From NCBI RefSeq assembly GCF_030013205.1, contig NZ_CP122648.1: a DNA stretch of 64,000 nucleotides; one strand, written 5' to 3'. The stretch's first letter is position 1; the number at the start of each line of letters is the position of its first letter. The position numbers and the translations under genes are program-made. Shown here piece by piece: positions 1 through 64,000 of this stretch. The DNA comes from Escherichia coli. Its GTDB lineage: Bacteria; Pseudomonadota; Gammaproteobacteria; Enterobacterales; Enterobacteriaceae. The notes below the pieces were generated by a model. The model searched no databases, had not been told where the DNA came from, and saw only the letters and a program-made list of their open reading frames with translations.

Positions 1-110
1 AAGGTCAATATGCTATTCCGTTTAAAGCAAAATACCTGAAGCTTACAGATAATTCAGTGCAATCAGGTGATGTGTTATCTTCTCTGGTTATGCGTGTGGC
101 GCAGGATTAA
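1..110 (+). CDS. yehD: Fimbrial subunit, C-terminal fragment (gene starts upstream of window)
   Basis: Open frame from window edge ending at TAA 108-110 (…VQSGDVLSSLVMRVAQD*); sits immediately upstream of chaperone-usher genes. Confidence 0.6.
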   Translation, partial: GQYAIPFKAKYLKLTDNSVQSGDVLSSLVMRVAQD

Positions 111-190
111 TAAATAAAATTTCAAGTTTCTCCAGGTAATAAACATGGCCGCTATCCCCATGGCGGCCTTTTAATTTAAGAGGCATTAAG

Positions 191-865
191 ATGAAAGGAT
201 TATTTGCTTTACTCATTTCTTCTATGGTCCTTCCTGCACATGCCGGTATTGTTATCTACGGGACGCGTATTATTTACCCGGCAGAAAATAAAGAAGTGAT
301 GGTGCAGTTGATGAATCAGGGAAACCGTTCTTCGCTGCTGCAGGCGTGGATTGATGATGGCGATACGTCGTTACCACCAGAAAAAATTCAGGTTCCTTTC
401 ATGTTAACGCCACCAGTGGCAAAAATAGGGGCAAATTCCGGGCAGCAAGTAAAAATCAAAATTATGCCGAATAAACTGCCTACTAATAAAGAGAGCATTT
501 TTTATCTGAATGTTCTTGATATTCCACCAAATAGTCCAGAGCAAGAGGGCAAGAATGCACTGAAATTTGCAATGCAAAACAGAATCAAATTGTTTTACCG
601 GCCTGCGGGTATTGCGCCGGTAAATAAAGCGACATTTAAAAAGTTACTGGTAAATCGCAGTGGCAATGGATTGGTGATAAAAAATGACTCAGCAAATTGG
701 GTAACGATTTCGGATGTCAAAGCTAATAATGTCAAAGTCAATTATGAAACTATTATGATTGCCCCCTTAGAAAGTCAGAGTATTAATGTCAAAAGTAATA
801 ATGCGAATAACTGGCATCTGACCATTATCGATGACCATGGCAACTATATTAGTGACAAAATTTAA
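191..865 (+). CDS. yehC: Periplasmic fimbrial chaperone (PapD-like)
   Basis: 224 aa, signal peptide, PapD-like chaperone sequence; followed directly by usher gene. Confidence 0.9.
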   Translation: MKGLFALLISSMVLPAHAGIVIYGTRIIYPAENKEVMVQLMNQGNRSSLLQAWIDDGDTSLPPEKIQVPFMLTPPVAKIGANSGQQVKIKIMPNKLPTNKESIFYLNVLDIPPNSPEQEGKNALKFAMQNRIKLFYRPAGIAPVNKATFKKLLVNRSGNGLVIKNDSANWVTISDVKANNVKVNYETIMIAPLESQSINVKSNNANNWHLTIIDDHGNYISDKI

Positions 866-880
866 TTGCAGGAGCTGCCT

Positions 881-3361
881 ATGTTGAGAATGACCCCACT
901 TGCATCAGCAATCGTAGCGTTATTGCTCGGCATTGAAGCTTATGCAGCTGAAGAAACCTTTGATACCCATTTTATGATAGGTGGAATGAAAGACCAGCAG
1001 GTTGCAAATATTCGTCTTGATGATAATCAACCCTTGCCGGGGCAGTATGACATCGATATTTATGTCAATAAGCAATGGCGCGGGAAATATGAGATTATTG
1101 TTAAAGACAACCCGCAAGAAACATGTTTATCAAGGGAAATTATCAAGCGGTTAGGCGTTAATACCGATAACTTTGCCAGCGGTAAGCAATGTTTAACATT
1201 TGAGCAACTTGTTCAGGGTGGGAGCTATACCTGGGATATCGGAGTTTTTCGTCTCGATTTCAGTGTCCCGCAGGCGTGGGTGGAAGAACTGGAAAGTGGC
1301 TATGTTCCACCGGAAAACTGGGAACGGGGTATTAATGCGTTTTATACCTCTTATTATGTGAGTCAGTATTACAGCGACTATAAAGCGTCGGGTAATAGCA
1401 AGAGTACATATGTACGTTTTAACAGCGGGTTAAACTTACTGGGGTGGCAACTGCATTCTGATGCCAGTTTCAGTAAAACAAATAGCAATCCAGGGGTGTG
1501 GAAAAGCAATACCCTGTATCTGGAACGTGGATTTGCCCAACTTCTCGGCACGCTTCGCGTGGGTGATATGTACACATCAAGCGATATTTTTGATTCTGTT
1601 CGCTTCAGCGGTGTGCGGTTGTTTCGTGATATGCAGATGTTGCCTAACTCGAAACAAAATTTTACGCCACGGGTGCAGGGGATTGCTCAGAGTAACGCGC
1701 TGGTAACTATTGAACAGAATGGTTTTGTCGTTTATCAGAAAGAGGTTCCTCCTGGCCCGTTTGCGATTACAGATTTGCAGTTGGCCGGTGGTGGAGCAGA
1801 TCTTGATGTCAGCGTGAAAGAGGCGGACGGCTCGGTTACCACCTATCTGGTGCCTTATGCAGCAGTGCCGAATATGCTGCAACCCGGAGTGTCGAAATAT
1901 GATTTTGCGGCGGGTCGTAGCCATATTGAAGGGGCGAGCAAACAAAGTGATTTTGTCCAGGCGGGTTATCAGTATGGTTTTAATAACTTATTGACGCTGT
2001 ATGGCGGATCGATGGTCGCGAATAATTATTACGCGTTCACTTTGGGGACTAGCTGGAATACACGCATTGGTGCCATTTCCGTCGATGCCACGAAGTCGCA
2101 TAGTAAACAAGACAACGGCGATGTGTTTGACGGGCAAAGTTATCAAATTGCCTACAACAAATTTGTGAGCCAAACGTCGACGCGTTTTGGTCTGGCGGCC
2201 TGGCGTTATTCGTCGCGTGATTACCGGACATTTAACGATCACGTTTGGGCAAACAATAAAGATAATTATCGCCGTGATGAAAACGATATCTATGACATTG
2301 CCGATTATTACCAGAACGATTTTGGCCGTAAAAATAGCTTTTCTGCCAATATGAGCCAGTCATTGCCAGAAGGCTGGGGTTCTGTGTCCTTAAGTACGTT
2401 ATGGCGAGATTACTGGGGGCGTAGCGGCAGCAGTAAGGATTATCAGTTGAGTTATTCCAACAACCTGCGACGGATAAGCTATACCCTCGCGGCAAGCCAG
2501 GCTTATGACGAGAATCATCATGAAGAGAAACGTTTTAATATTTTTATATCGATTCCCTTTGATTGGGGTGATGACGTTACGACGCCTCGTCGGCAAATAT
2601 ATATGTCTAACTCAACGACGTTTGATGATCAGGGTTTTGCCTCAAATAATACGGGATTATCGGGAACCGTTGGAAACCGGGATCAATTTAACTATGGGGT
2701 CAACCTGAGTCATCAGCATCAGGGAAATGAAACAACAGCTGGAGCGAATTTAACCTGGAACGCGCCGGTGGCAACGGTGAATGGCAGTTATAGTCAGTCG
2801 AGTACTTATCGACAGGCTGGAGCCAGTGTTTCAGGGGGCATTGTCGCCTGGTCGGGTGGCGTTAATCTGGCGAACCGTCTTTCCGAAACGTTTGCAGTGA
2901 TGAATGCGCCAGGAATTAAAGATGCTTATGTCAATGGGCAAAAATATCGCACAACAAACCGTAATGGAGTGGTGGTATACGACGGAATGACACCTTATCG
3001 GGAAAATCACCTGATGCTGGATGTGTCGCAAAGCGATAGCGAAGCAGAATTGCGCGGTAACCGGAAAATTGCCGCACCTTATCGCGGCGCGGTTGTACTG
3101 GTTAATTTTGATACCGATCAGCGCAAGCCCTGGTTTATAAAAGCGTTAAGAACGGATGGGCAACCATTAACGTTTGGTTATGAAGTCAATGATATCCATG
3201 GTCATAATATTGGCGTTGTCGGCCAGGGAAGCCAGTTATTTATTCGCACCAATGAAGTTCCGCCATCGGTTAATGTAGCAATTGATAAGCAACAAGGACT
3301 TTCATGCACAATCACCTTCGGTAAAGAGATTGATGAAAGTAGAAATTATATTTGCCAGTAA
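881..3361 (+). CDS. yehB: Outer-membrane fimbrial usher
   Basis: ~826 aa usher-like protein; ATG at 881 preceded by AGGAG preferred over TTG at 866 used by ORF track. Confidence 0.9.
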   Translation: MLRMTPLASAIVALLLGIEAYAAEETFDTHFMIGGMKDQQVANIRLDDNQPLPGQYDIDIYVNKQWRGKYEIIVKDNPQETCLSREIIKRLGVNTDNFASGKQCLTFEQLVQGGSYTWDIGVFRLDFSVPQAWVEELESGYVPPENWERGINAFYTSYYVSQYYSDYKASGNSKSTYVRFNSGLNLLGWQLHSDASFSKTNSNPGVWKSNTLYLERGFAQLLGTLRVGDMYTSSDIFDSVRFSGVRLFRDMQMLPNSKQNFTPRVQGIAQSNALVTIEQNGFVVYQKEVPPGPFAITDLQLAGGGADLDVSVKEADGSVTTYLVPYAAVPNMLQPGVSKYDFAAGRSHIEGASKQSDFVQAGYQYGFNNLLTLYGGSMVANNYYAFTLGTSWNTRIGAISVDATKSHSKQDNGDVFDGQSYQIAYNKFVSQTSTRFGLAAWRYSSRDYRTFNDHVWANNKDNYRRDENDIYDIADYYQNDFGRKNSFSANMSQSLPEGWGSVSLSTLWRDYWGRSGSSKDYQLSYSNNLRRISYTLAASQAYDENHHEEKRFNIFISIPFDWGDDVTTPRRQIYMSNSTTFDDQGFASNNTGLSGTVGNRDQFNYGVNLSHQHQGNETTAGANLTWNAPVATVNGSYSQSSTYRQAGASVSGGIVAWSGGVNLANRLSETFAVMNAPGIKDAYVNGQKYRTTNRNGVVVYDGMTPYRENHLMLDVSQSDSEAELRGNRKIAAPYRGAVVLVNFDTDQRKPWFIKALRTDGQPLTFGYEVNDIHGHNIGVVGQGSQLFIRTNEVPPSVNVAIDKQQGLSCTITFGKEIDESRNYICQ

Positions 3362-3376
3362 TAGTCAGGTGGTCCT

Positions 3377-4411
3377 ATGAAAATTCGCATAATGCTATTT
3401 ATATTAATGATGATGGTTATGCCTGTGAGCTATGCGGCATGTTATAGTGAGTTATCTGTTCAGCACAATTTGGTTGTTCAGGGGGATTTTGCACTTAGTC
3501 AAACACAAATAGCGACATATGAGCATAATTTTAATTATTCGTCATGCGTGAGTACAAATACTATCACCCCTATGAGCCCGTCGGATATTATTGTTGGACT
3601 TTATAACGATACCATTAAATTAAATTTACATTTTGAATGGACCAATAAAAACAACATCACGCTGTCAAATAATCAGACCAGTTTCACCAGTGGTTATTCG
3701 GTAACGGTGACACCTGCGGCCAGTAATGCAAAAGTGAATGTTTCTGCGGGGGGCGGCGGTTCAGTAATGATTAATGGTGTTGCAACATTATCCAGTGCTT
3801 CATCATCGACACGCGGGAGTGCCGCAGTACAATTTCTACTGTGTTTATTAGGTGGCAAGTCATGGGATGCATGTGTAAATAGCTACAGAAATGCATTGGC
3901 ACAAAATGCAGGTGTCTATTCCTTTAATCTGACCTTGTCATACAACCCGATAACCACAACCTGCAAACCGGACGATTTATTAATTACTTTAGAGAGTATT
4001 CCCGTTTCACAATTACCAGCCACAGGTAACAAAGCAACAATAAATAGTAAAAAAGGGGATGTTATTCTGCGTTGTAAAAATTTATTAGGTCAACAAAATC
4101 AAACATCACGAAAAATGCAGGTGTATTTATCAAGTTCTGACTTGTTAACCAACAGCAACACAATACTGAAAGGTGCGGAAGATAATGGCGTAGGATTTAT
4201 TCTTGAAAGTAATAGTTCGCCAGTCACACTTTTAAATATCACTAACAGCAGTAAAGGATACACAAATTTAAAAGAAATTGCGACAAAGTCAAAACTTACA
4301 GATACAACGGTTTCAATTCCGATAACTGCCAGTTACTACGTCTACGATACAAACAAAGTTAAATCTGGCGCACTGGAGGCAACCGCATTAATCAACGTGA
4401 AATACGACTAA
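3377..4411 (+). CDS. yehA: Fimbrial adhesin-like protein
   Basis: 344 aa, signal peptide, Ser/Thr/Asn-rich, last gene of chaperone-usher operon. Confidence 0.8.
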   Translation: MKIRIMLFILMMMVMPVSYAACYSELSVQHNLVVQGDFALSQTQIATYEHNFNYSSCVSTNTITPMSPSDIIVGLYNDTIKLNLHFEWTNKNNITLSNNQTSFTSGYSVTVTPAASNAKVNVSAGGGGSVMINGVATLSSASSSTRGSAAVQFLLCLLGGKSWDACVNSYRNALAQNAGVYSFNLTLSYNPITTTCKPDDLLITLESIPVSQLPATGNKATINSKKGDVILRCKNLLGQQNQTSRKMQVYLSSSDLLTNSNTILKGAEDNGVGFILESNSSPVTLLNITNSSKGYTNLKEIATKSKLTDTTVSIPITASYYVYDTNKVKSGALEATALINVKYD

Positions 4412-4463
4412 TAACAAGCAAGACGAGCAAGTGGCTAATAATAAAAAATAACAAGGTGTCTGC

Positions 4464-4494
4464 ATTTCCCCCTCATGATGAGGGGGCTTTTTTT
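4464..4494. terminator. Bidirectional rho-independent terminator between yehA and rcnB
   Basis: GC-rich inverted repeat CCCCCTCAT/ATGAGGGGG followed by T-run; abuts rcnB stop codon. Confidence 0.6.
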
Positions 4495-4831
4495 AGCGAT
4501 GATAAAAAATCTCACCGTCGTAGGCTTTAATGATTTTACCGTCGGTGTCGCTGATCAACACGTACGCGCCACCCATATAGGTCCAGTGCGTCCCGGCATC
4601 AGGCGCGGGCAGGTTACGTAACTGCCACTGCTTAATGTTGTACTCATCGGTGCGGTACATCTCTGGGACGGTATCGCCTGGTTTGAAATGCTTAAAGTCA
4701 GCAATGAAACTGCTTAACTCATACTTAGAAATTCCCGAGGTATTGGTCGAACCCGCGGTGGCTGGTGCGGCCCAGGCGGCACTGGTAACCAGCAAAAGCG
4801 CACCCAGCAACATCTTATTTTTAATGGTCAT
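4493..4831 (-). CDS. rcnB: Periplasmic nickel/cobalt homeostasis protein
   Basis: 112 aa from internal ATG (MTIKNKMLLGALLLVTSAAWA…, signal peptide); the 172-aa ORF-track version is an upstream extension. Confidence 0.85.
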   Translation of the reverse strand: MTIKNKMLLGALLLVTSAAWAAPATAGSTNTSGISKYELSSFIADFKHFKPGDTVPEMYRTDEYNIKQWQLRNLPAPDAGTHWTYMGGAYVLISDTDGKIIKAYDGEIFYHR

Positions 4832-5049
4832 AAACTCTCCACTTTGGGGATCTGTAATATCAGTCGCATATCTTTCCTGCCATACAATATAACTGACAAG
4901 CGATATTTTGTTAGTGATCCCATGATTTCGTAAAAAGTGTAAATGAAAGGATGCCCTAAAAGCATCCTTAGCGAGCAGAGAGTCAGCGGAAATAGCTGAT
5001 TTAAGAATCATCCTGGGCTGAAGATAACATGCAAGCCTAAAGGATGGAG

Positions 5050-5874
5050 TTATCGCATTATGCCCATGAAGCCATGTACGCCCATATACACACCAACTAA
5101 GCCAATCAACAGACTGGAAAAATAGGGGGCGCGTTTAGCGAGAGTGTTAAATCCGCTCCAGCGTTTTGCGACCTGCTGAACGCTGATTGCTGCGCCAACG
5201 CCTACGGTGACAAGCGTTAACGCCAGGCCAATGCTGAAACTGACGACCAGTGTTGCGCCCAGTGTCAGGGCTTTCAACTGAATGCATATCAACAGCACGG
5301 TAATTGCTGCCGGGCAGGGGATAAGGCCACCGGTTAAGCCAAATAGCAAAATTTGCCAGTTGGTGACCTCTCTACCATCAAAGCGTCGTTTAATGTCATT
5401 GGCATGGGCTCGTGCATGGGCATCCTGATACTCGCCATGTTCGTGATGGTGATGATGTCCATGGTCGTGGTGATCTTCGTGATCGTGGTGATGATGCTCA
5501 TGATCATGCTCGTGCATATTCTCCAGCCAGTTGCGTTCGCCGCGCCAGGTACGCCAGAACATCCAGAACGCGGTGCCAATAATGATCACTGCGGAAATCA
5601 ACTGGAGCCACGGTTCTGCTGATTGAGCAGTAAAGCGCTTGCTGATCACCATCCCGCCAAAGGCAATCAACCAGACCACTGCGGTATGCGAAATGGTTGC
5701 TGCCAGTCCGAGCATCACCGCCTGTTTAATGGTGCCTTTGATGGCGATGATAAACGCCGCCATCATCGTTTTTGAGTGCCCTGGTTCCAGGCCATGAAGC
5801 GCACCAAGTAAGATGGCGCTGGGGATGAAGAACCAGGCGTTTCCTTGCTGAAGAAGAGTGGTAAATTCGGTCAT
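5050..5874 (-). CDS. rcnA: Nickel/cobalt efflux permease
   Basis: 274 aa membrane protein with His-rich loop (HEHDHEHHHHDHEDHHDHGHHHHHEH). Confidence 0.9.
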   Translation of the reverse strand: MTEFTTLLQQGNAWFFIPSAILLGALHGLEPGHSKTMMAAFIIAIKGTIKQAVMLGLAATISHTAVVWLIAFGGMVISKRFTAQSAEPWLQLISAVIIIGTAFWMFWRTWRGERNWLENMHEHDHEHHHHDHEDHHDHGHHHHHEHGEYQDAHARAHANDIKRRFDGREVTNWQILLFGLTGGLIPCPAAITVLLICIQLKALTLGATLVVSFSIGLALTLVTVGVGAAISVQQVAKRWSGFNTLAKRAPYFSSLLIGLVGVYMGVHGFMGIMR

Positions 5875-5911
5875 GATAATAATTCTTAGTATTAATTCGG
5901 CAATCTTATTC

Positions 5912-5946
5912 TACTCCCCCCCAGTACCTGATACTACCCCCCAGTA
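5912..5946. promoter_or_regulatory. Two tandem RcnR operator sites in rcnA-rcnR divergent intergenic region
   Basis: TACT-C7-AGTA at 5912-5926 and TACT-A-C6-AGTA at 5932-5946; matches the published TACT-G6-N-AGTA RcnR site read on the other strand. Confidence 0.7.
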
Positions 5947-5994
5947 GATTAATAGTGCTATGATTTTTCATATTCTTGTTAACCAGGTGTTGCC

Positions 5995-6267
5995 ATGTCT
6001 CATACCATCCGTGATAAACAGAAACTGAAAGCGCGTGCCAGTAAGATTCAGGGCCAGGTCGTGGCGCTCAAGAAAATGCTCGACGAGCCGCACGAATGCG
6101 CTGCAGTTTTACAACAGATTGCTGCTATCCGTGGCGCGGTAAACGGTCTGATGCGGGAAGTGATTAAAGGTCATCTGACGGAACACATCGTTCACCAGGG
6201 GGATGAGCTAAAACGTGAAGAAGATCTGGATGTCGTTCTGAAGGTGCTGGATTCTTATATCAAATAA
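5995..6267 (+). CDS. rcnR: Ni(II)/Co(II)-responsive transcriptional repressor (CsoR/RcnR family)
   Basis: 90 aa; sequence recognised as RcnR; divergent from rcnA. Confidence 0.9.
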
Positions 6268-6359
6268 TTTATTAACGCGATTGTAAAACTGCGGTTTTTA
6301 CTCGTTTACAACGCGTGCGCTGGACATTACCATCCTCCTCTGCGATTTATCATCGCAAT

Positions 6360-6437
6360 CAAACGACTCGGGGTGCCCTTCTGCGTGAAGGCTGAGAAAT
6401 ACCCGTATCACCTGATCTGGATAATGCCAGCGTAGGG
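6360..6437 (+). repeat. Left copy of 78-bp direct repeat: TPP-riboswitch aptamer segment without downstream expression platform (att-like)
   Basis: Identical base-for-base to 15250-15327; sequence diverges immediately on both sides. Confidence 0.85.
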
Positions 6438-6520
6438 GGCCAAAATAGTCTTGAAAATTATGTGGTTGTATCTCTTTTTGACCATAAATCATGCTGTTAA
6501 GGTACAAAAAGGGGTCGTTT

Positions 6521-7828
6521 ATGAGGTCAAGAACTCTCCCATACACATTTCAGCGAAACGGTAATTACTATCTACAAATCCGGCTTTCGGATGGTCGGAT
6601 ATACAAAAAATCACTTTTTACTGACAGTTATCGCGAAGCATCGGCGTTGATGATTGGCCTTACTCCGCACATTCCTTTCGTTAAATCACTCGCTACTCCG
6701 TTGCCGCAATTTAATAAGTTTGTTTCAAACTTGATCGCTTCGTCACGTAACGTAATGATTCCGTTGCCACTCCCTCAGCAATTGAACAATATTTCTAAAG
6801 AAGTTTTGCAGCTTCAACCACCAGCCAAACCGGAAAAGGTGCTAACACTTGCTGATGCGTGGGCTATGTACAAGGAGGAAAGAGGTCGAAATTGGACAAA
6901 ATCGATCTCAATGGCAAATGAGCGTTATATGGAGGTATTGCTTGTTGTCTTGGGAAAAGAAACAGACGTAACGGCAATCACCAAACAAGATATTAAGCGA
7001 GTAATGGAAACTGTCGAAAACTTACCAAAGCGTGTAGTGCAACCGTATAGGTCAATGACTATTCAGCAACTAATCGAATGTGATGATGTGCTGCCAGAGG
7101 ATTTAGTTGGTGCTGAGGCTGTACATAAGCACCTTAAAATCTACAAATCGTTATTCAAAACATTTCTGACTGAAAACAAAGATATTCTATCTAAGTCTCC
7201 GACTGATGGAATAGTAGCGGCACCATCCAAAGCTAGGTTTGGTGCATACAGTGCAGCAGAAATGAAAAAATTTGTAGGATGGGCACTAAAGCAGCCTGAT
7301 GGATGGCAGAAGTGGATCACTTTGTTGTTGGCGTACACAGGAGCCAGAAGAGGTGAGATTGCTAAACTGGAGAAGTCGCAGATCAAATTTGATGAAGATA
7401 GCCAGCGGCACTATCTTCTGATCGCGGAAAGAAGGCTGGGTAAAACTGAGAATGCTACAAGACAGGTAGTGATTCATCCCAAACTGATTGAGTGGGGGTT
7501 TCTGGATTTTGTTAACCGCCAATGGAAAGAGAAAATCTTTTCGGAAGTCTCAGGTCGAAATATGTCAAAGATAGGTAAAGTTCTTTCAGATGTTCGTGAT
7601 CAGCTTGATATTCCTTATCTTGATGATTATGGGCAGCGGCGCTTGGTGCATAGTTTCCGGCATACTATGATTTCTACTTGTTTAGCTGGTTGGGTGAGTA
7701 ATTTGGCGCATCTGCAACAGGTGGTAGGTCATGAGAAAAGCGGTTTAGGGATTACCAGACGCTATTTGCACTCTTTTCCTTTACGTTCAATTTGTTACGT
7801 GATTGATGGTTTGGACTGGTTAAATTGA
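6521..7828 (+). CDS. Tyrosine site-specific integrase (phage/P4-like integrase family)
   Basis: C-terminal catalytic motifs TGARRGE, HSFRHT (HxxR) and RRYLH (Tyr nucleophile); ATG 6521 with AGGGG RBS preferred over 6491. Confidence 0.85.
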   Translation: MRSRTLPYTFQRNGNYYLQIRLSDGRIYKKSLFTDSYREASALMIGLTPHIPFVKSLATPLPQFNKFVSNLIASSRNVMIPLPLPQQLNNISKEVLQLQPPAKPEKVLTLADAWAMYKEERGRNWTKSISMANERYMEVLLVVLGKETDVTAITKQDIKRVMETVENLPKRVVQPYRSMTIQQLIECDDVLPEDLVGAEAVHKHLKIYKSLFKTFLTENKDILSKSPTDGIVAAPSKARFGAYSAAEMKKFVGWALKQPDGWQKWITLLLAYTGARRGEIAKLEKSQIKFDEDSQRHYLLIAERRLGKTENATRQVVIHPKLIEWGFLDFVNRQWKEKIFSEVSGRNMSKIGKVLSDVRDQLDIPYLDDYGQRRLVHSFRHTMISTCLAGWVSNLAHLQQVVGHEKSGLGITRRYLHSFPLRSICYVIDGLDWLN

Positions 7829-7869
7829 TGTGAGCCTCGTGAGAAAGGGAATAAATAGAGAAAATCAAG

Positions 7870-7897
7870 TTGTTACCTCATTGGCAGGGGATATAAT
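7870..7897 (+). promoter_or_regulatory. Candidate sigma70 promoter for nuclease gene
   Basis: TTGTTA-16 bp-TATAAT, ~30 bp upstream of ATG 7928; followed by near-palindrome TGACCATATTGTCA (possible operator). Confidence 0.45.
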
Positions 7898-7927
7898 GAC
7901 CATATTGTCATCTTGAGGAACAAAAGT

Positions 7928-9499
7928 ATGGTTGCTCGTTCTAACCTTGTAAATTTAGATGCACTGATTAAGCGTGCTGATTTAGGTTTAAAGATCCAAG
8001 ATAACTCTTCATTTGAAACGCTAAACAGTATTCCTGCAAGAGAATTGAAATCAGGAAGTGGAATTGCTGCGCTTCTGAGAAAACCAGATTTCCAGCGTGA
8101 AACAAATCATTGGGGGCCTGAGCAGGTTGTATCGCTTCTCGAATGCTACATCAATGGTGATTTGATACCTTCCGTTATTCTTTGGCGGTCTTCAACCCAT
8201 CTTTTTGTGATCGATGGTGGTCATCGTTTAAGTGCGTTACGTGCTTGGGTTGAAGATGATTATGGCGACGGTCATATATCCCATCAACTTTTTGGGCATG
8301 ATATTCCTCGTGAACAACGCCGCGCTGCAGATAGAACGAGAAAGCTTGTGAAGGAGAGGGTCGGTAGCTGGGAATATTATCAGAAGTTGCTTGCCGATGA
8401 TGCTTCATTGACCGAGGAACAGCAGAGAAGAATCAGCGTATTAACATCTCGTGGAATCTCAGTCCAATGGGTAGTGGGTGATGTAGATAAGGCAGAAACT
8501 TCATTTTTTAACATCAATATGAAGGGAACTCCTCTTGATGCTATCGAAGAGATGCTTCTAAAAAATCGCAAGAAAAGTATTCCGATAGCAACCCGAGCAA
8601 TTATTCGTGCCGGTAGAGGTCATCGCTATTGGTCGGGGTTTGATCAGAGCATTGCCCAGCAACTTGAAGATAAATCTGCAAAGCTGCATCGTTTGCTGTT
8701 CGAACCTGAAGTTGATCGCCCTATTAAAACTCTTGATCTTCCATTAGGCGGTTCTAGGGGGGTCAGGACAGCGATCCAAGTTTTGAAAGATTTCTTACTG
8801 ATCACTGATTGCAACCAGAATGGTGTTTTGAAAAAAATCGAAGCCTACCCTGATGATGCGTCGGGTGCTGATACGTTAAGAATCCTTTCCAAAGCCACAT
8901 CATTAAGCAATAGAATTACAGGCAATGGCGATGGTAGCTTGGGGCTTCATCCAGCGATTTATTTTTATGGTCCGACTGGAATCCACTCAACGCCAATGTT
9001 TCTAGGAACTGTGCTACTGGTGGCAAAACAACTCTCTAACAATAATGGTCAATTCTTTAAAGACTTCACAACAATCAGATCTAGGCTTGAGAGAATAATG
9101 ATCGAATTTAAGGACTTGATCGCAATGATAGTACAAAAACCAGGTAGTAATGTCCGAGTGGCTCGCTACTGTGATTTTTTAAATGCGGTGATCAAATCAC
9201 TCAAGCAGGGAGAGAATATTGATGAGAGTAAGCTTATCGAGCTGGCCGAATTGGAGGGGAGAATACTCTCTGGAGATTTTAAGAGAACATCAGCAAAAAT
9301 CAGCGATGAACAAAAAAGTAAGGTGTTCATTGACGTGGCTCTGCGCAACGCTTTGAAATGTCCGATTTGCCAAGGTTACCTTGATACTGAAAAGTCAGTT
9401 TCTTATGATCATATCGTACGTGTCCGTGAGGGAGGAGATGGTAATTCTGACAATGTACAGTTGACACACCCTTACTGTAACCAGTCAGTGAAGTGTTAA
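7928..9499 (+). CDS. ParB-like (DUF262/DGQHR-type) N-terminal domain fused to C-terminal HNH endonuclease; candidate defence/type IV restriction-like nuclease
   Basis: N-terminal motifs PDFQRETNHW and VIDGGHRLSAL; C-terminal CPICQ…YDHIVRV…NSDNVQLTHPYCN (HNH with Cys ligands); GAGGAA RBS before ATG 7928. Confidence 0.6.
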   Translation: MVARSNLVNLDALIKRADLGLKIQDNSSFETLNSIPARELKSGSGIAALLRKPDFQRETNHWGPEQVVSLLECYINGDLIPSVILWRSSTHLFVIDGGHRLSALRAWVEDDYGDGHISHQLFGHDIPREQRRAADRTRKLVKERVGSWEYYQKLLADDASLTEEQQRRISVLTSRGISVQWVVGDVDKAETSFFNINMKGTPLDAIEEMLLKNRKKSIPIATRAIIRAGRGHRYWSGFDQSIAQQLEDKSAKLHRLLFEPEVDRPIKTLDLPLGGSRGVRTAIQVLKDFLLITDCNQNGVLKKIEAYPDDASGADTLRILSKATSLSNRITGNGDGSLGLHPAIYFYGPTGIHSTPMFLGTVLLVAKQLSNNNGQFFKDFTTIRSRLERIMIEFKDLIAMIVQKPGSNVRVARYCDFLNAVIKSLKQGENIDESKLIELAELEGRILSGDFKRTSAKISDEQKSKVFIDVALRNALKCPICQGYLDTEKSVSYDHIVRVREGGDGNSDNVQLTHPYCNQSVKC

Positions 9500-9887
9500 A
9501 ATCACGTTTCACTTTTCGTTGTCATTTGTATCGAACGTTTTTGAGAAAGGGCAGGATTGCGAGCGAGTTACCAGCGTAAACAGATAAATACTGTTTTCGT
9601 AAGCCCACTGTCGCCGCTTTCCGCTCTGCAATTTTTGCTTGTCGGGGGGCTAATTGTGGCTTTGCTTGCCATAACATTAAAAGTCAGTAATATACTGAAA
9701 ATTAATACAATACTTTTCATATATCCCATTGAATATTCAGTTCATTGCCAAATAGCAAGCGGAGCACTCTCTCTTTAACGTTGTAGTAACTTAGTTGAAC
9801 AATTTTATAATATAATTTGTCTAAGTTGGTTGATGTATCAAAGCCTTTTTCTGAAGAATGAATTGGCGTGATTACTCACGCCAGATT

Positions 9888-10235
9888 TTAAATTTCAGAA
9901 CATAGGCTAAGCGTATAGACAGCAGTTTGCCCATCATTGTTAGTCGGTCTCATAACGAAAACAGGCTGACTCCCATTATCAATGTATGTGACTGCAACCC
10001 CTCCATCAGGTGTGGCATACATTTTTGCGATGCTTTTTTGACCTATAAAATCAAGTCTCCAAGTCTTACCACCAAGATGTATTGTCATTTTTTTATCTTG
10101 TATATCAAAAGTTGAATCTACAGAAACTTTCTGACTTCCCGAGTCAATATGACCTTCCTGTATTGCTTTACAGGAAAAGGTTGTGGCGTGGCCCATCACT
10201 GGAATTAACAAAGCGGCAAATACTAGTTTTTTCAT
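9888..10235 (-). CDS. Small secreted/periplasmic hypothetical protein (115 aa)
   Basis: Internal ATG with GGGAG RBS; signal peptide MKKLVFAALLIPVMGHA; no family recognised. Confidence 0.5.
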   Translation of the reverse strand: MKKLVFAALLIPVMGHATTFSCKAIQEGHIDSGSQKVSVDSTFDIQDKKMTIHLGGKTWRLDFIGQKSIAKMYATPDGGVAVTYIDNGSQPVFVMRPTNNDGQTAVYTLSLCSEI

Positions 10236-10345
10236 TTGTCTCCCTTGATGTGTCAAATGGATGGTGATGCTAATAATACATGATTGATTCAAAATGTCAC
10301 GATTAGTGCGTGGTTAATTGGTGCGTCAAATTGCATCTTTGTGCC

Positions 10346-10810
10346 ATGCGAAAGAATCTGAGATACCTTTTTGGACAACGAGTAAAAGAGTTCCGTATAG
10401 CTATTGGCTTAAGCCAAGAGGCCTTTGCAGATCGGTGTGGTTTTGCTCGTAGTTATATGAGTCGAATTGAGCGTGGTTGCTCTAATGCATCTCTTGATGC
10501 AATTGAGGTTCTGGCTGACGCTTTGCGTATTGAGCCTTGGCAGTTACTAGCTTCTGATTCAAGGAAAACTGATGATCAGGAGGTACTTGTTCCTTATGCT
10601 GCAGATGGGTCGTGTTTTCATCCAGGATTGGCAAGTACTCGCGATGGTTCGTTTAGAGTAGGGGAAAAATCAGCCCAGAAACGTTTCAGTTCGTTCAATG
10701 ACGCTCTCGAATACCTTCGTGGAATGGAAACCGCGAAGTGGCGTAGGCCTAATGCTAGTGGTAATTGGGGAATTGTATCTGCGGTTAAATGGGATCGACT
10801 GAATCAATAA
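10346..10810 (+). CDS. XRE-family (Cro/CI-type) HTH transcriptional regulator with uncharacterised C-terminal domain
   Basis: HTH segment LSQEAFADRCGFARSYMSRIERG; start codon uncertain (GTG 10310 or ATG 10346). Confidence 0.55.
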   Translation: MRKNLRYLFGQRVKEFRIAIGLSQEAFADRCGFARSYMSRIERGCSNASLDAIEVLADALRIEPWQLLASDSRKTDDQEVLVPYAADGSCFHPGLASTRDGSFRVGEKSAQKRFSSFNDALEYLRGMETAKWRRPNASGNWGIVSAVKWDRLNQ

Positions 10811-10976
10811 GATATCAGTAATTTTCGGGCCACTCCACAAGGCAATAAGTGGCTTAGTGGTGATTATCGAAGGGGAATACAAGCGAGCACCTAGGCACCA
10901 TTGCAAGAACCGCTCAACGCTGAGATCAGCAAGCCCCGATTTCTGCCGACCGTCCCTGTCAAATATCAAGGAGGCA

Positions 10977-11516
10977 TTACGCCTCCTCTTCTTCCTTCTT
11001 AATTCGCTGTACCGTCGAAGGAGCAACATTAAAGATCTCGGCGGTTTTACGCACTGACACGCCATCAGAAAGGGCTTTCTTTATACCTTCTCGATCCACT
11101 GCCTTACCTTTACCACGCTTTCTAGGATTGACGGCTTGCGCTTCTCGTTTACGTTCTAACATCAGTTCACGTTCACACGTTGCCACTGCCGACAACATAG
11201 TAAGCATCATTTTTCCCATCGCGCTTGTAATGTCTGCAATGATCCCTTCTTTGTGAAAGCGAACAATTACACCACGATTATTAAGTTGTTCCACTAAGGC
11301 AAGAATGTCTAAGGTGTTACGCCCTAAACGATCAAGAGAGTGGACGTGTAAGGTGTCGCCTTCTCTCAGATAGGCTAAACACGCTTGTAAGCCTGGGCGG
11401 TTAGTGTCTTTACCAGACAGCTTATCTTCAAAGACTTTGTCGAGAGTTAGTCCTGCAAGCTGGCGATCAGTATTTTGATCTACAGTGCTCACACGCTTAT
11501 AGCCGATATTGCTCAT
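10977..11516 (-). CDS. Serine recombinase (resolvase/DNA invertase family)
   Basis: N-terminus MSNIGYKRVSTVDQNTDRQ (catalytic Ser motif), C-terminal HTH; ATG 11516 with AAGGGGA RBS. Confidence 0.8.
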   Translation of the reverse strand: MSNIGYKRVSTVDQNTDRQLAGLTLDKVFEDKLSGKDTNRPGLQACLAYLREGDTLHVHSLDRLGRNTLDILALVEQLNNRGVIVRFHKEGIIADITSAMGKMMLTMLSAVATCERELMLERKREAQAVNPRKRGKGKAVDREGIKKALSDGVSVRKTAEIFNVAPSTVQRIKKEEEEA

Positions 11517-11564
11517 AAAATCCCCTTGATGTATCGATTTGGCACCACTCCAATGCAAATGAGT

Positions 11565-11660
11565 GTGTTGTATTCATTTGGTCTGTTTCAAGCCTTATGG
11601 ATACGGAATATTACACGATTTAGCTGTATTCATTTGGTATGCCTAATGGATACGCAGGGG
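11565..11660. promoter_or_regulatory. res-like recombinase binding sites upstream of the serine recombinase gene
   Basis: Two similar subsites TGTATTCATTTGGT…ATGGATACG with internal imperfect dyad symmetry, directly upstream of recombinase start. Confidence 0.4.
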
Positions 11661-11769
11661 GATAGATTAAATGGTGTTCTGTTTATACAGGTTTATTTGT
11701 TAGATCAACAAGTTGGCATTTCTAAACAGATGTTTGAACGTTGCCAAATGCCTTGACAACACAAGAAAA

Positions 11770-12720
11770 TGGCTTGCTATGAACGCATTACACGAAATAA
11801 GGCTATAAAAACAAAATAAATTTTAAAATTTGCACAAAAACGAGAAAACTCGTTCGACAAATAATAGATTGGTTTTTAATCGACAATTTCTGACAATTTC
11901 TGATGGTGCTCTGTAAACCGCATTACACAAGGCTTTGCGAAAGTGATGTAAAAGTGAAGAAAGTTAACATTGCACTTTGAAGCCATTTTTCATTGGATTT
12001 TTTAGTAGGGAATTACACAGGGAATAGAGAGCATTATTCTATGATTTACACAGGGAATATAGGGGATTATGGCACACACATAGAAAGGCATTACACAGAG
12101 TGAGTGCTATGTGATGATTGGTAGTAACGGTAGGTCACTGTGAGCTACCCCCCACAGAATTCTGTTACCCCTATCAAGTCTAACAGGGGTTTATAAAGAA
12201 TAATAAACCGATGATACCCCTATCAATATTGATACCCCTATTAGCTTTGATATGACTACCCCTATCAAAACTGATACCCGATAAGAATAAGTTAATAAGA
12301 ATAATTAAATAATATTCTTTATATCTATATATATGATCTTTTTGCCTTCCGGCGTTAGCTTCACTCTCTGGCAAGCAGCCTTACTCCGCTATCTTTGGGC
12401 TTCGTGGCTGGCCCGTTCCGCTCACACCGAAAGCAAAGCGTTACTCTTCTTCGTGTAACTATCGTTGGCGGTAACGCCACACGAAGAAATACTATTGCGC
12501 TGTGCGCAGTAAGAGTAATCACCTAACCAATCACCTGATTGCTTACGTGTTAACTCTCTCTAACTCTTAATTACCCTCCTACATTTAATAACTCTATTAT
12601 TCTCTGTAGTTGTGTAATTACTCGAAGAGAGAGCGGCTAAAGCTCAATTACACTCTGCTTTCCTCGTGTAATTTCACTAAGCCTCAATACAATTTCACTT
12701 CCTACATTCTGTAGTCGTGT
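11770..12720. repeat. Iteron-like repeat cluster in 1.9 kb ORF-free AT-rich region (putative origin or regulatory hub)
   Basis: Five direct copies of (C)ATTACACAG at ~11777-12100, four copies of TACCCCTATCAA at ~12163-12270, reverse-orientation GTGTAAT copies at ~12451-12715. Confidence 0.5.
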
Positions 12721-13503
12721 AATAGTTTTCGGTGGGGAAAAGCCAGAGGCGACACCGAAAGAAAATTCTGATCTTATTAATCTTATCTATCTTAGTTAAT
12801 CTTCTTACTTACTTTATCTACTTTATTATTAATAATAGCTTTATAAGCTCTCTGTGTAGCTCTCTGACGCAAGAAACAGCATTCAGGAAGGGAATCACCT
12901 TAGAAAAGTGTTCTTTGCGTCATAATGTGTTTTATGAAGGATTCAGAGGTGTTTCATAACACAAGGTATAGAGGATATTTTAGTTAATTAAAAATAAGGG
13001 GGCTAAATGCTTCTCTAACAGCATTAAGCAGGGTAGAGAATGGAAATGCATTGCCTACGTATATATAAACTCACTACAAGGCTTTACAGAGCGTTTTATA
13101 AAGTAACTAATCTAAGAACTCTCTGTTTTATATCTATCATCATCTTTCCATCATCTAACAAATACAAAATAAGCCCCTTAAATAAGCCTCTGGCGAGCTA
13201 AACAGCCATTACATAAGGGAATGTATTTCTTTTATCAAAACTTCGTTAGAACGCGTTTTAGAGCGTTTTATACAATAAGGAAGAATAGGACCGTCCGCAA
13301 GAGCACGAATTGCTAAGAAAGAATGTAAACGCATGAAAAATATCAGATTTTTTATGAAAATATATTGACAAATGTTTCTTTATATGTAATAATAGGTATT
13401 AGAGAGACAGAAAAACATTCTTCTCTAAATAATCAAAATCAATGCACTTTGAAGCCGTCAGGCTTGCAAGGTGTTTTTCTTTTAACTGAATAAGGAGTTT
13501 TTT

Positions 13504-13692
13504 ATGAAATGGTTTACACCGGAACACGTCGTAGAGGCATTTAAAAAAGGTGAGCTAACACGACATCAAGTAGTAATGAATCGTAATATGGCAAGGAGTC
13601 GAGGTTATCCAGAGCGTGAAAAATGTTTCGATGCAGCACTAAAAATTATTGATAAATTAAGAAAAAATGAAAAAGGATCTGAAACAGAGTAA
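13504..13692 (+). CDS. Hypothetical small protein (62 aa)
   Basis: AAGGAG RBS upstream of ATG; no family recognised. Confidence 0.35.
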   Translation: MKWFTPEHVVEAFKKGELTRHQVVMNRNMARSRGYPEREKCFDAALKIIDKLRKNEKGSETE

Positions 13693-13711
13693 AGAAGAGA
13701 AGGAGAAAACT

Positions 13712-13882
13712 ATGAGCGAAACTACAGAAAAGAAAAGACAACCACGCACTTGCTTTCATATTCCTGATGAAGTATTTCAGGTGTTGTTTAAAGAAGCCAG
13801 AAGTAAACGTATCACTGTTACAGATTACATTCTTGATATGTTGAAAAGAGAGGCTGAAACACTCTCAAATAAAAGCAAGTGA
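13712..13882 (+). CDS. Small ribbon-helix-helix (CopG/Arc-like) DNA-binding protein
   Basis: 56 aa; AAGGAGAAAAC RBS; N-terminal RTCFHIPDEVFQVLFKEA…ITVTDYILDML pattern typical of RHH. Confidence 0.45.
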   Translation: MSETTEKKRQPRTCFHIPDEVFQVLFKEARSKRITVTDYILDMLKREAETLSNKSK

Positions 13883-13936
13883 TTTTTATCACCATAGTAG
13901 CGCCGTAGAGCGTGATTACATCAAGGAGCTTTTTTA

Positions 13937-14599
13937 ATGATTAAACATACAAAACCTTTCTTAGGAATAGATTATGACTTACTAGCAATCACTTCCCTAG
14001 TGATTAACGGCAAAACAAAAGAAGTAAAACTACATCATAAGATCATTTATTCTTATTTGTTAAGTTTATCTGGCACATATCAAAAGGTAACACCATCTTT
14101 GAAAGGTATTGGTGAGCGGTTAGGAGTAGGTACAGATCAGACGGTACGCCGTCATATCAAAGATCTTGTTTCTTTTGGATGGTTGAAGATTGAGGAAAGG
14201 GCAGGTAGCACAAATGCTTATATTGTCCTTCCTTATGAACAAGAAGCCCAGACACAACAAGAAGCTACCGTTAAAGCTGTTCAGGAACAGCTTCCCCCTA
14301 CGGAAGATAATAAAGAGTTTTCTTTTGATGTTCTTGATGATTGGGATGCGCCTTTACCTTGGGAAATGGAAGAAACGCCATCTGATGAAAAGGTAGCTAA
14401 TGATAATGAGGAGGATGTGTTAGAGAATTTTGCCTCTCTTATCATCCAGGAGAAACACACAAGAACAGGAGGGGCATCATTTATAGAATTTGCAACATCG
14501 TTAGCCTGTAAGCACAGGATAAAGCTACCAAATGGTATTGAGGCATATTTTGCTAAGAAACATCCCAAAGTATATGAAGACTTTGATATTCCATTTTAA
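13937..14599 (+). CDS. HTH (winged-helix-like) protein with acidic linker; possible iteron-binding replication or regulatory protein
   Basis: 220 aa; AAGGAG RBS; HTH-like segment LKGIGERLGVGTDQTVRRHIKDLVSFGWL; sits beside iteron region. Confidence 0.45.
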   Translation: MIKHTKPFLGIDYDLLAITSLVINGKTKEVKLHHKIIYSYLLSLSGTYQKVTPSLKGIGERLGVGTDQTVRRHIKDLVSFGWLKIEERAGSTNAYIVLPYEQEAQTQQEATVKAVQEQLPPTEDNKEFSFDVLDDWDAPLPWEMEETPSDEKVANDNEEDVLENFASLIIQEKHTRTGGASFIEFATSLACKHRIKLPNGIEAYFAKKHPKVYEDFDIPF

Positions 14600-14794
14600 T
14601 AAGGAGGGTTATGATTCAATATTTAGTAAAAAATAAAGTAGAATTCATCTATTCCACTCTCTAAAAATCTATCTGTGTAATATAAAATGAAAACATTATG
14701 GTATTAGCTATGTATTGGTTATTGTTCTTTCTGGCCTTAGAAACATATGCAAGTAAGTCTGGAAAACGAAAGTAATATATTGATGATTTGTTTG

Positions 14795-15052
14795 TTATAA
14801 CTTCGTGGTGTCAAGTCCAGCAGTTTTGAGTCGCTCGGTAAGATTTCTCATTTTGCTGAACTCTGTACCAAAGCTGGCTTTAAGTCCTACACCTTCGCAA
14901 AACTCTTTTGCCGTGACGTTTTTCAGATGGTCAACATATTTGGTCATCTGGAGGTGCATTTCCATCGTTTGGCTATTTCGTGATGCGCTGCTAATGGCTT
15001 GCTTAATGTTCTCGTAGATCTGGGTTCTGTCATTGTTTATCCCACCTATCAA
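14795..15052 (-). CDS. Hypothetical protein (weak call; no in-frame ATG at ORF start)
   Basis: 85-aa ORF begins at TTG; first in-frame ATG would give 56 aa; no family recognised. Confidence 0.25.
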   Translation of the reverse strand: MIGGINNDRTQIYENIKQAISSASRNSQTMEMHLQMTKYVDHLKNVTAKEFCEGVGLKASFGTEFSKMRNLTERLKTAGLDTTKL

Positions 15053-15249
15053 ATTTAGAAAAATAATATTAATTAGCTAATTAATATAATCAATGGTTTT
15101 CACCATCTGAATGATAGCCGTTAATTGTTTCTTTTTCATTCCTTCTATGGGGTACAAAATGGGGTACACAGAGAAGAAGCAATTAATGGAGGCGAGCTTG
15201 CATCTGCAAGCCACTTCCCCTAAGCTGGCACAAAATATAGAGATTCAAC

Positions 15250-15327
15250 CAAACGACTCGGGGTGCCCTTCTGCGTGAAGGCTGAGAAATACCCGTATCA
15301 CCTGATCTGGATAATGCCAGCGTAGGG
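15250..15327 (+). repeat. Right copy of 78-bp direct repeat (part of intact thiM riboswitch)
   Basis: Identical to 6360-6437. Confidence 0.85.
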
Positions 15328-15379
15328 AAGTCACGGACCACCAGGTCATTGCTTCTTCACGTTATGGCAGGAGCAAACT
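15250..15379 (+). promoter_or_regulatory. thiM TPP (THI-box) riboswitch: aptamer plus expression platform
   Basis: Sequence CGACUCGGGGUGCCCUUCUGCGUGAAGGCUGAGAAAUACCCGUAUCACCUGAUCUGGAUAAUGCCAGCGUAGGGAAGUC… recognised as thiM riboswitch; directly precedes thiM start. Confidence 0.9.
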
Positions 15380-16168
15380 ATGCAAGTCGACCTGCTGAGT
15401 TCCGCGCAATCTGCGCACGCGTTACACCTTTTTCACCAACATTCCCCTCTTGTGCATTGCATGACCAATGATGTGGTGCAAACTTTTACTGCCAATACCT
15501 TACTGGCGCTCGGTGCATCGCCAGCGATGGTTATCGAAACCGAAGAAGCCAGTCAGTTTGCGGCTATCGCCAGTGCGTTGCTGATTAACGTTGGCACACT
15601 GACGCAGCCACGCGCACAGGCGATGCGTGCCGCCGTTGAACAGGCAAAACGCTCTCAAACACCCTGGACGCTTGATCCAGTAGCGGTTGGTGCACTCGAC
15701 TATCGCCGCCGTTTTTGTCTGGAACTTCTGTCTCATAAGCCAACCGCCATACGTGGTAATGCTTCGGAAATCATGGCATTAGCTGGCATTGCTAATGGCG
15801 GACGGGGAGTGGATACCACTGACGCCGCAGCTAATGCGATACCCGCTGCACAAACACTGGCACGGGAAACTGGCGCAATCGTCGTGGTCACAGGCGAGGT
15901 GGATTATGTTACCGATGGCCATTGCACCGTTGGCATTCACGGTGGCGATCCGCTAATGACCAAAGTGGTAGGAACTGGCTGTGCATTATCGGCGGTTGTC
16001 GCTGCCTGTTGTGCGCTACCAGGCGATATGCTGGAAAATGTCGCATCTGCCTGTCACTGGATGAAACAAGCCGGAGAACGCGCAGTCGCCAGTAGCGAGG
16101 GGCCAGGCAGTTTTGTTCCACATTTCCTTGATGCGCTCTGGCAATTGACGCAGGAGGTGCAAGCGTGA
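15380..16168 (+). CDS. thiM: Hydroxyethylthiazole kinase
   Basis: 262 aa, recognised ThiM sequence; riboswitch upstream. Confidence 0.95.
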
Positions 16169-16965
16169 AACGAATTAACGCTCTGACGATTGCCGGTACT
16201 GATCCGAGTGGTGGTGCGGGGATTCAGGCCGATCTTAAAACCTTCTCGGCACTTGGCGCTTATGGTTGCTCAGTTATTACTGCACTGGTGGCGCAAAATA
16301 CCCGTGGTGTACAGTCGGTGTATCGCATTGAGCCTGATTTTGTCGCCGCCCAGCTCGATTCGGTGTTCAGCGATGTGCGAATCGACACCACTAAAATCGG
16401 TATGTTGGCGGAAACCGATATTGTTGAAGCGGTGGCAGAACGGTTGCAACGTTATCAGATCCAAAACGTGGTACTCGACACCGTTATGCTGGCAAAAAGC
16501 GGCGACCCGCTGCTTTCACCTTCGGCGGTTGCTACGCTGCGCAGTCGATTATTGCCACAGGTTTCATTAATAACGCCAAACTTGCCCGAAGCTGCTGCCT
16601 TGCTCGACGCGCCACACGCGCGCACCGAACAGGAAATGCTGGAACAAGGGCGATCGCTGTTGGCGATGGGCTGTGGCGCAGTGCTAATGAAAGGTGGTCA
16701 TCTGGATGATGAGCAAAGCCCTGACTGGCTGTTTACTCGTGAGGGGGAACAACGATTTACTGCACCGCGCATTATGACCCAAAACACCCACGGCACTGGT
16801 TGTACGCTCTCTGCGGCGTTGGCTGCACTACGCCCGCGCCATACAAACTGGGCTGACACCGTACAGGAGGCAAAAAGCTGGCTTTCATCGGCGTTAGCCC
16901 AGGCCGACACGCTGGAAGTTGGTCACGGTATTGGTCCGGTTCACCACTTCCACGCCTGGTGGTGA
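16165..16965 (+). CDS. thiD: Hydroxymethylpyrimidine/phosphomethylpyrimidine kinase
   Basis: 266 aa; GTG start overlapping thiM stop (translational coupling). Confidence 0.95.
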
Positions 16966-17020
16966 GCACCGTACTATAGCTGCTTTGGTTATTGTCAGCC
17001 TTTGGCACTGACATTCAGGG

Positions 17021-17848
17021 ATGAAACCAATGCAGCTAAGAATCACCAGTCGAAAAAAACTCACCGCTTTATTATGCGCTCTTGGGCTAATTTCCATCGT
17101 TGCGATTTATCCGCGTCAGACGGTGAATTTTTTCTATTCGACAGCAATTCAGATTAAAGACTACATCCACTTCTACGGTTATCGCCCGGTTAAATCTTTC
17201 GCTATTCGCATTCCTGCCAATTACACCATTCATGGTATTGATGTTTCACGCTGGCAGGAGCGAATCGACTGGCAGCGGGTGGCAAAAATGCGCGATAACG
17301 GTATTCGCTTGCAATTTGCCTTTATCAAGGCTACGGAAGGCGAAAAGCTGGTGGACCCCTATTTTTCGCGTAACTGGCAACTAAGCCGCGAAAATGGCCT
17401 GCTGCGCGGGGCGTATCATTATTTCTCCCCGTCGGTATCCGCTTCAGTTCAGGCGCGATTATTTCTGCAAACGGTGGATTTTGCCCACGGCGATCTCCCT
17501 GCCGTGCTGGACGTAGAAGAACGGGGAAAATTATCGGCAAAAGAATTACGCAAGCGGGTAAGTCAGTGGCTAAAAATGGTCGAAAAAAGTACGGGGAAAA
17601 AGCCGATTATTTACTCAGGAGCCGTTTTTTATCACACGAATCTGGCGGGCTATTTCAATGAATATCCGTGGTGGGTGGCTCACTATTATCAACGTCGTCC
17701 GGACAATGACGGCATGGCCTGGCGCTTCTGGCAGCATTCCGACCGTGGACAGGTAGATGGCATTAATGGTCCGGTGGATTTTAATGTGTTTAATGGCACG
17801 GTGGAGGAGTTGCAGGTATTCGTTGATGGGATTAAAGAAACGCCTTAA
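17021..17848 (+). CDS. yegX: Glycoside hydrolase family 25 (lysozyme-like) protein
   Basis: 275 aa; GH25-like sequence with N-terminal hydrophobic segment. Confidence 0.8.
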   Translation: MKPMQLRITSRKKLTALLCALGLISIVAIYPRQTVNFFYSTAIQIKDYIHFYGYRPVKSFAIRIPANYTIHGIDVSRWQERIDWQRVAKMRDNGIRLQFAFIKATEGEKLVDPYFSRNWQLSRENGLLRGAYHYFSPSVSASVQARLFLQTVDFAHGDLPAVLDVEERGKLSAKELRKRVSQWLKMVEKSTGKKPIIYSGAVFYHTNLAGYFNEYPWWVAHYYQRRPDNDGMAWRFWQHSDRGQVDGINGPVDFNVFNGTVEELQVFVDGIKETP

Positions 17849-17899
17849 ATAAGAAGCAGTGATATACTCCCACCAGACTCCCTGGCAGGAAAAAGACAA

Positions 17900-18646
17900 A
17901 TGGAACAAGCGCATACCCAGCTGATTGCCCAACTGAACGAACGTATTTTAGCGGCGGATAACACGCCGCTTTATATTAAGTTTGCCGAAACGGTAAAAAA
18001 TGCCGTGCGCAGCGGGGTGCTGGAGCATGGCAATATTTTGCCCGGTGAGCGTGATTTAAGTCAGTTAACCGGCGTTTCGCGCATTACGGTGCGCAAGGCG
18101 ATGCAGGCGCTGGAAGAAGAGGGCGTGGTGACGCGTTCGCGTGGTTACGGTACGCAGATCAACAACATCTTCGAATACTCGTTGAAAGAAGCGCGAGGTT
18201 TTTCTCAGCAGGTGGTATTGCGCGGGAAAAAGCCCGATACGCTATGGGTTAACAAGCGTGTCGTGAAATGTCCCGAAGAAGTCGCGCAGCAGCTGGCGGT
18301 CGAAGCGGGAAGTGATGTCTTTTTGCTTAAGCGTATTCGCTATGTCGATGAAGAAGCGGTATCGATTGAGGAATCGTGGGTTCCGGCGCATTTAATTCAT
18401 GATGTTGATGCCATCGGGATTTCTCTTTATGACTATTTCCGCAGCCAGCACATTTACCCACAACGTACGCGTTCCCGCGTTAGCGCCCGGATGCCGGATG
18501 CCGAGTTTCAGTCACATATTCAGTTAGATAGCAAAATACCGGTGCTGGTGATCAAGCAAGTGGCGCTTGACCAACAGCAACGGCCTATTGAGTACAGCAT
18601 CAGCCACTGTCGCAGCGATCTATACGTTTTTGTGTGCGAGGAGTAG
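17900..18646 (+). CDS. yegW: GntR/HutC-family transcriptional regulator
   Basis: 248 aa; N-terminal GntR-type HTH (GERDLSQLTGVSRITVRKA). Confidence 0.85.
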   Translation: MEQAHTQLIAQLNERILAADNTPLYIKFAETVKNAVRSGVLEHGNILPGERDLSQLTGVSRITVRKAMQALEEEGVVTRSRGYGTQINNIFEYSLKEARGFSQQVVLRGKKPDTLWVNKRVVKCPEEVAQQLAVEAGSDVFLLKRIRYVDEEAVSIEESWVPAHLIHDVDAIGISLYDYFRSQHIYPQRTRSRVSARMPDAEFQSHIQLDSKIPVLVIKQVALDQQQRPIEYSISHCRSDLYVFVCEE

Positions 18647-19585
18647 TTCCTCGCGCGTTGGCGCACAATCACCGCCCCGATGCCCGACAACCCACGACGC
18701 CACTGCATTGCCCAGTAATACAGCATCCGCCAGTGGCAGACCAGAGGCCAGCCCGGCAAGTACGCCACCTGCATGACTGTCGCCCGCCCCAATGGTGTCT
18801 ACAACTTGCGTTGGATATGCCGGAATGCAGCCAGAAGCGTCGTTGCTGAAATACCATGCGCCTTCTTTATCGAGACGAACGATCAACGGCGCGGCAAATT
18901 TCTCCTGCCATTGCTTGCCAAGTGTTGTTATCTCTGCGGATAAAGCAAAACGTTCGGCGGCAATCTCAGCCTCCTGACGATTGAGTGACACTAAAGGTCG
19001 ACAGGCCATGATCCGCGCCAGTAATGCGTCCGGGATATCGCCAATACGTGGGCCAAAATCGATAAACGGCGTCACGTCTTGCAGCTCTTCCAGCCATTCC
19101 ACTAACAATTCGCCGCAGGGCGAGGCCAGTTGATAACCGGAAAAATAGAGCAGGCTGCCAGGCGCAACGGTTAATCGCGCCAGCCACTGGCGATTCCATT
19201 GATTTTCCACACCGCTGAATGACATAAAAGTGCGTTCGCCATCCGGCTCAACCAGCGCCAGACACCAGCCGTTATCGCCTTCGGCGTTATCGATCAGGCT
19301 GATTAACCCCTCTTTCGCCATCCGGTTGCGAATAATCTCCGCCCACACGCCCTGACCGAGCGGCAAGGCATTACCCGCTTCGATGCCGAGGCGCTTTAAC
19401 GCCACGGCAATATTCAGTGCGCAGCCGCCAACGTTAACGCTCTGCTGTTTCAGTTCGATATCGCACCCGCGCCAGGGGAGGGCATAAGCGTCGGCGATCA
19501 CATCAATGACCGCCGCGCCGACGACCATCACCGGCTGACGCGTGGCTAATTCAGGCAGCAGCGTGTGTAATCGAGCGCCGCTCAT
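18620..19585 (-). CDS. yegV: PfkB-family sugar/nucleoside kinase
   Basis: 321 aa; ribokinase-like motifs (DTIGAGDSHAGG). Confidence 0.85.
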   Translation of the reverse strand: MSGARLHTLLPELATRQPVMVVGAAVIDVIADAYALPWRGCDIELKQQSVNVGGCALNIAVALKRLGIEAGNALPLGQGVWAEIIRNRMAKEGLISLIDNAEGDNGWCLALVEPDGERTFMSFSGVENQWNRQWLARLTVAPGSLLYFSGYQLASPCGELLVEWLEELQDVTPFIDFGPRIGDIPDALLARIMACRPLVSLNRQEAEIAAERFALSAEITTLGKQWQEKFAAPLIVRLDKEGAWYFSNDASGCIPAYPTQVVDTIGAGDSHAGGVLAGLASGLPLADAVLLGNAVASWVVGHRGGDCAPTREELLLAHKNV

Positions 19586-20586
19586 ATCGCCTCCCGTTGT
19601 TGGCGATACTTCGCCAGCGCCGTGGCATAGCGGTTGAAATCAAGCTGATTTACCGCATCCAGTTCCGCCTTTAACGCAGGATCGATAGCGTTAATGCCAT
19701 GCAACGCGCCGCAGATTGCCGTCGCCATAGCACCGATGGTGTCTGTATCGCCGCCAAGGTTAGCGCAGAGGACGGCGCAACGGTTCGGATCGGTTTGTGC
19801 CAGTTCAACCAGCGCAATGGCGCACGGAACGGACTCAATAGTGCTGGTACCTGCGCCAACGACCTGGTAAAGCTGTTCGCTGGCGGATTCGATGCCGTCG
19901 GCATTGCGCACAATTTTCAGCGCAATCTCCAGACGTGCTGCCAGTGAGGCGCTGAAGGTAGTGATGCGTTTTTGTTGAGCATGTCGCGCAATTGAAGGCA
20001 GTGGATCAACAATTGCTGACCAGCTTTCTCCGTCAATGGCACGAGAAATCGCCCATGCGATGACTACCGCCCCCGCAACCGCCAGATCGGATTTATGTGT
20101 CGGGCTGGAGGCCAGCGCCACATCATCAATAAAGGAATCAACATCACGCGCCGGAAGCAAACAACCTAATGGCGAGACGCGCATCGCTGCGCCGTTGGTC
20201 ACGCCGTTATTTTCCAGTTCAGCAACGGGTTTACCGTCGCGAATGGCGTTAAGCGCAATCTTCGAGGTCGGACCTAGTACGTTTTTGTTAAAGGCGTCGA
20301 AACGCAGCGCCCAGTCGAGAATATTACGCCCAATCAGATCCGGATCGATCTTGCCTTCACGTTCCAGTAACGCATCCGCCAGACACAGCGCCATCGAGGT
20401 ATCGTCGGTGAATTCGGCGCGGTTAAAATAACAGGCTGCGTTATTCTCCTTTGGCCCAGGCAGAAAACGGTCAATCCAGCCAAAGTGCGCTTTGACGCGA
20501 CTGCGCGGCCAAAGCTCGGAGGGCATCCCCATCGCATCCCCTAACGCCTGCCCATAAAGAGCACCGAGAATACGTTCTGTTTTCAT
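19582..20586 (-). CDS. yegU: ADP-ribosylglycohydrolase family protein
   Basis: 334 aa; overlaps yegV and yegT ends (operon). Confidence 0.8.
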   Translation of the reverse strand: MKTERILGALYGQALGDAMGMPSELWPRSRVKAHFGWIDRFLPGPKENNAACYFNRAEFTDDTSMALCLADALLEREGKIDPDLIGRNILDWALRFDAFNKNVLGPTSKIALNAIRDGKPVAELENNGVTNGAAMRVSPLGCLLPARDVDSFIDDVALASSPTHKSDLAVAGAVVIAWAISRAIDGESWSAIVDPLPSIARHAQQKRITTFSASLAARLEIALKIVRNADGIESASEQLYQVVGAGTSTIESVPCAIALVELAQTDPNRCAVLCANLGGDTDTIGAMATAICGALHGINAIDPALKAELDAVNQLDFNRYATALAKYRQQREAI

Positions 20587-21860
20587 TTAACTTCCCCTTG
20601 TGTCAACGCAATATCGCGATCATCGACCTTGATAGCCGTAATTTCGTTGTCGGATTCGCGGAAAAAAATCATGAACAGCACGGCGATAATGGCAATCATC
20701 ACCGCGCCGAAAGTCCACATCCCGGACCAGTTGAAAGTCAGTCCGTTTACCGGTTCCTGATAAGCGAACATCTTTTCCATCATCACACCGCCAAGACGAT
20801 AGCCGAGCAAACTGCCGAAGCCCTGGCAGCAGAGCGTGATCAGCCCCTGCGCGGCGGTACGCATATGCACGGGGGCTTTTTTATCGACATAGATGTAAGC
20901 GGTAACGTAGTAAAAATCGTAACTTACGCCGTGCAGCAAAATGCCGAGGAACAGTAACGCGTAGGTGAAATATTCATCCGCACTACCGTAAATAAAGAAG
21001 CCATAGCGGATCGCAGCGGTGACCAGACCAAGTAATAATACCTTTTTGATACCAAAGCGTTTGGTGAAAAACGGCAATGCCAGCATAAAGACGATTTCAG
21101 AGAACTGGCCGAGCGTCATCCAGCCAGTGGCGTTTTTCATACCGACTTCGGTCAGATAACCGTTGGCAAAGATGTAATAGAACGCCAGTGGCATCGCAAA
21201 CAGGAATGAACAGAAGAAAAAGACGAGGAAGTTTTTATCGCGCAGCAGGATCAGCGCATCCAGGCCGAGCATGACTTTAATGTCCATTTTGCCGGTGCTT
21301 TTTGGCGGCGTGTCGGGCAGGAAAAACGCAAACACACCGAGCAGAGCAGAACTTCCGGCGGTAATCAGCAGCGGGATGTTAGTCGGAGAAATATCGGCAT
21401 AACCCAGCATTTGCGGCAAAAATCCACATGCCAGACCGGAGGCAATCCAGCCGATAGTGCCCATCACACGAATGCGTGGGAAATCACGCTCCACATCCGG
21501 CACGTTGGCAAAAGCGATACTGTTAGTCAGCGCAATGGTCGGCATATAGGTTAGCGAGTAGGCCAGCAGTAACGGGAAGAACCCGGCAAAAGTGGTCTGT
21601 TGCGCAGCGAAATACATCAGCGCCGCACCAGCGAACATCAATACCGCCAGCACTTTCTGCGCCGAGAAAAAGCGGTCAGTGATGGAGCCAACCAGAATTG
21701 GCGACAGGATCGCCGCAATGGCGGTACAGGCATACGACCAGCCAATTTCTCCGGCACTAAAACCGCTTTTACTTAACCACAACCACAATGGCACAAACCA
21801 CGCGCCCCAGATAAACCATTCAACAAACATCATGAACGACAGCTTTGCTGTTGTTTTCAT
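20583..21860 (-). CDS. yegT: MFS nucleoside transporter (NHS family)
   Basis: 425 aa polytopic membrane protein. Confidence 0.85.
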   Translation of the reverse strand: MKTTAKLSFMMFVEWFIWGAWFVPLWLWLSKSGFSAGEIGWSYACTAIAAILSPILVGSITDRFFSAQKVLAVLMFAGAALMYFAAQQTTFAGFFPLLLAYSLTYMPTIALTNSIAFANVPDVERDFPRIRVMGTIGWIASGLACGFLPQMLGYADISPTNIPLLITAGSSALLGVFAFFLPDTPPKSTGKMDIKVMLGLDALILLRDKNFLVFFFCSFLFAMPLAFYYIFANGYLTEVGMKNATGWMTLGQFSEIVFMLALPFFTKRFGIKKVLLLGLVTAAIRYGFFIYGSADEYFTYALLFLGILLHGVSYDFYYVTAYIYVDKKAPVHMRTAAQGLITLCCQGFGSLLGYRLGGVMMEKMFAYQEPVNGLTFNWSGMWTFGAVMIAIIAVLFMIFFRESDNEITAIKVDDRDIALTQGEVK

Positions 21861-22116
21861 CTTTTAATTCCTTCATGACAGGTAATGTAAGGTACGCGAT
21901 GACAATACCATTTAATAATACCTTTTAAATACCTTTGCGGTGAAAACTTGACCGCGGTAACATTTTTTCTGATGAATCGAGCCAACAGAAAACGCTGAAA
22001 AAACATCCAAAAGATGGAAAAACTCGCCTGTAACGACCAGGATTATGATTGCCCGCAAAAGGCGGGCCAGGACAATCCATAGCCGATATCCAATCGGAAT
22101 TTACGGGAGCATAGTA

Positions 22117-23169
22117 ATGACAGATATTGCGCAGTTGCTTGGCAAAGACGCCGACAACCTTTTACAGCACCGTTGTATGACTATTCCTTCTGACCAGCTT
22201 TATCTCCCCGGACATGACTACGTAGACCGCGTGATGATTGACAATAATCGCCCGCCAGCGGTGTTACGTAATATGCAGACGTTGTACAACACTGGGCGTC
22301 TGGCTGGCACAGGATATCTTTCTATTCTGCCCGTTGACCAGGGCGTTGAGCACTCTGCCGGAGCTTCATTTGCCGCTAACCCGCTCTACTTTGACCCGAA
22401 AAACATTGTTGAACTGGCGATCGAAGCGGGCTGTAACTGTGTGGCGTCAACTTACGGCGTGCTGGCGTCGGTATCGCGGCGTTACGCGCATCGCATTCCA
22501 TTCCTCGTCAAACTTAATCACAACGAGACGCTAAGTTACCCGAATACCTACGATCAAACGCTGTATGCCAGCGTGGAGCAGGCGTTCAACATGGGCGCGG
22601 TGGCGGTTGGTGCGACTATCTATTTTGGCTCGGAAGAGTCACGTCGCCAGATTGAAGAAATTTCTGCGGCTTTTGAACGTGCGCACGAGCTGGGCATGGT
22701 GACAGTGCTGTGGGCCTATTTGCGTAACTCCGCCTTTAAGAAAGATGGCGTTGATTACCATGTTTCCGCCGACCTGACTGGTCAGGCGAACCATCTGGCG
22801 GCAACCATAGGTGCAGATATCGTCAAACAAAAAATGGCTGAAAATAACGGCGGCTATAAAGCGATTAATTACGGTTATACCGACGATCGCGTGTACAGCA
22901 AGTTGACCAGCGAAAACCCGATTGATCTGGTGCGTTATCAGTTAGCTAACTGCTATATGGGCCGCGCAGGGTTGATAAACTCCGGCGGTGCTGCAGGCGG
23001 TGAAACTGACCTCAGCGATGCAGTGCGTACTGCGATTATCAACAAACGCGCTGGCGGAATGGGGCTGATTCTTGGACGTAAGGCGTTCAAGAAATCGATG
23101 GCTGACGGCGTGAAACTGATTAACGCCGTGCAGGACGTTTATCTCGATAGCAAAATTACTATCGCCTGA
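22117..23169 (+). CDS. fbaB: Fructose-bisphosphate aldolase class I
   Basis: 350 aa from ATG 22117 ([10 protein letters not shown]…) with GGGAG RBS; ORF-track 374 aa is an upstream extension. Confidence 0.85.
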
Positions 23170-23253
23170 TACGCCTTATACGAACAGCACTACCCCGTAT
23201 GACGGAAAAGGCGTTTACGTCGCATCCGGCATAAAAACACGCGCACTTTGCTA

Positions 23254-23282
23254 CGGCTTCCCTATCGGGAGGCCGTTTTTTT
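23254..23282 (+). terminator. Rho-independent terminator after fbaB
   Basis: Hairpin CGGCTTCCC-TATC-GGGAGGCCG followed by T7 run. Confidence 0.6.
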
Positions 23283-23342
23283 GCCTGTCATTCTGATTAA
23301 TTTTCGAATTGTCGTTTTTGTGATCGTTATCTCGACATTTAA

Positions 23343-25542
<2,200 letters not shown>

Positions 25543-25551
25543 GGACGGTAT

Positions 25552-26004
25552 ATGACTAACCTGTTTGTTCGTAGCGGAATTTCTTTTGTCGATCGTAGCG
25601 AAGTTTTAACCCATATCGGTAATGAGATGCTCGCGAAAGGTGTGGTTCATGATACATGGCCACAGGCATTAATTGCCAGAGAAGCAGAATTCCCTACCGG
25701 GATAATGCTTGAGCAGCACGCCATTGCAATACCGCATTGTGAGGCGATTCATGCTAAGTCGTCAGCCATTTATCTGTTAAGGCCAACAAATAAAGTTCAT
25801 TTTCAGCAAGCGGATGATGATAACGACGTGGCGGTATCGTTGGTTATTGCGTTAATTGTGGAAAATCCGCAGCAGCAATTGAAACTTTTACGCTGTTTAT
25901 TTGGCAAGTTACAACAGCCCGAGATCGTCGAGACACTAATCACTCTTCCTGAAACCCAGTTAAAGGAATACTTCACAAAGTATGTTTTAGATTCAGACGA
26001 ATAA
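25552..26004 (+). CDS. gatA: Galactitol PTS EIIA component
   Basis: 150 aa. Confidence 0.9.
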   Translation: MTNLFVRSGISFVDRSEVLTHIGNEMLAKGVVHDTWPQALIAREAEFPTGIMLEQHAIAIPHCEAIHAKSSAIYLLRPTNKVHFQQADDDNDVAVSLVIALIVENPQQQLKLLRCLFGKLQQPEIVETLITLPETQLKEYFTKYVLDSDE

Positions 26005-26034
26005 ATCCCTCTGTAACAATAAAAAGGACTATTT

Positions 26035-26319
26035 ATGAAACGCAAGATTATTGTCGCTTGCGGAGGCGCGGTTGCGACCTCTACGATGGCGGCGGAAGAA
26101 ATTAAAGAGTTGTGTCAGAGTCATAATATTCCTGTTGAATTAATCCAGTGTCGGGTTAATGAAATAGAAACCTATATGGATGGCGTGCATTTGATATGCA
26201 CCACTGCCAGGGTGGATCGAAGTTTTGGCGATATTCCGTTAGTTCACGGCATGCCTTTTGTTTCTGGTGTCGGTATCGAAGCATTACAAAATAAAATTCT
26301 GACTATCTTACAGGGGTGA
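26035..26319 (+). CDS. gatB: Galactitol PTS EIIB component
   Basis: 94 aa. Confidence 0.9.
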
Positions 26320-26322
26320 CCT

Positions 26323-27336
26323 ATGTTTTCAGAAGTCATGCGTTATATTCTCGACCTCGGCCCTACGGTGATGCTGCCAATTGTCATCATTATTTTTTCT
26401 AAAATATTAGGCATGAAGGCAGGCGATTGCTTTAAAGCGGGTCTGCATATCGGGATTGGCTTTGTTGGCATTGGCCTTGTGATTGGCTTAATGCTGGATT
26501 CCATTGGCCCGGCGGCGAAAGCGATGGCGGAAAATTTCGACCTGAATCTGCATGTGGTCGATGTCGGTTGGCCGGGCTCTTCACCAATGACCTGGGCGTC
26601 GCAAATTGCGCTGGTGGCGATTCCGATTGCGATTCTGGTTAACGTGGCGATGCTACTGACCCGTATGACGCGGGTGGTAAATGTTGATATCTGGAATATC
26701 TGGCATATGACCTTCACCGGCGCATTGCTGCATCTGGCAACCGGTTCATGGATGATAGGGATGGCGGGTGTGGTAATTCACGCGGCGTTTGTTTATAAGC
26801 TCGGCGACTGGTTTGCCCGCGATACCCGAAATTTCTTTGAGCTGGAAGGCATTGCTATTCCGCACGGTACGTCGGCGTATCTGGGGCATACGGCGGTGGT
26901 ATCGGCAAGCCTGATTTTTATCCCGCTCACCATTTTAATTGCTGTTTGTGTGCCGGGTAATCAGGTGCTGCCGTTTGGCGATCTTGCAACTATCGGCTTC
27001 TTTGTGGCGATGGCAGTTGCCGTGCATCGTGGAAATCTGTTCCGCACCTTAATCTCGGGTGTCATCATTATGAGCATCACCCTGTGGATCGCGACGCAAA
27101 CTATTGGTTTGCACACCCAACTGGCGGCTAATGCTGGGGCGTTAAAAGCCGGGGGTATGGTGGCTTCAATGGATCAGGGCGGTTCTCCCATTACCTGGTT
27201 ACTGATTCAGGTTTTCTCCCCGCAAAATATTCCCGGTTTCATTATTATCGGCGCAATTTATCTGACCGGTATTTTCATGACCTGGCGTAGAGCGCGTGGT
27301 TTTATTAAACAAGAGAAAGCCGTTCTCGCAGAATAA
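26323..27336 (+). CDS. gatC: Galactitol PTS EIIC component (appears shortened, 337 aa)
   Basis: Recognised GatC N- and C-terminal sequence, but ~114 aa shorter than the ~451 aa I recall for K-12; junction near …GTSAY|LGHTAVV…. Confidence 0.75.
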   Translation: MFSEVMRYILDLGPTVMLPIVIIIFSKILGMKAGDCFKAGLHIGIGFVGIGLVIGLMLDSIGPAAKAMAENFDLNLHVVDVGWPGSSPMTWASQIALVAIPIAILVNVAMLLTRMTRVVNVDIWNIWHMTFTGALLHLATGSWMIGMAGVVIHAAFVYKLGDWFARDTRNFFELEGIAIPHGTSAYLGHTAVVSASLIFIPLTILIAVCVPGNQVLPFGDLATIGFFVAMAVAVHRGNLFRTLISGVIIMSITLWIATQTIGLHTQLAANAGALKAGGMVASMDQGGSPITWLLIQVFSPQNIPGFIIIGAIYLTGIFMTWRRARGFIKQEKAVLAE

Positions 27337-27383
27337 TTTTTACCTGAGGGGGAGGTAATCCCCCTTAACAATCAGGAGTTTTT

Positions 27384-28424
27384 ATGAAATCAGTGGTGAA
27401 TGATACTGATGGTATCGTGCGCATTGCAGAAAGCGTCATTCCTGAAATTAAACATCAGGATGAGGTACGGGTAAAAATTGCCAGCTCGGGCTTATGTGGT
27501 TCCGATTTACCCAGGATATTTAAAAATGGTGCACATTATTATCCAATAACGTTAGGCCATGAATTTAGCGGCTATATTGATGCGGTGGGATCCGGTGTTG
27601 ATGATTTACACCCTGGCGATGCGGTTGCCTGTGTGCCGTTATTACCCTGTTTTACTTGTCCAGAGTGTTTGAAAGGGTTTTATTCCCAGTGCGCAAAATA
27701 TGATTTTATTGGCTCGCGGCGTGATGGTGGATTTGCTGAATATATTGTCGTTAAGCGAAAAAATGTCTTTGCTCTACCCACGGATATGTCTATTGAGGAT
27801 GGGGCTTTTATTGAGCCGATTACCGTTGGCCTGCATGCTTTTCATTTAGCGCAAGGTTGTGAGAATAAAAACGTTATTATTATTGGTGCCGGAACCATTG
27901 GCCTGCTGGCTATTCAGTGCGCTGTCGCGCTGGGAGCAAAGAGTGTGACGGCTATCGACATTAGCTCAGAAAAACTGGCACTGGCAAAATCTTTCGGTGC
28001 GATGCAAACATTTAACAGCCTTGAAATGAGCGCGCCGCAAATGCAGGGCGTTTTACGCGAGCTGCGCTTTAATCAGCTTATCCTCGAGACGGCTGGCGTC
28101 CCGCAAACCGTCGAACTGGCGGTAGAGATTGCCGGGCCTCATGCCCAGCTGGCGCTGGTGGGCACGTTGCATCAGGATCTGCATTTAACATCGACAACGT
28201 TTGGCAAAATATTACGTAAAGAGCTGACGGTTATCGGCAGCTGGATGAACTACTCCAGCCCTTGGCCGGGGCAGGAGTGGGAAACGGCGAGCCGGTTGCT
28301 GACAGAACGTAAGTTAAGCCTGGAGCCATTAATCGCTCACCGTGGAAGCTTTGAAAGCTTCACCCAGGCGGTGCGTGACATCGCTCGTAATGCTATGCCG
28401 GGCAAAGTGTTGCTCATTCCTTGA
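27384..28424 (+). CDS. gatD: Galactitol-1-phosphate 5-dehydrogenase (zinc-dependent ADH family)
   Basis: 346 aa. Confidence 0.9.
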   Translation: MKSVVNDTDGIVRIAESVIPEIKHQDEVRVKIASSGLCGSDLPRIFKNGAHYYPITLGHEFSGYIDAVGSGVDDLHPGDAVACVPLLPCFTCPECLKGFYSQCAKYDFIGSRRDGGFAEYIVVKRKNVFALPTDMSIEDGAFIEPITVGLHAFHLAQGCENKNVIIIGAGTIGLLAIQCAVALGAKSVTAIDISSEKLALAKSFGAMQTFNSLEMSAPQMQGVLRELRFNQLILETAGVPQTVELAVEIAGPHAQLALVGTLHQDLHLTSTTFGKILRKELTVIGSWMNYSSPWPGQEWETASRLLTERKLSLEPLIAHRGSFESFTQAVRDIARNAMPGKVLLIP

Positions 28425-28429
28425 AACCG

Positions 28430-28460
28430 CGGGCCAGCGTGATGCTGGCCCGGTATTGTG
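28430..28460 (+). terminator. Candidate terminator after gatD
   Basis: Hairpin CGGGCCAGC-GTGAT-GCTGGCCCG followed by weakly T-rich tract. Confidence 0.45.
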
Positions 28461-28523
28461 CAAAACAGATCATTCACCAATGGTCCCCCTTCGTTTACAC
28501 TAACCACAATTGAATATGGGTAA

Positions 28524-29303
28524 ATGACGATGAATTCATTCGAGCGAAGGAATAAGATCATCCAATTAGTGAATGAACAGGGAACCGTGCTTGTTCAGGA
28601 TCTGGCGGGAGTATTTGCTGCATCGGAAGCGACAATCCGTGCCGATTTGCGCTTTCTCGAACAAAAAGGCGTGGTTACGCGCTTTCATGGCGGTGCGGCG
28701 AAAATAATGTCCGGTAATAGTGAAACCGAGACCCAGGAAGTCGGGTTTAAAGCGCGATTTCAGCTCGCCAGCGCGCCAAAAAACAGAATAGCGCAGGCGG
28801 CAGTCAAAATGATCCACGAAGGGATGACCGTTATTCTCGACAGCGGAAGTACGACAATGCTTATCGCCGAAGGATTAATGACCGCCAAAAATATCACGGT
28901 GATTACCAACAGTCTCCCGGCAGCGTTTGCCCTTTCCGAAAATAAAGACATTACTCTGGTTGTCTGTGGTGGCACGGTCCGCCATAAAACGCGCTCGATG
29001 CATGGTTCCATTGCCGAGCGTTCATTACAGGATATTAATGCCGATTTAATGTTTGTCGGTGCTGATGGTATTGATGCGGTTAATGGTATTACGACCTTTA
29101 ATGAAGGTTATTCGATTAGCGGGGCGATGGTCACAGCCGCAAATAAAGTGATTGCCGTTCTCGATTCATCGAAATTTAATCGTCGCGGTTTTAATCAGGT
29201 ACTGCCAATCGAAAAAATTGACATTATTATTACCGACGATGCCGTGTCAGAGGTGGATAAACTGGCATTGCAGAAGACACGGGTAAAATTAATTACGGTG
29301 TAG
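28524..29303 (+). CDS. gatR: DeoR-family repressor of the gat operon (uninterrupted)
   Basis: 259 aa continuous ORF with N-terminal DeoR-type HTH and sugar-binding C-domain. Confidence 0.85.
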   Translation: MTMNSFERRNKIIQLVNEQGTVLVQDLAGVFAASEATIRADLRFLEQKGVVTRFHGGAAKIMSGNSETETQEVGFKARFQLASAPKNRIAQAAVKMIHEGMTVILDSGSTTMLIAEGLMTAKNITVITNSLPAAFALSENKDITLVVCGGTVRHKTRSMHGSIAERSLQDINADLMFVGADGIDAVNGITTFNEGYSISGAMVTAANKVIAVLDSSKFNRRGFNQVLPIEKIDIIITDDAVSEVDKLALQKTRVKLITV

Positions 29304-29312
29304 TATTGTTCT

Positions 29313-29352
29313 GTATGCCGGATAAGGTGTTTACACCGCATCCGGCATTACG
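29313..29352. repeat. REP (repetitive extragenic palindromic) element
   Basis: GCCGGATAAGG…GCATCCGGCA palindromic unit typical of E. coli REP. Confidence 0.55.
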
Positions 29353-29384
29353 GATTCTCCCTGGTTCAAGAGAGAATAGTTTGA

Positions 29385-30284
29385 TTAACGCAATAATGGA
29401 CAATCTGGTGGTAATCGACAACGTAACGCCGCCGGAAGTATTTCAATATGGAAGTTTTGCCCACTCAACGGTTCGCCATCAAGATTAAAAGTGATTTCGT
29501 GTGGGGCTTGTATATCAAACCACGACGAAGCGCCTTCGATAATATTCGGGTTATCTTCGTCAGATTTTAAGGTTGATACGAGAGCTGGAAGAATTTCATC
29601 GCCGGTAAAAATGCGCAGTTGCAGCAGGCCATCGTTAATTAACGCGTTCGGGCACAATTGCTGACCGCCACCGGCCTGACGCCCGTTACCAATACCAATG
29701 ACCAGGGCGTCACCTTGCCAGTGAAAGTTTTCACCGCGGATCTCACAACGGTCCGGTTGCAGAGTATCCATGCGCATTAAGCCATGAATGATGTAAGAGA
29801 CGCCACCCAGCGCGGCTTTTAATTTTTCCGGCGTTTCTGTGGTAATACGCGTCCCAAACCCGCCTGTCGCCATATTAATAAAACAGGTTTGTTTGTTGAC
29901 CTGCGCCATATCTATCGCAATGGCGTTACCGGCAATTGCCAGTTTCAGCGCCTTATCCAGAGCCTCAGGAATCCCTACACTAGTGGCAAAATCATTGGCG
30001 GTTCCTAATGGTAAAATTCCCAGCGCGGGTATGTCATCCCCCTCACACTGAATCAACGCCGTAGAAACTTCATTAATGGTGCCATCGCCACCACCGGCAA
30101 TCACCGTTGCGACGCCCAACTTCCGTGCCTCCTCTACATATCGTGCGGCATCGCCTTTCTCCCAGGTGACCCGCACATGGATCGTCATTCCTTCCTCACG
30201 CAACAGCATAATTGCTTCGCGCAAGGGTAGATTGTCAGTACTTTTGCCATTAAGAATCAGTAAGCTGGCGGGAAATTCTGCCAT
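29385..30284 (-). CDS. yegS: Lipid kinase (DAGK-catalytic-domain family)
   Basis: 299 aa with GGDGT motif. Confidence 0.85.
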
Positions 30285-30698
30285 GATCGTATGTGCCTTT
30301 ATGATTGGTCTGTAGATAGTGTAGAGCAGAAAAGAAAAGGTGGAGTCAGAACAGGATGAAAGTCTGAGGATAAAAAGTCAGTTCAAGTATGGAGGATTCA
30401 GTGGTTACCACCAGGAGCTTGCAATGGGGACAGTGAATGTTAACGGTAGCCATAGGTAAATTTCAAAAAAGAGCATATACCTAATATTCAACTAAACAGT
30501 GGCATCTTCAATATACTATTCAAAATATATTTAAGCCACCCATAGGGTTACCCGGAAGGGCCTCCGTGTCTGTAATTCCTACTTATGTAGGAAATGTTGT
30601 ACAAAACATTTATTATAATCCTATTCAAATATAATAATCAGCCATTATTATATTTGAACACTAGAGAGTGTCGTTGGTATTTAATGGGGGAAGGTGAG

Positions 30699-31016
30699 AT
30701 GAAAAAGATAGCTGCTATATCATTAATTAGTATTTTTCTTATGTCTGGGTGTGCTGTGCATAATGATGAGACAAGTATCGGTAAATTTGGCCTTGCATAT
30801 AAAAGTAATATTCAGCGTAAACTCGATAACCAATACTACACCGAAGCCGAAGCTTCTTTAGCCAGGGGCAGAATTTCTGGTGCAGAAAATATAGTAAAAA
30901 ATGATGCAGCTCATTTCTGTGTTACTCAGGGCAAAAAAATGCAGATAGTTGACCTGAAGACAGAAGGTGCAGGATTACATGGCGTCGCTCGTCTGACATT
31001 CAAATGTGGAGAGTGA
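30699..31016 (+). CDS. yegR: Small lipoprotein
   Basis: 105 aa from ATG 30699 (MKKIAAISLISIFLMSGC, lipobox) with GGGGAAGG RBS; ORF-track start is an upstream extension. Confidence 0.7.
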   Translation: MKKIAAISLISIFLMSGCAVHNDETSIGKFGLAYKSNIQRKLDNQYYTEAEASLARGRISGAENIVKNDAAHFCVTQGKKMQIVDLKTEGAGLHGVARLTFKCGE

Positions 31017-31174
31017 GAATATTTTTTGGTAAGCGTCAAACATGCGCGTTCTGGTTGTGCGTAGCCGGAACCTGTGCGAGCACGATGCCGTTACGTGAAA
31101 GGCATCGTGCTATGAAGGGGGATTCTATCGATTTGGTCAATGGAAGACGGGGACCAGGGATAGGGCTTATGCAT

Positions 31175-31261
31175 AAAAAATAAGCCCGTGTAAGGGAGAT
31201 TACACAGGCTAAGGAGGTGGTTCCTGGTACAGCTAGCATTTTATGGGTTATGTTTTTCAGC
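31175..31261 (-). ncRNA. cyaR: CyaR (RyeE) Hfq-dependent sRNA
   Basis: Minus-strand sequence GCUGAAAAACAUAACCCAUAAAAUGCUAGCUGUACCAGGAACCACCUCCUUAGCCUGUGUAAUCUCCCUUACACGGGCUUAUUUUUU matches CyaR including terminator hairpin. Confidence 0.85.
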
Positions 31262-31345
31262 GAAACGGATGATAACCTTAATAAATGCAGCTGTATGTGA
31301 TCGGTTTCTAAGAATTTTCCATCCGGGAAAAATAATCGAAATTAA

Positions 31346-32707
31346 TCACTTACCGTGGGGGTTACGCGTGGTTTCCCCGGAGAAATTACGCATCAGCAGC
31401 GCGTAATTTAGCTCAAGATCCTGCGGGACCGGGATCCACACAGTATAACCATCGCCCGGTGCGACCGGCATTGCTTCGCCTTTGGCGTTTTCCATATGCT
31501 CAAGGGTAAAGTTAATGTTCCCTTGCGGCGTCATCAGCTCAAGGCTGTCGCCAACGGAGAATTTATTTTTCACCGCTACCGCCGCGAGGTCGCCCTTGCG
31601 CTCACCGGTAAACTCACCAACAAACTGCTGGCGGTCAGAAACTGAATAACCGTATTCGTAGTTCTGATAATCGTCGTGAGTATGACGACGCAGGAAACCT
31701 TCGGTATAGCCACGATGCGCCAGACCTTCCAGAGTTTCCAGCAGGCTGGTATCGAACGGTTTGCCCGCAGCGGCGTCATCGATAGCTTTACGATAAACCT
31801 GTGCGGTGCGTGCGCAATAGTAGAAAGATTTGGTACGGCCTTCGATTTTCAGCGAATGCACGCCCATTTTGGTCAGGCGTTCTACATGGGCGATGGCGCG
31901 CAGATCTTTCGAGTTCATGATGTAAGTGCCGTGCTCATCTTCAAACGCGGTCATATACTCGCCCGGACGCTGGGCTTCTTCGATCATAAACACTTTGTCA
32001 GTTGGTGCGCCGATACCCAGCGTCGGCTCAACATTTTGCACCGGAATCGGCTCGTACTTGTGTACGATGTTGCCAACGTCATCTTCTTTCCCTTCCTGGA
32101 CGTTGTACTCCCAGCGGCAGGCGTTGGTGCAGGTGCCCTGGTTCGGGTCGCGCTTGTTGATATAGCCAGAGAGCAGGCAGCGACCGGAGTAGGCCATGCA
32201 CAGCGCGCCGTGAACGAAGATCTCGATCTCCATATCCGGCACCTGATTACGGATCTCTTCAATCTCTTCCAGCGACAGCTCGCGAGAGAGGATCACGCGG
32301 GTCAGTCCCATTTGCTGCCAGAATTTCACCGTCGCCCAGTTCACGGCGTTAGCCTGCACCGAGAGGTGGATCGGCATTTCAGGGAAGTGCTCGCGCACCA
32401 GCATAATCAGCCCTGGATCGGACATAATCAGCGCATCCGGCCCCATTTCCACCAGCGGTTTCAGGTCACGGATAAAGGTTTTCAGCTTGGCGTTGTGCGG
32501 TGCAATGTTGACCACGACATAAAACTTTTTCCCCAGCGCATGGGCTTCATTAATGCCGAGCTGAAGATTTTCGTGGTTGAATTCGTTGTTGCGCACACGC
32601 AGGGAGTAACGTGGCTGGCCCGCATAAACAGCATCTGCGCCATAAGCGAAAGCGTAACGCATATTTTTCAGCGTTCCCGCCGGGGAAAGGAGTTCCGGTT
32701 TAAACAT
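31346..32707 (-). CDS. yegQ: Peptidase U32-family protein
   Basis: 453 aa. Confidence 0.9.
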   Translation of the reverse strand: MFKPELLSPAGTLKNMRYAFAYGADAVYAGQPRYSLRVRNNEFNHENLQLGINEAHALGKKFYVVVNIAPHNAKLKTFIRDLKPLVEMGPDALIMSDPGLIMLVREHFPEMPIHLSVQANAVNWATVKFWQQMGLTRVILSRELSLEEIEEIRNQVPDMEIEIFVHGALCMAYSGRCLLSGYINKRDPNQGTCTNACRWEYNVQEGKEDDVGNIVHKYEPIPVQNVEPTLGIGAPTDKVFMIEEAQRPGEYMTAFEDEHGTYIMNSKDLRAIAHVERLTKMGVHSLKIEGRTKSFYYCARTAQVYRKAIDDAAAGKPFDTSLLETLEGLAHRGYTEGFLRRHTHDDYQNYEYGYSVSDRQQFVGEFTGERKGDLAAVAVKNKFSVGDSLELMTPQGNINFTLEHMENAKGEAMPVAPGDGYTVWIPVPQDLELNYALLMRNFSGETTRNPHGK

Positions 32708-32853
32708 AATTCTCTCGTTCTGATGACAGGTCAGATCCGCTTCACCTGATGAAGCGGCCAGGGGAGTGCCCCCACTTTAAGGGCGGGCATTGTAGCGCTG
32801 TAGGGGGGGCTGGTAAAGCGCCAGACGCCAACAACACGCGCCCGGCATCGTAA

Positions 32854-33186
32854 TTACGTATTGTCTTTCACCGTCTGGCTTGTGCCATTGGCTTTAACGG
32901 AGGCAATTCCGGTTTCACGAGATTGCGCGGTGGCGTACATCTGGCTGGAGCCGATAATTTGATGATTGGCGGCTTTCAGATTGAAATAGAATTTGCCGTT
33001 GCTTGCCGTTTTTTTCTCATAGCGTTCTTCTTGCGGGCTGTTGCTACGCACCGACGCGATACCCTTTTCCGCAGAGGCTTTTGAGGTATATAGCTCGCTG
33101 GTGAGGATAGTCTCACCATTGCCCGCTTTTAGCACAAACCGGAACTGATTATCACTGCTCTTACTGAGTTCAAACCAACCAGCCAT
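32854..33186 (-). CDS. yegP: UPF0339-family protein with two tandem repeats
   Basis: 110 aa from ATG 33186 (AAGGAG RBS); internal duplicated motif. Confidence 0.8.
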   Translation of the reverse strand: MAGWFELSKSSDNQFRFVLKAGNGETILTSELYTSKASAEKGIASVRSNSPQEERYEKKTASNGKFYFNLKAANHQIIGSSQMYATAQSRETGIASVKANGTSQTVKDNT

Positions 33187-33365
33187 AATGACTCCTTGAT
33201 TGAAATTGCGTATCGAAAACAGCATCTAAAAGGACTGTTTACCGATTAAAGTATGAGCGATTTTCAGGCGGTTGCCAGGGCGAAGAGATAATGTCAGATA
33301 GCCGACAATGCATGGGATAATGTTGCCGGATGCGGCGTGAATGCCTTCTCCGGCAGGTAAAAATG

Positions 33366-34088
33366 TTAAACGATGCGGCAGGCGTCGGCTTCCCAGCGGT
33401 AACCGACGCCGTAAACGGCACGGATAAAGGACTGTTCGGCGTCGAGAGATTCCAGCTTGCGGCGCAGGTTTTTAATGTGGCTATCGATGGTGCGGTCGGT
33501 TACTACGCGGTAGTCGTCATAAAGATGATTGAGCAATTGCTCGCGGGAGAACACTTTTCCTGGTTCATGAGAGAGCGTTTTCAGCAGACGAAATTCCGCA
33601 GGCGTCAGGTCAAGCATTTTTCCGCGCCATGAAGCCTGAAAACGACCTTCGTCGATAATCAACGGGCTTTCAGCATCCTGTTGCTGCAACTCACGCTGCG
33701 GTTTGCAACGGCGCAAAATGGTTTTGACGCGCGCTACCACTTCCCGTGGGCTGTACGGCTTGCAGATATAATCATCTGCGCCAATTTCCAGCCCCAGCAG
33801 GCGGTCGATCTCTTCGATTTTTGCTGTCACCATCACGATCGGAATGTCAGAAAAACGACGAATTTCCCGACACAGCGTCAGGCCATCGGTGCCAGGGAGC
33901 ATCAGATCCAGCAGGATCAGATCCGGTGGTGTCTGGCGCACATACGGCAGTACCTGATCGCCGTGGCTAATCAACGTTGGCGCATAGCTCGCAGCACGCA
34001 GATAATCAATGAGTAACTGCCCCAGCTTCGGTTCATCTTCCACGATCAAAATACGCGGTGTGTTTTCGTCGATTGGTAACTCGGTCAT
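33366..34088 (-). CDS. baeR: Envelope-stress response regulator (OmpR family)
   Basis: 240 aa; receiver plus winged-helix domains. Confidence 0.95.
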
Positions 34089-35488
34089 ACTTCTCTCTGT
34101 AAATCCCGTTCCAGCGGTAACTCTACTGTAATGCTTACCCCGCCAAAAGGCGAATGGGCAGCAATAATGCGGCCATTATGTGCTTCAACAATGTTCAGGC
34201 AAATCGCCAGCCCCAGCCCGGAACCGCCGCTGGCACGGTTGCGGGAGCCTTCGGTGCGATAAAAACGTTCAAACAATTTTTGTAGTTGATCGTCACTGAC
34301 ACCCGGCGCACTGTCGGCAAAGGTCAGGCGCACCGTTTTGTCGTGCTGCCCGGCAGAGATTTTCAGGCTGCCGCCGCTGTCAGTGTAGCGCAGGCTGTTT
34401 TCAAGTAAGTTATTGAATAACTGCATTAAACGGTCGCGATCGCCAAATACAGTAATACTGTCTGGCAGGGAAAATTGCAGTTTCAGGCCACGGCTGGCGA
34501 ATCGTTCGCGAAATGCGCCGCCCGCCACTTCCAGCAGTGGGATCAAATCTACCGGTGCTTTTTGATAGGCGAGAGCGCCTTCATCAGACATCGACAACTG
34601 ATGAAGATCGTCAACCAGTTTGGTCAGTGTACCGACCTCCGCCTGTAAAGACGCCACCGTCTCCGGCGTGAATTTACGCACGCCATCCTGAATGGCTTCC
34701 AGTTCACCGCGCAGCACCGCTAATGGCGTACGCAGTTCGTGAGAAATATCGGCCATAAAATCGCGCCGCATTTGCTGGTTTTTCTCCAGCGTGCTGGCAA
34801 GCTGGTTGAAGTCTTGCGCCAGTTTGCCCAGTTCATCTTCACTGGTGGGCGTTACGCGGGTAGTGAAATCGCCCGCCGCCAGTTTGTGCGTGCCGTCCAC
34901 CAGCCGTTTTACCGGTGCCAGCAAACCACGCGCCAGCAGAAAGGTAGCGAGTGCCGCGAGTAACGTTGCCAGAGCGACAATCAGCCAGCTGGTTTGCCGC
35001 TGTTGTTTATCGAAATTGATATCAGTATTGCGGGTCAGTCGCTCAACAGGGGAGGCAATCACCGCGCCCACTTCCGCACCGTTGACCAGAATGGGGCGCC
35101 GTGTACCGTCAGGTGGAATCGGCGCTCGCGGACCAACCAGCACTTTGTTGTTTTGATCAACCACCCAGAACTGGGTACGCCAGCCGTGCGGTGGCATACC
35201 CGGGCCGGGTTTATCTTCCGAATTATCGTGTTCAAATGAACGCAGGATCTGAAAGACAAAGCGATCATTGTTGCGCAGGAAGCGCCAGTTGCCATGCTGC
35301 GCATACTGCTCGCCAAGCGCATCACTTAACAGTTGTAATCGCTGTTCATTACCATGCTTGATGTAATCAATAAAGCCACGCTCAAAACTGATACGCACCG
35401 CCCAGTGCATACTGATCAGCAAGACAATGCAGGTGGCGAAAATCGCCAGAAACAGTTTGCCGGTAATACCGGGTCGCCAGAACTTCAT
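34085..35488 (-). CDS. baeS: Envelope-stress sensor histidine kinase
   Basis: 467 aa; HAMP, HisKA (H-box SHELRTP), HATPase; 4-bp overlap with baeR. Confidence 0.95.
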
Positions 35489-36900
35489 TGCGCGCTCCTT
35501 TTTCGCCGCGAAATAGCTACATTTTGATGCGTATCGTTCGGCACTCTGGCAAAGATGAACGCCGTAAGGGCAATGATAAACGCCATGCTAAGCCAGGTGT
35601 ACATAAAGACGGTTTGTGTGGTGCCGCTGTCGACGCTGACATGCTGCGAACCAAAAAGTCCCAGCAACAGCCCGGCGATGGTGACGCCGATACTCATCGA
35701 CAATTGCATAATCATCGACAGCAGGCTGTTTCCGCTGCTCGCCAGATTGTCCGGGAGATCTTTCAGCGTCAGGGTGTTCATGGAGGAGAAACGCGTCGAG
35801 TTGACCATCCCTTGTAAAAACAGGACGAACGGCAAAACGTAGTACCAGCCCAGCAGGGCGGTAGTCATAAACAACAGGGTGACCAGCGACAGACCCAGCG
35901 TGGTCGCCACCAGTACCCGACGATAACCAAAGCGATTCACCACCTGTACCACAATTCGCTTCATCCCCATGCTGCCAAGCACCATCGGGATCATCATCAG
36001 TCCGGCATGAAACGGCGAGAAGCCAAGGCCAATTTGCAGGAAAACCGGCGTCATAAAGGGCAACATGCCGCTACCGATACGTCCGGCAAAACTCCCCGCC
36101 AGGCCCAGCGAAAAGGTACGAGTACGGAACAGTTTCAGACTGAACAGGGCGCGGTTGTTATTTCTGGCGTGCAGCAAATAAAGCACCAGTGCTACCACGC
36201 CAACTGCGACCAGGCCAGCAATCGCCAGCGGCGATAAACCTGTACCTTTACTGCCGTCCAGCGCCAGGGTTAATACCGCCATACCAACCGCCAGCAATAA
36301 AAAGCCGGAGAGATCGAAGCGCCGCGTCTGCATGGTGTAGTTCGGCATTAACATCAGCGTGGCGATCGCGCCAATAATCCCCACCGGAATGTTGATTAAA
36401 AAGATCCAATGCCAGGAGGCGTACTCCACCAGCAGGCCGCCGAGCGCCGGACCGAGCAGCGGACCGACCTGACCGGGTAACGTGACAAAGGTCATCGCCG
36501 CCATATATTGCTCGCGCGGTACGATTTTCATCACCGTCAACCTGCCGACCGGCACCATCATCGCACCGCCAACGCCCTGTAACGCGCGTGCCAGCAACAG
36601 TTCGTTCAGCGTGCCGGAAAGCGCGCAAAACAGTGAACCGAGAGTAAACAGCACGATGGCGGTAAAGAAAATATTGCGCACGCCGACTTTGTCCGCCAGC
36701 CAGCCGCTGGCAGGCAACATCACCGCCACGGTCAGCACATAAGAGACAATGACCATGTGCATATGCAACGGACTTTCCCCGAGGCTTTGCGCCATTGAGG
36801 GAAGGGCGGTGTTAACGATGGTGGTGTCCAGCGACTGCATAAAGAAGCCGAAAGCCACAATCCACAATTGCCAGCGGGTGCTGTCGGGAAGATCTGTCAT
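35485..36900 (-). CDS. mdtD: MFS efflux transporter
   Basis: 471 aa, polytopic membrane protein; overlaps baeS start. Confidence 0.95.
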
Positions 36901-39900
36901 TTACTCGGTTACCGTTTGTTTAGGTTTACGCGAAAAACGCAGCCGCAGACGGTCGAAAAAGAGATACACCACCGGCGTGGTATACAGCGTCAGAAGCTGG
37001 CTCATTACCAGACCGCCGACAATGGTGATCCCCAGGGGTTGGCGCAGCTCCGAGCCGTCACCGCCCGACAACACCAGCGGCAGCGCACCAAACAGCGCCG
37101 CCAGGGTAGTCATCATAATCGGGCGAAAACGCAGCAGACAGGCCTGGAAAATAGCTTCCTGCGGCGTCAGGTTACCGTGCCGTTGGGCTTCAAGCGCAAA
37201 ATCGACCATCATAATGGCGTTTTTCTTCACGATGCCGATTAATAGCATGATCCCTATCAGGGCGATTAGGCTGAACGGGGCATTGAACAGCTCCAGCGCC
37301 AGCAGCGCTCCAACGCCCGCCGAGGGCAGGGTGGAGAGAATCGTCAGCGGATGTACGTAACTCTCGTAAAGGATACCCAGCACGATATACACCGTGGCGA
37401 TGGCGGCGATAATCAGAATCACCTGCGAGTTCATCGTCTCCTGGAACACCTGCGCCGTGCCGGCAAAACTACCGCGTACCGTCGAAGGCACACCAAGCTG
37501 GGTCATTGCGCGATCGATCGCCGCACTGGCGTCCGAGAGCGATTTCCCGGTCGGCAGGTTAAACGAAATGGTCGAGGCTGCCGATAATCCCTGATGATTC
37601 ACCGACAGCGGAGCATTCGCCGGTTGCCATTTAGCGAAATACGACAGCGGGATCGCTTTTCCTTCGTTATTGATAACGAACATTTTTTCCAGCGCACTGA
37701 TGTCCTGGGTATAGCGCGGATCCACTTCCATCACCACTTTATACTGGTTCATCGGCTGGTAAATGGTCGAGATCTGCCGCTGACCGAAGGCGTTATTTAA
37801 CAGGCTGTTGGCGGCCTGTACATCGATTCCCAGCCGTGCCATGGTGTCGCGGTCGTAAACCAGATTCATCTCCGCGCCGTTATCCTGCTGATCGGAGTTC
37901 ACGTCCGCCAGTTCCGGCAACGTCGCCAGTTTTTTGCGGATTTTCGGCTCCCATTCGCGCAGTGCCGCCAGGTCGTCGGATAACAACGTGTACTGGTAGC
38001 TGGCGTTCGACTGACGCCCACCAACGCGAATATCCTGTACCGCCATCAGGAACAGATTCGCCCCCGGTTCTTTCGCCAGTTTTACGCGCAGACGGTCGAT
38101 AATTTGCTGCGCCGTTTCGCTGCGTTCGTCGCGTGGCTTGAGGGTGATAAACATCATCCCACTGTTCACCCGCGAACCGCCGGTAAAGCCGGTGACATTA
38201 TCCACCGCCGGATCGTCACGGATAATTTTCATAAAATCCTGCAACTTACCGCGCATCGCCTGAAACGAAATACTCTGATCCGCCTGTATCCCGCCCATCA
38301 ACACGCCGGTGTCCTGCTCCGGGAAGAAGGTTTTCGGGATCGAGATATACAGCCAGATATTCAGCGCAATGGTGCCAAGCAGCACCACGCCCACCAGACG
38401 GGTATGATTGAGCACCCATTTCAGCGACTTGCCATAGCCTTGTTGCAGGGCTACCAACATTCGACCAAAACCACGCAGTCGCTTTTGCTCGCGCGGCTTG
38501 CTGGCTTTCAGCATCCAGCCACACATCATTGGCGTTAGCGTCAGGGAAACCAGCAACGAAATACCAATGGCGACAGAAAGCGTCACGGCAAACTCGCGTA
38601 ACAGTCGGCCCGGCAATCCGCCCATCAACAGCAGCGGCAGGAACACCGCCACCAGTGACAGACTCATCGACAGCACCGTAAAACCGACTTCGCGAGTACC
38701 TTGCAGTGCGGCCTGTAGTGGTTTCATCCCCGCTTCCAGGTGACGGGCAATGTTTTCCAGCACCACGATGGCGTCATCCACCACGAAACCAGTAGCGATG
38801 GTGAGTGCCATTAACGACAGGTTATTGAGACTGAATCCGCACAGGTACATCGCCGCAAACGTACCAATCAGCGAAACCGGCACCGCAACGGCGGGAATAA
38901 TAGTGGCGCGACCCGAGCGCAGGAATAAAAACACCACCAGAATCACCAGCGCCACCGAGATAATCAGCGTTTGCTCGACTTCTTCCAGCGAGGCGCGAAT
39001 GGTGGGGGAGCGATCCTGGGCAATTTGCAGATCAATCGCCGCCGGAATGGTCTCCTGCAACTCCGGTAATTTTGCCCGGATGCTGTCAACCGTCTGGATA
39101 ATATTGGCTTCCGGCAGCTTGCGGATCATCAGCAAAATAGCCGGTTTGGCATTGGTCATCCCGGCGTTGCGCACATCCTGCACTGAGTCGGTCACCGTCG
39201 CTACATCGCCCAGACGAACCGCGCCGCCGTTGTTGTAATGAATAATCAGCGGCTGATATTCAGCGGCGGTTTTCAGTTCATCGTTAGTCTGGATCTGCCA
39301 GCGGTGAGTGCCATCTTCCAGCGCCCCTTGCGGTTTACGCACGTTGGCATTGCTGATGGCAGTGCGTACGTCGTCCAGTGACACGCCCTGATTAAACAGC
39401 GCCTGCGGGTTCAGCCCGACGCGCACCGCAGGTAGCGAGCTGCCGCCAACATCGACATCACCGACACCGTCGATTTGCGAAATCGTCGGAGCCAGCTGCG
39501 TCGAGGCAAAATCGTACAGTTCACCTTGCGAATAAGTATCGGATGTTAGCGTCAGGATCATAATTGGCGCATCCGACGGGTTTGCTTTGCGATAGGTCGG
39601 ACGGCTGGGCATCCCGCTGGGCAGCAAACTTTGTGCGGCGTTGATGGCCGCCTGCACATCACGCGCCGCGCCGTTGATATCCCGGTTAAAATCAAACTGC
39701 AAAATAATGCGCGTGCTGCCGAGCGAACTGCTGGAGGTCATTTCACTGACTCCGGCAATGCGCCCAAGTGAGCGCTCCAGCGGCGTGGCAACGGAAGACG
39801 CCATTGTTTCTGGTGACGCACCGGGCAGCGAGGCACTGACCATAATCACCGGAAAATCGACCTGCGGCAGCGGGGCGACCGGCAGCATACGGAAACCCAG

Positions 39901-39978
39901 TATGCCGCACAGGGTAATGGCGACCGACAGTAAAATCGTCGCCACCGGGCGGTAAATGAAGAGGGCAAAAAACTTCAC
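36901..39978 (-). CDS. mdtC: RND multidrug efflux pump subunit
   Basis: 1025 aa RND transporter. Confidence 0.95.
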
Positions 39979-42900
39979 TTACGCCTCCTCTTCATGGCGA
40001 GCAAAGCGACTTTTGGTCCACAATGCCAGGCGGTCGAATAGCAGATAAATCACCGGCGTGGTGAACAGCGTCAGCACCTGGCTGACAATCAGACCGCCGA
40101 CCATGCCGATACCTAACGGACGACGCAGTTCCGCGCCGACCCCGGTACTCAACATCAGCGGCAGCGCGCCAAGCAGAGCCGCCAGGGTGGTCATCAGGAT
40201 CGGACGAAAACGCAACAGACAAGCCTGGTAGATTGCATCGCGTGGCGACATGCCTTGCTCGCGCTCAGCAGCCAGCGCGAAGTCGATCATCATGATGGCG
40301 TTCTTCTTCACGATACCGATCAGCAAAATAATGCCGATAATTGCAATCACATCCAGTTCGCTACCGGCAATCATTAACGCCAGCAGTGCGCCAACACCTG
40401 CCGTGGGTAGCGTCGAGAGAATGGTGATCGGGTGAATAAAGCTCTCGTACAGAATGCCGAGCACGATATACATCGCCACCACCGCCGCGACAATCAGCCA
40501 GACAGTGCTGCCCAGCGCCGACTGGAAAGCGAGGGTGCTGCCCTGGAACTGCGTGGTGATATCCACCGGCAGATTCAGCGTCTTTTCGGTGTCCATAATC
40601 GCCTGCACCGCATCGCCCAGCGAATAGTTATCCGGCACGTTAAAGGAGATGGTCGTTACCGGGAACTGATCCAGATGGTTGATGGAAAGCGGCGCAAAAC
40701 GCTGCTCAATTTTGGCAATTGAGCTTAACGGCACCACTCCACCGTCGCTGCTGGTCAGGCGAATGGTATCCAGCGCCGCGAGGCCTGGGGTATTTTCGGT
40801 GTTGTGTTCCAGCACCACGCGATACTGGTTAGCCTGAGTATAAATAGTGGAAATCAGCCGCTGACCAAACGCGTTGTACAGGGCGTTATCGACATCCGCC
40901 ATGCTGATCCCCAGACGGCTGGCGCTGTCGCGATCAACATTGACATACGCCACCAGCCCTTTGTCCTGCCAGTCGCTGGAGACATCAGAAAGCTGTGGCA
41001 GTTGCTGGAGTTTTTCCATCAACTGTGGCACCCAGGTACTGAGCGCATCCAGTGACGTGGCCTGCAAGGTAAACTGGTACTGGGTGCGGCTGACCTGAGT
41101 ATCGATGGTCAGGTCCTGCGTTGGTTGCAAGAAGAGATCGACGCCCGGCACTTTATCCACCGCCGTTTGCAGACGGGCGATGACTTTTTGCACCCGATCA
41201 TCACGTTCATCCAACGGTTTGAGGTTGATCTGCAAACGCGCACTGTTCAGCGACGGGTTAGTGCCATCAACGCCAACAAACGAGGTCAGGCTTTGCACTG
41301 CCGGATCCTGCAAAATCACATCCGCGACCTGGCGTTGCCGCTGGGCCATATTGGCAAAGGAGCTGGATTGCGGTGCCTGCAAAGTGCCCTGAATAATGCC
41401 GTTGTCCTGTACCGGGAAGAAACCTTTCGGAATGAATACCCACAAGAGAACACTAAGCAGCAGCGTGCTGAGTGCCACGCTTAAGGTCAGCCACGGATGA
41501 TTCAGCACTTTCGCCAGTCCACGACCATAGGCGGCGATTATCCTGTCGAACATTTTCTCCGAGGCTCGGGAGAAGCGATTCTGTTTACGCAGCGACTCCT
41601 GGCTGAGCATCCGCGCGCACATCATCGGCGTCAGAGTCAGCGACACCACGGCTGAGATCAAAATCGCGACTGCCAGAGTAATAGCAAATTCGCGGAACAG
41701 TCGCCCGACGATATCGCCCATAAATAGCAGTGGGATCAACACTGCAATCAGTGAGAAGGTCAGCGAGATAATGGTAAAGCCGATTTCACCCGCGCCTTTG
41801 AGCGCCGCCGCCAACGGTTTTTCGCCTTTTTCGATATAGCGGGAAATGTTTTCGATCACCACGATGGCGTCATCGACCACAAATCCGGTGGCGATAGTTA
41901 ACGCCATCAGCGTCAGGTTATTGATTGAAAAATCGAGAAACACCATGACCGCGAAGGTGCCGATTAACGACAGCGGCACTGCGACGCCGGGAATGATGGT
42001 CGCCGGAATATTACGCAAAAACAGGTAGATAATCATGACTACCAGCGCGATAGCCATCATCAATTCAAACTGAGTATCATCGACGGATGCGCGAATATTG
42101 GTGGTACGGTCAGAAAGTACCGTCACTTTTACCGATTTCGGCAAACTCTCGGTGAGTTGTGGCAGCATCTGCCGGATGCTGTCGGCGGTGGAGATAATGT
42201 TAGCACCGGGCTGGCGCTGAACATTCATCACAATGGCCTGTTCTTTGTTCGCCCACGCGCCGAGCCAGCTGTTTTCTGCTCCTTGCTCTACGGTTGCGAC
42301 ATCGCCCAGACGAATCGGCGCGCCGTTCTGGTAGGCGATGATCAGCTGGCGATACTCTTCGGCGGATTGCATCTGGTCGTTCGCGGAAAGTGTGACCGCA
42401 CGGGAAGGGCCGTCGAGGCTACCTTTTGCCGAGTTAACGTTAGCGCCGGTAATAGCGGTGCGCACGGTTTCGCTGGTCAGGCCGAGGGCGGCAATCGCCT
42501 GGGCGTTAAGTTTGACACGAACAGCCGGACGCTGGCCGCCGGAAAGCGTCACCAGGCCGACACCGGAAATCTGCGAGATTTTCTGCGCGACGCGGGTTTC
42601 CACCATATCTTCCACTTGCGTCATTGGCATGGCGGTTGAGGTGACGGCGAGCGTCATGATTGGTGGATCTGCCGGGTTCACTTTGCTGTAAACCGGCGGG
42701 TTAGGCAGATCGCTCGGCAACAAGTTGGTCGCAGCGTTAATCGCGGCCTGCACTTCCTGCTCGGCGACATCGAGCGGTAATGTTAGCTGGAACTGTAAGG
42801 TGATAACTGACGCACCGCCGGAACTTTGCGACGACATCTGTTTCAGGCCAGACATCTGCCCAAACTGGCGTTCAAGCGGCGCGGTAACGGCAGAGGTCAT

Positions 42901-43101
42901 GACATCCGGGCTCGCACCTGGGTAGAGCGTGACTACCTGAATGGTTGGATAGTCCACTTCCGGCAGCGCCGAAACGGGCAGGGCGCGATAACCGATAATC
43001 CCGGCGAGTAAGATCGCCACCATCAGCAGCGTGGTGGCGACAGGACGCATAATAAACAGGCGCGACGGGCCGCCTGTGCTGCTCGAGGGTAACACCTGCA
43101 T
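39979..43101 (-). CDS. mdtB: RND multidrug efflux pump subunit
   Basis: 1040 aa RND transporter. Confidence 0.95.
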
Positions 43102-44348
43102 CAGGAGCGTGCTCCTTTTTTCGCGTATTCGCGGCTGGTGGCTTTCTCTTCCGAAGTGGTGGCGCTTTGAGCTTCAACCACTTCCACTTTCGCCCCTTCG
43201 GTCAGGCGATCAATTCCGTCCGTCACTACGCGGTCGCCCGCAGAAATACCTGCGCGGATCACCACTTTCTGACTGTCCTGAATGCCTGGCGTCACCAGAT
43301 GTTTGCTGACCTTGTTTTCGCTATTCAGCACCCAGACAAAATGGCCTTCATTGCCCATTTGCAGGGCGGCTGTTGGGATCACTACGGCGTTTTGTTCGGT
43401 GTCGACTAACATGCGCGCGTTAACAAACTGATTGGGAAACAGCGCATCATCCTGATTATTAAAGCGTGCTTTCACTTTAATCGTACCGGTTGTGGCATCG
43501 ATTTGGTTATCGAGGCTTAACAGCGTGCCTTCACTTAATTTCTTCGAGTTGGTGCGATCCCAGGCTTCTACCACCAGCGGTTTTCCGGCTTTTTGCGCCT
43601 GCACTACGGTAGCGATATCGCTTTCCGGCAGGGTAAAGAGCAAATCGATAGGATGCGTCTGGGTGATCACCACGATCCCGGTGGTATCACCACTGGAGAT
43701 TTGGTTACCAACATCAACCTGCTTGAGACCAACGCGACCATCGACTGGTGCGGTAATACGGCTCCAGTCGAGTTGCAGCTGTGCGCTGGCGACGCTTGCT
43801 TCATCTGCCTTAATGGTGCCTTCGGTTTCACTGACCAGCGCTTGTTGGGCATCCAGTTCCTGACGAGATACGAGATTGGTTTTTGCCAGTTGCTGATAAC
43901 GCGCCAGGTCACGGCGGGCGTTGGCAAGCGTGGCTTTATCTTTTGCCAGTTGGCCCTGGGCTTGTGCTAATGCAACTTTGAACTGGCTGGGGTCAATTTC
44001 TGCCAGTAAATCGCCTGCTTTGACCTGCTGGCCTTCCTGGAAATGTAACGCCATCAGTTGACCGTCCACGCGGCTGCGCACCGTAACGGTATTAGCGGCG
44101 GTAATGGTGCCAAGCCCGGTGAGATAACGTGGCACAGCTTGTTCTACGGCAGTCGCCGCCTGAACCGGGGCTAATGGGCCGGAACGCATACCACGGCGAC
44201 CACCCGCTGGCGATTGCTGCGCTTGTTTCGTCGCCCCTGGGGCTGCACTCCGGGAGTCATTGCGGCCTTGCCAGAACCAGAATGCGGCGATGGCGGCGAT
44301 AACCACCACGATTACGATTACCCAACGGGATTTATAACTGCCTTTCAT
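43101..44348 (-). CDS. mdtA: RND efflux membrane fusion (periplasmic adaptor) protein
   Basis: 415 aa from ATG 44348 ([16 protein letters not shown]…); ORF-track 464 aa is an upstream extension. Confidence 0.9.
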
Positions 44349-44401
44349 CGTTAAGAGTTTCTCTTCCTGAAACGTTTCGCGGAATGATACTAGTGTAGCC
44401 A

Positions 44402-44419
44402 GCCAATAAGGGAGAAAAA
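44402..44419 (-). promoter_or_regulatory. BaeR-binding box in mdtA promoter
   Basis: Minus strand reads TTTTTCTCCCTTATTGGC, close to published BaeR consensus TTTTTCTCCATDATTGGC. Confidence 0.6.
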
Positions 44420-44577
44420 TGGAGGAATTATGAAACACTATCGGGAATCGTCTGAATGGCGGGCACATTTGCGAGCACGCATCCAGTAATAACACATGAA
44501 ACTATTTTATCTACGCGTTAGCGATAGACTACGTGCATGGCGAAAGGAGGTAAGCCGATGATTTCAGCGGGACGCTG

Positions 44578-44717
44578 AAACGGGAAAGCCCCTCCCGAGG
44601 AAGGGGCCATAAATAAGGAAAGGGTCATGATGAAGCTACTCATCATCGTGGTGCTCTTAGTCATTAGCTGGCCAGCTTACTAAGACTACCAGGGCGGGGG
44701 AAACCCCGCTCTACCCT
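44578..44717 (-). ncRNA. sibB: Sib antisense sRNA (antitoxin) over ibs unit 1; boundaries approximate
   Basis: Minus-strand TTGACA-17-TACTTT promoter downstream of ibs stop; hairpin plus U-rich tract upstream of ibs start. Confidence 0.5.
44627..44683 (+). CDS. ibsB: Type I toxin Ibs (18 aa, MMKLLIIVVLLVISWPAY)
   Basis: Exact small hydrophobic ORF with tandem ATG. Confidence 0.8.
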   Translation: MMKLLIIVVLLVISWPAY

Positions 44718-44905
44718 CACTCCTGAAAGTATGCCTTCACGATAAGATTGTCAATCTGCAGGCTTTGCAGTCTGCGATCCTGCCAGCAAATATTCTTTGC
44801 GAGACGTTACGCAATAATCACACTGGAAACTATTTTATCCGCAAGTCAGCGATAGACTGCATTCAGGGCGAAAGGAGGTAAGCCGACGATTTCAGCGGGA
44901 CGCTG

Positions 44906-45045
44906 AAACGGGAAAGCCCCTCCCGAGGAAGGGGCCTTAAATAAGGAAAGGGTCATGATGAAGATACTCATCATCGTGGTGCTCTTAGTGATTAGCTACC
45001 CAGCATACTAAGACTACCAGGGCGGGGGAAACCCCGCTCTACCCT
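44906..45045 (-). ncRNA. Sib antisense sRNA over ibs unit 2; boundaries approximate
   Basis: Minus-strand TTGACA-17-TAATTT promoter; same architecture as unit 1. Confidence 0.5.
44955..45011 (+). CDS. Type I toxin Ibs variant (18 aa, MMKILIIVVLLVISYPAY)
   Basis: Middle repeat unit; differs from flanking Ibs peptides at L4I and W15Y. Confidence 0.75.
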   Translation: MMKILIIVVLLVISYPAY

Positions 45046-45234
45046 CACTCCTGAAATTATGCCTTCACGATAAGATTGTCAATCTGCAGGCTTTGCAGTC
45101 TGCGATCCCGCCAGCAAATATTCTTTGCGAGTCGTTACGCAATAATCACAGAGGAAACTATTTTGTTCACGCGTTAGCGATAGACTGCATTCAGGGCGAA
45201 AGGAGGTAAGCCGACGATTTCAGCGGGACGCTGA

Positions 45235-45374
45235 AACGGGAAACCCTCTCCCGGAGAAGAGGGCTTTTAATAAGGAAAGGGTTATGATGAAGCACGTCAT
45301 CATACTGGTGATACTCTTAGTGATTAGCTTCCAGGCTTACTAAGAACACCAGGGGGAGGGGGAAACCTCTCCCT
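45235..45374 (-). ncRNA. sibA: Sib antisense sRNA over ibs unit 3; boundaries approximate
   Basis: Minus-strand TTGACA-17-TAATTT promoter downstream of ibs stop. Confidence 0.5.
45284..45343 (+). CDS. ibsA: Type I toxin Ibs (19 aa, MMKHVIILVILLVISFQAY)
   Basis: Exact small hydrophobic ORF. Confidence 0.8.
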   Translation: MMKHVIILVILLVISFQAY

Positions 45375-45563
45375 AACCCTCACTCCTGAAATTATGTCAC
45401 TCCGCCCTTAGTGTCAATCGACGGCTCTTCGTTCTTGCGAGGCGAATAGCAAAATTTTCTGCGCCGCCGGGCCTAATTCTGAAAGTTTCTTCGTTTGCTC
45501 TTATTTCATTATTGCAATCGGTATGATACCGGACCTCAATAATTCTCTAAGAAAGGATTTCTT

Positions 45564-46223
45564 ATGAGCGAACAAATCACGTTTGCCACCAGCGATTTTG
45601 CCAGTAACCCGGAACCACGTTGCCCCTGCATTTTGTTGCTGGATGTTTCTGGCTCGATGAGCGGAAGACCTATTAATGAACTTAATGCCGGATTGGTTAC
45701 CTTTCGCGATGAGCTGCTTGCCGACCCGCTGGCCTTAAAAAGAGTGGAACTCGGCATTGTGACGTTCGGCCCGGTGCATGTGGAACAACCCTTTACCAGC
45801 GCCGCTAATTTTTTCCCGCCCATCCTGTTTGCCCAAGGCGATACACCAATGGGCGCTGCCATTACCAAAGCCCTGGATATGGTAGAGGAGCGCAAACGTG
45901 AGTATCGTGCAAATGGTATTTCGTATTATCGCCCGTGGATTTTCCTGATCACCGATGGCGCTCCAACCGATGAGTGGCAGGCTGCCGCCAACAAAGTGTT
46001 TCAGGGGGAAGAAGATAAGAAGTTTGCCTTCTTTTCCATCGGTGTTCAGGGGGCGGATATGAATACTTTGGCACAAATCAGCGTTCGTCAGCCTTTGCCA
46101 CTGCAGGGATTACAATTCCGTGAACTGTTTAGCTGGTTATCCAGTTCGCTGCGTTCGGTTTCCCGCTCCACGCCGGGAACGGAAGTTGTGCTGGAAGCGC
46201 CAAAAGGCTGGACGTCAGTGTGA
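45564..46223 (+). CDS. yegL: von Willebrand factor A (vWA) domain protein
   Basis: 219 aa; MIDAS-like DVSGSMSG motif. Confidence 0.85.
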
Positions 46224-46981
46224 GCTGGCGTCTGGTCTATGCATCAACCGTTGGAACGTCGCACATCAGCGCGGACTTGCCTTGCCAGGATGCCTGCCAG
46301 ATGCAGGTTGCCTGGTTAAATGACCAGCAGCCATTATTGTCGGTATTTGTCGCTGATGGCGCAGGCAGTGTCTCGCAGGGTGGCGAAGGCGCGATGCTCG
46401 CCGTCAATGAAGCGATGGCTTATATGTCGCAAAAAGTGCAGGGCGGGGAATTGGGGCTTAATGATGTCCTCGCCACGGATATTGTGCTGACCATTCGTCA
46501 GCGACTTTTTGCCGAGGCGGAAGCCAAAGAATTAGCGGTTCGCGATTTTGCCTGCACATTTCTGGGACTGATTTCATCGCCTGACGGCACCTTGATTATG
46601 CAGATTGGCGATGGCGGCGTGGTGGTAGATTTGGGGCACGGTCTGCAACTGCCGCTCACGCCGATGGTGGGTGAATATGCCAATATGACGCATTTCATTA
46701 GCGATAAAGATGCTGTTTCCAGACTGGAAACTTTCACCAGCACTGAGCGTGCGCATAAAGTTGCAGCATTTACGGATGGTATTCAGCGACTGGCGTTAAA
46801 TATGCTGGATAATTCTCCGCATGTGCCTTTCTTTACCCCGTTTTTCAATGGACTGGCGGCAGCAACGCAGGAACAACTCGATTTATTACCTGAATTGTTA
46901 AAGCAGTTTTTGTCCAGCCCGGCGGTAAACGAGCGTACCGATGATGATAAAACGTTGGCACTGGCGCTGTGGTTACCATGA
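46220..46981 (+). CDS. yegK: PP2C-family Ser/Thr protein phosphatase
   Basis: 253 aa; overlaps yegL stop and yegI start. Confidence 0.85.
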
Positions 46982-48918
46982 AACCCACTTTATATACTGC
47001 TACTGGTGAGTGCGTTACGCCAGGCCGTGAACTGGGCAAAGGTGGCGAAGGCGCGGTTTATGATATCGAGGAGTTTGCCGATAGCGTCGCCAAGATTTAT
47101 CACACGCCGCCACCCGCCTTAAAACAGGACAAACTTGCCTTTATGGCTGCGACAGCTGACGCACAGTTGCTGAATTATGTCGCCTGGCCGCAGGCAACGC
47201 TTCACGGTGGACGAGGCGGAAAAGTTATTGGTTTTATGATGCCAAAAGTTTCTGGTAAAGAACCGATTCATATGATCTATAGCCCGGCACATCGTCGTCA
47301 ACGTTACCCTCATTGTGCGTGGGATTTTCTACTCTATGTTGCGCGCAATATTGCTTCATCTTTTGCTACGGTTCACGAGCACGGGCATGTCGTGGGTGAC
47401 GTAAACCAGAACAGCTTTATGGTAGGCCGTGACAGCAAAGTGGTGTTGATTGATAGCGACTCCTTTCAGATTAACGCCAATGGCACGCTGCATTTATGCG
47501 AAGTCGGCGTGTCGCATTTTACGCCGCCAGAGCTGCAAACATTGCCATCATTTGTCGGTTTTGAACGTACCGCGAATCACGATAATTTTGGCCTTGCGTT
47601 GCTGATTTTTCACGTCTTGTTTGGTGGGCGGCATCCTTATTCCGGTGTACCGCTTATCTCTGATGCGGGTAATGCGCTGGAGACGGATATTGCCCATTTC
47701 CGTTATGCCTACGCGTCAGATAATCAGCGACGTGGTTTAAAACCGCCGCCACGATCGATTCCGCTGTCGATGTTACCGGGCGATGTTGAAGCCATGTTTC
47801 AGCAGGCATTCACGGAAAGTGGCGTGGCAACCGGGCGTCCGACGGCAAAAGCGTGGGTAGCGGCACTTGATTTACTACGCCAACAGTTAAAGAAATGTAC
47901 CGTTTCGGCAATGCATGTTTACCCCGCTCATTTGACTGACTGCCCGTGGTGTGCGCTGGATAATCAAGGCGTTATCTATTTTATTGATCTCGGCGAAGAG
48001 GTCATTACCACCGGCGGGAATTTTGTGCTGGCGAAAGTCTGGGCGATGGTGATGGCGTCAGTAGCACCGCCAGCATTGCAATTGCCATTACCCGATCATT
48101 TCCAGGCTGCTGGCAGGCCGCTTCCTTTAGGCCTGTTACGGCGCGAATACATCATTCTGATTGAGATCGCACTGTCAGCGTTATCGCTGTTGCTTTGCGG
48201 CCTTCAGGCAGAACCGCGTTATATCATTTTGGTTCCCATGCTGGCGGCTATCTGGATTATTGGCAGCCTGACAAGCAAAGCGTACAAAGCAGAAATCCAG
48301 CAACGCCGTGAGGCATTTAATCGCGCGAAAATGGACTATGACCATTTAGTCAGCCAGATCCAACAGTTGGGCGGGCTGGAAGGTTTTATCGCCAAACGGA
48401 CGATGCTCGAAAAAATGAAGGACGAAATTCTTGGGTTACCGGAAGAAGAAAAACGTGCTCTGGCAGCACTTCAGGACACCGCAAGGGAACGGCAGAAGCA
48501 GAAGTTTCTGGAGGGATTTTTTATTGATGTTGCCTCTATTCCCGGCGTTGGCCCTGCGCGTAAAGCTGCGTTACGGTCCTTTGGTATTGAAACGGCGGCA
48601 GACGTTACCCGACGGAGCGTTAAGCAAGTGAAAGGTTTTGGTGATCATCTGACCCAGGCGGTTATCGACTGGAAAGCGAGTTGCGAACGCCGTTTTGTTT
48701 TCAGGCCGAACGAAGCGGTAACGCCTGCAGACAGACAAGCGGTAATGGCAAAAATGGCCGCCAAACGACATCGGCTGGAATCGGCGCTGACTGTCGGTGC
48801 GACAGAGTTGCAGCGATTCCGCCTTCATGCTCCAGCACGGACCATGCCGTTGATGGAACCGTTACGTCAGGCGGCAGAAAAACTGGCTCAGGCGCAGGCT
48901 GATTTAAGCCGCTGCTGA
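46969..48918 (+). CDS. yegI: Ser/Thr protein kinase-like protein with C-terminal membrane/helical region
   Basis: 649 aa; kinase-like N-domain, hydrophobic segment, C-terminal helix-hairpin-helix-like region. Confidence 0.85.
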   Translation: MVTMKPTLYTATGECVTPGRELGKGGEGAVYDIEEFADSVAKIYHTPPPALKQDKLAFMAATADAQLLNYVAWPQATLHGGRGGKVIGFMMPKVSGKEPIHMIYSPAHRRQRYPHCAWDFLLYVARNIASSFATVHEHGHVVGDVNQNSFMVGRDSKVVLIDSDSFQINANGTLHLCEVGVSHFTPPELQTLPSFVGFERTANHDNFGLALLIFHVLFGGRHPYSGVPLISDAGNALETDIAHFRYAYASDNQRRGLKPPPRSIPLSMLPGDVEAMFQQAFTESGVATGRPTAKAWVAALDLLRQQLKKCTVSAMHVYPAHLTDCPWCALDNQGVIYFIDLGEEVITTGGNFVLAKVWAMVMASVAPPALQLPLPDHFQAAGRPLPLGLLRREYIILIEIALSALSLLLCGLQAEPRYIILVPMLAAIWIIGSLTSKAYKAEIQQRREAFNRAKMDYDHLVSQIQQLGGLEGFIAKRTMLEKMKDEILGLPEEEKRALAALQDTARERQKQKFLEGFFIDVASIPGVGPARKAALRSFGIETAADVTRRSVKQVKGFGDHLTQAVIDWKASCERRFVFRPNEAVTPADRQAVMAKMAAKRHRLESALTVGATELQRFRLHAPARTMPLMEPLRQAAEKLAQAQADLSRC

Positions 48919-48930
48919 GCCATTTTTCAA

Positions 48931-50283
48931 TTAACGAAACACCACTTCCGCCCAGCGTGCCAGCCCGGCGGTGACGGAGCCAAAGTCATCGCCGCCTGCA
49001 ATCGGAATGCCCGGCAACTGTTCTGCCAGCGCTTTTTTAATCAGCGGCGAACGGGCGCTACCGCCGGTCAGGTAGATGACATCCGGTTTTTCCTGGGCGT
49101 TATCCAGGGCCAGTTGCACCTGTTCCAGAATCCGCATCAGTGGCTGGTTGAGGGCGCTTTCCAGCCCTTGCTGGCTAATCAGCGTAGCCAGTTCATCGCT
49201 GATAAACGGCAGTGAGGCGCGGGTTTCCGCTACGCTTGAAAGCGCAATTTTGCTCTCTTCTGCGCTACGTACCAGGCGATAGCTTAAACGCTGACGCCAG
49301 ACTTTCTGTAACAGGGCCACTTTTTCCGGTTCGCGGGCATCGCGTACCAGATCGTTAAGCAGACGACCGTTGGCACTACTGTAGAAATCACTTTGCGCAG
49401 GTACGTCGTTGATGGCAACCGCATTCCACCACGGCAGAATCGGCAGGGCGATGCCTTTTTCGGTTTCGCCCCCCATGCCCAGTAACGGCATCAGGTTTTT
49501 AAACGCCAGTGCGATATCCAGATCGTTACCGCCAATACGGCAACCACTGTGACCCAGCAGGCTGGCTTCACGATCGAGACGCGAACGCCACTGCGGCCCC
49601 ATCAGCAGCAATGAACAGTCAGTCGTACCACCGCCGATATCCACCACCAGCACCCGTTTTTCTTCCTGCAAAGTCGCTTCGTAATCCAGCCCTGCCGCTA
49701 CCGGCTCGTACTGGAATACCACATCCTTAAACCCGGCACGCTTCGCCGCGCGTTCCAGAATCCCCTGCGCCTGGGTGTTTGCTTCATCGCCGCCAAGCCC
49801 CTGGAAGTTGATCGGGCGACCAATCACTGCCTGAGTAATTGCCTCCGGCAGTTGAGCCTGCGCCTGCTGGCGAATGTGCAACATCATTGCGCAGACCAGA
49901 TCCTCAAACAGCGCTACCTGCTGCGGTTTTAAGCCGCTGGCACCGAGGAACGATTTTGGTGATTTCACAAACCACACTTCTTCTGGATCATCAATGTACT
50001 GTGCCAGTGAGGAAAGACCGAACTGCACGCTTTTCGCCGTAACATCGATATCTTCTTCGCGGTTATAACGAATCGCCCGACGCAACAGCGCCTGCGTTTC
50101 ATCGTCGTCTGCCGGAACATCATGATGGCGGTACAGCCATTCGCTTACCGCTTCACGCGTTGGCGCGCAAAGCATTGAAGGCAGCAGCGTGCTGTCGTTT
50201 TCCATTTTCAGTAATTGCGGCTTACCGTCGCGCATGACCGCCACTGAACAGTTTGCTGTACCGTAATCAAAACCAATAAACAC
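48931..50283 (-). CDS. yegD: Hsp70-family (actin-like ATPase) chaperone-like protein
   Basis: 450 aa from GTG 50283 (VFIGFDYGTANCSVAV…); ORF-track version is an upstream extension. Confidence 0.85.
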   Translation of the reverse strand: MFIGFDYGTANCSVAVMRDGKPQLLKMENDSTLLPSMLCAPTREAVSEWLYRHHDVPADDDETQALLRRAIRYNREEDIDVTAKSVQFGLSSLAQYIDDPEEVWFVKSPKSFLGASGLKPQQVALFEDLVCAMMLHIRQQAQAQLPEAITQAVIGRPINFQGLGGDEANTQAQGILERAAKRAGFKDVVFQYEPVAAGLDYEATLQEEKRVLVVDIGGGTTDCSLLLMGPQWRSRLDREASLLGHSGCRIGGNDLDIALAFKNLMPLLGMGGETEKGIALPILPWWNAVAINDVPAQSDFYSSANGRLLNDLVRDAREPEKVALLQKVWRQRLSYRLVRSAEESKIALSSVAETRASLPFISDELATLISQQGLESALNQPLMRILEQVQLALDNAQEKPDVIYLTGGSARSPLIKKALAEQLPGIPIAGGDDFGSVTAGLARWAEVVFR

Positions 50284-50416
50284 GAAATAATCCCCATGCC
50301 GGTGAAGAAGGGGCGTGACTTTAGCGAAATGTTGCCGTCGCGACAACCGGAATATGAAAGCAAAGCGTAGCGTCTGAATAACGTTTATGCTGAAAGCGGA
50401 TTAACAAGGAGATGCG

Positions 50417-51274
50417 ATGTATACCTTGAACTGGCAGCCGCCGTATGACTGGTCGTGGATGTTGGGATTTCTCGCCGCCCGTGCGGTGAACGGTGTGGAA
50501 ACGGTCGCTGACGATTATTATGCCCGTAGTCTGGCGGTGGGCGAATATCGTGGCGTGGTGACTGCTATTCCGGATATAGCCAGCCATACTCTGCACATAA
50601 ATTTAAGAGCAGGTTTAGAACCCGTTGCCGCTGAGTGTCTGGCGAAAATGAGCCGCCTGTTTGATCTGCAATGTAACCCGCAGATTGTTAACGGTGCGTT
50701 GGGCAAGTTAGGCGCGGCACGGCCCGGATTGCGTTTACCCGGTTGTGTTGATGCTTTTGAGCAGGGCGTGCGGGCGATTTTAGGCCAGCTGGTGAGCGTG
50801 GCGATGGCGGCAAAATTGACCGCCAGAGTGGCACAGCTTTATGGCGAACGGCTGGATGATTTTCCGGATTATGTCTGCTTCCCCACGCCTCAGCGGCTAG
50901 CTGCAGCCGACCCGCAGGCATTAAAAGCGTTAGGTATGCCGTTGAAACGGGCAGAGGCACTGATTCATCTGGCAAATGCGGCGCTGGAGGGCACCTTACC
51001 AATGACAATACCGAGCGATGTGGAGCAGGCGATGAAAACGCTGCAAACTTTTCCGGGTATCGGGCGCTGGACGGCGAATTATTTCGCCTTACGTGGCTGG
51101 CAGGCGAAAGATGTTTTCCTGCCGGATGATTATCTGATTAAACAGCGATTTCCGGGAATGACACCGGCACAAATCCGCCGTTATGCCGAACGCTGGAAGC
51201 CCTGGCGTTCTTATGCGCTGTTGCATATCTGGTATACGGAAGGCTGGCAACCAGACGGAACGGACGAATTGTAG
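50417..51274 (+). CDS. alkA: 3-methyladenine DNA glycosylase II
   Basis: 285 aa; HhH-GPD glycosylase. Confidence 0.9.
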   Translation: MYTLNWQPPYDWSWMLGFLAARAVNGVETVADDYYARSLAVGEYRGVVTAIPDIASHTLHINLRAGLEPVAAECLAKMSRLFDLQCNPQIVNGALGKLGAARPGLRLPGCVDAFEQGVRAILGQLVSVAMAAKLTARVAQLYGERLDDFPDYVCFPTPQRLAAADPQALKALGMPLKRAEALIHLANAALEGTLPMTIPSDVEQAMKTLQTFPGIGRWTANYFALRGWQAKDVFLPDDYLIKQRFPGMTPAQIRRYAERWKPWRSYALLHIWYTEGWQPDGTDEL

Positions 51275-51311
51275 GCCTGATACGCCGCATCAGGCGATGG
51301 GGAAGCACGCC

Positions 51312-54300
51312 TTAGTTAATCGCGAAATAACTGCTATTCACCAGCAAATCCAGCGGTTGGGCATCGGCAATCACATCGCCATAAATCAGATCGACGCCGA
51401 TGCCAGAAAGCGTATCCATCACCAGGGGTAAAACTACTGGCCCGGCGATGGTCTTCATCCCGAGCCGCTGAGCGTGCCCCTGAATGATCGTAATCAGCAT
51501 CTCATCCATCAAATTTCCCTGCACGTTGGCGCATAACTCACCATCAAGTAGCAGGTAATCTGCCATATTCGCTTTCAGCGAGTTGAAGATTTGCAGATCG
51601 CGGCCCACCTGACTGAATACGATCCGACATCCCGCCAGCCGCAGTTTTTGCACGCTTTCTGCGTGATCTAAAATCGCGTCTGCCGGAATAATCAGATGTA
51701 ATAACCGTGGTGGTAGAGGGCTATTTTCCAGCTGCTCAATTAGTTCATTCACCAGCGTGGCGCTACTCAAACCGGCAACGGAAAGGGGGAGGGCGATACT
51801 TAAGCCTTTACTGGCAATCGCTTTTGCGGCCTGCTGGAAAAAATCGTGGAATACCCGTCGGTCAAGAGCATGGCTAAGTGCCGGATCGCTGAAACTACGA
51901 CGAAATGTTTGTTCATCAATAATCTCGCCTTCGCAACTCCAGAGCTTAAGTGAAATCAGCCACAAATTACGCGCTTCCGGGATCCGCGGCGAAGCGACAC
52001 CGTGGGCGATCATCATCAACTGATTCTCTTTAATCATCCGCCACTGTTCATCAAGCGATATCGCCGCCCGTTCGCTATGTGCGGCAGCTTGCTGCGGTTC
52101 GTAAACCGTCACCCGGCCCCGTCCACCATTTTTGGAGGCATAACAGGCGATATCAGCCTGTGACATCACTTCAGCCGCCTGATGATTGTTGTCATCAATT
52201 AAGGTAATCCCGGCACTGGCACCTACCCGATGTACACGTCCTTCCCAGATAAAGTGATAGTCATTCACGGCGCTGATAATGCGTGTAGCGATAAAACGCG
52301 CACTTTCGACATTACAATCTGGCAGCAGCAGACCAAATTCATCGCCACCGAGTCGCGCCAGCACGTCGCTGGAGCGCAGCATACTCAGCATCAACGACGC
52401 CAGTTCGCGCAGCAAAGCGTCGCCAGCGGCGTGCCCGGCGCTGTCATTCACCGCTTTAAAGCGATCAAGATCGATAAACACCAGTGCATGTCGCTGATGT
52501 GTACTGTTTACCGTTTGCAGCAGGATGCGTAGTTGCTTCTCAAAACTGGCGCGATTGGCGAGATGCGTCAGTGCATCATGGGAGGCGCTGTAGCTCAGCT
52601 GGCGCAGCATTTTGCGTGATTCGGTGACGTCCTGAATCACCAGAACCGAGCCTATATTGCTGCCGTCCAGAGTACTTAACGGCGTAATACTGTAATGCAC
52701 GTCGTAGCTGCCGCCGCTCCGACAGTGCAACACCACATCTTGTTCAATCGCGGAACGTGAGGTGTCGGCACTGTAAATGTTCTCCATTAATGGTCCGTTG
52801 TCGCCAAAAGTAATATGCAACACCGTCAGGAGCGGAACACCTAATGCTTCTTCCTGCGTCCAGCCGCTCATCTTCTCCGCCACCGGATTCATAAAGGTAA
52901 TTTTCATCGCCATATCAATACAGACCACGGCTTCGCCGATGGAATCCAGCGTAATGTGCAGGCGCTCTTTTTCCTGAAACAATGCCTCGTTAAGCTGTTT
53001 CACTTCGGTCATATCCATATTAATGCCGAGCAGGCGTTCGACTTCGCCTTCTTTATTCAGTACCCGGTTAGCGAGGGCGCGGATATGGCGAATGCCGTGT
53101 TTCACGGTAATGCGAAATTCCAGTTTAAAGGGAGAGCGTGATTGCAATGAATCGCGAATCACTTTTTCGGCGTGCTGGCGATCTTCCGGCAGCACGCACT
53201 CGTACCACACCTGCCAGTTCGGTTTGATATGCGGAGGAATTTCATACAGCTCGAACATCCGCTTATCCCAGCTAAAAATATTCGGCTTTAGCTCCCACTC
53301 CCAGATGCCAATCCCGCCCGCTTCGTTAGCCAGCGTGATGCGCTCCATCAGTTGCTGGTTCACCTGTTCGGTGCGTTTTAGCTCGTTAATGTCTTCAATC
53401 TGAGCGATAAAATAGAGCGGCGTACCATCGGTGTGGCGCACCAGTGAGACGGCAAGCAACGCCCAGACAACATCGCCATTGCGGTTGTAGTAGCGTTTTT
53501 CCATTGAATAGGTGTTTATTTCACCGCTGATCAGCTTTTCAACCTGTTGCAGATCTTTATTGAGATCCTCCGGCCAGGTCAGTTGCTGAAAGGTGAGTCC
53601 GCGCAGTTCTTCCTGACTGTAACCGAGAAACTGGCAGAGTGCTTTGTTGGATTGCAGCCATTGTCCCTCGGTGCCCACTAATGCCATGCCGATGGCGGAA
53701 TATTCCATGGCATTACGAAAACGGGTTTCGCTTTCGGAAATGTGTTTGCGTTCCGCACGAAAGGCATACATCACCATGGTCATGATGTTGGCGGGCAGCA
53801 GGATCAGCAAAAACGGTAGCCACGGCATATGGCTCATCAGATATGTACGCGGCGTAGCAAGCAGGGAGGGATCTGCGGCCATCATCAGCGACACCATCAT
53901 CACCGTGGTAAGGAAGATCAAAAAGGCTTCCATTCGTGGCAGGCGCACGGCGCTCCACATCAACAGCACAATAATGAAAGTAAAAGGCCACGGCAGATAC
54001 AGCATCGAAAGCCAGCTTAACGTCAGTGTGATGGCTAACGTGAGCAGCGACTCAAAAAGCAACCGTGGGTTGCGATGGCGCAGCAGATAGTGTGGTTTAA
54101 ATAACAATCCCAGCGGCACTAGTGCCAGTGCGCCGATGGATTCTGAAAGTACCCATATCAAAAATGCCCTGAGAGGATCGTCTCCGGGCGTCAGCAGGAC
54201 AACCAGAACACCCCCCAACAGAGGCGGAACAATGGCGCTGCCGAGTGCCAGACGCAGCCAGTCAGCCAGATTTTGCAATGGGTTATACCACGGCAGCAAT

Positions 54301-54629
54301 TTACGCAGTAGCACTGCCCCGACCACGGCTTCAACAATATTGATGGTCGTCCAGGTCATGTTCAGCGAGCTGGTGGAAAAAAGCAGGATGGATGCGGCGA
54401 TATTTCCCAGCGAGCAGCTCAGCGCAATTCCCGGCCACATGCGCCCGGCATGGCGATAAAACGCCACCATCATGATGGACGTCGGGAACCACAATGGGGC
54501 GAGTTGGGTGCCAAACTGCGAAAGCTCAAGCGAGAAAAGGGTAAAGATAAACGAGACTAAACCTAAACTGACCAGGTGAAGCAGCGGGTGGGGCAGGGCA
54601 ATTAATACATGCTGTGATTGTTTGCTCAT
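51312..54629 (-). CDS. dgcE: Diguanylate cyclase with MASE1 membrane, PAS, GGDEF and degenerate EAL domains
   Basis: 1105 aa; GGDEF motif present. Confidence 0.9.
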   Translation of the reverse strand: MSKQSQHVLIALPHPLLHLVSLGLVSFIFTLFSLELSQFGTQLAPLWFPTSIMMVAFYRHAGRMWPGIALSCSLGNIAASILLFSTSSLNMTWTTINIVEAVVGAVLLRKLLPWYNPLQNLADWLRLALGSAIVPPLLGGVLVVLLTPGDDPLRAFLIWVLSESIGALALVPLGLLFKPHYLLRHRNPRLLFESLLTLAITLTLSWLSMLYLPWPFTFIIVLLMWSAVRLPRMEAFLIFLTTVMMVSLMMAADPSLLATPRTYLMSHMPWLPFLLILLPANIMTMVMYAFRAERKHISESETRFRNAMEYSAIGMALVGTEGQWLQSNKALCQFLGYSQEELRGLTFQQLTWPEDLNKDLQQVEKLISGEINTYSMEKRYYNRNGDVVWALLAVSLVRHTDGTPLYFIAQIEDINELKRTEQVNQQLMERITLANEAGGIGIWEWELKPNIFSWDKRMFELYEIPPHIKPNWQVWYECVLPEDRQHAEKVIRDSLQSRSPFKLEFRITVKHGIRHIRALANRVLNKEGEVERLLGINMDMTEVKQLNEALFQEKERLHITLDSIGEAVVCIDMAMKITFMNPVAEKMSGWTQEEALGVPLLTVLHITFGDNGPLMENIYSADTSRSAIEQDVVLHCRSGGSYDVHYSITPLSTLDGSNIGSVLVIQDVTESRKMLRQLSYSASHDALTHLANRASFEKQLRILLQTVNSTHQRHALVFIDLDRFKAVNDSAGHAAGDALLRELASLMLSMLRSSDVLARLGGDEFGLLLPDCNVESARFIATRIISAVNDYHFIWEGRVHRVGASAGITLIDDNNHQAAEVMSQADIACYASKNGGRGRVTVYEPQQAAAHSERAAISLDEQWRMIKENQLMMIAHGVASPRIPEARNLWLISLKLWSCEGEIIDEQTFRRSFSDPALSHALDRRVFHDFFQQAAKAIASKGLSIALPLSVAGLSSATLVNELIEQLENSPLPPRLLHLIIPADAILDHAESVQKLRLAGCRIVFSQVGRDLQIFNSLKANMADYLLLDGELCANVQGNLMDEMLITIIQGHAQRLGMKTIAGPVVLPLVMDTLSGIGVDLIYGDVIADAQPLDLLVNSSYFAIN

Positions 54630-54946
54630 TACCGCTTTATCCGCAAGACCAGGTCGCCAGTATTCGTTTCTGTGTTTATGCTAGTACAAAAGTTTTACAT
54701 TTTATATGCGAATTGCTCATAAAGTGACGTAAAGGCGGATAATTTGCGCAACTTCGTATAACAATTTTTACCTTGCATTAAAACTGAACAACGTAATTTG
54801 CCACCGGGAATTATTCGTCAACAATTACTCTGAGCGCGCGGCAACGCTATTCGACTGGTATCAGGCGGATGAAATCCCTATAATTGCCGCGTTTGGCGCT
54901 TCGTCGCCCCCTTCCTAACATCCAGGTTAATCAGGTCGCTAAATAT

Positions 54947-55588
54947 ATGACTGATCAGTCTCATCAGTGCGTCATTATCGGTATCGCTGGCGCATCGGCT
55001 TCCGGCAAGAGTCTTATTGCCAGTACCCTTTATCGTGAATTACGTGAGCAAGTCGGTGATGAACACATCGGCGTAATTCCCGAAGACTGCTATTACAAAG
55101 ATCAAAGCCATCTGTCGATGGAAGAACGCGTTAAGACCAACTACGACCATCCTAGCGCGATGGATCACAGCCTGCTGCTTGAGCATTTACAAGCATTGAA
55201 ACGCGGCTCGGCCATTGACCTGCCGGTTTACAGCTATGTTGAACATACGCGTATGAAAGAAACGGTGACGGTTGAGCCGAAGAAAGTCATCATTCTCGAA
55301 GGCATTTTGCTGCTGACGGATGCGCGTTTGCGTGATGAACTTAACTTCTCAATTTTCGTTGATACCCCGCTGGATATCTGCCTGATGCGCCGCATCAAGC
55401 GTGACGTTAACGAGCGTGGGCGTTCAATGGATTCAGTGATGGCGCAATATCAAAAAACCGTGCGTCCGATGTTCCTGCAATTCATTGAGCCTTCTAAACA
55501 ATATGCGGACATTATCGTGCCGCGCGGCGGGAAAAACCGCATCGCCATCGATATATTGAAAGCGAAAATAAGTCAGTTCTTTGAATAA
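54947..55588 (+). CDS. udk: Uridine/cytidine kinase
   Basis: 213 aa from ATG 54947 (P-loop [11 protein letters not shown]); ORF-track start is an upstream extension. Confidence 0.9.
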
Positions 55589-55679
55589 GCTTGATAAATT
55601 GTGTACCGTTCAGTGATAACCTGGTATGCCCTTGACGTAATTGGCGTTAAGGGAGTGATGCGCGAAAGGAGAAAATGCC

Positions 55680-56261
55680 ATGCGTCTGTGTGACCGAGAT
55701 ATTGAAGCCTGGCTTGATGAAGGCCGTTTGTCGATCAACCCACGTCCGCCAGTGGAGCGTATTAACGGCGCGACGGTGGATGTACGCCTGGGCAATAAAT
55801 TTCGTACCTTCCGTGGTCACACGGCAGCGTTTATCGATCTGAGCGGTCCCAAAGATGAAGTGAGCGCCGCGCTTGACCGCGTGATGAGCGATGAGATCGT
55901 TCTCGATGAAAGCGAGGCGTTCTATCTTCACCCAGGAGAGCTGGCGCTGGCGGTGACGCTGGAGTCGGTGACGCTGCCAGCCGATCTGGTGGGCTGGCTG
56001 GACGGGCGTTCCTCATTGGCGCGTCTGGGGCTGATGGTGCACGTCACCGCGCACCGCATCGATCCGGGCTGGTCTGGCTGCATTGTGCTGGAGTTCTACA
56101 ACTCCGGTAAGCTGCCGCTGGCGCTGCGTCCGGGCATGTTAATTGGTGCGCTGAGCTTTGAGCCGCTTTCCGGCCCGGCGGCGCGACCATACAACCGCCG
56201 CGAAGATGCGAAATATCGCAACCAGCAGGGCGCGGTAGCCAGCCGAATCGATAAAGACTAA
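55680..56261 (+). CDS. dcd: dCTP deaminase
   Basis: 193 aa. Confidence 0.95.
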
Positions 56262-56282
56262 TTCAGGCCCATTGAGGATACC

Positions 56283-58136
56283 ATGAGACGATTTCTGACG
56301 ACGCTGATGATACTCCTGGTCGTGCTGGTGGCCGGGTTATCTGCGTTAGTGTTGCTGGTGAATCCGAATGATTTCCGCGACTATATGGTCAAGCAAGTTG
56401 CTGCACGTAGCGGTTATCAATTGCAGCTCGACGGGCCACTGCGTTGGCACGTCTGGCCGCAGCTTAGTATCCTCTCCGGGCGAATGTCTCTCACCGCCCA
56501 GGGCGCGAGCCAGCCACTGGTTCGCGCCGACAACATGCGTCTGGACGTGGCGCTTTTACCACTACTGAGTCATCAACTGAGCGTTAAGCAGGTGATGCTA
56601 AAAGGGGCAGTGATCCAACTGACGCCGCAGACGGAAGCGGTGCGCAGTGAAGACGCTCCGGTTGCACCGCGCGACAATACCTTGCCGGATCTGTCAGACG
56701 ATCGCGGATGGTCGTTTGATATATCCAGTCTTAAGGTGGCGGACAGCGTGCTGGTGTTCCAGCATGAAGATGACGAGCAGGTGACAATCCGCAATATCCG
56801 TCTGCAAATGGAACAAGATCCCCAACATCGTGGCTCATTTGAGTTCTCCGGGCGGGTTAATCGCGATCAGCGCGATCTCACGATATCCCTTAACGGTACG
56901 GTAGATGCTTCTGATTATCCGCATGATTTAACGGCGGCTATTGAACAAATTAACTGGCAGTTGCAGGGTGCAGATTTACCAAAACAAGGTATTCAGGGGC
57001 AGGGGAGTTTCCAGGCCCAGTGGCAGGAGTCACATAAACGCCTTTCATTTAACCAAATCAGCTTGACCGCCAATGACAGTACGCTGAGCGGGCAAGCACA
57101 GGTCACACTGACAGAGAAACCGGAATGGCAGCTGAGGCTGCAATTCCCGCAACTGAATCTTGACAACCTCATCCCCCTTAATGAAACAGCGAACGGTGAG
57201 AACGGTGCCGCGCAGCAAGGGCAGAGCCAATCAACGTTGCCGCGCCCGGTCATTTCTTCGCGTATTGATGAACCGGCCTATCAGGGACTGCAAGGCTTTA
57301 CGGCTGATATTTTGTTGCAGGCCAGTAACGTGCGCTGGCGCGGAATGAATTTTACAGATGTTGCCACGCAAATGACCAACAAGTCGGGTTTACTGGAAAT
57401 TACTCAACTGCAGGGCAAACTTAACGGTGGACAGGTTTCGCTGCCGGGCACGCTGGACGCGACATCAATAAATCCGCGGATAAACTTCCAGCCACGGCTG
57501 GAAAACGTTGAGATTGGTACCATTCTGAAGGCGTTTAACTATCCGATTTCGTTGACCGGAAAAATGTCACTGGCTGGTGATTTCTCCGGTGCTGACATAG
57601 ATGCCGACGCATTCCGCCACAACTGGCAAGGACAGGCACATGTCGAAATGACCGACACGCGCATGGAAGGGATGAACTTCCAGCAGATGATTCAGCAAGC
57701 GGTAGAACGTAATGGTGGTGATGTGAAGGCCGCTGAAAACTTCGATAACGTAACGCGTCTTGACCGCTTTACCACCGATTTGACGTTGAAGGATGGCGTC
57801 GTGACGTTAAACGACATGCAAGGTCAATCGCCTGTGCTGGCGCTTACAGGGGAAGGTATGTTGAATCTGGCAGATCAAACCTGCGACACCCAGTTTGATA
57901 TTCGGGTCGTGGGTGGCTGGAACGGGGAAAGCAAACTGATTGATTTCCTCAAAGAAACGCCAGTACCGCTGCGGGTTTATGGCAACTGGCAGCAACTCAA
58001 TTACAGTCTGCAAGTGGATCAGTTACTGCGCAAACATCTACAGGACGAAGCGAAACGTCGCCTGAATGACTGGGCCGAGCGGAATAAAGATTCCCGCAAT
58101 GGCAAAGATGTGAAGAAGTTGCTGGAGAAGATGTAG
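56283..58136 (+). CDS. asmA: AsmA outer-membrane assembly protein
   Basis: 617 aa with N-terminal membrane anchor. Confidence 0.9.
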   Translation: MRRFLTTLMILLVVLVAGLSALVLLVNPNDFRDYMVKQVAARSGYQLQLDGPLRWHVWPQLSILSGRMSLTAQGASQPLVRADNMRLDVALLPLLSHQLSVKQVMLKGAVIQLTPQTEAVRSEDAPVAPRDNTLPDLSDDRGWSFDISSLKVADSVLVFQHEDDEQVTIRNIRLQMEQDPQHRGSFEFSGRVNRDQRDLTISLNGTVDASDYPHDLTAAIEQINWQLQGADLPKQGIQGQGSFQAQWQESHKRLSFNQISLTANDSTLSGQAQVTLTEKPEWQLRLQFPQLNLDNLIPLNETANGENGAAQQGQSQSTLPRPVISSRIDEPAYQGLQGFTADILLQASNVRWRGMNFTDVATQMTNKSGLLEITQLQGKLNGGQVSLPGTLDATSINPRINFQPRLENVEIGTILKAFNYPISLTGKMSLAGDFSGADIDADAFRHNWQGQAHVEMTDTRMEGMNFQQMIQQAVERNGGDVKAAENFDNVTRLDRFTTDLTLKDGVVTLNDMQGQSPVLALTGEGMLNLADQTCDTQFDIRVVGGWNGESKLIDFLKETPVPLRVYGNWQQLNYSLQVDQLLRKHLQDEAKRRLNDWAERNKDSRNGKDVKKLLEKM

Positions 58137-58149
58137 GTTACCAGGTGAC

Positions 58150-58200
58150 CTGTCCTGTAGGCCTGATAAGACGCGTAAAGCGTCGCATCAGGCGTTCGTG
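58150..58200. repeat. REP element after asmA
   Basis: TGTAGGCCTGATAAGACGCG…GCGTCGCATCAGGC palindromic unit. Confidence 0.55.
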
Positions 58201-58428
58201 GCGGCACCATTATATTCTGAATATGTAAGATCGAAGGCTGTTCCGTTCACTTGATGTTCCTCGCTACTATGGAACGCTCAAGCCGGTGAACGTGCCAGGG
58301 TGGCTCAATCTCCACCACCCTGGCAACCCGGACCCACACCCCCGCTGTGATGTCCATGTACCACAGACAACGCTTCATTGCTGAAGTTATAAGGCGTTAC
58401 GCAGCATTGGGTAAAATGGCCGATACCA

Positions 58429-60012
58429 TCACACCTCGTACTCCATCTCGCCATCCTTACGCAGCGGTATAATCTGCACCTTCTGCACGCGATGGCTTTC
58501 CACCTGCAACGTTTTAAGCAAATAATCCCCCACCTGAACTTCTTCGCCAGGTTTTGGAATACGCTGCAAATATTCCATCAGCAGCCCGGCAATGGTGTGA
58601 TATTCGCGTTTCTCATCCAGCGGTAGCGGCACATATTGCACCAGATCTTCCAGTGGCATATGACCATTCGCCGTCCAGGAACCGTCGGCGTTTTTCTGAA
58701 TATCATGGCGGGCGTCGATCTCTTCCACTTCGTTCGGCAAGTTACCGGCAATAGTTTCCGTGACGTCACTTAATGTCACAATCCCTTCCACCGAGCCAAA
58801 CTCATCCACTACAAAAGCAAAGTGCGTGCGGGCATTACGGAACTGCTCCAGGGCAGGTAACAACGGCAAGGTTTCCGGGAACACCAGCGGCTGGCGAATC
58901 AACACCCGCAGGTTGAGCGGTTCGCCGCGCAGAGACTGTTGTAGCAGGTCGATAACGTGAACAACACCGAGCAAATCTTCTGCGTCATCACCGTCGGTAA
59001 CCACCAGCCGCGTATGCTGATTTCGCTCCAGCAACTGGCGGATTTCTTCTTCCGGCGCGTTGAGATCGATATGCTCAATATCGTGGCGCGACGTCATAAT
59101 GCTGCTGACGGTACGCTGGTTAAGATTAAGTACCCGCTCAATCATCCGCCGTTCCTGCGGATTAAAGATTTGCTGGTTACCATGATCCACCAGCATGGAC
59201 GCGGTTTCGGCGTCCAGTTCCGCATCTTCTTTTTGCCCGCTAAGCAGGCGCATTACCGCTTCGGTAGTCCGCTGGCGCAGCGTCTGGTTAGCGGAAAGAA
59301 AACGTCGCCGGTTAAAGATAGCCAACTGATTGAGCGCCTCGATCATCACCGAGAAACCAATAGCAGCGTACAGGTAGCCTTTCGGAATGACGAAGCCGAA
59401 ACCTTCTGCCACCAGGCTAAAGCCAATCATCAACAGGAAGCTTAAGCAGAGAATAACGATCGTCGGGTGACTGTTAACAAATTGCGTTAACGGCTTGCTG
59501 GCCATCAACATCAGGCTAATAGCGATAACGACGGCGGCCATCATGACCAGTAAATGGTCGACCATCCCGACGGCGGTAATCACCGAGTCGAGTGAGAAGA
59601 TGGCGTCCAGTACCACAATTTGTGTCACCACCCCCCAGAACTTCGCACCTTTGCGTTGCGTGGGGTTATTGCTGTCTTTCCCTTCCAGCCGTTCGTTCAG
59701 CTCCATCGTGGCTTTGAACAGCAGGAAGAAACCACCAAACAGCATGATTAAGTCGCGGGCGCTAAAGGTAAACGAGCGGAAGCTGAATAGCGGTTGTGTC
59801 AGGGTGACCAGCCAGGAGATTGACGCCAGCAGTAACAGGCGCATTAACATCGCCAGCAGCAGCCCGGTAACCCGTGCGCGGTCGCGCTGCTTCGGCGGTA
59901 GTTTTTCGGCGAGGATGGCAATAAAGACCAGGTTATCAATGCCGAGGACCAGTTCGATCACAATCAGCGTGATTAACCCGGCCCAGATAGACGGATCGGC
60001 AATCCATTCCAT
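58429..60012 (-). CDS. yegH: TerC-family membrane protein with CBS pair and CorC/HlyC C-terminal domain
   Basis: 527 aa from ATG 60012 ([10 protein letters not shown]…). Confidence 0.85.
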
Positions 60013-60480
60013 AGTAAGTACAAAACCTATTCGTTGTATGACAAATGTCACAATTCGATCATGGATAAATCGGGGCAAAAATGCAATGTTGCAGCACTAT
60101 TTATCTCATATTATTTGAGGTTTATAACCTCACATTATCCCTTAATTAAAAGTGGTAATAATAAAACATTATTTAAGAAATATCGCATGTGGAGACACTA
60201 TATTAAATATTGTCAATCTAAAGAAACTCCTAAAAACCATATTGAATGACACTTAATATAATTCTTAAAAATAGCCAATTGCCGAATTGTTACCTTGCCT
60301 GCTATTCCGTTAGCTGTAACACTTCCTCCTGCATTATTGGAGAGCCAATATTCAATTACCATAATGTCACCTTATATTCGGAAGTTAATTTTCGCAATAA
60401 CCCTTTCTCATCAACGACTGTATGTTGAGAGGGTTTTAAAAATTAAGCTAAATCAGTGTATTGGTAGCTAAAAAGCCAGG

Positions 60481-60492
60481 GGCGGTAGCGTG
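60481..60492 (+). promoter_or_regulatory. ops element (RfaH recruitment site, JUMPstart) in colanic-acid operon leader
   Basis: Exact GGCGGTAGCGTG ~180 bp upstream of wza. Confidence 0.7.
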
Positions 60493-60670
60493 TCTGGATG
60501 CCTGAAAGACCAGTCTGAATTATTCTGTCAATAGCCTGCGGATGAAATCAATTTTTTTAGGACTGATGCCAGTTAAATTTTTATTCAATTAACTGCAAGG
60601 TAAATGTGCATGGCGACATTGCTATTAATAGTGCACAGGATAATTACTCTGCCAAAGTGATAAATAAACA

Positions 60671-61810
60671 ATGATGAAATCCAAAATGAAATTGATGCCA
60701 TTATTGGTGTCAGTAACCTTGATAAGCGGTTGCACAGTACTTCCGGGCAGCAATATGTCGACGATGGGCAAAGACGTCATCAAACAGCAGGACGCTGATT
60801 TCGATCTCGACAAAATGGTGAATGTTTATCCGTTGACCCCGCGCCTGATTGACCAATTACGTCCACGACCCAACGTAGCGCGCCCCAATATGACGCTGGA
60901 AAGTGAGATCGCGAATTACCAGTATCGCGTCGGGCCGGGGGACGTTCTTAATGTCACCGTCTGGGATCACCCGGAACTCACCACGCCAGCCGGTCAGTAC
61001 CGTAGCTCCAGCGACACCGGCAACTGGGTACAGCCTGACGGCACCATGTTCTACCCGTATATCGGCAAAGTTCACGTGGTGGGGAAAACGCTCGCTGAAA
61101 TCCGCAGTGATATTACCGGGCGCTTAGCGACGTACATCGCTGACCCGCAGGTGGACGTTAATATCGCCGCCTTCCGCTCGCAAAAAGCGTATATCTCAGG
61201 TCAGGTGAATAAATCCGGTCAACAGGCCATCACCAACGTACCACTGACCATTCTCGATGCCATCAACGCCGCAGGTGGCCTGACCGACACCGCTGACTGG
61301 CGCAACGTGGTGCTAACACACAATGGTCGTGAAGAACGCATTTCTTTGCAGGCGCTGATGCAAAACGGCGACCTCAATCAGAACCGACTGCTTTATCCCG
61401 GCGATATTCTCTACGTGCCGCGTAATGATGATCTGAAAGTATTTGTGATGGGTGAAGTGAAAAAACAGAGCACCCTGAAAATGGACTTTAGCGGCATGAC
61501 CCTGACTGAAGCCCTGGGCAATGCTGAAGGCATCGACATGACCACCTCCAACGCCAGCGGCATCTTTGTCATTCGTCCGCTGAAAGGCGAGGGCGGGCGT
61601 AACGGCAAGATTGCCAATATCTATCAGCTGGATATGTCCGATGCCACGTCGCTGGTGATGGCGACAGAATTCCGCCTGCAACCTTATGACGTGGTGTATG
61701 TCACCACCGCACCGGTTTCCCGCTGGAACCGTCTGATCAATCAGTTGCTGCCAACTATTAGCGGTGTCCGTTACATGACGGATACAGCCAGCGACATTCA
61801 TAACTGGTAA
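60671..61810 (+). CDS. wza: Outer-membrane polysaccharide export lipoprotein
   Basis: 379 aa, lipobox LISGC. Confidence 0.95.
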
Positions 61811-61815
61811 TCGTC

Positions 61816-62259
61816 ATGTTTAACAACATCTTAGTTGTCTGCGTCGGCAATATTTGCCGTTCCCCGACGGCGGAACGCTTACTGCAACGTTATCACCCGG
61901 AGCTAAAAGTGGAGTCCGCTGGACTCGGCGCGCTGGTCGGTAAGGGCGCTGACCCTACCGCTATCAGCATCGCCGCAGAACATCAACTGTCTCTGGAAGG
62001 TCACTGTGCCCGTCAAATCAGCCGCAGCCTGTGTCGCAACTACGACCTGATTTTGACCATGGAAAAGCGCCATATCGAACGCTTATGCGAGATGGCACCT
62101 GAGATGCGCGGCAAAGTGATGCTGTTTGGTCACTGGGATAACGAATGTGAAATCCCCGATCCATATCGCAAAAGCCGGGAAACGTTTGCAGCGGTGTACA
62201 CATTACTTGAACGGTCTGCCCGCCAGTGGGCGCAGGCATTGAACGCAGAGCAGGTATAA
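61816..62259 (+). CDS. wzb: Low-molecular-weight protein-tyrosine phosphatase
   Basis: 147 aa; CX5R motif (CVGNICRS). Confidence 0.95.
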   Translation: MFNNILVVCVGNICRSPTAERLLQRYHPELKVESAGLGALVGKGADPTAISIAAEHQLSLEGHCARQISRSLCRNYDLILTMEKRHIERLCEMAPEMRGKVMLFGHWDNECEIPDPYRKSRETFAAVYTLLERSARQWAQALNAEQV

Positions 62260-62261
62260 GA

Positions 62262-64000
62262 ATGACAGAAAAAGTAAAACAACATGCCGCTCCGGTAACG
62301 GGCAGTGATGAAATCGATATTGGTCGCCTGGTCGGCACCGTCATTGAAGCGCGCTGGTGGGTGATTGGCATCACCGCCGTATTTGCCCTCTGTGCCGTGG
62401 TTTACACCTTCTTCGCCACGCCGATTTATAGTGCCGACGCACTGGTACAAATCGAGCAAAACAGCGGCAATTCGTTAGTGCAGGACATTGGTTCGGCATT
62501 AGCCAACAAACCGCCAGCATCGGACGCCGAGATCCAGTTGATTCGTTCGCGTCTGGTGCTTGGTAAAACGGTGGACGATCTCGACCTCGATATTGCGGTG
62601 AGCAAAAACACGTTCCCGATTTTCGGTGCGGGCTGGGATCGCCTGATGGGACGCCAGAACGAGACGGTAAAAGTGACCACCTTTAACCGCCCGAAAGAGA
62701 TGGCGGAACAGGTGTTTACGCTTAATGTGCTGGACGATAAAAACTACACTCTGAGCAGCGATGGCGGCTTTAGCGCCCGTGGGCAAGCGGGCCAGATGCT
62801 GAAAAAAGAAGGCGTCACGCTGATGGTTGAAGCCATTCACGCCCGCCCGGGTAGTGAGTTTACCGTCACCAAATACTCCACGCTGGGGATGATCAATCAA
62901 CTACAAAACAGCCTGACGGTAACGGAGAACGGCAAAGACGCAGGCGTACTGAGCCTGACTTATACCGGTGAAGATCGCGAACAGATCCGCGACATTCTTA
63001 ACAGCATCGCTCGTAACTATCAGGAACAAAATATTGAGCGCAAATCGGCGGAAGCGTCGAAAAGCCTCGCTTTCCTCGCGCAACAGTTACCGGAAGTACG
63101 TAGCCGCCTTGATGTTGCCGAAAACAAACTGAATGCCTTCCGTCAGGATAAAGATTCTGTTGATCTGCCGCTGGAAGCGAAAGCGGTGCTCGATTCGATG
63201 GTGAACATCGACGCGCAGTTGAACGAACTGACCTTTAAAGAAGCGGAAATCTCCAAGCTATACACCAAAGTTCACCCGGCGTATCGCACGCTGCTGGAGA
63301 AACGGCAGGCGCTGGAAGAAGAGAAAGCCAAACTTAACGGTCGCGTAACGGCGATGCCGAGAACTCAGCAGGAAATTGTCCGTCTGACCCGCGATGTCGA
63401 GTCTGGGCAGCAGGTCTATATGCAGCTGCTGAATAAAGAGCAGGAGCTGAAAATCACCGAAGCCAGCACCGTCGGCGATGTGCGCATTGTTGACCCGGCA
63501 ATCACCCAGCCAGGTGTGCTGAAACCGAAGAAAGGGCTGATTATCCTCGGTGCGATTATCCTTGGCCTGATGCTCTCTATCGTGGGTGTACTGCTGCGCT
63601 CGTTGTTTAATCGCGGCATCGAAAGCCCGCAAGTGCTGGAAGAACACGGTATCAGCGTATATGCCAGCATCCCGCTGTCGGAGTGGCAAAAAGCGCGCGA
63701 TAGCGTCAAAACCATCAAAGGGGTTAAACGCTATAAACAGAGCCAGCTACTGGCGGTGGGGAATCCAACCGATCTGGCGATTGAAGCCATCCGCAGTCTG
63801 CGTACCAGTCTGCACTTCGCGATGATGCAGGCGCAGAACAATGTGTTGATGATGACCGGGGTTAGCCCGTCAATCGGTAAAACCTTTGTCTGCGCCAACC
63901 TGGCGGCGGTGATCAGCCAGACCAATAAACGGGTGTTGTTGATCGACTGCGATATGCGCAAAGGCTACACCCACGAGCTGTTGGGCACTAATAACGTTAA
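62262..64000 (+). CDS. wzc: Tyrosine autokinase / polysaccharide co-polymerase, 5' portion (continues past window end)
   Basis: Starts MTEKVKQHAAPVTGSDEIDIGRL…; open to window end. Confidence 0.9.
   Translation, partial: MTEKVKQHAAPVTGSDEIDIGRLVGTVIEARWWVIGITAVFALCAVVYTFFATPIYSADALVQIEQNSGNSLVQDIGSALANKPPASDAEIQLIRSRLVLGKTVDDLDLDIAVSKNTFPIFGAGWDRLMGRQNETVKVTTFNRPKEMAEQVFTLNVLDDKNYTLSSDGGFSARGQAGQMLKKEGVTLMVEAIHARPGSEFTVTKYSTLGMINQLQNSLTVTENGKDAGVLSLTYTGEDREQIRDILNSIARNYQEQNIERKSAEASKSLAFLAQQLPEVRSRLDVAENKLNAFRQDKDSVDLPLEAKAVLDSMVNIDAQLNELTFKEAEISKLYTKVHPAYRTLLEKRQALEEEKAKLNGRVTAMPRTQQEIVRLTRDVESGQQVYMQLLNKEQELKITEASTVGDVRIVDPAITQPGVLKPKKGLIILGAIILGLMLSIVGVLLRSLFNRGIESPQVLEEHGISVYASIPLSEWQKARDSVKTIKGVKRYKQSQLLAVGNPTDLAIEAIRSLRTSLHFAMMQAQNNVLMMTGVSPSIGKTFVCANLAAVISQTNKRVLLIDCDMRKGYTHELLGTNNV

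Follow-up and report, generated by a model that had tools for sequence, protein, structure and literature searches.

The question raised by this locus is whether two C-rich palindromes in the gap between a pair of divergent genes form an operator that puts nickel and cobalt efflux under the control of these metals, or whether they have some other origin or another protein as their main partner. The window, by which we mean the whole 64-kb stretch of Escherichia coli DNA analysed here, carries the two palindromes within the 120-bp gap between the divergent genes rcnA and rcnR. With a probability of about 0.96, we conclude that they are the RcnR operator shared by the divergent promoters of rcnA(B) and rcnR. 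No observation in the data speaks against this. The sequence, its non-randomness, its identity with K-12, the gene identities and the conservation were computed; binding, stoichiometry and metal response are taken from the literature, and the promoter hexamers we infer. The two sites and the spacer between them are the following.

5912-5926, plus strand: RcnR site 1, rcnA-proximal, TACTCCCCCCCAGTA, of the form TACT-C7-AGTA
5927-5931: spacer CCTGA, 5 nt, between sites 1 and 2
5932-5946, plus strand: RcnR site 2, rcnR-proximal, TACTACCCCCCAGTA, of the form TACT-A-C6-AGTA

On the plus strand the order of elements is TTATTC, TACTCCCCCCCAGTA, CCTGA, TACTACCCCCCAGTA and GATTAATAG. In the sense of rcnA, sites 1 and 2 read TACTGGGGGGTAGTA and TACTGGGGGGGAGTA; on that strand site 1 is TACT-G7-AGTA, that is TACT-G6-N-AGTA with N=G, and site 2 is TACT-G6-T-AGTA. 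Both sites consist of inverted TACT/AGTA half-sites 7 nt apart that enclose an unbroken G/C tract of at least 6. The distance from site 1 to site 2, start-to-start and equally centre-to-centre, is 20 bp with a gap of 5 nt, and a repeat finder returns the pair as a direct repeat whose two 15-nt copies are 93% identical and start 20 apart. The 5-nt spacer CCTGA thus sets a 20-bp register of approximately two helical turns, which places the sites on one face of the helix, as PMC5146963 also states. An earlier note on this DNA had placed the pair at 5912-5946, and these coordinates are exact on the sequence read; its description of the sites as 20 bp apart is correct as a start-to-start distance, the gap itself being 5 nt. 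The note also wrote both sites as TACT-C6/7-AGTA. Two sites are indeed present, but site 2 is TACT-A-C6-AGTA, and the half-sites are separated by 7 nt in both.

The exact pattern TACTNCCCCCCAGTA has 2 matches in the 64-kb window, and none of 100 dinucleotide-preserving shuffles contains it. A search that tolerates as many as 2 mismatches still returns just sites 1 and 2 (0.26 matches expected), and so does the relaxed pattern TACT-N7-AGTA (0.33 expected). No further RcnR-type site, at 2 mismatches or fewer or as TACT-N7-AGTA, was found in the 64-kb window, and there is thus no sign of extra regulon members there. The empty shuffles count against a reading in which a C-rich palindrome was duplicated by chance or slippage and the sites have no part in regulation. 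Such a duplication would fit the 20-bp direct repeat made by the two copies, and also the shifts of unit number by whole units seen in nature, which point to a recombination-prone array. It does not fit a block that is near-invariant over Enterobacterales and one Vibrio while its flanks drift, nor the published binding of RcnR to the identical sequence, and we consider it very improbable. A G-quadruplex or i-motif at the operator was rejected by inspection, given that there are two C-tracts and that four are needed for an intramolecular structure.

The genes on both sides of the RcnR sites are those of the nickel and cobalt efflux system.

4493..4831, minus strand: rcnB, a 112-aa periplasmic accessory protein downstream of rcnA (open reading frame; position as in M217 and K-12)
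5050..5874, minus strand: rcnA, a 274-aa Ni/Co efflux protein with a His-rich loop, the repressed target (NF007454, 560 bits)
5995..6267, plus strand: rcnR, a 90-aa Ni(II)/Co(II)-responsive repressor (NF011613, 197 bits; K-12 identity)

The NCBIfam cutoffs are 195 bits for the Ni/Co efflux transporter and 138 bits for the RcnR equivalog; the rcnB reading frame (4493..4831) has no match in NCBIfam. Where identical DNA occurs in other E. coli genomes, RefSeq makes the same rcnA and rcnR calls, and together with the two family scores this bears out the divergent rcnA-rcnR flanks that had been proposed from the letters alone. After rcnA come rcnB and yehA, in the order found in E. coli K-12 and in strain M217. 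The RcnR translation contains His3, Cys35, His60 and His64, which from the literature we take to be its metal-sensing residues, as well as the RASK motif. The RASK motif of RcnR is mentioned in PMC3902906. The length of rcnA differs among strains: the window and K-12 have 825 nt, strain 131 has 840 nt and 2010C-3142 has 858 nt, and the difference presumably sits in the His/Asp-rich loop repeat (window 5334-5470).

The operator region is almost exactly that of E. coli K-12. An alignment of 151 bases with MG1655, from which the published operator comes, has 3 differences, none of them in the operator. The sole intergenic difference is T5907 (G in K-12), 5 nt outside site 1; the other two fall in the coding ends of rcnA and rcnR, and positions 5908-5994 are identical. 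Both 15-nt sites, the 5-nt spacer, RcnR itself (90/90 residues identical) and the gene order yehA-rcnB-rcnA / rcnR are shared with K-12, so that the published model transfers directly. K-12 lacks the 8.9-kb island that occupies the thiM riboswitch downstream of rcnR in the window, an island that is clear of the operator. The same arrangement is general in the species: of 5426 complete E. coli genomes, 5361 contain the 171 bases that surround the sites, always annotated rcnA / rcnR, and the 65-nt core 5908-5972 is exact in 4810 (90%) of the 5345 complete genomes matched by that shorter query.

What is new in this analysis is comparative support only. We scanned one genome per species with the RcnR protein and obtained 80 loci, which span Escherichia, Citrobacter, Salmonella, Raoultella, Kosakonia, Rahnella, Hafnia, Erwinia, Edwardsiella, Morganella and one Vibrio. 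In 78 of the 80, rcnA lies divergently upstream of rcnR, mostly across a gap of 118-125 bp. Upstream of rcnR, one or more TACT-N6-9-AGTA sites are present in all species loci but one (79/80), and 65/80 have the exact arrangement TACT-C7-AGTA, 5 nt, TACT; site 1 taken singly is an exact C7 site in at least 65/80. The loci were aligned by anchoring on site 1, and the conservation of site 1 is therefore partly by construction. Outside the anchor, among the 65 species loci, A5908 is conserved at 100%, 5909-5911 at 80-91%, A5931 at 100% and 5936-5946 at 94-100%, and positions 5947-5948 less so, at 78-91%. The spacer keeps its length across species and varies in sequence except at A5931. Information content is near 2 bits over 5908-5948 and mostly 0.0-0.7 bits in the flanks and spacer, and the sharp fall beyond 5907 and 5949 delimits the conserved block as 5908-5948. 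This block takes in -10-like elements of both promoters.

RcnR reportedly contacts some 50 bp of flanking DNA non-specifically and wraps the DNA, a finding of Iwig & Chivers from 2009. PMC5146963 alludes to such flanking-DNA contact and wrapping. The published RcnR motif is TACT-G6-N-AGTA, as given in PMC7055735, PMC3902906, PMC7105576 and PMC5146963, and both window sites match it exactly. PMC5146963 describes the E. coli RcnR sites as bound by one apo-RcnR tetramer each on the same helix face. Binding of RcnR to the E. coli operator sequence is published (Iwig & Chivers 2009, as relayed in PMC7055735, PMC3902906 and PMC5146963), and the citing papers credit the E. coli operator to Iwig & Chivers 2009 and to Blaha et al. 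2011, Biochimie 93:434. The exact motif match and the identity of both operator and RcnR with K-12 uphold the earlier note's assignment of the pair to RcnR, and it was right to call this known biology, the operator being one already characterised in E. coli and here in canonical form. PMC7105576 describes reuse of the RcnR operator in synthetic cobalt-inducible circuits.

A close published relative is the Salmonella enterica rcnRAPro (Osman et al. 2016; PMC5016687), which also has a tandem RcnR pair in a divergent intergenic region. Its 35-bp probe has the same span as window 5912-5946, and its spacer and flanks differ from those of the window. According to PMC5016687, two Salmonella RcnR tetramers bind the 35-bp two-site probe with a KDNA of about 1.5e-7 M; metal weakens the binding, KDNA rising to at least 5.9e-6 M with Ni(II) and to at least 1.5e-5 M with Co(II). 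Both site sequences of the window recur in the Salmonella diarizonae locus, and S. arizonae has the variant sites TACT-C6-T-AGTA and TACT-A-C5-AGTA. More distant in the same protein family are the CsoR type 2 operators, such as those of Streptomyces lividans and B. subtilis, which share a G-tract pseudopalindrome with a GTA dyad as high-affinity anchor. They have two short interrupted G/C tracts and bind two tetramers per site, whereas the RcnR sites, which belong to type 1, have a tract without a break and take a single tetramer apiece.

The E. coli FrmR operator at Pfrm is likewise of tandem type 1, with a G/C tract in AT-rich inverted half-sites and one tetramer per site, and it suggests a different reading of the window sites, as mainly the target of another CsoR/RcnR-family protein such as FrmR, or of another regulator, with RcnR secondary. 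FrmR is a paralogue of RcnR, and the window RcnR scores 76 bits on the FrmR model, a score that lies under that model's cutoff; FrmR too uses tandem type 1 sites (PMC5146963). The Pfrm sites, however, are ATAC-(9 bp GC)-GTAT, with other half-sites and another tract length than the RcnR sites, and their effector is formaldehyde, not a metal. Since the window sites also co-occur with rcnR-rcnA in 78/80 species loci, have no further match in the 64-kb window, and belong to an operator with published rcnR-dependent repression, we give this reading next to no weight.

How RcnR on these sites would act on both genes depends on the position of the two promoters, for which we have the following candidates.

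5908..5913, minus strand: candidate rcnA -10, TAGAAT, sharing 2 nt with the outer TACT half-site of site 1 (from conservation)
5945..5950, plus strand: alternative -10-like TAGATT, which overlaps site 2 at its outer AGTA half-site and mirrors TAGAAT (from the outer inverted repeat)
5956..5964, plus strand: candidate extended -10 of rcnR, TGcTATGAT, 9 nt after site 2 (from inspection and conservation)

TAGAAT (5913->5908) is the likely -10 of rcnA, with a start near 5901; the hexamer is exact in 48/79 loci, and nearly all the remaining ones keep TAnnnT. For rcnR, 55/79 species loci have a TGnTAnnnT element within 22 nt past the last site, in 48 cases with the 9-nt offset seen in the window, and the -35 belonging to TGcTATGAT (5956-5964) would fall in the C-tract of site 2. 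At the alternative position, 5945-5950, 43/79 loci have TAGAAT, TAGATT or another TAnnnT. An outer inverted repeat (5900-5915 / 5943-5958; 16 nt, 81% complementary) brackets both sites and makes the 59-bp region pseudo-symmetric, with the -10-like TAGAAT and TAGATT facing outward on each side. In a generic sigma-70 and terminator scan of 5750-6100, matches were no commoner than in shuffles. The consensus promoter scan being weak, promoter placement rests on conservation and inspection. One pair from the same region, TTGCCG-16-TATTAT ending 2 nt before the rcnA ATG, is a weak match and probably irrelevant. Whichever rcnR -10 holds, the -35 and spacer regions of both promoters would lie inside the operator, which would explain the simultaneous repression of rcnA and rcnR.

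Taking the tandem pair as the RcnR operator, the course of regulation would be as follows. When surplus Ni or Co is absent, one apo-RcnR tetramer is expected on each TACT-G6-N-AGTA site, where it would read the TACT/AGTA inverted half-sites together with the A-form-like shape that the unbroken G/C tract adopts. Since the sites probably overlie the -10 and the spacer/-35 of both promoters, bound RcnR would block RNA polymerase and repress the efflux pump as well as its own gene. Ni(II) or Co(II) on RcnR (at His3, Cys35, His60, His64 and the N-terminus) would then lower its DNA affinity by more than an order of magnitude, and metal-bound RcnR would be released, allowing rcnA-rcnB and rcnR to be transcribed. 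For the window, this reading provides the correct annotation of the cis-element by which the two metals regulate their efflux. The comparative data delimit the block 5908-5948, suggest the positions of both promoters, and document forms that differ in tract length and in having 1-3 units.

Two units are the commonest form of the operator, and one or three also occur. Single-site operators are found in Erwinia psidii (L077), Edwardsiella anguillarum (L078) and Enterobacter sp. CC120223-11 (L056), and Morganella (L081-L085) has one intact site and one decayed. Nine loci of the Kosakonia/Phytobacter group (L054, L057, L058, L061-L063, L068, L069, L074) have a third unit, AACT-C7-AGTT, about 21 bp after site 2; the stretch concerned lies approximately 105 to 45 nt upstream of rcnR. 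Operator variants within E. coli are seen at loci L003, L004 and L087-L092. E. coli 97_3250 (O26-type) has undergone a precise deletion of one 20-bp unit that leaves a single TACT-C7-AGTA, and FDAARGOS_1058 has a C-to-T break in site 2. A C-tract one base longer or shorter occurs in about 3% of complete E. coli genomes: site 1 has C6 in 126 of them (about 2%), O111 STEC and the reference genome O111:H- 11128 included, and site 2 has C7 in 29. Sequencing error may account for some of these tract-length variants; the recurrence of C6 in 126 genomes, among them the finished genome O111:H- 11128, indicates that at least part of the C6 variation is real.

We tentatively describe the operator as a modular array, of 1-3 units of 20 bp with tracts from C5 to C8, whose variants could set different Ni/Co efflux thresholds by strain or species; from the sequence comparisons this is a possibility, although a doubtful one. 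If the variants do alter repression, they would represent a natural tuning of the metal-efflux set-point by operator architecture, and they could serve as ready test cases for the repression strength of tandem type 1 sites. A related but distinct proposal is that the C-tracts are at the same time a slippage-prone switch, a contingency locus in which tract variants shift the efflux set-point. The complete genomes with variant tracts, C6 at site 1 and C7 at site 2, are what such a switch would produce, but the exact core is kept in 90% of genomes, at 6-7 nt the tracts are short for phase variation to be efficient, and some of the variants may be homopolymer sequencing errors. The window, too, has the canonical tract lengths, and we find a switch of this type decidedly unlikely. 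The window itself carries the canonical RcnR operator, which the variation does not affect.

In Escherichia whittamii Sa2BVA5 (L013, approximately 1285-1437), the whole rcnA-rcnR intergenic region and the first rcnA codons are absent; the rcnA coding sequence abuts the rcnR ATG, and the operator and both promoters are thus deleted. In E. coli ETEC4085 (L006, 1694-2499), an IS5-family element has inserted at about window position 5883, between operator and rcnA start codon, and parts rcnA from its promoter and operator.

Downstream of rcnR, the window has two Rfam TPP riboswitch aptamers, at 6359-6454 (61.9 bits) and 15249-15345 (71.2 bits), within which lies an 82-nt direct repeat (6356-6437 / 15246-15327) that is 99% identical. 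K-12 and M217 have a single TPP riboswitch copy between rcnR and thiM and no island. The approximately 8.9 kb between the TPP copies (window 6356-15327) have a GC content of 0.33-0.45, against about 0.5-0.56 outside, and the genes of this segment are a tyrosine integrase, a protein with GmrSD_N and HNH domains, two HTH proteins and a serine resolvase.

6491-7828: tyrosine integrase reading frame of the island
7913-9499: 528-aa protein that has GmrSD_N (DUF262) and, C-terminally, an HNH domain
10310-10810 and 13937-14599: HTH proteins of the island
10977-11558, minus strand: serine resolvase of the island
15380-16168: thiM

The 8.9-kb segment looks like an integrative island that uses the riboswitch aptamer as its attachment site, and the 528-aa GmrSD_N/HNH protein, judged by its domains, looks like a defence nuclease. 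A literature search on a thiM-riboswitch attachment site or island found no relevant paper. The island integrase lies beside the riboswitch in 146/5426 E. coli genomes, and 39 of the 146 have the same GmrSD gene, which suggests a hotspot with variable cargo; the other genomes with the integrase evidently hold different cargo. The integrase reading frame stands where thiM would be, following the native thiM promoter and the left (hybrid) aptamer copy, and its start is more likely the second ATG (6521), with an AAGGA Shine-Dalgarno-like sequence. The thiM gene itself now follows the island-borne riboswitch copy, at a distance of 8.9 kb from its native promoter. Thiamine-dependent expression of the integrase, or altered expression of thiM, is a possibility that this layout raises.

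Elsewhere in the window, several other RNA elements score above their Rfam gathering scores: three tandem copies of the SIB RNA (the Sib antitoxin sRNA) at 44612-45417 on the minus strand, the CyaR sRNA at 31178-31263, also on the minus strand, and a JUMPstart element at 60454-60492 on the plus strand.

Follow-up and report, generated by a model that had tools for sequence, protein, structure and literature searches.

The window analysed here, a stretch of 64 kb at its full length, is Escherichia coli DNA, and its region 6270-6530 is the left junction of an island that lies between rcnR and thiM. The island, 8.9 kb long, is bounded by two copies of the thiM TPP-riboswitch aptamer, a direct repeat of 82 nt with a single mismatch, and encodes a tyrosine integrase (int), a GmrSD-like nuclease and two or three HTH regulators (Table 1). 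The integrase matched Pfam PF00589 (4e-6) and the PHROG_1 integrase (1.6e-26), and ARRGE, HxxRH, GH and RY motifs were invariant in its alignment. RefSeq starts the gene at ATG 6521 (WP_021293394.1); the true start is ambiguous, since the in-frame ATG at 6491 is as conserved in relatives as the one at 6521, and in one E. coli relative the codon equivalent to 6521 is TTG. Over the 30 nt between the two ATGs, a codon-phase test for translation divided the variable columns 3, 3 and 5 among the phases. The nuclease has a GmrSD_N domain (1e-11) together with HNH (3e-4), the nuclease domain thus being HNH and not DUF1524, and a PADLOC search of the cargo returned no GmrSD model match, only NsnA at 2e-5. 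The 81-aa HTH_73 protein at the right end is possibly a regulator or an excision factor.

Table 1. Coordinates of the rcnR-thiM island and its flanks in the 64-kb window.
Feature	Position	Strand	Basis or remark
rcnR, left-hand host boundary gene of the site	5995-6267	+	RefSeq annotation of identical strain, ORF list
Native host thiM promoter, TTTACA-17 nt-TACCAT	6305-6333	+	Scans, published thiM numbering, empty sites
attL, host-derived thiM TPP aptamer copy	6356-6437	+	Repeat, Rfam, empty sites
int leader, element-borne, presumed P' arm of attP	6438-6520	+	Alignments, folds, motif counts
Candidate arm-type integrase site GGTACAAAAAGGGG, left arm	6501-6514	+	Overlaps int Shine-Dalgarno
Tyrosine integrase (int)	6521-7828	+	435 aa; 445 aa if start is 6491
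GmrSD-like nuclease (GmrSD_N + HNH), presumed type IV restriction enzyme	7928-9499	+	Pfam, RefSeq name
Hypothetical protein	9888-10235	-	
XRE-type HTH regulator	10346-10810	+	
Small serine recombinase/invertase	10977-11516	-	
ORF-poor stretch, 33-40% GC	11560-13500		Iteron-like repeats 12163-12279
HTH_36 protein, weakly similar to phage replication initiators	13937-14599	+	
81-aa HTH_73 protein at right end	14795-15040	-	Conserved in related elements
Two GGGGTACA repeats, candidate arm-type sites of right (P) arm	15149-15168	+	
Element-borne thiM promoter-region copy	15194-15230	+	Citrobacter homology, conserved right ends
attR aptamer copy, 5' part element-borne	15246-15327	+	Repeat, Rfam, empty sites
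thiM	15380-16168	+	Intact
thiD	16165-16965	+	Intact

The two island junctions

The initial annotation had pointed to a promoter-like TTTACA-17-TACCAT just 3' of rcnR and to a left aptamer copy that lacks its 3' P1 strand and expression platform and leads into int, and both features are there. The hexamers TTTACA (6305-6310) and TACCAT (6328-6333) are spaced by 17 nt, begin 38 nt past the rcnR stop at 6267, and score 11.4 bits by PWM, a score met 0.17 times per kb per strand in the window; a simple consensus promoter scan gave 3 sites where 2.3 were expected in shuffles, i.e. no excess. The same sequence stands unchanged in empty sites. According to the published thiM numbering, the AUG is at U152 and the RBS at G142 (PMC5499598), which places the transcription start near 6340, and as this falls 7 nt 3' of TACCAT, the motif is supported as the real thiM promoter.

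The left aptamer copy (attL) runs from the 5' P1 strand through P5 and the 3' P4 strand, its P2-P5 sequence being that of the native E. coli thiM riboswitch, and is cut before the 3' P1 strand. It stops at GCGTAGGG (6437) and continues as GGCCAAAATAGTC where the native sequence has AAGTCACGG, so that it has neither the native 3' P1 strand nor any of the expression platform, both of which are found at 15328-15379. In place of a P1 helix of 5' GACU and 3' AGUC, attL has GGCC at the position of the 3' strand. These four residues supply three of the five pseudo-P1 pairs, with one G-U and two mismatches flagged by the covariance model, and it is for this reason that the Rfam TPP model (RF00059) aligns to attL from end to end, with a full-length match at 6359-6454 of 61.9 bits against a gathering score of 54.3.

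The right copy (15249-15345) reaches 71.2 bits. Followed by the host 3' P1 strand and the native thiM platform, attR is part of a complete riboswitch, which is identical to that of K-12 in 134 of 134 nt, from 4 nt before the aptamer through the thiM ATG. Upstream of it lies a candidate promoter within the island, with TTGCAT (15198-15203) as -35, a 17-nt spacer and TAAGCT (15221-15226) as -10, 28 nt before the P1 GACTC and at the native distance from the aptamer. The candidate is weak by PWM (7.6 bits, a score expected 2.8 times per kb per strand by chance) and was missed by the consensus scan. Its surroundings are homologous to the native thiM upstream region of Citrobacter, the 37 nt compared showing 29 identities with almost no shift in register; nowhere else in the window is the Citrobacter region matched as well (against a background mean of 9.2, sd 2.6), and TTGCnn-17-TAAkCT is conserved in all five of the related right ends. 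A σ54-like reading of CTGGCAC-N5 in the right end was dropped, there being no GC at -12.

The integrase family and its target

In K-12 and in two near-identical strains the site is empty, and rcnR, the promoter, the aptamer and thiM form one uninterrupted stretch. The initial annotation had made much depend on whether the left flank is ancestral, and had named the empty site as the means to decide it; this comparison assigns the ancestral flank to the left. Empty sites from E. coli, K. pneumoniae, C. sakazakii and Citrobacter hold one aptamer copy each, and in the last three the attL aptamer is host-native sequence, including the P3 loop. The exchange is seen in Citrobacter MGH106, where attL equals the empty site, while attR has an element-type P3, CCCCATCGCTGATGGG, which also occurs in an E. 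chuandaensis element, and is host-native from the boundary between GCGTAGGG and AAGTC on. These comparisons show that attL is host sequence and that the 5' three-quarters of the attR aptamer is element sequence. In the window itself the host and element copies differ by a single SNP at repeat position 4, and the donor call is therefore made from that SNP, which agrees with an element-borne 5' part of attR, together with the relatives. Another geometry, in which the crossover lies at the block's 5' end and an element-borne attL aptamer is possibly kept for the control of int, was rejected because in Klebsiella, Cronobacter and Citrobacter attL is host-native down to the P3 loop, and because the foreign P3 is in attR. 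The element-borne aptamer halves keep their P3 pairing through compensatory variants (CCCTTC...GAAGG versus CCCCATC...GATGGG).

Of 5426 complete E. coli genomes, 37 carry the island at a coverage of at least 80%, and 224 (~4%) carry integrases of the family, every one of them chromosomal. Relatives that are 69-82% identical occur in at least 12 genera of Enterobacterales, with representatives in Klebsiella, Cronobacter, Citrobacter, Enterobacter, Lelliottia, Erwinia, Silvania, Atlantibacter, Pseudenterobacter, Kosakonia, Pantoea and a Serratia MAG. In all intact relatives examined, int lies 84 nt 3' of a truncated thiM aptamer copy, against 83 nt in the window, and these int-side copies score 60-64 bits with the Rfam model; wherever the island fits in the examined locus, a second aptamer copy and then thiM follow downstream. 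The host flanks and the cargo vary while the aptamer target stays constant. The integrase family uses the thiM TPP-riboswitch aptamer as its attachment site, and the architecture is the signature of the family.

Identical integrase proteins were found across genera, which indicates recent transfer. The family appears to be chromosomal only, as a phage collection gave no match and plasmid records nothing above 42% identity. A free circular attP junction was found neither in viral contigs nor with a first metagenome pattern; a looser pattern retrieved two linear contigs with the junction of right end, aptamer and int, for which tandem arrays are an equally possible source. That the riboswitch is the attachment site of an integrase family was the main point missed by the initial annotation.

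Predicted expression of int and thiMD after integration

In the leader between attL and int, an inverted repeat, CTCTTTTTGACC (6472-6483) and GGTACAAAAAGGGG (6501-6514), is predicted to fold into a self-contained hairpin over the Shine-Dalgarno sequence and AUG of int. This hairpin is conserved over 21 bp, with 96.8% of cells paired and 2 pairs changed on both sides, a modest covariation support for a structure that was derived from the same sequences as were scored. Most relatives also have a GC-rich palindrome, GGCCGAAATTCGGCC, immediately 3' of the aptamer, which takes up the GGCC; it has no U tract, and the element in the window has a degenerate version at 6438-6452. The motif GGTACAAAAWGGGG occurs twice in the 64 kb, once inside each island end, where 0.04 copies are expected, the candidate site in the left arm is invariant in relatives, and the right arms of relatives hold 2-3 copies of GGTACA. 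Putative arm-type repeats thus flank the core on both sides, and the conservation of the right end and of the leader could stem from recombination, through arm, IHF or Xis sites, and not from transcription or RNA structure.

The interpretation that we favour, with a probability of roughly 0.8, is that the region is the attL of an 8.9-kb island whose tyrosine integrase targets the aptamer and exchanges promoter and aptamer on integration, and that int is reached by read-through from the thiM promoter and throttled by the hairpin, not by TPP. The free attP would begin with the right arm and its arm-type repeats, followed by the diverged copy of the thiM promoter, the 5' three-quarters of the aptamer (the 5' strand of P1, P2, P3, and into P4/P5), a leader of 84 nt and int. 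Recombination probably takes place within the portion of the aptamer from P4/P5 to GCGTAGGG. Integration would leave thiMD behind the element promoter and a chimeric riboswitch, its 5' part from the element and its 3' P1 strand and platform from the host, and since this riboswitch is complete, TPP control of thiM translation would be kept. On the other side, the host thiM promoter and a host aptamer with no 3' P1 strand point into int. Given the order of attP and the swap, int would follow a promoter of the thiM type and an aptamer lacking P1 whether the element is free or integrated.

Between the native thiM promoter and int no terminator-like site was predicted, and the search of the window leader for a promoter of int's own gave nothing above 7.6 bits, the best candidate overlapping the aptamer. 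For these reasons read-through into int is plausible, and transcripts from the thiM promoter are predicted to reach the gene, with Int synthesis probably held down by the conserved hairpin that would bury the Shine-Dalgarno sequence and AUG. An alternative is that the arrangement has no regulatory effect on int, thiM-promoter transcripts being cut short, whether by Rho acting on the 180 nt of untranslated leader or at the GC hairpin, or left untranslated, so that int is made from induced element signals only. In its favour, the conserved hairpin would hide the start of int, the GC-rich palindrome stands straight after the aptamer in most relatives, Rho is known to act on untranslated leaders (PMC5499598), the leaders of relatives conserve a weak TTGACT-17-TAATGC that is strong in one of them (TAATGT, 11.9 bits), and the island has its HTH regulators. 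Against it speak the lack of any predicted terminator, the palindrome being without a U tract and degenerate in this element, and the low scores of the own-promoter candidates in the window, and we consider it unlikely, though the most serious of the alternatives.

For thiMD, the dependence on an element-internal promoter that the initial annotation had envisaged holds up on sequence grounds: thiMD is now separated from the native promoter by 8.9 kb that include genes of either orientation, so that the two genes would have to use a promoter within the element, and the right end carries the conserved TTGCnn-17-TAAkCT related to the native Citrobacter thiM promoter region. It could be argued instead that thiM is not restored at all, the right end being a recombination arm only, with thiMD silent or served by read-through from the island and the cell in need of exogenous thiamine. 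The promoter prediction is weak, the arm-type repeats lie inside the conserved right-end block, and no terminator was predicted between the plus-strand gene at 13937-14599 and attR. Against this, the right end is homologous, and in register, to the region of a native thiM promoter, the compensatory P3 variants in the element-borne aptamer halves would be needless were thiM not expressed, and both thiM and thiD are intact. In E. coli, thiD is required for de novo thiamine synthesis. We regard this alternative as improbable.

The initial annotation had also supposed that element expression may be coupled to thiamine, and this part is not supported. In the native switch, P1 and the platform rearrange at the thiM RBS and Rho then terminates transcription within thiM (PMC5499598), whereas attL is without the 3' strand of P1, the platform, the thiM RBS and the thiM site of Rho termination. 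Alternative pairing between the aptamer remnant and the RBS of int or the hairpin that hides its Shine-Dalgarno sequence was looked for and none was found. Single-sequence folds of the attL and attR leaders gave z values of -0.75, -1.35 and 0.05, a method that did not recover the aptamer even in the native leader. That the attL aptamer still senses TPP and alters leader folding, for example by stacking against the neighbouring GGCC or the long hairpin, so that int, and with it integration and excision, follow thiamine status, is very improbable: the remnant does exceed the Rfam gathering score and retains all ligand-contacting helices, GGCC allows its three pairs, an AGTC at 6447-6450, 9 nt beyond, could pair with the 5' P1 strand, and int sits behind an aptamer copy in both forms at a distance fixed across the family, but in most relatives the GGCC is used by its own palindrome, the AGTC is not conserved in them, the minimum-free-energy folds do not surpass those of shuffled sequences (z -0.75, -1.35), the conservation of the remnant is explained by its being host DNA renewed with every integration, and remnants with lesions exist (the P5 loop in Lelliottia, P2 in Atlantibacter), with decay in Citrobacter genomes that have lost int.

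A broader proposal, which we offer as a long shot, is that the element has captured the thiM 5' control region, its promoter together with most of the aptamer, as recombination target and int transcription unit in one, serving int in the free and the integrated form and possibly tied to TPP, and replaces the riboswitch alleles of its hosts. If true, each integration would swap the riboswitch allele and promoter of the host for foreign ones and spread aptamer variants horizontally, thiamine salvage would be re-tuned, and the amount of Int would depend on how active the thiM promoter is and possibly, via the P1-less aptamer, on TPP.

Comparison with known systems

Compared with the native E. coli thiM riboswitch (RF00059; Bastet et al. 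2017, PMC5499598), attR is the same throughout the 134 nt, and attL is without the 3' P1 strand, the anti-sequestering and sequestering elements, the thiM RBS and the rut site of thiM codons 20-34. The missing parts are exactly those through which the native switch acts, and thiamine control of int is therefore unsupported. The anatomy of the junction explains a systematic annotation artefact, in that PGAP calls the attL scar a TPP riboswitch before the integrase, which can be misread as a riboswitch-controlled recombinase.

The locus itself has been listed before. A defence location 'rcnR-thiM' of 7956 bp and 8 genes with RM_type_IV is given by Hochhauser et al. 2023 (PMC10121019, supplementary file 4), which agrees with the island in the window in both locus and type of cargo; however, the entry is a table row only, with MGE type 'None' and outside the numbered hotspots, and that survey gives no description of the integrase, of the riboswitch as target or of the exchange of promoter and aptamer. 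The present findings define this defence-island hotspot, occupied in ~4% of complete E. coli genomes and found across Enterobacterales. In the literature searched, whose coverage was incomplete so that this is absence of evidence only, no account of a riboswitch serving as attachment site was found. The element would be able to replace riboswitch alleles, as the P3 variants illustrate, and thiM promoters horizontally, and with an attP of ~300 bp plus int it offers a compact natural system for how recombinases recognise DNA that resembles an RNA gene.

A close parallel in the replaced side is offered by the dusA-specific integrases and their islands (Farrugia et al. 2015, PMC4482086), which likewise integrate into and replace the 5' end of their target, with putative -35/-10 elements upstream before and after integration. 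Those islands replace the code for a protein N-terminus, whereas the thiM island replaces a promoter and most of a ligand-binding RNA, and the replaced RNA part, unlike in the dusA case, must pair with the host 3' P1 strand to function. The integrase family is apparently a different one as well.

The thiM island has further counterparts in genomic islands and prophages that enter tRNA and tmRNA genes and restore them (Islander/TIGER; PMC4383910, PMC7192596), which share several traits with it: a tyrosine integrase adjoins att, the target encodes a conserved stem-loop RNA, the island brings along a partial copy of the target, which makes one junction intact and leaves a displaced piece at the other, islands can stand in tandem arrays, and one target serves across genera. 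Riboswitch targets are not mentioned in the main texts of the two papers. The target of the thiM island differs in being a cis-regulatory aptamer in an mRNA leader and not an RNA gene, and while tRNA islands restore the 3' part of their target, the thiM island restores the 5' part, which is why it must bring a promoter as well. Its displaced fragment, again unlike those of tRNA islands, retains the host promoter, aimed into int. With this family, a riboswitch aptamer joins the short list of structured-RNA attachment sites, so far tRNA, tmRNA and a few sRNA loci, and provides a clean case of restoration from the 5' side, in which the element would supply both a promoter and the RNA half that pairs with the half left in the host.

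An island seated in the thiM aptamer

The window is E. coli chromosome, with several porcine ETEC genomes being 100% identical to it. The ancestral state can be read directly from K-12 and two near-identical strains, where there is one aptamer copy, and rcnR, promoter, aptamer, platform and thiM are contiguous. Thus, the 8.9 kb between the two aptamer copies, attL and attR, is an insertion, and the left flank is the ancestral one, as the initial annotation had considered. The insertion (GC 33-45%, against 50-57% in the flanks) encodes a tyrosine integrase (int), a nuclease with GmrSD_N and HNH domains, an XRE-type regulator, a small serine recombinase, a protein similar to replication initiators and an HTH_73 protein of 81 aa. 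It is present at a coverage of at least 80% in 37 of 5426 complete E. coli genomes. Between the serine recombinase and the replication-initiator-like gene lies an ORF-poor stretch with iteron-like repeats, which could act as an origin or regulatory region, or be invertible. Elsewhere in the window, three tandem Sib antitoxin RNAs were found where K-12 has two, sibA and sibB, so that the strain may have an extra Sib/Ibs module relative to K-12.

Features of the window and their coordinates
Feature	Position	Strand	Details
rcnR	5995-6267		host gene left of attL
Native thiM promoter	6305-6310, 6328-6333		TTTACA, 17-nt spacer, TACCAT; 3' of rcnR
thiM +1	6340		7 nt past TACCAT; mapped from published numbering (PMC5499598)
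attL, left aptamer copy	6356-6437		Rfam TPP, 61.9 bits
'TPP riboswitch' of RefSeq/PGAP	6359-6454		1660-1755 in L001, the window-matching RefSeq locus
Palindrome, degenerate	6438-6452		without U tract
AGTC	6447-6450
Predicted hairpin core, 5' side	6472-6483		CTCTTTTTGACC
Predicted hairpin core, 3' side	6501-6514		GGTACAAAAAGGGG
Second in-frame ATG	6491		30 nt 5' of annotated int start
int start, ATG	6521		RefSeq start
ORF-poor stretch	11560-13500		~2 kb; no ORF above ~75 aa; GC 33-40%
Iteron-like repeats	12163-12279		4-5 copies of a ATACCCCTATCAA-like unit
Match to Citrobacter thiM upstream region	15194-15230		29/37 positions
Putative thiMD transcription start	~15233
attR, right aptamer copy	15246-15327		Rfam TPP, 71.2 bits
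thiM start, ATG	15380
CyaR sRNA	31178-31263	-	100.7 bits
Three tandem Sib RNAs	44612-45417	-	140-150 bits each, ~330 nt apart
JUMPstart element	60454-60492	+	57.3 bits; ~180 nt 5' of ORF starting 60671

The two aptamer copies form an 82-nt repeat with 1 mismatch, and each scores above the Rfam gathering score of 54.3. The left copy is indeed truncated, as had been noticed earlier: it ends at GCGTAGGG and then runs into GGCCAAAATAGTC, without the native 3' P1 strand and platform. The attR copy goes on with the native 3' P1 strand, AAGTCACGG..., and then into the platform and thiM. The covariance model spans attL end to end because GGCC imitates three of the five P1 pairs. RefSeq/PGAP calls this attL scar a 'TPP riboswitch' directly 5' of the integrase, and the same feature underlies matches in other E. 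coli genomes; the label is a systematic artefact, which could pass wrongly for a riboswitch-regulated recombinase.

The donor of each aptamer half also follows directly from comparison of the loci. The only informative site in the window is repeat position 4, where attR has C, and attL has the T also seen in the closest empty-site strains. In K. pneumoniae, C. sakazakii and Citrobacter, the aptamer at attL is identical to the native empty-site sequence, the variable P3 loop included. The attR of Citrobacter sp. MGH106 has a differing P3 (CCCCATCGCTGATGGG), which is also found in an Enterobacter chuandaensis element with the same right end, and equals the empty site from the junction of GCGTAGGG with AAGTC on. 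These alleles place the crossover 3' of P3, at a position bracketed within CCTGATCTGGATAATGCCAGCGTAGGG, and indicate that the host aptamer remains at attL and that the 5' three-quarters of the present thiM aptamer is element DNA. We infer that recombination takes place inside P4/P5 of the aptamer. The P3 helix is kept in both versions by compensatory changes (CCCTTC/GAAGG vs CCCCATC/GATGGG), which fits selection on the element for a functional aptamer half. Two Cronobacter sakazakii loci with the same integrase protein have different attL P3 alleles, CCCCATCACTGATGGG in L014 and the species-typical CCCTTCTTCGTTGAAGG in L012; the former may be the leftover of an earlier element or the product of recombination between att copies.

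Promoters at the two ends

The promoter-like TTTACA-17-TACCAT that the initial annotation had placed after rcnR is present, and is very probably the real thiM promoter, since it scores 11.4 bits in a position-weight scan, where such scores occur 0.17 times per kb per strand in the window, and since the published thiM numbering (RBS G142, AUG U152; PMC5499598) puts the transcription start at a fitting distance.

At the other end, the terminal ~130 nt are conserved among related elements even where the adjacent genes are not. Besides CTTCCCCTAAGCTGGCA, they hold a GCTTGC-N4-GCAAGC hairpin and two to three copies of GGTACA. In each of the five right ends analysed, the top + strand promoter candidate is TTGCnn-17-TAA(G/T)CT, with 28-29 nt separating the end of its -10 from the P1 GACTC; the corresponding native spacing, counted directly, is 31 nt for E. 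coli and 29 nt for Citrobacter. When GGACTTGCATCAGCAAACGACTTCCTCTACGCTGCCA, the region upstream of native thiM in Citrobacter, is aligned without gaps to both strands of the 64 kb, its best match falls at this end (runner-up 24 identical positions, background mean 9.2, sd 2.6), and the homologous stretch begins 61 nt before GACTC in the window vs 62 nt in Citrobacter. Given this match in near-equal register, the element right end is, by homology, a diverged copy of a thiM promoter region, which supports the earlier suggestion that thiMD would depend on an element-internal promoter. Judged by consensus, the element promoter is weak. Between 4 nt 5' of the aptamer and the ATG, the attR leader agrees with K-12 at 134/134 nt, and thus the translational TPP switch of thiM should be intact. 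We propose that thiMD is transcribed from about 15233, with TPP control being normal.

The int leader and thiamine

Between the thiM promoter and int, no terminator-like site was predicted and the position-weight scan gave no promoter candidate above 7.6 bits, so that read-through from the host promoter into int is plausible. The initial annotation had gone further and proposed that int expression may be coupled to thiamine, for which we find no support. In the native switch, a helix that sequesters the thiM RBS is released by P1 formation, and Rho termination then takes place at a rut site in thiM codons 20-34 (PMC5499598); all of these parts lie across the island from attL. The attL pseudo-P1 is poor, and in relatives a palindrome takes up its bases; the AGTC of the window is not conserved; single-sequence folds of the leader are no better than shuffles; and the aptamer remnant is lesioned in some genomes and has decayed in Citrobacter genomes with an old insertion that has no int. 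Since each integration renews the remnant from host DNA, its intact look calls for no selection. The described features all stand, including an int start that agrees with RefSeq, as do the ancestral left flank and, by homology, the element promoter; the thiamine coupling is not supported. The Citrobacter loci L044-L050 have, at about 2830-2950, no integrase and a decayed TPP aptamer remnant with several substitutions and indels, flanked by a glgS-like gene on one side and by an HTH_46 gene and autotransporter on the other; it resembles a long-standing, fixed insertion in that same site.

The 84-nt int leader is conserved in the family. In most relatives, GGCCGAAATTCGGCC, a perfect palindrome of 15 nt, directly abuts the aptamer/att identity block (e.g. 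2917-2931 in the relative L009); one compensatory variant, GGCCAAAACTTGGCC, occurs, and the version in the window's element is degenerate. The palindrome has no U tract; it may bind a protein, for instance as core-type site or operator, or may form an RNA hairpin. Further on, a long inverted repeat is predicted to form a 21-pair hairpin spanning the Shine-Dalgarno sequence and AUG. In 12 relatives, 96.8% of cells are paired, with seven pairs changed on one side yet still paired and two changed on both sides. The covariation support is modest (score 0.117 vs 0.095 for shuffles, 2 of 500 shuffles being as high, with the structure drawn from the same sequences). The sequence GGTACAAAAWGGGG occurs twice in the window vs 0.04 expected, once as the 3' arm of this hairpin and once just inside the right end, a pattern that makes the pair candidate arm-type integrase sites. 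Since the hairpin arm doubles as one of these copies, the leader may be conserved for recombination, translation control, or both. In the pathway we propose, transcripts from the thiM promoter would enter int constitutively and the hairpin would keep Int translation low. The order in attP, the free-element form, would be right end, aptamer, leader, int, so that there too int would follow a promoter of the thiM type and an aptamer lacking P1. As to the start codon, the second in-frame ATG is equally conserved across the family, TTG replaces the annotated start in one E. coli relative (L005), and the product is 445 aa long according to some gene callers (P0001, P0062).

The integrase family and comparable islands

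Integrases of 69-82% identity are abundant in Enterobacterales, with certain identical proteins common to different genera. The family loci inspected came from a second E. coli lineage (~81% identical), K. pneumoniae, Cronobacter, C. koseri and a Serratia MAG, and, with one genome per species out of a scan of 100,044 species, from Lelliottia, Erwinia, Enterobacter, Citrobacter, Silvania, Atlantibacter, Pseudenterobacter and Klebsiella sp.; in the same scan, Pantoea and Kosakonia had degraded copies. In every intact-gene locus examined, a thiM-type aptamer copy ends 84 nt 5' of the int start (83 nt in the window), and wherever the fetched DNA spans the whole island, a second copy and then thiM follow downstream. 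The int-side copies of six relatives score 60-64 bits with Rfam TPP. The left host neighbours vary (rcnR, usp, DUF1493 family, glgS-like and others), and so does the cargo (HNH plus AIPR; AAA_15 ATPase; methylase plus HATPase). The fixed distance despite varied flanks and cargo makes the layout a family trait, and the family is specific for the thiM riboswitch. Its members occur in 224 of 5426 complete E. coli genomes, chromosomally in all cases; no family integrase was found in the phage collection searched, no close relative in the plasmid records searched, and no free circular element among viral contigs or in metagenome searches.

Another element's right end precedes attL in Enterobacter chuandaensis (L020, 1-190), Silvania (L024, 9650-9850) and Erwinia (L019, 9650-9850, with an integrase fragment 4 kb upstream at 6079-6486); from their sequence, riboswitch-targeting islands form tandem arrays at these loci. 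The same may hold for two metagenome contigs (L052 and L053) with a right-end/aptamer/int junction. A 6.5-kb contig labelled 'MAG: Flavobacterium psychrophilum' (L022), carrying an enterobacterial-type aptamer and a 77%-identical integrase, probably owes its label to a binning error.

In a survey of E. coli defence islands, an 'rcnR-thiM' location appears in a supplementary table only, with RM_type_IV, MGE type 'None' and no hotspot status (PMC10121019). No description of a riboswitch as attachment site was found in the literature searched, including the TIGER paper and a 2026 genomic-island preprint, a coverage that is incomplete and does not allow a claim of priority. The thiM-riboswitch islands share the target-restoring logic of the tRNA and tmRNA islands (PMC4383910, PMC7192596). 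Closest to the thiM-riboswitch islands, through restoration on the 5' side, are those of dusA, where the island exchanges the 5' end of the gene and putative promoters are present before and after insertion (PMC4482086). Unlike in either group, the target of the thiM island is a cis-regulatory aptamer, and the island supplies a promoter together with an RNA half that needs pairing with the 3' P1 strand of the host.

Follow-up and report, generated by a model that had tools for sequence, protein, structure and literature searches.

The thiamine pyrophosphate (TPP) aptamer of the thiM riboswitch in Escherichia coli is very probably the attachment site (attB) of a site-specific integrative element, which would rebuild the riboswitch from its own DNA. 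We analyzed a window of 64,000 nucleotides (contig NZ_CP122648.1) in which one such element is inserted. Sequence comparisons indicate that a whole clade of enterobacterial integrases uses the thiM riboswitch as a landing site, for which we found no description in the literature searched. In the mechanism that we propose, attP would be tripartite, consisting of a P arm that bears GGTACA arm-type integrase sites and promoter-like sequence, a complete copy of the aptamer from the 5' strand of P1 to the 3' strand of P4, and a P' arm with further GGTACA sites that extends to the integrase start codon. Strands would be exchanged where the shared block ends on its 3' side, most likely at CGTAGGG (the pyrophosphate-sensor bulge and the 3' strand of P4), and the universally conserved P5 hairpin CTGGATAATGCCAG would be a core-type binding site. 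After integration, the promoter and aptamer of the host would lie upstream of the integrase, in attL. The promoter and aptamer of the element would be joined in attR to thiMD's own P1 3' strand and expression platform, and therefore thiamine regulation would be preserved. Exchangeable anti-phage cargo, here a GmrSD-like type IV restriction enzyme, would be carried next to the integrase.

A preliminary description of this locus had noted a perfect 78-bp duplication of the TPP aptamer, and both observations hold. The 78 bp at 6360-6437 recur with 100% identity at 15250-15327, with an estimated chance of approximately 1e-38 for such a repeat in 64 kb. The repeat reaches 82 bp (6356-6437 and 15246-15327) with a single mismatch, T at 6359 versus C at 15249. 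Because C is also found at the position equivalent to 6359 in K-12 and in other strains with the same island, we consider the attP/attB identity to be 82 bp. Both copies exceeded the gathering score of Rfam family RF00059 (TPP; 54.3 bits), with 71.2 bits for the right copy (15249-15345) and 61.9 bits for the left copy (6359-6454), as did the copies at both ends of related islands. Also as described earlier, the right copy leads into the thiM leader and then thiM (ATG at 15380), and the left copy departs after CGTAGGG, with the integrase ATG (RefSeq start, 6521) 83 nt further on. The AT-rich interior was likewise found, with a G+C content of 33-48% in the island versus approximately 47-57% in the flanks. 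Which flank is ancestral had been left open and is now settled: DNA to the left of 6356 and to the right of 15327 is ancestral, and the 8.8 kb from 6438 to 15245 are element DNA. The ancestral part on the right begins with the P1 3' strand and the thiM expression platform (15328-15379), followed by thiM (15380-16168, + strand) and thiD (16165-16965).

The integrase (6521-7828, + strand; 435 aa, WP_021293394.1) matched phrog_1 and PF00589 (4e-6), in agreement with its earlier designation as a tyrosine integrase. Its catalytic residues R276, K308, H377, R380, H404, and Y415 were invariant across 12 relatives, down to 34% identity. A search of other genomes gave relatives of this integrase in 27 species-representative genomes as well as in E. 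coli, Klebsiella, and Cronobacter loci. In every testable relative, down to approximately 37% identity, a TPP aptamer ended 55-90 nt upstream of the integrase start. Integrases 78-82% identical from E. coli, Klebsiella, and Cronobacter were all located behind a TPP aptamer, with differing genes in the left flank, and those at 54, 46, 44, 39, and 37% identity were likewise placed. Among the species-representative loci (integrase-length match, at least 54% identity), the aptamer ended approximately 70-90 nt upstream in 27 of 27, and a second copy followed by the thiM leader was found 3.6-11 kb downstream in 10. The TPP-targeting integrases, including that of the window, formed one clade in a neighbor-joining (NJ) tree, with sister-clade integrases located at the rnpB 3' end or at a yciO-rluB hairpin. 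The sister clades targeting the rnpB 3' end were represented in Shewanella, Methylophaga, Marinomonas, Microbulbifer, Limnobaculum, Siccibacter, and Rahnella. Their integrases are homologous (30-42% identity), with approximately 70-90 nt between the end of the RNA and the integrase start, as in the thiM clade, and their islands have a similar size (7.7-10.8 kb). Unlike the thiM element, rnpB islands have the classical polarity, with a 16-31 bp duplication of the rnpB 3' end; no riboswitch is present and no promoter needs to be replaced.

The element carries the entire aptamer except the P1 3' strand, together with a conserved promoter-like sequence, and its arms contain repeated motifs. The P' arm (6438-6520, + strand) has a GGTACA site at 6501-6506, just upstream of the Shine-Dalgarno sequence and start codon of the integrase, and relatives have a second GGTACA overlapping that start codon. 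This motif, predicted to be an arm-type site, occurred once or twice per P' arm and was kept in 13 of the 14 P' arms listed, with none in locus L038. The P arm (15041-15245, + strand) has two putative GGGGTACA arm-type sites at 15149-15156 and 15161-15168. The closest type-1 P arms had between one and three GGTACA copies (with a 12-nt spacing if several), the more diverged ones had none, and other subfamilies had their own repeats at the same place in the arms. The P arm also contains an inverted repeat (GCTTGC-ATCT-GCAAGC, 15196-15211) and a candidate replacement promoter for thiM, with TTGCAT (15198-15203) and TAAGCT (15221-15226) separated by 17 nt. In all type-1 P arms, both the sequence and the spacing of the motif TTGCnn-17-TA(A/C)(G/T)CT were kept. 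This candidate was missed by a consensus promoter scan, with approximately 3/6 matches per hexamer, and its conservation could instead reflect binding of an integrase accessory protein. A consensus scan identified a candidate native thiM promoter, TTTACA-17-TACCAT (6305-6333, + strand; 9/12 matches), which is present in the K-12 empty site and is now upstream of the attL aptamer and integrase rather than thiM. The O157-type remnant of the element lacks this native promoter, yet has kept the P arm, the riboswitch, and thiM. Since the nearest gene upstream of the riboswitch (encoding an HTH_73 protein) is divergent, the element must supply a promoter, and the promoter of the switch was probably also replaced by element DNA.

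The position of the aptamer in front of the integrase raises the question of whether it is mainly for the element's own use. The integrase mRNA would then begin with a promoter and a TPP aptamer, the latter being the host copy when integrated and the element copy in the attP or tandem state. The level of thiamine pyrophosphate in the cell would set integrase synthesis and, through it, integration and excision, and restoration of thiM would be a by-product. If true, this would represent a riboswitch-controlled recombinase coupling integration and excision to the thiamine status of the cell, and a mobile element with a riboswitch as both landing pad and sensor. The constant spacing throughout the clade fits this idea. 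However, the rnpB-targeting relatives share it without any riboswitch, and the spacing therefore reflects attP geometry. Several subfamilies have attL copies that still reach the full-length Rfam model, but attL copies do not conserve the P1 3' strand, type b and c nhmmer matches end at CGTAG, and the attL copy of locus L018 has a mutated P5 loop, as expected of a copy free to decay. The P' arm of the window can also fold into a hairpin, with CUCUUUUUG pairing with CAAAAAGGGG over the integrase Shine-Dalgarno sequence, and both halves are kept in type-a P' arms. Against a regulatory role, such folds were no better than those of shuffled sequence (z-scores of -0.2 to -0.9), and the conserved motifs coincide with the GGTACA arm-type sites, which explains their conservation. 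We thus regard an aptamer kept mainly for the element's own use as unlikely.

To return to a landing site restored by the element, K-12 JM109 and nearly all of 5,426 complete E. coli genomes carried the segment in single copy, as an alignment to island-free strains had been expected to reveal. The left flank of these empty sites was the attL left flank and their right flank was the attR right flank. Together with the clade-wide linkage between integrase and aptamer, this bears out the idea of the riboswitch as attB. The whole island was found in 37 independent complete E. coli genomes, and nearly all others had a single-copy site of approximately 1,010 bp. The P arm adjoined a riboswitch in 456 of the 5,426 genomes (approximately 8%), including EDL933, and extra aptamer copies amounted to 276 in total, with at most three per genome. 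The island could date from an old insertion that is now immobile, or could be an ancestral segment that recombination between the repeats removed from most lineages, with no current activity. Such an origin would agree with the decayed remnants that are fixed in whole lineages such as O157:H7. It would also agree with our searches of IMG/VR, where no free attP or excised circle was found, and of plasmid and phage records, none of which contained the island; a P-O-P' junction was present on two metagenome contigs, both linear fragments and possibly tandem arrays. On the other hand, the islands were 99.7-100% identical in strains from pigs, humans, chickens, dogs, monkeys, and soil. Differing cargo was found on the same backbone at the same site, and the architecture recurred, between differing flanking genes, in more than 25 species. 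Tandem P-O-P' junctions were present in many species, and in E. coli TB06052 a new element was located inside a riboswitch that a remnant had rebuilt. Moreover, the integrase has an undisrupted ORF and retains every catalytic residue. An immobile island is thus very unlikely, and excision may still occur.

The polarity of the exchange determines which aptamer copy came from the element. In a comparison of 13 distinct element-borne aptamers, P2, P4, and P5 were kept, with P4 and P5 invariant, and four P3 pairs were changed on both sides. The Klebsiella locus L009 has a thiM-proximal (attR) copy with a foreign, compensatory P3 stem, and the host P3 is common to its attL copy and 10 of 10 empty K. 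pneumoniae sites. The rebuilding of a host regulatory RNA from element sequence, as put forward in the preliminary description, can be read directly from this locus. Because the two copies are identical in most loci, the polarity is drawn mainly from this one Klebsiella genome and from logic. According to it, the attL copy of the window (6356-6437, + strand; P1 5' strand through P4 3' strand) would be host-derived and is severed from the thiM expression platform, and the 5' part of the copy at 15246-15327 (+ strand) would be element DNA by origin. This attR copy would be the working thiM riboswitch aptamer; apart from the mismatch given above, it is identical to the host copy in this strain. 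Between P1 and the start codon its sequence does not differ from that of the K-12 thiM riboswitch, and we therefore assume that it binds TPP and controls thiM.

Alternatively, the crossover could lie where the shared block begins on its 5' side, near GACTCGGGG, with a host-derived thiM-proximal aptamer and the element copy in attL. The identical copies of most loci cannot discriminate between the two, and in Klebsiella the left edge of identity is indeed the start of P1. Nevertheless, in L009 the foreign P3 is in attR and not in attL, and the empty Klebsiella sites are all of the attL type. The left edge of identity varies among hosts, whereas the right edge is always located within GCGTAG(G)(G)(AAG) in all subfamilies, fixed to approximately 5 nt. 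Furthermore, in subfamilies with integrases of 67-72% identity, the P' arm repeats the P5 hairpin in inverted orientation, with a spacer of 5-7 nt at the center and a score reached by 0-3 of 300 shuffles in most such loci. In types b and c this palindromic core is centered on the right edge of identity, and in the rnpB relatives the exchange maps equally far from the integrase. An exchange at the 5' end therefore appears highly improbable. No palindromic core was found in the window's own P' arm subfamily, nor on the B' side of attB, so the core position for the window's element is deduced from homology and the identity edge. The proposed core at attL (6417-6437, + strand) would consist of the P5 hairpin (6417-6430) and a 7-bp overlap, CGTAGGG (6431-6437). 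In types b and c, identity with attB stops after CGTAG, which would leave two mismatches in a palindrome-centered overlap. The crossover is probably at CGTAGGG, beside the P5 hairpin. Finally, nothing beyond the existence of the repeat speaks for an artefact of assembly or for a target-site duplication by a transposon, and both can be dismissed: the same structure was found in the 37 independent complete genomes with analogues in many species and other genera, 75-82 bp far exceeds a transposase target duplication, and a tyrosine integrase with arm-type sites is present instead of a transposase and terminal inverted repeats.

The cargo gene of the island (7928-9499, + strand) encodes a protein with an N-terminal GmrSD_N domain (DUF262, PF03235; 1e-11, residues 50-213). 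Its C-terminus is of the HNH type (PF01844), with no match to DUF1524 (GmrSD_C), and PADLOC gave only a weak NsnA match; for these reasons we named it GmrSD-like. Relatives have HNH+AIPR or AAA_15/21 proteins at this position. Next are genes for a small protein of 115 aa with a signal-peptide-like N-terminus (9888-10235, - strand; phrog_35183), an Xre/C-protein-like helix-turn-helix regulator (10346-10810, + strand), and a small serine recombinase of the DNA invertase/resolvase type (10977-11516, - strand; phrog_125, 5e-56). The latter belongs to the conserved backbone and is also present in relatives. A gene-free stretch of 2 kb (11517-13503) contains iteron- or operator-like repeats. The motif ATTACACR is found there five times in forward (11610-12097) and three times in reverse orientation (12611-12723), representing 8 of 11 matches in the window; 11 matches were reached by 0 of 100 shuffles. 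Repeats of 28 nt (12010 and 12043) and 23 nt (12215 and 12257) were also identified, and no Rfam family matched the stretch, which is probably a replication origin or a regulatory region. It is followed by two small backbone ORFs of 62 and 56 aa (13504-13882, + strand) with no match in family searches, and by a gene for a replication-initiator-like HTH protein of 220 aa (13937-14599, + strand; HTH_36). This protein matched the replication initiation families phrog_270, phrog_428, and phrog_391 (1e-9 to 1e-10), and the 5' part of its gene is 94.7% identical to DNA of phage muut. The HTH_73 protein (81 aa; 14795-15040, - strand) is encoded next to attR, transcribed away from it, and is kept at the right end of the E. 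coli, Klebsiella, and O157-type remnant elements, making it a candidate regulator or recombination directionality factor. Family searches recognized no excisionase, relaxase, or packaging gene in the island, and no relaxase or T4SS family matched its nine proteins.

Islands and prophages in tRNA and tmRNA genes also have a tyrosine integrase with arm- and core-type sites, and their attB lies in structured, conserved RNA-coding sequence with the dyad symmetry of a hairpin. An attP block identical to the target restores it, the integrase gene is located at the junction, and tandem arrays and decayed remnants occur. Williams reportedly distinguished, in 2002, sublocation classes of integration into such genes. 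The thiM element is similar in its junctional integrase, target-identical attP block, hairpin target, tandem arrays, and remnants. The likeness to tRNA 3'-end islands drawn in the preliminary description is thus correct in principle but not in polarity, since the thiM element duplicates the RNA's 5' part and must also provide a promoter. Unlike in these islands, the target is a cis-regulatory riboswitch aptamer rather than a stand-alone RNA gene. The thiM element restores a 5' portion (75-82 bp, nearly the whole aptamer) plus promoter, whereas tRNA islands restore a short 3' end. Its integrase is behind the displaced host copy, whereas that of a tRNA island is behind the functional one. The polarity is therefore the mirror image of that of tRNA, tmRNA, and rnpB islands, in which the 3' end of the target is rebuilt. 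The dusA-specific integrases are a family devoted to a single conserved site, located where a host transcription unit begins (Farrugia et al., 2015, PMC4482086). In this comparison of target sites, dusA and thiM elements are alike in that the 5' end of the target must be replaced, although dusA is protein-coding sequence and the thiM target a non-coding, ligand-sensing RNA.

Islands at rcnR-thiM, including that of E. coli 789, are found as RM_type_IV in a supplementary table of Hochhauser et al. (2023, PMC10121019), where the locus is not counted as a hotspot and its MGE type is given as "None." E. coli 789 carries the same island as the window, and the riboswitch target and att sites are not described in that study. 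The integrase-only defence islands of the same study, which also covers sRNA-gene hotspots of the E. coli pan-genome, resemble the thiM element, being small, with an integrase and defence cargo and without obvious transfer genes. No capsid, terminase, primase, or AlpA-type gene was found in the window's island with PHROGs, NCBIfam, and Pfam, which of such a gene set recognized only the integrase, HTH proteins, and a Rep-like protein, and the island therefore falls outside the gene-content definition of PICI and cfPICI satellites. The gene-free region, small ORFs, and Rep-like gene are approximately 87-95% identical to part of a 12-kb tRNA-Gly element encoding a major capsid protein and a baseplate protein, with approximately 95% identity for the gene-free stretch. 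Since this backbone is common to capsid-encoding, satellite-like elements, the island would probably depend for its mobilization on a helper phage or some other element and not move by itself. One thiM-targeting relative carried an SU10-type capsid gene.

The 78-bp repeat first noticed at the ends of the island is perfect, positions 6360-6437 and 15250-15327 being identical, and it extends to 82 bp with one mismatch (T6359 versus C15249). Since C stands on both sides in K-12 and in other carriers of the same island, the 82 bp are common to element and chromosome. The T at 6359, in the attL copy, is private to this ETEC lineage, C being the base there in other carriers. Both copies are TPP riboswitch aptamers scoring above the Rfam gathering score of 54.3 bits, with 71.2 bits for the right copy (15249-15345) and 61.9 bits for the left one (6359-6454). 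The right copy runs on through the thiM expression platform to thiM (ATG at 15380), and the left copy departs after CGTAGGG, with the integrase starting 83 nt further on, at 6521. The interior is AT-rich, with a G+C content of 33-48% compared with about 47-57% outside. When K-12 was aligned with both junctions, its left flank matched the sequence left of attL and its right flank the sequence right of attR. Therefore, 6438-15245 is the insert, which settles the question of the ancestral flank left open in the preliminary description. The predicted single-copy empty site was found in nearly all other complete E. coli genomes, where the flanks lie approximately 1,010 bp apart. An assembly artefact and a transposon with target-site duplication were both rejected as sources of the repeat; the duplication is real, and its reading as a riboswitch serving as attB is right. 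The genome of E. coli ETEC1748 (NZ_CP122719) has a sequence identical to the window, and its RefSeq annotation lists two 'TPP riboswitch' features and leaves the island itself unannotated.

The whole island was present between rcnR and thiM in 37 of the 5,426 complete E. coli genomes, at 99.7-100% identity, in strains from pigs, humans, chickens, dogs and a monkey, among other hosts, and also from soil. The 82-bp segment occurred 5,700 times in 5,424 genomes (at most three per genome), and integrase-family DNA was found in 221. The P arm, the element sequence that precedes the thiM-proximal aptamer (15041-15245), adjoins a riboswitch in 456 of the 5,426 genomes (~8%), the O157:H7 lineage among them. 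That the region upstream of thiM has been rewritten by the element in about 8% of E. coli genomes is a new finding.

A search for the integrase in other genomes, as suggested in the preliminary description, revealed a TPP aptamer upstream throughout the thiM-targeting relatives in many species. Integrases with 78-82% identity are common in E. coli, Klebsiella, Cronobacter, Enterobacter and Citrobacter, and the aptamer always stands before the integrase (E. coli loci L004-L006, K. pneumoniae L007-L009, Cronobacter L010). The genes on the left differ, namely rcnR in E. coli, a usp gene in K. pneumoniae and T6SS-related genes in Cronobacter. The Klebsiella islands close with a second aptamer followed by thiM, their 75-bp repeat carrying the Klebsiella aptamer sequence. 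We also surveyed one genome per species for integrase-length matches with at least 54% identity, and an aptamer was located ~70-90 nt upstream of the integrase in all 27 loci obtained. In ten of these, a second aptamer lay 3.6-11 kb downstream and was followed by GGGAAGTC, the thiM leader. The genera included Lelliottia, Erwinia, Enterobacter, Citrobacter, Silvania, Atlantibacter, Cedecea, Rahnella, Pluralibacter, Klebsiella, Winslowiella, Pantoea, Mangrovibacter, Franconibacter, Pseudenterobacter and Trabulsiella. A full TPP aptamer ending 55-85 nt before the integrase was still present in cluster representatives with 54, 46, 44, 39 and 37% identity. One of these distant elements carries a gene for an SU10-type capsid protein, and therefore true prophages use the thiM site too. 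The target of a 35% relative (L017) was left unjudged as its contig begins too near the integrase. A 6.5-kb contig labelled 'MAG: Flavobacterium psychrophilum' (L022) has a thiM aptamer of the enterobacterial type and an integrase with 77% identity, and is most likely a mis-binned enterobacterial contig. In Lelliottia sp. WAP21 (L018, 9840-9929), the P5 loop of the attL aptamer is mutated (CTGGGGGATGCCAG) and the aptamer scores lower, as expected of a displaced copy free to decay.

The duplicated block is the whole aptamer minus the 3' strand of helix P1. When attL copies were compared with native leaders, the right edge of identity was constant within ~5 nt in all subfamilies (GCGTAG/G/G/AAG), and the left edge was variable, at CAACCAAACGACTC in E. 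coli and TGACTC in Klebsiella. The clearest case for polarity is a single Klebsiella locus, L009, whose attL copy has the P3 helix CCCTTC-TTCGTT-GAAGG also seen in ten empty K. pneumoniae sites. The copy before thiM has CCCCATC-ACT-GATGGG instead, a different stem that still pairs and that Enterobacter and Citrobacter also have beside this type of P arm. The element is therefore the source of the 5' part of the functional riboswitch, with the exchange 3' of P3, in keeping with the early proposal that the host regulatory RNA is rebuilt from element sequence. Among 13 distinct element-borne aptamers, P4 and P5 were invariant and P3 varied, with compensatory changes in four pairs. The rnpB and tRNA islands have the mirror image of this polarity, because a cis-acting leader must remain joined to its downstream gene.

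In subfamilies with 67-72% identity, the P' arm between the attL aptamer and the integrase contains TGGATAATGCCAG-CGTAGTC-CTGGCGATTATCCA or a sequence close to it, in which the P5 hairpin is repeated in inverted orientation about a spacer of 5-7 nt. In most such loci, only 0-3 of 300 shuffled sequences scored as high, and this arrangement is typical of a tyrosine-recombinase core. The overlap would then lie at CGTAG(GG), which corresponds to the pyrophosphate-sensor bulge and the 3' strand of P4 if the helices are assigned from leader folding. In the P' arm of the window (6438-6520), a palindromic core was not significant when compared with shuffled sequences, and therefore we infer the crossover position for this element. 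Relatives have a GGCC-N-GGCC hairpin that shows a compensatory change; the element of the window lacks it.

The P arms of this element and its closest relatives contain one to three GGTACA motifs ~85-120 nt upstream of the aptamer, spaced by 12 nt where several occur. The more diverged P arms of this kind (type 1) among those compared have none. The candidate arm-type sites of the window are GGGGTACA at 15149 and 15161. One or two GGTACA motifs were also present in 13 of 14 P' arms compared (none in L038), the last overlapping the integrase start in relatives. The corresponding position in other subfamilies is occupied by direct repeats of different sequence (GGTGATA three times, AGGTTAAAA twice). 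A second and unrelated P-arm type, GATTAACG-N-CGTTAATCGCAAGC or GATTAACG-N-CGTTAATCGCAAGCTTTTGATTTTG, adjoins the aptamer in several genera, on the attR side in L024, L026, L033, L039 and L040 and left of the integrase in L010 and L013. The site is therefore used by two element families with different P arms, which combine in mixed tandem arrays.

Insertion has also changed what stands before thiMD. The candidate native thiM promoter (TTTACA-17-TACCAT, 6305-6333) now points at the integrase, and thiMD is preceded by the P arm, where the closest gene is divergent. Transcription of thiMD must therefore start in the 205-bp P arm or read through from far upstream. All type-1 P arms conserve TTGCnn-17 nt-TA(A/C)(G/T)CT (15198-15226 in the window), and its distance from the aptamer is roughly that of the candidate native promoter. 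A sigma-70 promoter scan of the plus strand of the P arm gave nothing above threshold. Hence, this motif is a candidate replacement promoter, weak by consensus and put forward on its conservation. A sigma-54 reading of the P-arm CTGGCAC-N5 was rejected by eye, as there is no TTGC -12 element. In O157:H7-type strains, including EDL933, a 2.2-kb remnant of the island lies between rcnR and thiM (860-3140 in locus L003; 11964-14237 in L109). Missing from it are the integrase, the left copy of the aptamer and the region of the native promoter, whereas the HTH_73 gene, P arm and riboswitch are retained and thiM is intact. The remnant offers natural support for a start of thiMD transcription that would lie in the P arm. 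It also has two small genes (annotated 'outer membrane protein' and 'hypothetical') missing from the island of the window, and the rcnR stop region of these strains differs from that of K-12 (TGA versus TAA).

The full-text literature searched did not describe the TPP/thiM riboswitch as an attachment site; subscription journals or island databases such as TIGER or Islander may already list it as 'intergenic'. In Hochhauser et al. (2023; PMC10121019), 'rcnR-thiM' islands appear only in a supplementary table, not as a hotspot, with MGE type 'None' and defence type RM_type_IV; E. coli 789, in that entry, carries the island of the window. Three other sources were rejected as prior descriptions: PMC5487053 deals with another island, between thiM and mrp, PMC12884075 makes no mention of riboswitches, and a bioRxiv paper on oral phages reports an insertion in a yebC-like gene merely upstream of a thiC riboswitch. 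The element is an RNA-gene-targeting integrative element, and what is new is the riboswitch target, the reversed polarity with delivery of an aptamer, and the broad clade. A promoter is probably delivered along with the aptamer. Riboswitch aptamers thus join tRNA, tmRNA, sRNA and protein-coding genes as attachment sites of tyrosine integrases, and a deep integrase clade across the Enterobacterales is dedicated to one. As the element must supply a working ligand-binding aptamer and a promoter, mobile DNA overwrites both a cis-regulatory RNA of the host and its transcriptional input. The regulation of thiamine salvage in strains with element DNA at thiM may differ from that of K-12. These loci also represent a natural experiment in riboswitch modularity, with one expression platform joined to aptamers of differing P3 and to differing promoters. 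Furthermore, the ~30-bp core (P4/P5) is nearly invariant across the Enterobacterales, and these integrases could become broad-host landing-pad tools.

Tandem arrays were common: in many loci, the sequence to the left of the 'attL' aptamer is a P arm belonging to a further element. E. coli TB06052 has an O157-type remnant and, between it and thiM, a complete element whose cargo differs and which inserted into a riboswitch already rebuilt earlier. A pattern scan of IMG/VR yielded no free attP, a metagenome scan for attP gave two linear contigs without terminal overlap, and plasmid and phage collections contained only small fragments of the island. With no free circular form found in these collections, current excision is something we infer. 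The integrase may also be under the control of the aptamer, which always stands before it. However, P1 is not conserved in attL, the rnpB relatives show the same integrase spacing, and the leader folds no better than shuffled sequence, although the minimum-free-energy folds of attL and attR were uninformative (Z-scores near zero, with the ligand-bound aptamer fold not recovered). The present evidence leans against such regulation.

More distant integrases (30-42% identity) sit 70-90 nt downstream of a full-length RNase P RNA gene (rnpB) in Shewanella, Methylophaga, Microbulbifer, Marinomonas, an Alteromonadaceae bacterium, Limnobaculum, Siccibacter and Rahnella. In these loci (L046-L048, L056-L058, L060, L061, L063), the integrase lies at ~10001 and rnpB ends at ~9910-9930. 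The islands are 7.7-10.8 kb long, and the duplication is limited to 16-31 bp at the 3' end of rnpB. No description of rnpB as attB was found in the literature searched. An intermediate clade with integrases of ~560 aa includes one thiM case (L014), the others being in the yciO-rluB intergenic region (L045, L051, L052, L054, L055). Their target is a short hairpin-like conserved sequence, GACGCCTGTGAAGGCG, ~60-110 nt upstream of the integrase ORF, which is not covered by any Rfam family. Two of the loci have a direct repeat of 16-18 bp at a distance of ~10 kb. In a rough NJ tree, the TPP-targeting integrases formed one clade beside the rnpB and yciO-rluB groups. The family overall targets short structured sequences, and riboswitch specificity is one branch of it. 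With sister clades at the rnpB 3' end and the yciO-rluB hairpin, it is therefore a tractable family for the study of integrase switching among structured-RNA targets.

The tyrosine integrase of the island (6521-7828, plus strand; PF00589) has R276, K308, H377, R380, H404 and Y415, all invariant among relatives. It is followed by a GmrSD-like cargo gene for a GmrSD_N + HNH protein (7928-9499, plus), to which PADLOC gave no confident defence-system assignment. Next are genes for a small protein with a signal-peptide-like N-terminus (9888-10235, minus), an Xre/C-protein-like regulator (10346-10810, plus) and a serine invertase/resolvase (10977-11516, minus). A gene-free stretch of 2 kb (11517-13503) precedes two small ORFs (13504-13882, plus), a gene for a replication-initiator-like HTH protein (13937-14599, plus) and the HTH_73 gene, which reads away from attR (14795-15040, minus). 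No relaxase, capsid or terminase genes were found among the island genes. Among the relatives compared, the right-hand backbone is kept while the cargo beside the integrase differs, being GmrSD-like in the window and HNH + AIPR or AAA_15/21 with a partner elsewhere. The thiM site is thus a recurrent and previously unclassified home of anti-phage cargo, with GmrSD-like, AIPR-containing and AAA_15/21-type systems.

Of the 11 ATTACACR occurrences of the window, 8 fall in the gene-free stretch, as convergent arrays of five forward and then three reverse copies. The stretch also has a 28-nt repeat (12010/12043) and a 23-nt TACCCCTATCAA-type repeat (12215/12257), and it matched no Rfam family. Its counterpart in a capsid-encoding tRNA-Gly element of E. 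coli AR_0119 is ~95% identical. From this region through the Rep-like gene, the island is ~87-95% identical to part of that 12-kb element, whose products include a major capsid protein, a baseplate protein and an integrase of unrelated sequence. The backbone is therefore one of a modular, satellite-like group, whose members swap integrase modules. The start of the Rep-like gene and the DNA just upstream (13877-14305) are 94.7% identical over 429 bp to Escherichia phage muut (MN850573, 146 kb), and this shared DNA may be a sign that the phage acts as a helper or competitor. In other parts of the window, Rfam matched three tandem Sib antitoxin RNAs (44612-45417), CyaR (31178-31263) and a JUMPstart element (60454-60492), all ordinary features of E. 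coli.

What the first reader, a model, noticed from the sequence alone, without database searches (positions are those of the whole stretch)
7928..9499. Cargo gene: 523-aa ParB-like (DUF262/DGQHR-type) domain fused to an HNH nuclease - candidate single-gene defence system
The N-terminus carries the paired signatures PDFQRETNHW and VIDGGHRLSAL that characterise DUF262/DndB/GmrS-type ParB-like NTPase/nuclease domains. The C-terminal ~45 aa has a zinc-ribbon HNH pattern (CPIC…YDHIVRV…NSDNVQLTHPYCN). A ~250-aa middle region has no motif I recognise. It resembles GmrSD/SspE-type type IV restriction enzymes but is compact and sits as solitary cargo beside the integrase, the usual place for anti-phage cargo on small mobile elements. 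It has its own strong promoter (TTGTTA-16-TATAAT) with a palindrome over the start site.
Basis: partly seen in the sequence, partly recalled or inferred. Interest (0 to 1): 0.85.

Follow-up and report, generated by a model that had tools for sequence, protein, structure and literature searches.

The report
Uncharacterised DUF262–HNH nuclease cargo gene
A single gene carried in the swappable cargo slot of a small E. coli island encodes an untested relative of the GmrSD restriction enzymes, built with a different nuclease module, and it most likely protects the cell from phages.

Summary
Window 7928-9499 (+) is an intact 523-aa gene. Pfam finds GmrSD_N/DUF262 (E=1e-11) and a zinc-type HNH (E=3e-4), but no DUF1524.

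The family is large: 373 of about 100,000 species genomes, across many phyla. Its length is constant, and the DUF262 and HNH active-site residues are invariant or nearly so. The 250-aa helical middle domain has no solved structural relative.

No neighbouring gene is conserved (at most 9 of 73 loci), so it works as a single gene. It sits in cargo positions of P2-like prophages, a P4-like satellite, a Pf prophage and plasmids.

In E. coli, sister islands with the same backbone carry a McrA-like type IV restriction enzyme in exactly this slot. That supports the defence reading, which remains experimentally untested.

PADLOC does not recognise the gene, and no paper found describes it. Every characterised DUF262 defence nuclease uses DUF1524, so this is a new variant of a known kind.

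One unexplained extra: 9 of 73 loci, plus phage KL3 and a Vibrio prophage, place it next to or inside a Dcm/EcoRII-type m5C methylase cassette, usually with Vsr. It therefore cannot be a generic m5C-dependent enzyme.

The promoter is plausible but statistically unsupported.

The parts
7811..9852 (.). Swappable cargo cassette of the island. It holds the last codons of the integrase gene, the promoter, the gene, a terminator-like hairpin and about 340 nt of non-coding DNA.
   Evidence: Homology to sister islands with other cargo (L106, L107) ends at window 7809-7810 and resumes at 9853-9865.
7870..7897 (+). Sigma-70-like promoter candidate, TTGTTA-16-TATAAT.
   Evidence: 10 of 12 matches; site count in the region not above chance. 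Hexamers invariant in 4 enterobacterial copies. It lies inside the swapped cassette, so it travels with the gene.
7915..7919 (+). Shine-Dalgarno sequence GAGGA, 8 nt before the ATG.
   Evidence: Sequence; invariant.
7928..9499 (+). CDS of 523 aa, the DUF262-helical-HNH protein (WP_021293132.1).
   Evidence: AlphaFold2 model has pLDDT 91 and pTM 0.88.
7928..8062 (+). N-terminal extension (res 1-45) with the conserved motif VNLDALIxRxD (L10, D11, A12, R16, D18 conserved in at least 90% of sequences).
8075..8566 (+). DUF262/GmrSD_N ParB-Srx-fold domain (res 50-213). Motifs: QR (Q56-R57), DGxHR (D96, G97, H99, R100) and FxxxN (F193...N197), all invariant.
8567..9307 (+). Family-specific all-helical middle domain (res 214-460). 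Conserved SLGLHPxxYFY (res 337-347), and invariant R384 and E388.
9347..9487 (+). Zinc-type HNH (beta-beta-alpha-metal) nuclease, res 474-520. Proposed zinc ligands C478, C481, H514, C517. Proposed catalytic residues D494-H495, N509, N518.
   Evidence: Pfam HNH. Profile hits to Gme HNH 4H9D, Cas9 HNH and group II intron maturase. Foldseek 4H9D probability 0.98. Residue conservation.
9487..9513 (+). Terminator-like hairpin overlapping the stop codon, followed by a T-run.
   Evidence: 10 pairs, 3 of them G-C; pattern match only.
6521..7828 (+). Tyrosine integrase of the island (context, island backbone).
   Evidence: PHROG integrase.
6356..6437 (+). Left 82-nt direct repeat (attL core), equal to most of the thiM TPP riboswitch aptamer.
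15246..15327 (+). Right 82-nt direct repeat (attR core), inside the intact TPP riboswitch upstream of thiM.

Best explanation
The gene encodes a self-contained, single-protein nuclease that a mobile element carries to exclude phages or other invading DNA. It has three modules. The N-terminal DUF262 (ParB/Srx fold) domain has an intact nucleotide pocket. By analogy with BrxU, SspE and DndI, it would bind and hydrolyse an NTP and act as the sensor and switch. A family-specific helical domain links it to a small zinc-stabilised HNH domain that nicks or cuts DNA. Shown here: the architecture, conservation of both active sites, the absence of any partner gene, and the cargo-slot and hotspot locations. 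Inferred: NTPase activity, nuclease activity, anti-phage function, and how self is told from non-self. The most likely discriminator is a chemical feature of foreign DNA, such as hypermodified cytosines as for GmrSD. I put that sub-claim at about 0.35. It is not plain 5-methylcytosine, because the gene routinely sits beside Dcm-type methylases.
For: Domains: Pfam GmrSD_N E=1.1e-11 and HNH E=2.9e-4, found in 55 of 58 family members each (GmrSD_N at E<=0.001; HNH at E<=0.1, 42 at E<=0.001). Selection: invariant K52, F55, Q56, R57, T59, W62, D96, G97, H99, R100, F193, N197, C478, C481, H495, H514 and C517; D494, N509 and N518 conserved in at least 90% of 58 sequences that are 29-74% identical to the query. 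Structure: model pLDDT 91. The closest solved structures are the three DUF262 defence nucleases BrxU, SspE and DndI, and the HNH core matches the Gme HNH nickase. Single gene: 746 flanking ORFs from 73 species-level loci were clustered, and no family occurs in more than 9 loci or at a fixed position. Sister islands show that the neighbouring HTH and 115-aa ORF belong to the backbone. Defence context: the same E. coli backbone carries a McrA-like mREase_IV (PADLOC 1.3e-23) in the same slot. Homologues occur in P2-like prophages beside LlaJI or EcoRII RM systems, between gpD and ogr, in a P4-like satellite between Ogr/Delta and the integrase, in the Pf8 prophage accessory end, and beside type I HsdR. 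Maintenance: 39 of 40 close E. coli copies are full length. Mutating the DGQQR arginine or the His-Me histidine abolishes defence in HEC-06 and GrwA (10.1101/2024.01.29.577857; 10.1101/2024.11.23.624991), and the equivalent residues R100 and H495 are invariant here.
Confidence: 0.6

Rival explanations
1. Self-mark reader. The protein is still a defence nuclease, but it uses Dcm/EcoRII-type CCWGG 5-methylcytosine on host DNA as the 'self' signal, much as DndI and SspE read phosphorothioate. Methylated DNA would switch it off or release it, and unmethylated incoming DNA would be cut.
For: A C5-methylase lies within a few kb in 11 of 73 species-level loci, and in 9 of them it is Dcm-type (53-70% identical to the c0 query). 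Phage KL3 and a Vibrio prophage show the same pairing. The methylase family is 53% identical to E. coli Dcm, including the target-recognition region, while the accompanying restriction enzymes differ (c3, c12, LlaJI). In L060 and L063 the gene sits inside the co-directional cassette, with Vsr starting 3-6 nt after its stop. The linked members are one fixed clade of 6 plus at least 6 scattered lineages. E. coli hosts almost always have dcm-vsr (5,367 of 5,426 genomes). DndI gives a precedent for a DUF262 nuclease restrained by a host DNA mark (PMC11662687).
Against: About 85% of loci have no adjacent methylase, and I could not check the rest of those genomes. RM cassettes are the commonest defence-island residents, so clustering alone could give some of this signal. 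Dcm sites are sparse, and it is unclear how they could protect a whole chromosome.
Confidence: 0.12
2. Abortive-infection effector. The DUF262 domain senses a phage protein or a replication intermediate rather than a DNA modification. The HNH then degrades host and phage DNA indiscriminately, killing the infected cell.
For: The gene is single, with no immunity or methylase partner. DUF262 also occurs in Menshen and Dazbog, whose triggers are not simple modified bases (PMC10952713). The weak PADLOC hit is to Menshen NsnA.
Against: High sequence conservation across phyla argues against a sensor locked in an arms race with phage proteins. All solved or tested DUF262-nuclease fusions read DNA chemistry.
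Confidence: 0.12
3. Housekeeping or selfish function of the mobile element: a ParB-like segregation or regulatory protein, a nickase for element replication or transfer, or a homing-type HNH endonuclease.
For: ParB-fold proteins serve partition and regulation. Pf8 gp01 is annotated 'putative repressor C protein'. The E. coli island has a Rep-like gene and iteron-like repeats. In the Enterobacter cloacae complex the gene sits directly after an integrase gene, at several different chromosomal sites.
Against: The gene occurs on at least five unrelated element backbones and also alone in chromosomes. Sister islands with an identical backbone dispense with it and carry other cargo, so it is not needed for the element's own life cycle. 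No HTH or centromere-binding domain was found.
Confidence: 0.08
4. DNA-repair accessory nuclease, for example acting with Vsr or UvrA on damaged or deaminated DNA.
For: Operon-like spacing with Vsr in L060 and L063. Adjacency to uvrA or ssb in Acinetobacter and Pseudaeromonas.
Against: The patchy, horizontally transferred distribution (about 0.4% of species, 53 of 5,426 E. coli) and the phage and satellite cargo positions are not what a repair factor shows. Vsr in these loci is explained by the m5C methylase.
Confidence: 0.04

Closest known systems
GmrSD-family type IV restriction enzymes (GmrSD, BrxU/HEC-05, HEC-06, TgvB, GrwA)
   Different: The nuclease is a roughly 45-aa zinc-binding PF01844 HNH, not the large DUF1524 domain (0 of 58 members hit DUF1524). 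The motif is DGGHR/DGAHR, not DGQQR. The middle domain has no detectable similarity. PADLOC models do not detect it. Identity to BrxU is 13%.
SspE and DndI (phosphorothioate-sensing DUF262-DUF1524 nickases)
   Different: No dnd or ssp genes occur in any of the contexts examined. DUF1524 is absent. The N-terminal extension motif is different.
McrA-type HNH type IV enzymes
   Same: Small zinc-type PF01844 HNH at the C-terminus of a single-protein restriction factor. A McrA-like gene occupies the identical cargo slot in sister E. coli islands.
   Different: The N-terminal sensor is unrelated (DUF262 plus helical domain). Only 27% identity over the HNH region. McrA cuts m5C DNA, which this family must tolerate.
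DndB / DGQHR-domain proteins
   Same: ParB-fold with His in the fourth position of the D-G-x-H-R motif.
   Different: No hit to DndB or DGQHR models in Pfam or NCBIfam. DndB has no nuclease domain and is a regulator in dnd operons.
Menshen NsnA / Dazbog / PD-T4-2 (other DUF262 defence proteins)
   Same: DUF262 domain in a defence setting without DUF1524. There is a weak NsnA hit (2e-5, res 52-111).
   Different: Those are multi-gene systems with separate effectors. Here the nuclease is fused and no partner gene is conserved.
'ParB-CTPase fused to HNH' fusions noted in a 2025 survey (10.1101/2025.10.10.680097)
   Same: The same general idea: a ParB-fold nucleotide switch fused to PF01844 HNH, reported there as a novel, uncharacterised bacterial fusion.
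   Different: That survey does not mention DUF262 or GmrSD at all (0 occurrences). Whether it includes this family could not be determined.

Membership tests
GmrSD family (type IV restriction, DUF262 + DUF1524) | N-terminal DUF262/GmrSD_N domain | tested here: met
   PF03235 E=1.1e-11, model positions 12-196 of 199; 55 of 58 homologues.
GmrSD family (type IV restriction, DUF262 + DUF1524) | DGQQR nucleotide-hydrolysis motif | tested here: inconclusive
   D96, G97 and R100 are invariant, but the two Gln are replaced: DGGHR here, DGAHR consensus, H99 invariant. The essential Arg is kept; the effect on chemistry is unknown.
GmrSD family (type IV restriction, DUF262 + DUF1524) | C-terminal DUF1524 (GmrSD_C) His-Me finger domain with a (D/E)HxxP motif | tested here: not met
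GmrSD family (type IV restriction, DUF262 + DUF1524) | Cleavage dependent on modified cytosine (hmC or glc-hmC), stimulated by NTP | not testable with these tools
   Needs phage plating and biochemistry. Indirect constraint: the protein coexists with Dcm-type m5C methylases.
HNH endonuclease superfamily (PF01844, beta-beta-alpha-metal) | H-N-H/N catalytic motif with zinc-binding Cys/His pairs | tested here: met
   PF01844 E=2.9e-4 (best family member 3.7e-8). Profile hits to 4H9D, Cas9 HNH and 6ME0. Foldseek 4H9D probability 0.98. C478, C481, H495, H514 and C517 invariant; D494, N509 and N518 at least 90% conserved.
SspE / DndI phosphorothioate-dependent systems | Genomic linkage to sspABCD or dndBCDE modification genes | tested here: not met
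   No such genes in any annotated context. No recurrent neighbour cluster other than m5C RM genes.
Known PADLOC v2.0 defence systems | Significant match to a system model | tested here: not met
   Only NsnA at 2.2e-5 over 60 residues and PDC-M55C at 0.016.
Defence-island / mobile-element cargo gene (operational class) | Occupies a variable slot where alternative alleles are known defence genes | tested here: met
   The same E. coli island backbone carries a McrA-like mREase_IV (1.3e-23) or a 316-aa unknown in the slot. Homologues occupy P2, P4 and Pf prophage cargo positions.
Canonical ParB (partition CTPase) | ParB N-domain plus HTH centromere-binding and C-terminal dimerisation domains, next to parA | tested here: not met
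   No ParBc, HTH or parA was found. Foldseek to ParB structures gives E>0.1.

The most novel reading that the evidence does not exclude
The family is a new kind of epigenetic self/non-self reader. It would be a DUF262-HNH nuclease held in check by Dcm/EcoRII-type CCWGG 5-methylcytosine on host DNA, as DndI is by phosphorothioate, and it would attack DNA lacking that mark. This would give the long-enigmatic orphan Dcm methylation of enterobacteria a defence partner, and would explain why the gene is repeatedly embedded in Dcm-Vsr cassettes that have interchangeable restriction enzymes.
Probability: 0.12. Interest if true: 0.8.

Novelty: new variant of a known kind. Interest (0 to 1): 0.5.

Why it matters
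If the gene is confirmed as a defence gene, current detectors miss a widespread restriction-like nuclease. It is present in 373 of about 100,000 species genomes across many phyla, and on P2-like phages, satellites, Pf prophages and plasmids. That would show the DUF262 sensor can be wired to a minimal classical HNH instead of DUF1524, through a helical domain with no solved counterpart. It would also add a compact, single-gene enzyme that might recognise a DNA modification, which could be useful as a reagent. The repeated embedding in Dcm-Vsr cassettes gives a concrete, cheap experiment (dcm+ against dcm- hosts) that could connect Dcm methylation to immunity. If the result is negative, it is simply one more GmrSD-like variant.

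Tried and rejected
- NCBIfam gave only noise (IscB HNH, E=0.098).
- PDB sequence searches with the protein and with the family profile found only HNH domains, and no DUF262 structure.
- Foldseek against the PDB gave no hit at E<=0.001.
- I considered a PT-dependent SspE/DndI-like role and rejected it for lack of dnd or ssp neighbours.
- I considered a terminase-associated phage HNH, because KL3 gp44 lies next to the portal gene. I rejected it because the gene also occurs on islands, plasmids and chromosomes without packaging genes.
- I considered the neighbouring HTH and 115-aa ORF as antitoxin or regulator partners. I rejected this because they stay in sister islands that carry other cargo.
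- The HTH gives only generic C-protein/XRE hits.
- The leader hairpin and palindrome are not significant.
- Literature searches found no description of this family. The KL3 paper lists gp44 as unknown, and the KKP paper only draws a DUF262/HNH gene in a neighbourhood figure.
- Rfam found no TPP aptamer upstream of the integrase in the Enterobacter loci, so riboswitch targeting is not general for the module.

Full report
**1. What is there**

The window is E. coli chromosome, 100% identical over the island to porcine ETEC strains such as ETEC1748. Coordinates 7928-9499 (+) hold an intact 523-aa ORF with an ATG start and a GAGGA Shine-Dalgarno sequence 8 nt upstream. RefSeq annotates the same ORF as 'GmrSD restriction endonuclease domain-containing protein', WP_021293132.1.

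Pfam confirms both domain calls. GmrSD_N/DUF262 (PF03235) matches residues 50-213 at E=1.1e-11 and covers almost the whole model. HNH (PF01844) matches residues 478-520 at E=2.9e-4. There is no DUF1524 hit.

The promoter-like TTGTTA-16-TATAAT is at 7870-7897 and a terminator-like hairpin is at 9487-9513. However, promoter-like sites in the island are no more frequent than in shuffled sequence (26 against 23.8 +/- 5.8). The 'palindrome' has 5-bp arms, and its fold is unremarkable (z = -0.28). The hexamers and the Shine-Dalgarno sequence are invariant in four enterobacterial copies, but those copies are 94% identical overall.

**2. The element that carries it**

The gene lies in an island of about 8.9 kb inserted between rcnR and thiM. 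The island is bounded by 82-nt direct repeats (6356-6437 and 15246-15327) that make up most of the thiM TPP-riboswitch aptamer. Rfam detects the aptamer at both ends, at 61.9 and 71.2 bits.

The whole island is in 37 of 5,426 complete E. coli genomes. The gene at 99% identity or more is in 40 genomes, and 39 of those copies are full length.

About 157 genomes carry related islands, and 136 have the same attL junction. In the islands without the target gene, homology to the window stops at 7809-7810 and resumes at 9853-9865. The stretch between is replaced by one of two genes. One is a 241-aa HNH protein that matches PADLOC's type IV methyl-directed restriction enzyme model (mREase_IV, E=1.3e-23; Pfam HNH 1.2e-12). 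The other is a 316-aa protein with no hit anywhere.

So window 7811-9852 is a self-contained swappable cassette: promoter, gene and terminator. The downstream 115-aa ORF, HTH gene and serine recombinase belong to the backbone and are not partners of the gene.

**3. The family**

A search of 5.8 billion protein clusters gave 2,908 hits. An exhaustive search of the 50%-identity representatives gave 900 hits at E<=0.001 and 308 at E<=1e-30. Most of the full-length hits align end to end at about 510-580 aa; the list also contains shorter, partial sequences.

A scan of one genome per species found relatives in 373 genomes. They span Proteobacteria, Bacteroidota, Cyanobacteria, Verrucomicrobiota, Planctomycetota, Nitrospirota, Acidobacteriota, Actinomycetes, Armatimonadota and a CPR genome, at 39-66% identity to the query apart from two 97%-identical enterobacterial copies. 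PHROGs holds it as phrog_29172, function unknown (E=4e-226).

In an alignment of 58 diverse members, the three signature motifs of DUF262 are invariant: Q56-R57; D96-G97-x-H99-R100; and F193...N197. The motif names (QR, DGQQR, FxxxN) come from 10.1101/2024.11.23.624991.

A complete HNH motif is also conserved. C478, C481, H495, H514 and C517 are invariant, and D494, N509 and N518 are conserved in at least 90% of sequences. Profile alignments to Gme HNH (4H9D), a Cas9 HNH and a group II intron maturase place H514 and C517 on the second zinc-ligand pair and N518 on the last catalytic position. This makes it an H-N-N type zinc HNH.

Other conserved elements are an N-terminal motif (L10, D11, A12, R16, D18) and, in the middle domain, SLGLHPxxYFY (337-347), R384 and E388.

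**4. Structure**

**5. Solitary or partnered?**

I clustered 746 ORFs lying within 6 kb of the gene in 73 species-level loci. No family occurs in more than 9 loci, and none holds a fixed adjacent position. Annotated contexts agree:

- A Vibrio P2-like prophage, after cI and beside a LlaJI RM system.
- Burkholderia P2-like phage KL3, between an EcoRII RM system and the portal gene. The authors listed gp44 as unknown.
- An E. coli O103/O145 P2-like prophage, between gpD and ogr.
- A Yersinia P4-like satellite, between Ogr/Delta and the integrase.
- The accessory end of Pseudomonas Pf8 prophage, where it is mis-named 'repressor C'.
- Plasmids of Enterobacter, Pantoea, Burkholderia and Microvirga.
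- A locus beside type I HsdR and IS21.
- A phage-like element in the Enterobacter cloacae complex.
- Apparently plain chromosomal sites in Acinetobacter, Colwellia and Pseudaeromonas.

**6. An unexpected recurrent neighbour**

The commonest neighbour clusters are a type II C5-methyltransferase (PADLOC 9e-159), Vsr (3e-38) and two unrelated type II restriction enzymes. A C5-methylase lies within a few kb in 11 of 73 loci, and in 9 of them it is 53-70% identical to the c0 query (Dcm/EcoRII-type). KL3 and the Vibrio prophage show the same pairing. That methylase family is 53% identical to E. coli Dcm (E=2e-132), including the target-recognition region.

In L060 the order is methylase, small ORF, gene, Vsr, restriction enzyme, all co-directional, with Vsr starting 6 nt after the gene's stop. 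In L063 the order is methylase, restriction enzyme, gene, Vsr, with a 3-nt gap.

On a neighbour-joining tree, the linked members form one clade of six from four phyla, plus at least six scattered lineages. E. coli itself carries dcm-vsr in 5,367 of 5,426 genomes.

At minimum this means the enzyme does not attack Dcm-type m5C DNA. It may also mean the two are functionally coupled.

**7. Mechanism**

Best-supported reading, at 0.6: this is a single-protein nuclease defence. By analogy with BrxU, SspE and DndI (PMC10952713, PMC11662687), the DUF262 pocket binds and hydrolyses an NTP and gates a fused nuclease, here a minimal zinc HNH. The helical domain would provide coupling, DNA binding or dimerisation.

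What is shown is the architecture, purifying selection on both sites, single-gene status, and the cargo-slot and hotspot locations. Everything biochemical is inferred.

How it discriminates targets is open. Hypermodified bases, as for GmrSD, are the default at about 0.35. Rivals are an m5C self-mark model (0.12), an abortive-infection effector (0.12), an element-housekeeping or selfish role (0.08), and a repair role (0.04).

**8. Comparison and novelty**

Every characterised DUF262 defence nuclease I could find pairs DUF262 with DUF1524. This includes GmrSD, BrxU/HEC-05, HEC-06, SspE, DndI, TgvAB, GrwAB and ECOR17 GmrS1/GmrSD2. This family fails that defining feature in 0 of 58 members, changes DGQQR to DGxHR, and is invisible to PADLOC v2.

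A 2025 survey notes 'ParB-CTPase fused to HNH' as a novel uncharacterised fusion. No paper in the library mentions WP_021293132.

I therefore do not file it as a GmrSD-family member. I class it as a new variant of the same kind: a DUF262-gated His-Me-superfamily nuclease.

Interest is moderate at 0.5. A specialist would not be surprised by another GmrSD-like variant. The breadth of the family, the novel middle domain, the clean cargo-slot evidence and the Dcm-cassette linkage still make it a good, cheap experimental target.

Noticed in passing
window 6356-6454 and 15246-15345: The island is integrated inside the thiM TPP riboswitch. 82-nt direct repeats covering most of the aptamer flank it, and Rfam RF00059 scores both copies above threshold (61.9 and 71.2 bits). 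The left, chimeric copy keeps the native upstream DNA and now precedes the integrase gene. The right copy, with thiMD, has island DNA upstream. 136 E. coli genomes share this junction. A riboswitch aptamer used as an attachment site, and a possible TPP influence on integrase or altered thiMD expression, seem unusual.
   Followed up: partly
L107:8287-9237 (sister island, same slot as window 7811-9852): A 316-aa protein (WP_001007828.1) occupies the same cargo slot in a subset of E. coli islands. It has no Pfam or PADLOC hit, so it is another untested candidate defence gene. A third slot variant is a 241-aa McrA-like HNH (L106:8020-8745).
   Followed up: partly
window 11560-13500: About 2 kb without an annotated CDS inside the island. 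It contains iteron-like direct repeats (12010-12070, 12163-12279) upstream of a Rep/DnaD-like gene (13937-14599). This may be a replication origin, which would make the island a replicative integrative element or satellite. There are no Rfam hits.
   Followed up: no
L060, L063, L048, L061, L064, L066, L070, L078, L050; L012 (phage KL3); L002: The DUF262-HNH family is repeatedly adjacent to, or embedded in, Dcm/EcoRII-type m5C methylase cassettes, usually with Vsr. The restriction enzymes in those cassettes differ (two unrelated type II families, and LlaJI). The methylase family is 53% identical to E. coli Dcm.
   Followed up: partly
L004 (Acinetobacter) and L019 (Pseudaeromonas): In two distant genera the gene sits next to uvrA (and ssb) with no mobile-element genes nearby. 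This could be coincidence or an integration hotspot.
   Followed up: no
L014-L018 (Enterobacter cloacae complex): A 97%-identical copy of the gene sits directly after an integrase gene at the start of a phage-like element (capsid E and tape-measure genes). The element is inserted at several different chromosomal sites, and no TPP aptamer was detected upstream.
   Followed up: partly
L013 (Pseudomonas phage Pf8, gp01): The Pf8 homologue (38% identity, full length) is annotated 'putative repressor C protein'. This is almost certainly a mis-annotation of a DUF262-HNH cargo gene.
   Followed up: no
window 9514-9852: About 340 nt of non-coding DNA travels with the cassette downstream of the gene. 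It contains only an unannotated 73-aa TTG ORF (9557-9778), and its role is unknown.
   Followed up: no

Follow-up and report, generated by a model that had tools for sequence, protein, structure and literature searches.

The window, meaning the whole 64,000-nt stretch of DNA analysed, is an Escherichia coli chromosome segment with the gene order yehA, rcnB, rcnA, rcnR ... thiM, thiD. Between rcnR and thiM lies an 8.9-kb island with a G+C content of 0.34–0.44, against about 0.5–0.57 outside it. With its flanking direct repeats the island spans 6356–15327 and carries an integrase, a serine recombinase and cargo. The bounding 82-nt direct repeats (6356–6437 and 15246–15327) each fall within a complete TPP riboswitch aptamer (Rfam RF00059 at 6359–6454 and 15249–15345), and the insertion site of the island is the thiM TPP riboswitch. 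A tyrosine integrase gene (6491–7828) is followed by a gene for a GmrSD_N plus HNH nuclease (7913–9499, plus strand), which occupies the variable cargo slot of the island, then by the divergent gene pair studied here and by a serine recombinase gene of the resolvase/invertase type (10977–11516, minus strand) that is convergent with the second gene of the pair. Beyond the recombinase come about 2 kb without ORFs, then two small ORFs and, after these, the genes for an HTH_36 protein similar to phage replication initiators and for an HTH_73 protein. Iteron-like repeats are present in this island alongside the Rep-like HTH_36 gene. A methyltransferase gene is absent from the island.

The pair consists of a minus-strand gene for a small secreted protein (hereafter SEC115) and a plus-strand gene for an XRE-type helix-turn-helix (HTH) protein. 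An earlier note on this DNA had proposed the two as a divergent pair between the nuclease and the recombinase, and both the pair and its position are confirmed: each gene is a RefSeq/PGAP CDS in an identical E. coli chromosome and each is under purifying selection. The pair occurs as a single copy per genome, always chromosomal, in 120–122 of 5426 complete E. coli genomes. E. coli ATCC 8739 has it at 99.8% identity. A phage or plasmid origin was considered and rejected: SEC115 has no match among phage records, and on E. coli plasmids the XRE protein was represented, in the one example inspected, by a fragment only, flanked by IS1. The orientation of the pair relative to the resolvase is flipped between the thiM island and the commoner islands. 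An invertible segment was considered and rejected: flanking inverted repeats are lacking, and all 54 E. coli genomes that match the query over nearly its full length do so as one collinear piece.

The SEC115 gene (9888–10235, minus strand) encodes 115 aa (RefSeq WP_000737404.1, 'hypothetical protein') and has a Shine–Dalgarno sequence, GGGAG, 4–5 nt ahead of its ATG. Directly past its stop codon stands a terminator-like, G+C-rich hairpin with T-runs on both strands (9863–9884 on the plus strand, 9883–9864 on the minus strand). The product reads MKKLVFAALLIPVMGHA↓TTFSC...SLCSEI, in which residues 1–17 (10185–10235, minus strand) form a signal peptide of the classical Sec type with n-, h- and c-regions and an AXA-type cleavage site, GHA↓T (SSA↓T also occurs in the family). 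The mature part of about 98 aa holds two cysteines, Cys22 and Cys112, one near either end, in line with the secreted two-cysteine protein described earlier. Cys22 is preceded by T-F-S (F-T, F-I or F-N in relatives), so that a lipobox is absent, and SEC115 is probably disulphide-bonded in the periplasm. Across the family alignment the signal-peptide core is variable, and the mature part and both cysteines are conserved; the comparison with a 76%-identical allele gives a pN/pS of 0.13–0.19, with synonymous sites saturated.

SEC115 belongs to an orphan family confined to enteric genera. When 5.8 billion proteins were searched, once by sequence and once by profile, 44 clusters were recovered, all from Escherichia, Enterobacter, Buttiauxella and Klebsiella, and none of the relatives carries an annotation. 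Comparison with Pfam, NCBIfam and PADLOC yielded sub-threshold matches only (a formylmethanofuran dehydrogenase model at E 0.005 and, as the single Pfam hit, DUF6406 at E 0.022), a PDB profile search returned no match, and homologues were absent from 50,697 phage records. The sole PHROGs family matched was phrog_35183, of unknown function, over the full length at 4e-27. The AlphaFold model, built from 19 sequences, is unusable at a pLDDT of 46. A commoner allele of 116 aa (76% identical) resides in a Kiwa-carrying E. coli island adjoining lptF/lptG, where it lies directly upstream of a resolvase and is divergent from another small exported ORF; the XRE protein with its C-terminal domain is absent there, so the pairing of the two genes is facultative.

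The XRE gene (10346–10810, plus strand) encodes 154 aa (RefSeq WP_074150206.1, 'helix-turn-helix domain-containing protein'), is monocistronic and has no Shine–Dalgarno sequence ahead of its ATG. Its AF2 model has a pLDDT of 88.6. Residues 1–70 (10346–10555, plus strand) form a C-protein-like HTH, residues 72–77 are a low-confidence stretch that is probably a linker, and residues 78–154 (10577–10807, plus strand) form a separate, confidently modelled beta-rich domain without a Pfam model. The segment 9–63 matches HTH_31 (5e-12) and HTH_3 (1.4e-9), and its closest relatives in both sequence and structure are the controller (C) proteins of restriction–modification (R–M) systems, C.AhdI being the best. 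Further HTH matches comprise CapH (PADLOC 9e-9; PDB 7t5u) and structures of lambda cI/ImmR/Stl-type repressors. The PADLOC match is limited to the HTH region, and NCBIfam hits to HipB and MqsA fall far under the cut-off and involve the HTH part only.

Full-length relatives of the XRE protein, including its C-terminal domain, form 452 clusters from Enterobacter, Yersinia, Serratia, Pantoea, Proteus, Pseudomonas and Betaproteobacteria. Genome searches found 374 loci with such relatives, 80 of which were retrieved, and identity in the loci examined ranges from 52 to 81%. Against three orthologues of 76–81% identity the pN/pS is 0.13–0.20, with synonymous sites saturated, and against a more distant Pseudomonas orthologue it is 0.31. 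Since pN/pS lies between 0.13 and 0.20, both genes of the pair are more than chance ORFs. The XRE-HTH protein of about 154 aa has, as first described, an unfamiliar C-terminal domain; this domain is genuine and conserved and matches no Pfam model. The protein is 75–81% identical to its enterobacterial relatives, whereas the thiM-island integrase is only 23–27% and the recombinase 35–42% identical to those of other islands, and the regulator module has therefore been exchanged between island backbones.

Searched alone against 1.84 billion representative proteins, residues 76–154 of the XRE protein recovered the C-terminal domain in 457 proteins at E≤1e-3, 187 of them at E≤1e-10, with the signature VPxAxDGSxFxPxL...VGxK...F..AL.YL..M..A.WRRPN..GNWG.V.AV.W. 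No Pfam model matched at E≤10, nothing in PHROGs or among PDB sequences was significant, and three fold searches were swamped by the HTH domain. Beyond the XRE regulators, the domain takes five forms. It stands alone in proteins of about 80 aa; it forms the C-terminus of ASCH proteins, one of them encoded directly after ZorC/ZorD-like genes and a DUF2130 gene; and it ends a DnaQ-like exonuclease, which has a putative N-terminal GIY-YIG-like motif, read from the sequence. It is also the C-terminus of proteins of 310–370 aa, some adjoining a gene that a faint precomputed Pfam hit marks as UDG-like, one 373-aa member being possibly a fusion to a UDG-like region, and the N-terminus of a YjiT/STY4851-family protein. 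Because these partners act on nucleic acids and the neighbourhoods are defence islands, we infer a sensing or nucleic-acid-binding role for the domain.

The 110-bp divergent region contains a phylogenetically conserved block, GATTCAAAATGTCACGATTAGTGCGTGGTTAATTGGTGCGTCAAAT (10286–10331, plus strand), within which we recognise a candidate two-part operator. The left site, OL (10298–10308), is the dyad CAC-GATTA-GTG followed by an invariant CGTG (10309–10312); the right site, OR (10313–10323), reads GTT-AATTG-GTG, its right half alone being conserved. The two stand in a 15-bp register, visible as ATTAGTGCGT at 10302–10311 and ATTGGTGCGT at 10317–10326. The block is kept in 33 non-identical loci, from E. 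coli and other Enterobacteriaceae to Burkholderiales, with the consensus t.GaTTcaaAATGTCaC.atTgGaGCGTGGCc.tttaGTgg.Caa, and the surrounding intergenic DNA diverges. Its layout is a 3-N5-3 dyad, CGTG and a second site 15 bp on; the middle base of the dyad lacks strict covariation, CAC/GAG combinations being common. In all 33 loci a G[CA]GTGG anchor lies 38–42 nt ahead of the start codon, and across all loci the end of the operator is 19–22 nt from the XRE ATG. Among 17 islands, further copies of the operator were not found above chance, including near the int, res, rep and nuclease genes.

This footprint resembles what is known of R–M controllers. The C-box has the architecture GACTnnnAGTC-nnnn-GACTnnnAGTC, as in the C.Esp1396I operator ATGTGACTTATAGTCCGTGTGATT... 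(PMC2504287); the operators of C.AhdI are spaced 15 bp centre to centre (PMC1885659); and in leaderless C genes the site typically lies 17–18 nt from the start, with no recognisable −10 (PMC2632904). On the basis of the HTH homology and the C-box-like phylogenetic footprint, we interpret the N-terminal half as a genuine switch of the C family, predicted to activate and then repress its own promoter.

On the opposite strand, a predicted sigma-70 promoter for SEC115 (10273–10300, minus strand) comprises a −35 element, GTGACA (10300–10295), a 16-nt spacer and a −10 element, TATTAT (10278–10273), with 10 of 12 matches to the consensus. Promoter matches in the region, as consensus matches only, are not above shuffle expectation (6 found against 4.6 expected). 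The predicted −35 overlaps OL and forms its left arm. A GTGACA-16/17-TATnAT design is kept in nine loci with short intergenic regions and three unrelated partner families. Eleven loci of another type (L010), whose intergenic region is 238 nt long, have a second, fully palindromic operator copy, GATTTTAAATGTCACTATTGGTGTTTATTTTGAATC, about 100 bp upstream, and this copy again provides GTGACA, with a 16-nt distance to a conserved TATAAT or TATGAT. Altogether, 20 of the 33 loci, with four unrelated partner families, have the predicted promoter of the partner built into an operator, and this arrangement is the best available evidence that the XRE protein represses the divergent gene. On these sequence patterns, the XRE protein most likely autoregulates and would also repress the divergent SEC115 gene.

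Comparison of loci revealed two variable slots around a constant regulator. Most Enterobacterales and Pseudomonas loci share the order DUF6538-type tyrosine integrase, variable cargo, serine recombinase, opposite-strand gene and XRE gene, the last of these lying close to an island end. The cargo includes Gabija-like domains (OLD-TOPRIM plus UvrD), an OLD-family nuclease, an AAA_13 ATPase and NA37 with a partner. Within E. coli, the identical XRE protein stands beside two other cargos, and different genes fill the nuclease slot.

The gene opposite the XRE gene varies too. In most loci its product has a signal peptide, a lipobox or a TM segment, and at least nine unrelated families take this position. 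A crude test gave a hydrophobic N-terminus for 68% of 31 automatically scored partners and for 19% of control ORFs; in about four XRE loci the partner is cytoplasmic-looking and not exported. One signal-peptide family occurs in Yersinia, Citrobacter, Enterobacter and Pseudomonas, many Enterobacterales have a 165-aa membrane protein instead, and other signal-peptide or lipoprotein ORFs are found in Serratia, Polynucleobacter, Oryzomicrobium and MAGs of Burkholderiaceae and Comamonadaceae. Those from Yersinia and from Pseudomonas are mutually related (E 1e-6), and BLASTP detected no similarity between E. coli SEC115 and the Yersinia partner. With envelope partners of such differing families, the position opposite the regulator is therefore a second variable slot biased to exported proteins. 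This slot would fit accessory envelope cargo of an exclusion or immunity type under the control of the switch, and the exclusion- or immunity-type role first suggested for SEC115 is plausible and compatible with it.

We favour, with moderate confidence, a reading in which the XRE protein is a C-protein-type autoregulatory switch with an extra domain that also gates a divergent, interchangeable gene for an exported protein. On this view the pair would act as a self-contained regulatory unit in a family of small islands that combine integrase and serine recombinase genes with anti-phage cargo. An XRE dimer would bind the two-part operator in the divergent region; occupancy of OL would stimulate a weak XRE promoter, whose transcript, devoid of a Shine–Dalgarno sequence, is probably leaderless, and further occupancy of OR would silence the promoter again, so that self-control is delayed and homeostatic. 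Binding at OL may also repress SEC115, as this site overlaps the −35 of the near-consensus divergent promoter. SEC115 would be strongly expressed when the island enters a naive cell, or when the regulator is inactivated through its C-terminal domain, possibly by a ligand, and would otherwise stay low. The protein would be exported by Sec, cleaved after GHA and then occupy the interchangeable exported-protein slot, and on the strength of that slot it may be regarded as accessory envelope cargo.

Several other explanations can be set against this one. The most substantial, which we nonetheless consider unlikely, treats the two genes as independent neighbours, with the XRE protein regulating only itself and SEC115 as unrelated cargo in a recombination-prone slot. 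The SEC115 family does occur without the XRE protein in the island adjoining lptF/lptG, the XRE protein has many other partners, and sequence identity to other island variants stops at the 3′ end of the SEC115 gene. Independence is however difficult to reconcile with a predicted partner −35 that recurs inside an operator copy across four partner families, or with a divergent arrangement and spacing conserved from E. coli to Betaproteobacteria. Somewhat less probable still is a two-gene defence or abortive-infection module, in which the C-terminal domain would sense infection (for example a phage nucleic acid or protein), the regulator would leave the DNA and the exported protein would serve as an envelope exclusion factor or a suicide effector. 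Such a module would be in keeping with the defence contexts of the domain (the ASCH fusion after ZorC/ZorD-like genes, UDG-like pairing or fusion, the DnaQ-like exonuclease and the YjiT-family N-terminus), the devotion of the host islands to defence cargo and the fast evolution of the exported slot; yet the PADLOC match covers the HTH region only, the partner families lack a common fold or motif, and several partners are not exported.

A role as the lysogeny-type repressor of the element had been suggested at the outset. Generalised, the XRE protein would be a master repressor of the cI, ImmR or Stl kind governing excision, replication or transfer of the island, and a helper element would inactivate it by way of its C-terminal domain. 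The combination of HTH, C-terminal domain and divergent promoter recalls Stl and ImmR, the thiM island has the Rep-like HTH_36 gene and iteron-like repeats, and a 9.7-kb faecal virome scaffold contains the same island type, but that scaffold has a HicB-like antitoxin ORF beyond the XRE gene and possibly outside the island. Each island has a single operator, with no above-chance copies near int, res or rep in the 17 islands; the divergent gene is neither xis nor rep but codes for an exported protein; an S24 peptidase domain and an ImmA-type partner are both absent; and the same regulator serves islands whose integrases and resolvases have diverged to the low identities given above. The operator count and the nature of the divergent transcript in particular tell against the suggestion, which we now regard as improbable. 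A sensing or regulatory role of the XRE protein towards the neighbouring GmrSD/HNH nuclease fares worst and seems very improbable. The two genes adjoin here, and in a Burkholderiaceae MAG locus (L038) a GmrSD homologue of 56% identity lies 2.4 kb away from the XRE gene; however, the identical XRE protein accompanies the two other E. coli cargos and its relatives many defence systems elsewhere, the nuclease gene is co-directional with the integrase gene and separated from the XRE gene by the secreted gene and hairpin, and the operator is absent near the nuclease gene. Because the nuclease slot changes while the XRE protein stays constant, the sensor function proposed in the earlier note is not supported.

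The favoured reading, a C-type switch with an added domain, can be placed among known systems by its resemblances and its departures. Like the R–M C proteins C.AhdI, C.BclI, C.Esp1396I and C.PvuII, which include its closest HTH relatives, the XRE protein has an in-silico footprint of a two-part operator in 15-bp register directly upstream of its own gene, with no Shine–Dalgarno sequence and a short distance to the ATG. Unlike them (about 75–100 aa and a single domain), it is twice as long, at 154 aa, and has an extra conserved domain; no restriction gene lies downstream of it and a methyltransferase is absent, the nearby nuclease being interchangeable; and its operator half-sites are CAC/GTG or CTC/GAG instead of GACT/AGTC. 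The proposed control of a second gene has a counterpart in C.Esp1396I, which controls a methyltransferase gene besides its own operon (PMC3488213), whereas the second gene proposed here is divergent and encodes an exported protein. The protein resembles lambda cI, ICEBs1 ImmR and SaPI Stl in joining an XRE-type HTH to a C-terminal domain, in having a divergent promoter region and in residing on an integrative element, but its C-terminal domain is not an S24 peptidase, it has no ImmA partner and one operator only, and its divergent transcript contains no excision, replication or lytic genes. In contrast to type II toxin–antitoxin regulators (HigA, HipB, MqsA), its partner is divergent and has a cleavable signal peptide, and is not a co-operonic cytoplasmic toxin.

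The prophage 'moron' and superinfection-exclusion envelope proteins Cor, Llp, SieA and Bor are small, exported, encoded beside a regulator and variable between related elements. SEC115 likewise is a small exported accessory protein beside the regulator of a mobile element, in a variable slot, but it has no known sequence similarity to these proteins, no lipobox and, as noted, no homologue among the phage records. CapH (CBASS) and BrxR/WYL are regulators associated with defence systems. The XRE protein has an HTH similar to that of CapH and, like it, travels with defence islands; it differs in having no CapP-type protease partner and in remaining constant while the defence system varies, which indicates that it is not dedicated to one defence system. 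The E. coli 'integrase-only' and multi-recombinase defence islands have been described (Hochhauser et al. 2023, PMC10121019) as small elements that combine integrase or recombinase genes with defence cargo and lack known transfer machinery, and the thiM island fits this description. The main text of that paper makes no mention of thiM, rcnR, resolvase, serine recombinase or XRE, and it thus appears not to describe either the module of regulator and exported gene or the thiM riboswitch site. Our literature searches likewise returned no paper mentioning DUF6538 integrases and none on the thiM island.

C homologues outside R–M systems, adjoining mobile-element genes, have been known since 2008 (PMC2632904), and Sorokin et al. 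2008 left controller-protein logic for non-R–M cargo as an open question. For the fused domain, its spread and its pairing with exported proteins in defence islands that combine an integrase with a resolvase, we found no description in the literature. A bolder proposal, which we put forward as a doubtful extension, is that the regulator with its HTH and 'WRRPN-GNWG' domain and the divergent exported protein constitute an unrecognised, widespread two-part module of mobile defence islands, wired like an R–M switch. Entry into a new cell, or the sensing of an invader nucleic acid or protein by the C-terminal domain, would set off a burst of the exported protein, which would then act as a rapidly diversifying envelope exclusion or immunity factor. 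Defence proteins of the ASCH, exonuclease, UDG-like and YjiT kinds would have taken up the same sensor domain.

More broadly, the conserved design of operator and promoter predicts the timing of envelope-protein expression in 'integrase-only' defence islands, and the exported-protein slot adds a second variable slot to the known one for defence systems. The domain without a Pfam model, in its 457 representative proteins, recurs in defence contexts. If the switch works as it does in R–M systems, delayed and self-limiting expression after transfer would extend to cargo other than restriction–modification.

Several of the exported proteins encoded divergently from the XRE gene share, by eye, a helical-looking periplasmic motif bracketed by cysteines, C-x2-W-[SG]-x-[MI]-A ... 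Y-x2-C, as exemplified by three other loci (L004 7153-7884, minus strand; L107 2182-2550, plus strand; L043 2016-2372, minus strand). Across this part, phrog_2315 weakly matches the Yersinia protein (E 0.0015). The motif may represent a recurrent domain of this exported position.

The C-terminal domain of the XRE family also occurs in other protein contexts, examples of such fusions being L099 6001-6906, P0276 and P0163. At L099, the domain is fused to ASCH, and the gene directly follows ZorC/ZorD-like genes and a DUF2130 gene. The same domain forms the N-terminus of a 1249-aa protein of the YjiT/STY4851 family (NF038336, 1e-231). It is also found at the end of a protein in which a GIY-YIG-like N-terminal motif accompanies a DnaQ-like exonuclease domain.

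XRE proteins carrying this domain also occur on a virome scaffold and on plasmids. MT836560.1 (L107; 9704 bp, titled 'UNVERIFIED Bacteriophage sp.'), which derives from a human faecal virome, contains a Pseudomonas-type island that encodes an integrase and a resolvase, together with NA37-like cargo and a pair of small exported ORFs. The XRE protein of this island includes the C-terminal domain (59% identity), and a HicB-like antitoxin ORF is located beyond its gene. This record could correspond to a packaged island or to residual host DNA in the virome preparation. In addition, more than 50 E. coli plasmids encode an XRE protein of 78.6% identity that includes the domain; in the one example inspected, NZ_AP025216.1, IS1 copies flank the gene (L108 7001-7465) and the island backbone is missing.

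In L010-type loci the candidate operator block is present twice: ~100 bp upstream of the XRE-proximal copy lies another, which is fully palindromic (GATTTTAAATGTCACTATTGGTGTTTATTTTGAATC; columns 91-127 of their alignment, A4). This spacing could permit DNA looping, and the GATTCAAAAT arms on either side may be recognition sites in their own right.

Within the E. coli island, a frameshift interrupts a short ORF that encodes a signal peptide (9509-9729, minus strand) and is absent from the RefSeq annotation. The break falls in a run of C residues (AGCCCCCCGAC, about 9644-9650), and adding one C would restore a 71-aa protein homologous to a 68/82-aa exported ORF (L104 7614-7862) that adjoins the 116-aa allele of the exported protein in a Kiwa-carrying island beside lptF/lptG. 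The interrupted ORF is either a pseudogene or subject to on/off switching through slippage.

The island is inserted in the thiM TPP riboswitch, with a complete aptamer retained at both ends (Rfam; left, 6359-6454, 61.9 bits; right, 15249-15345, 71.2 bits). The start codon of the integrase gene (6491) now follows the left copy at a distance of 37 nt, so that thiamine pyrophosphate might influence expression of this gene. Further inside, ~2 kb free of ORFs and annotation (11560-13500) holds iteron-like direct repeats, namely 2 x 28 nt at 12010-12070 and 4-5 TGATACCCCTATCAA-like copies at 12163-12279, followed downstream by an HTH_36 ORF (13937-14599) similar to phage replication initiators. This region may constitute an origin, which, if so, would suggest that the island is capable of replication.
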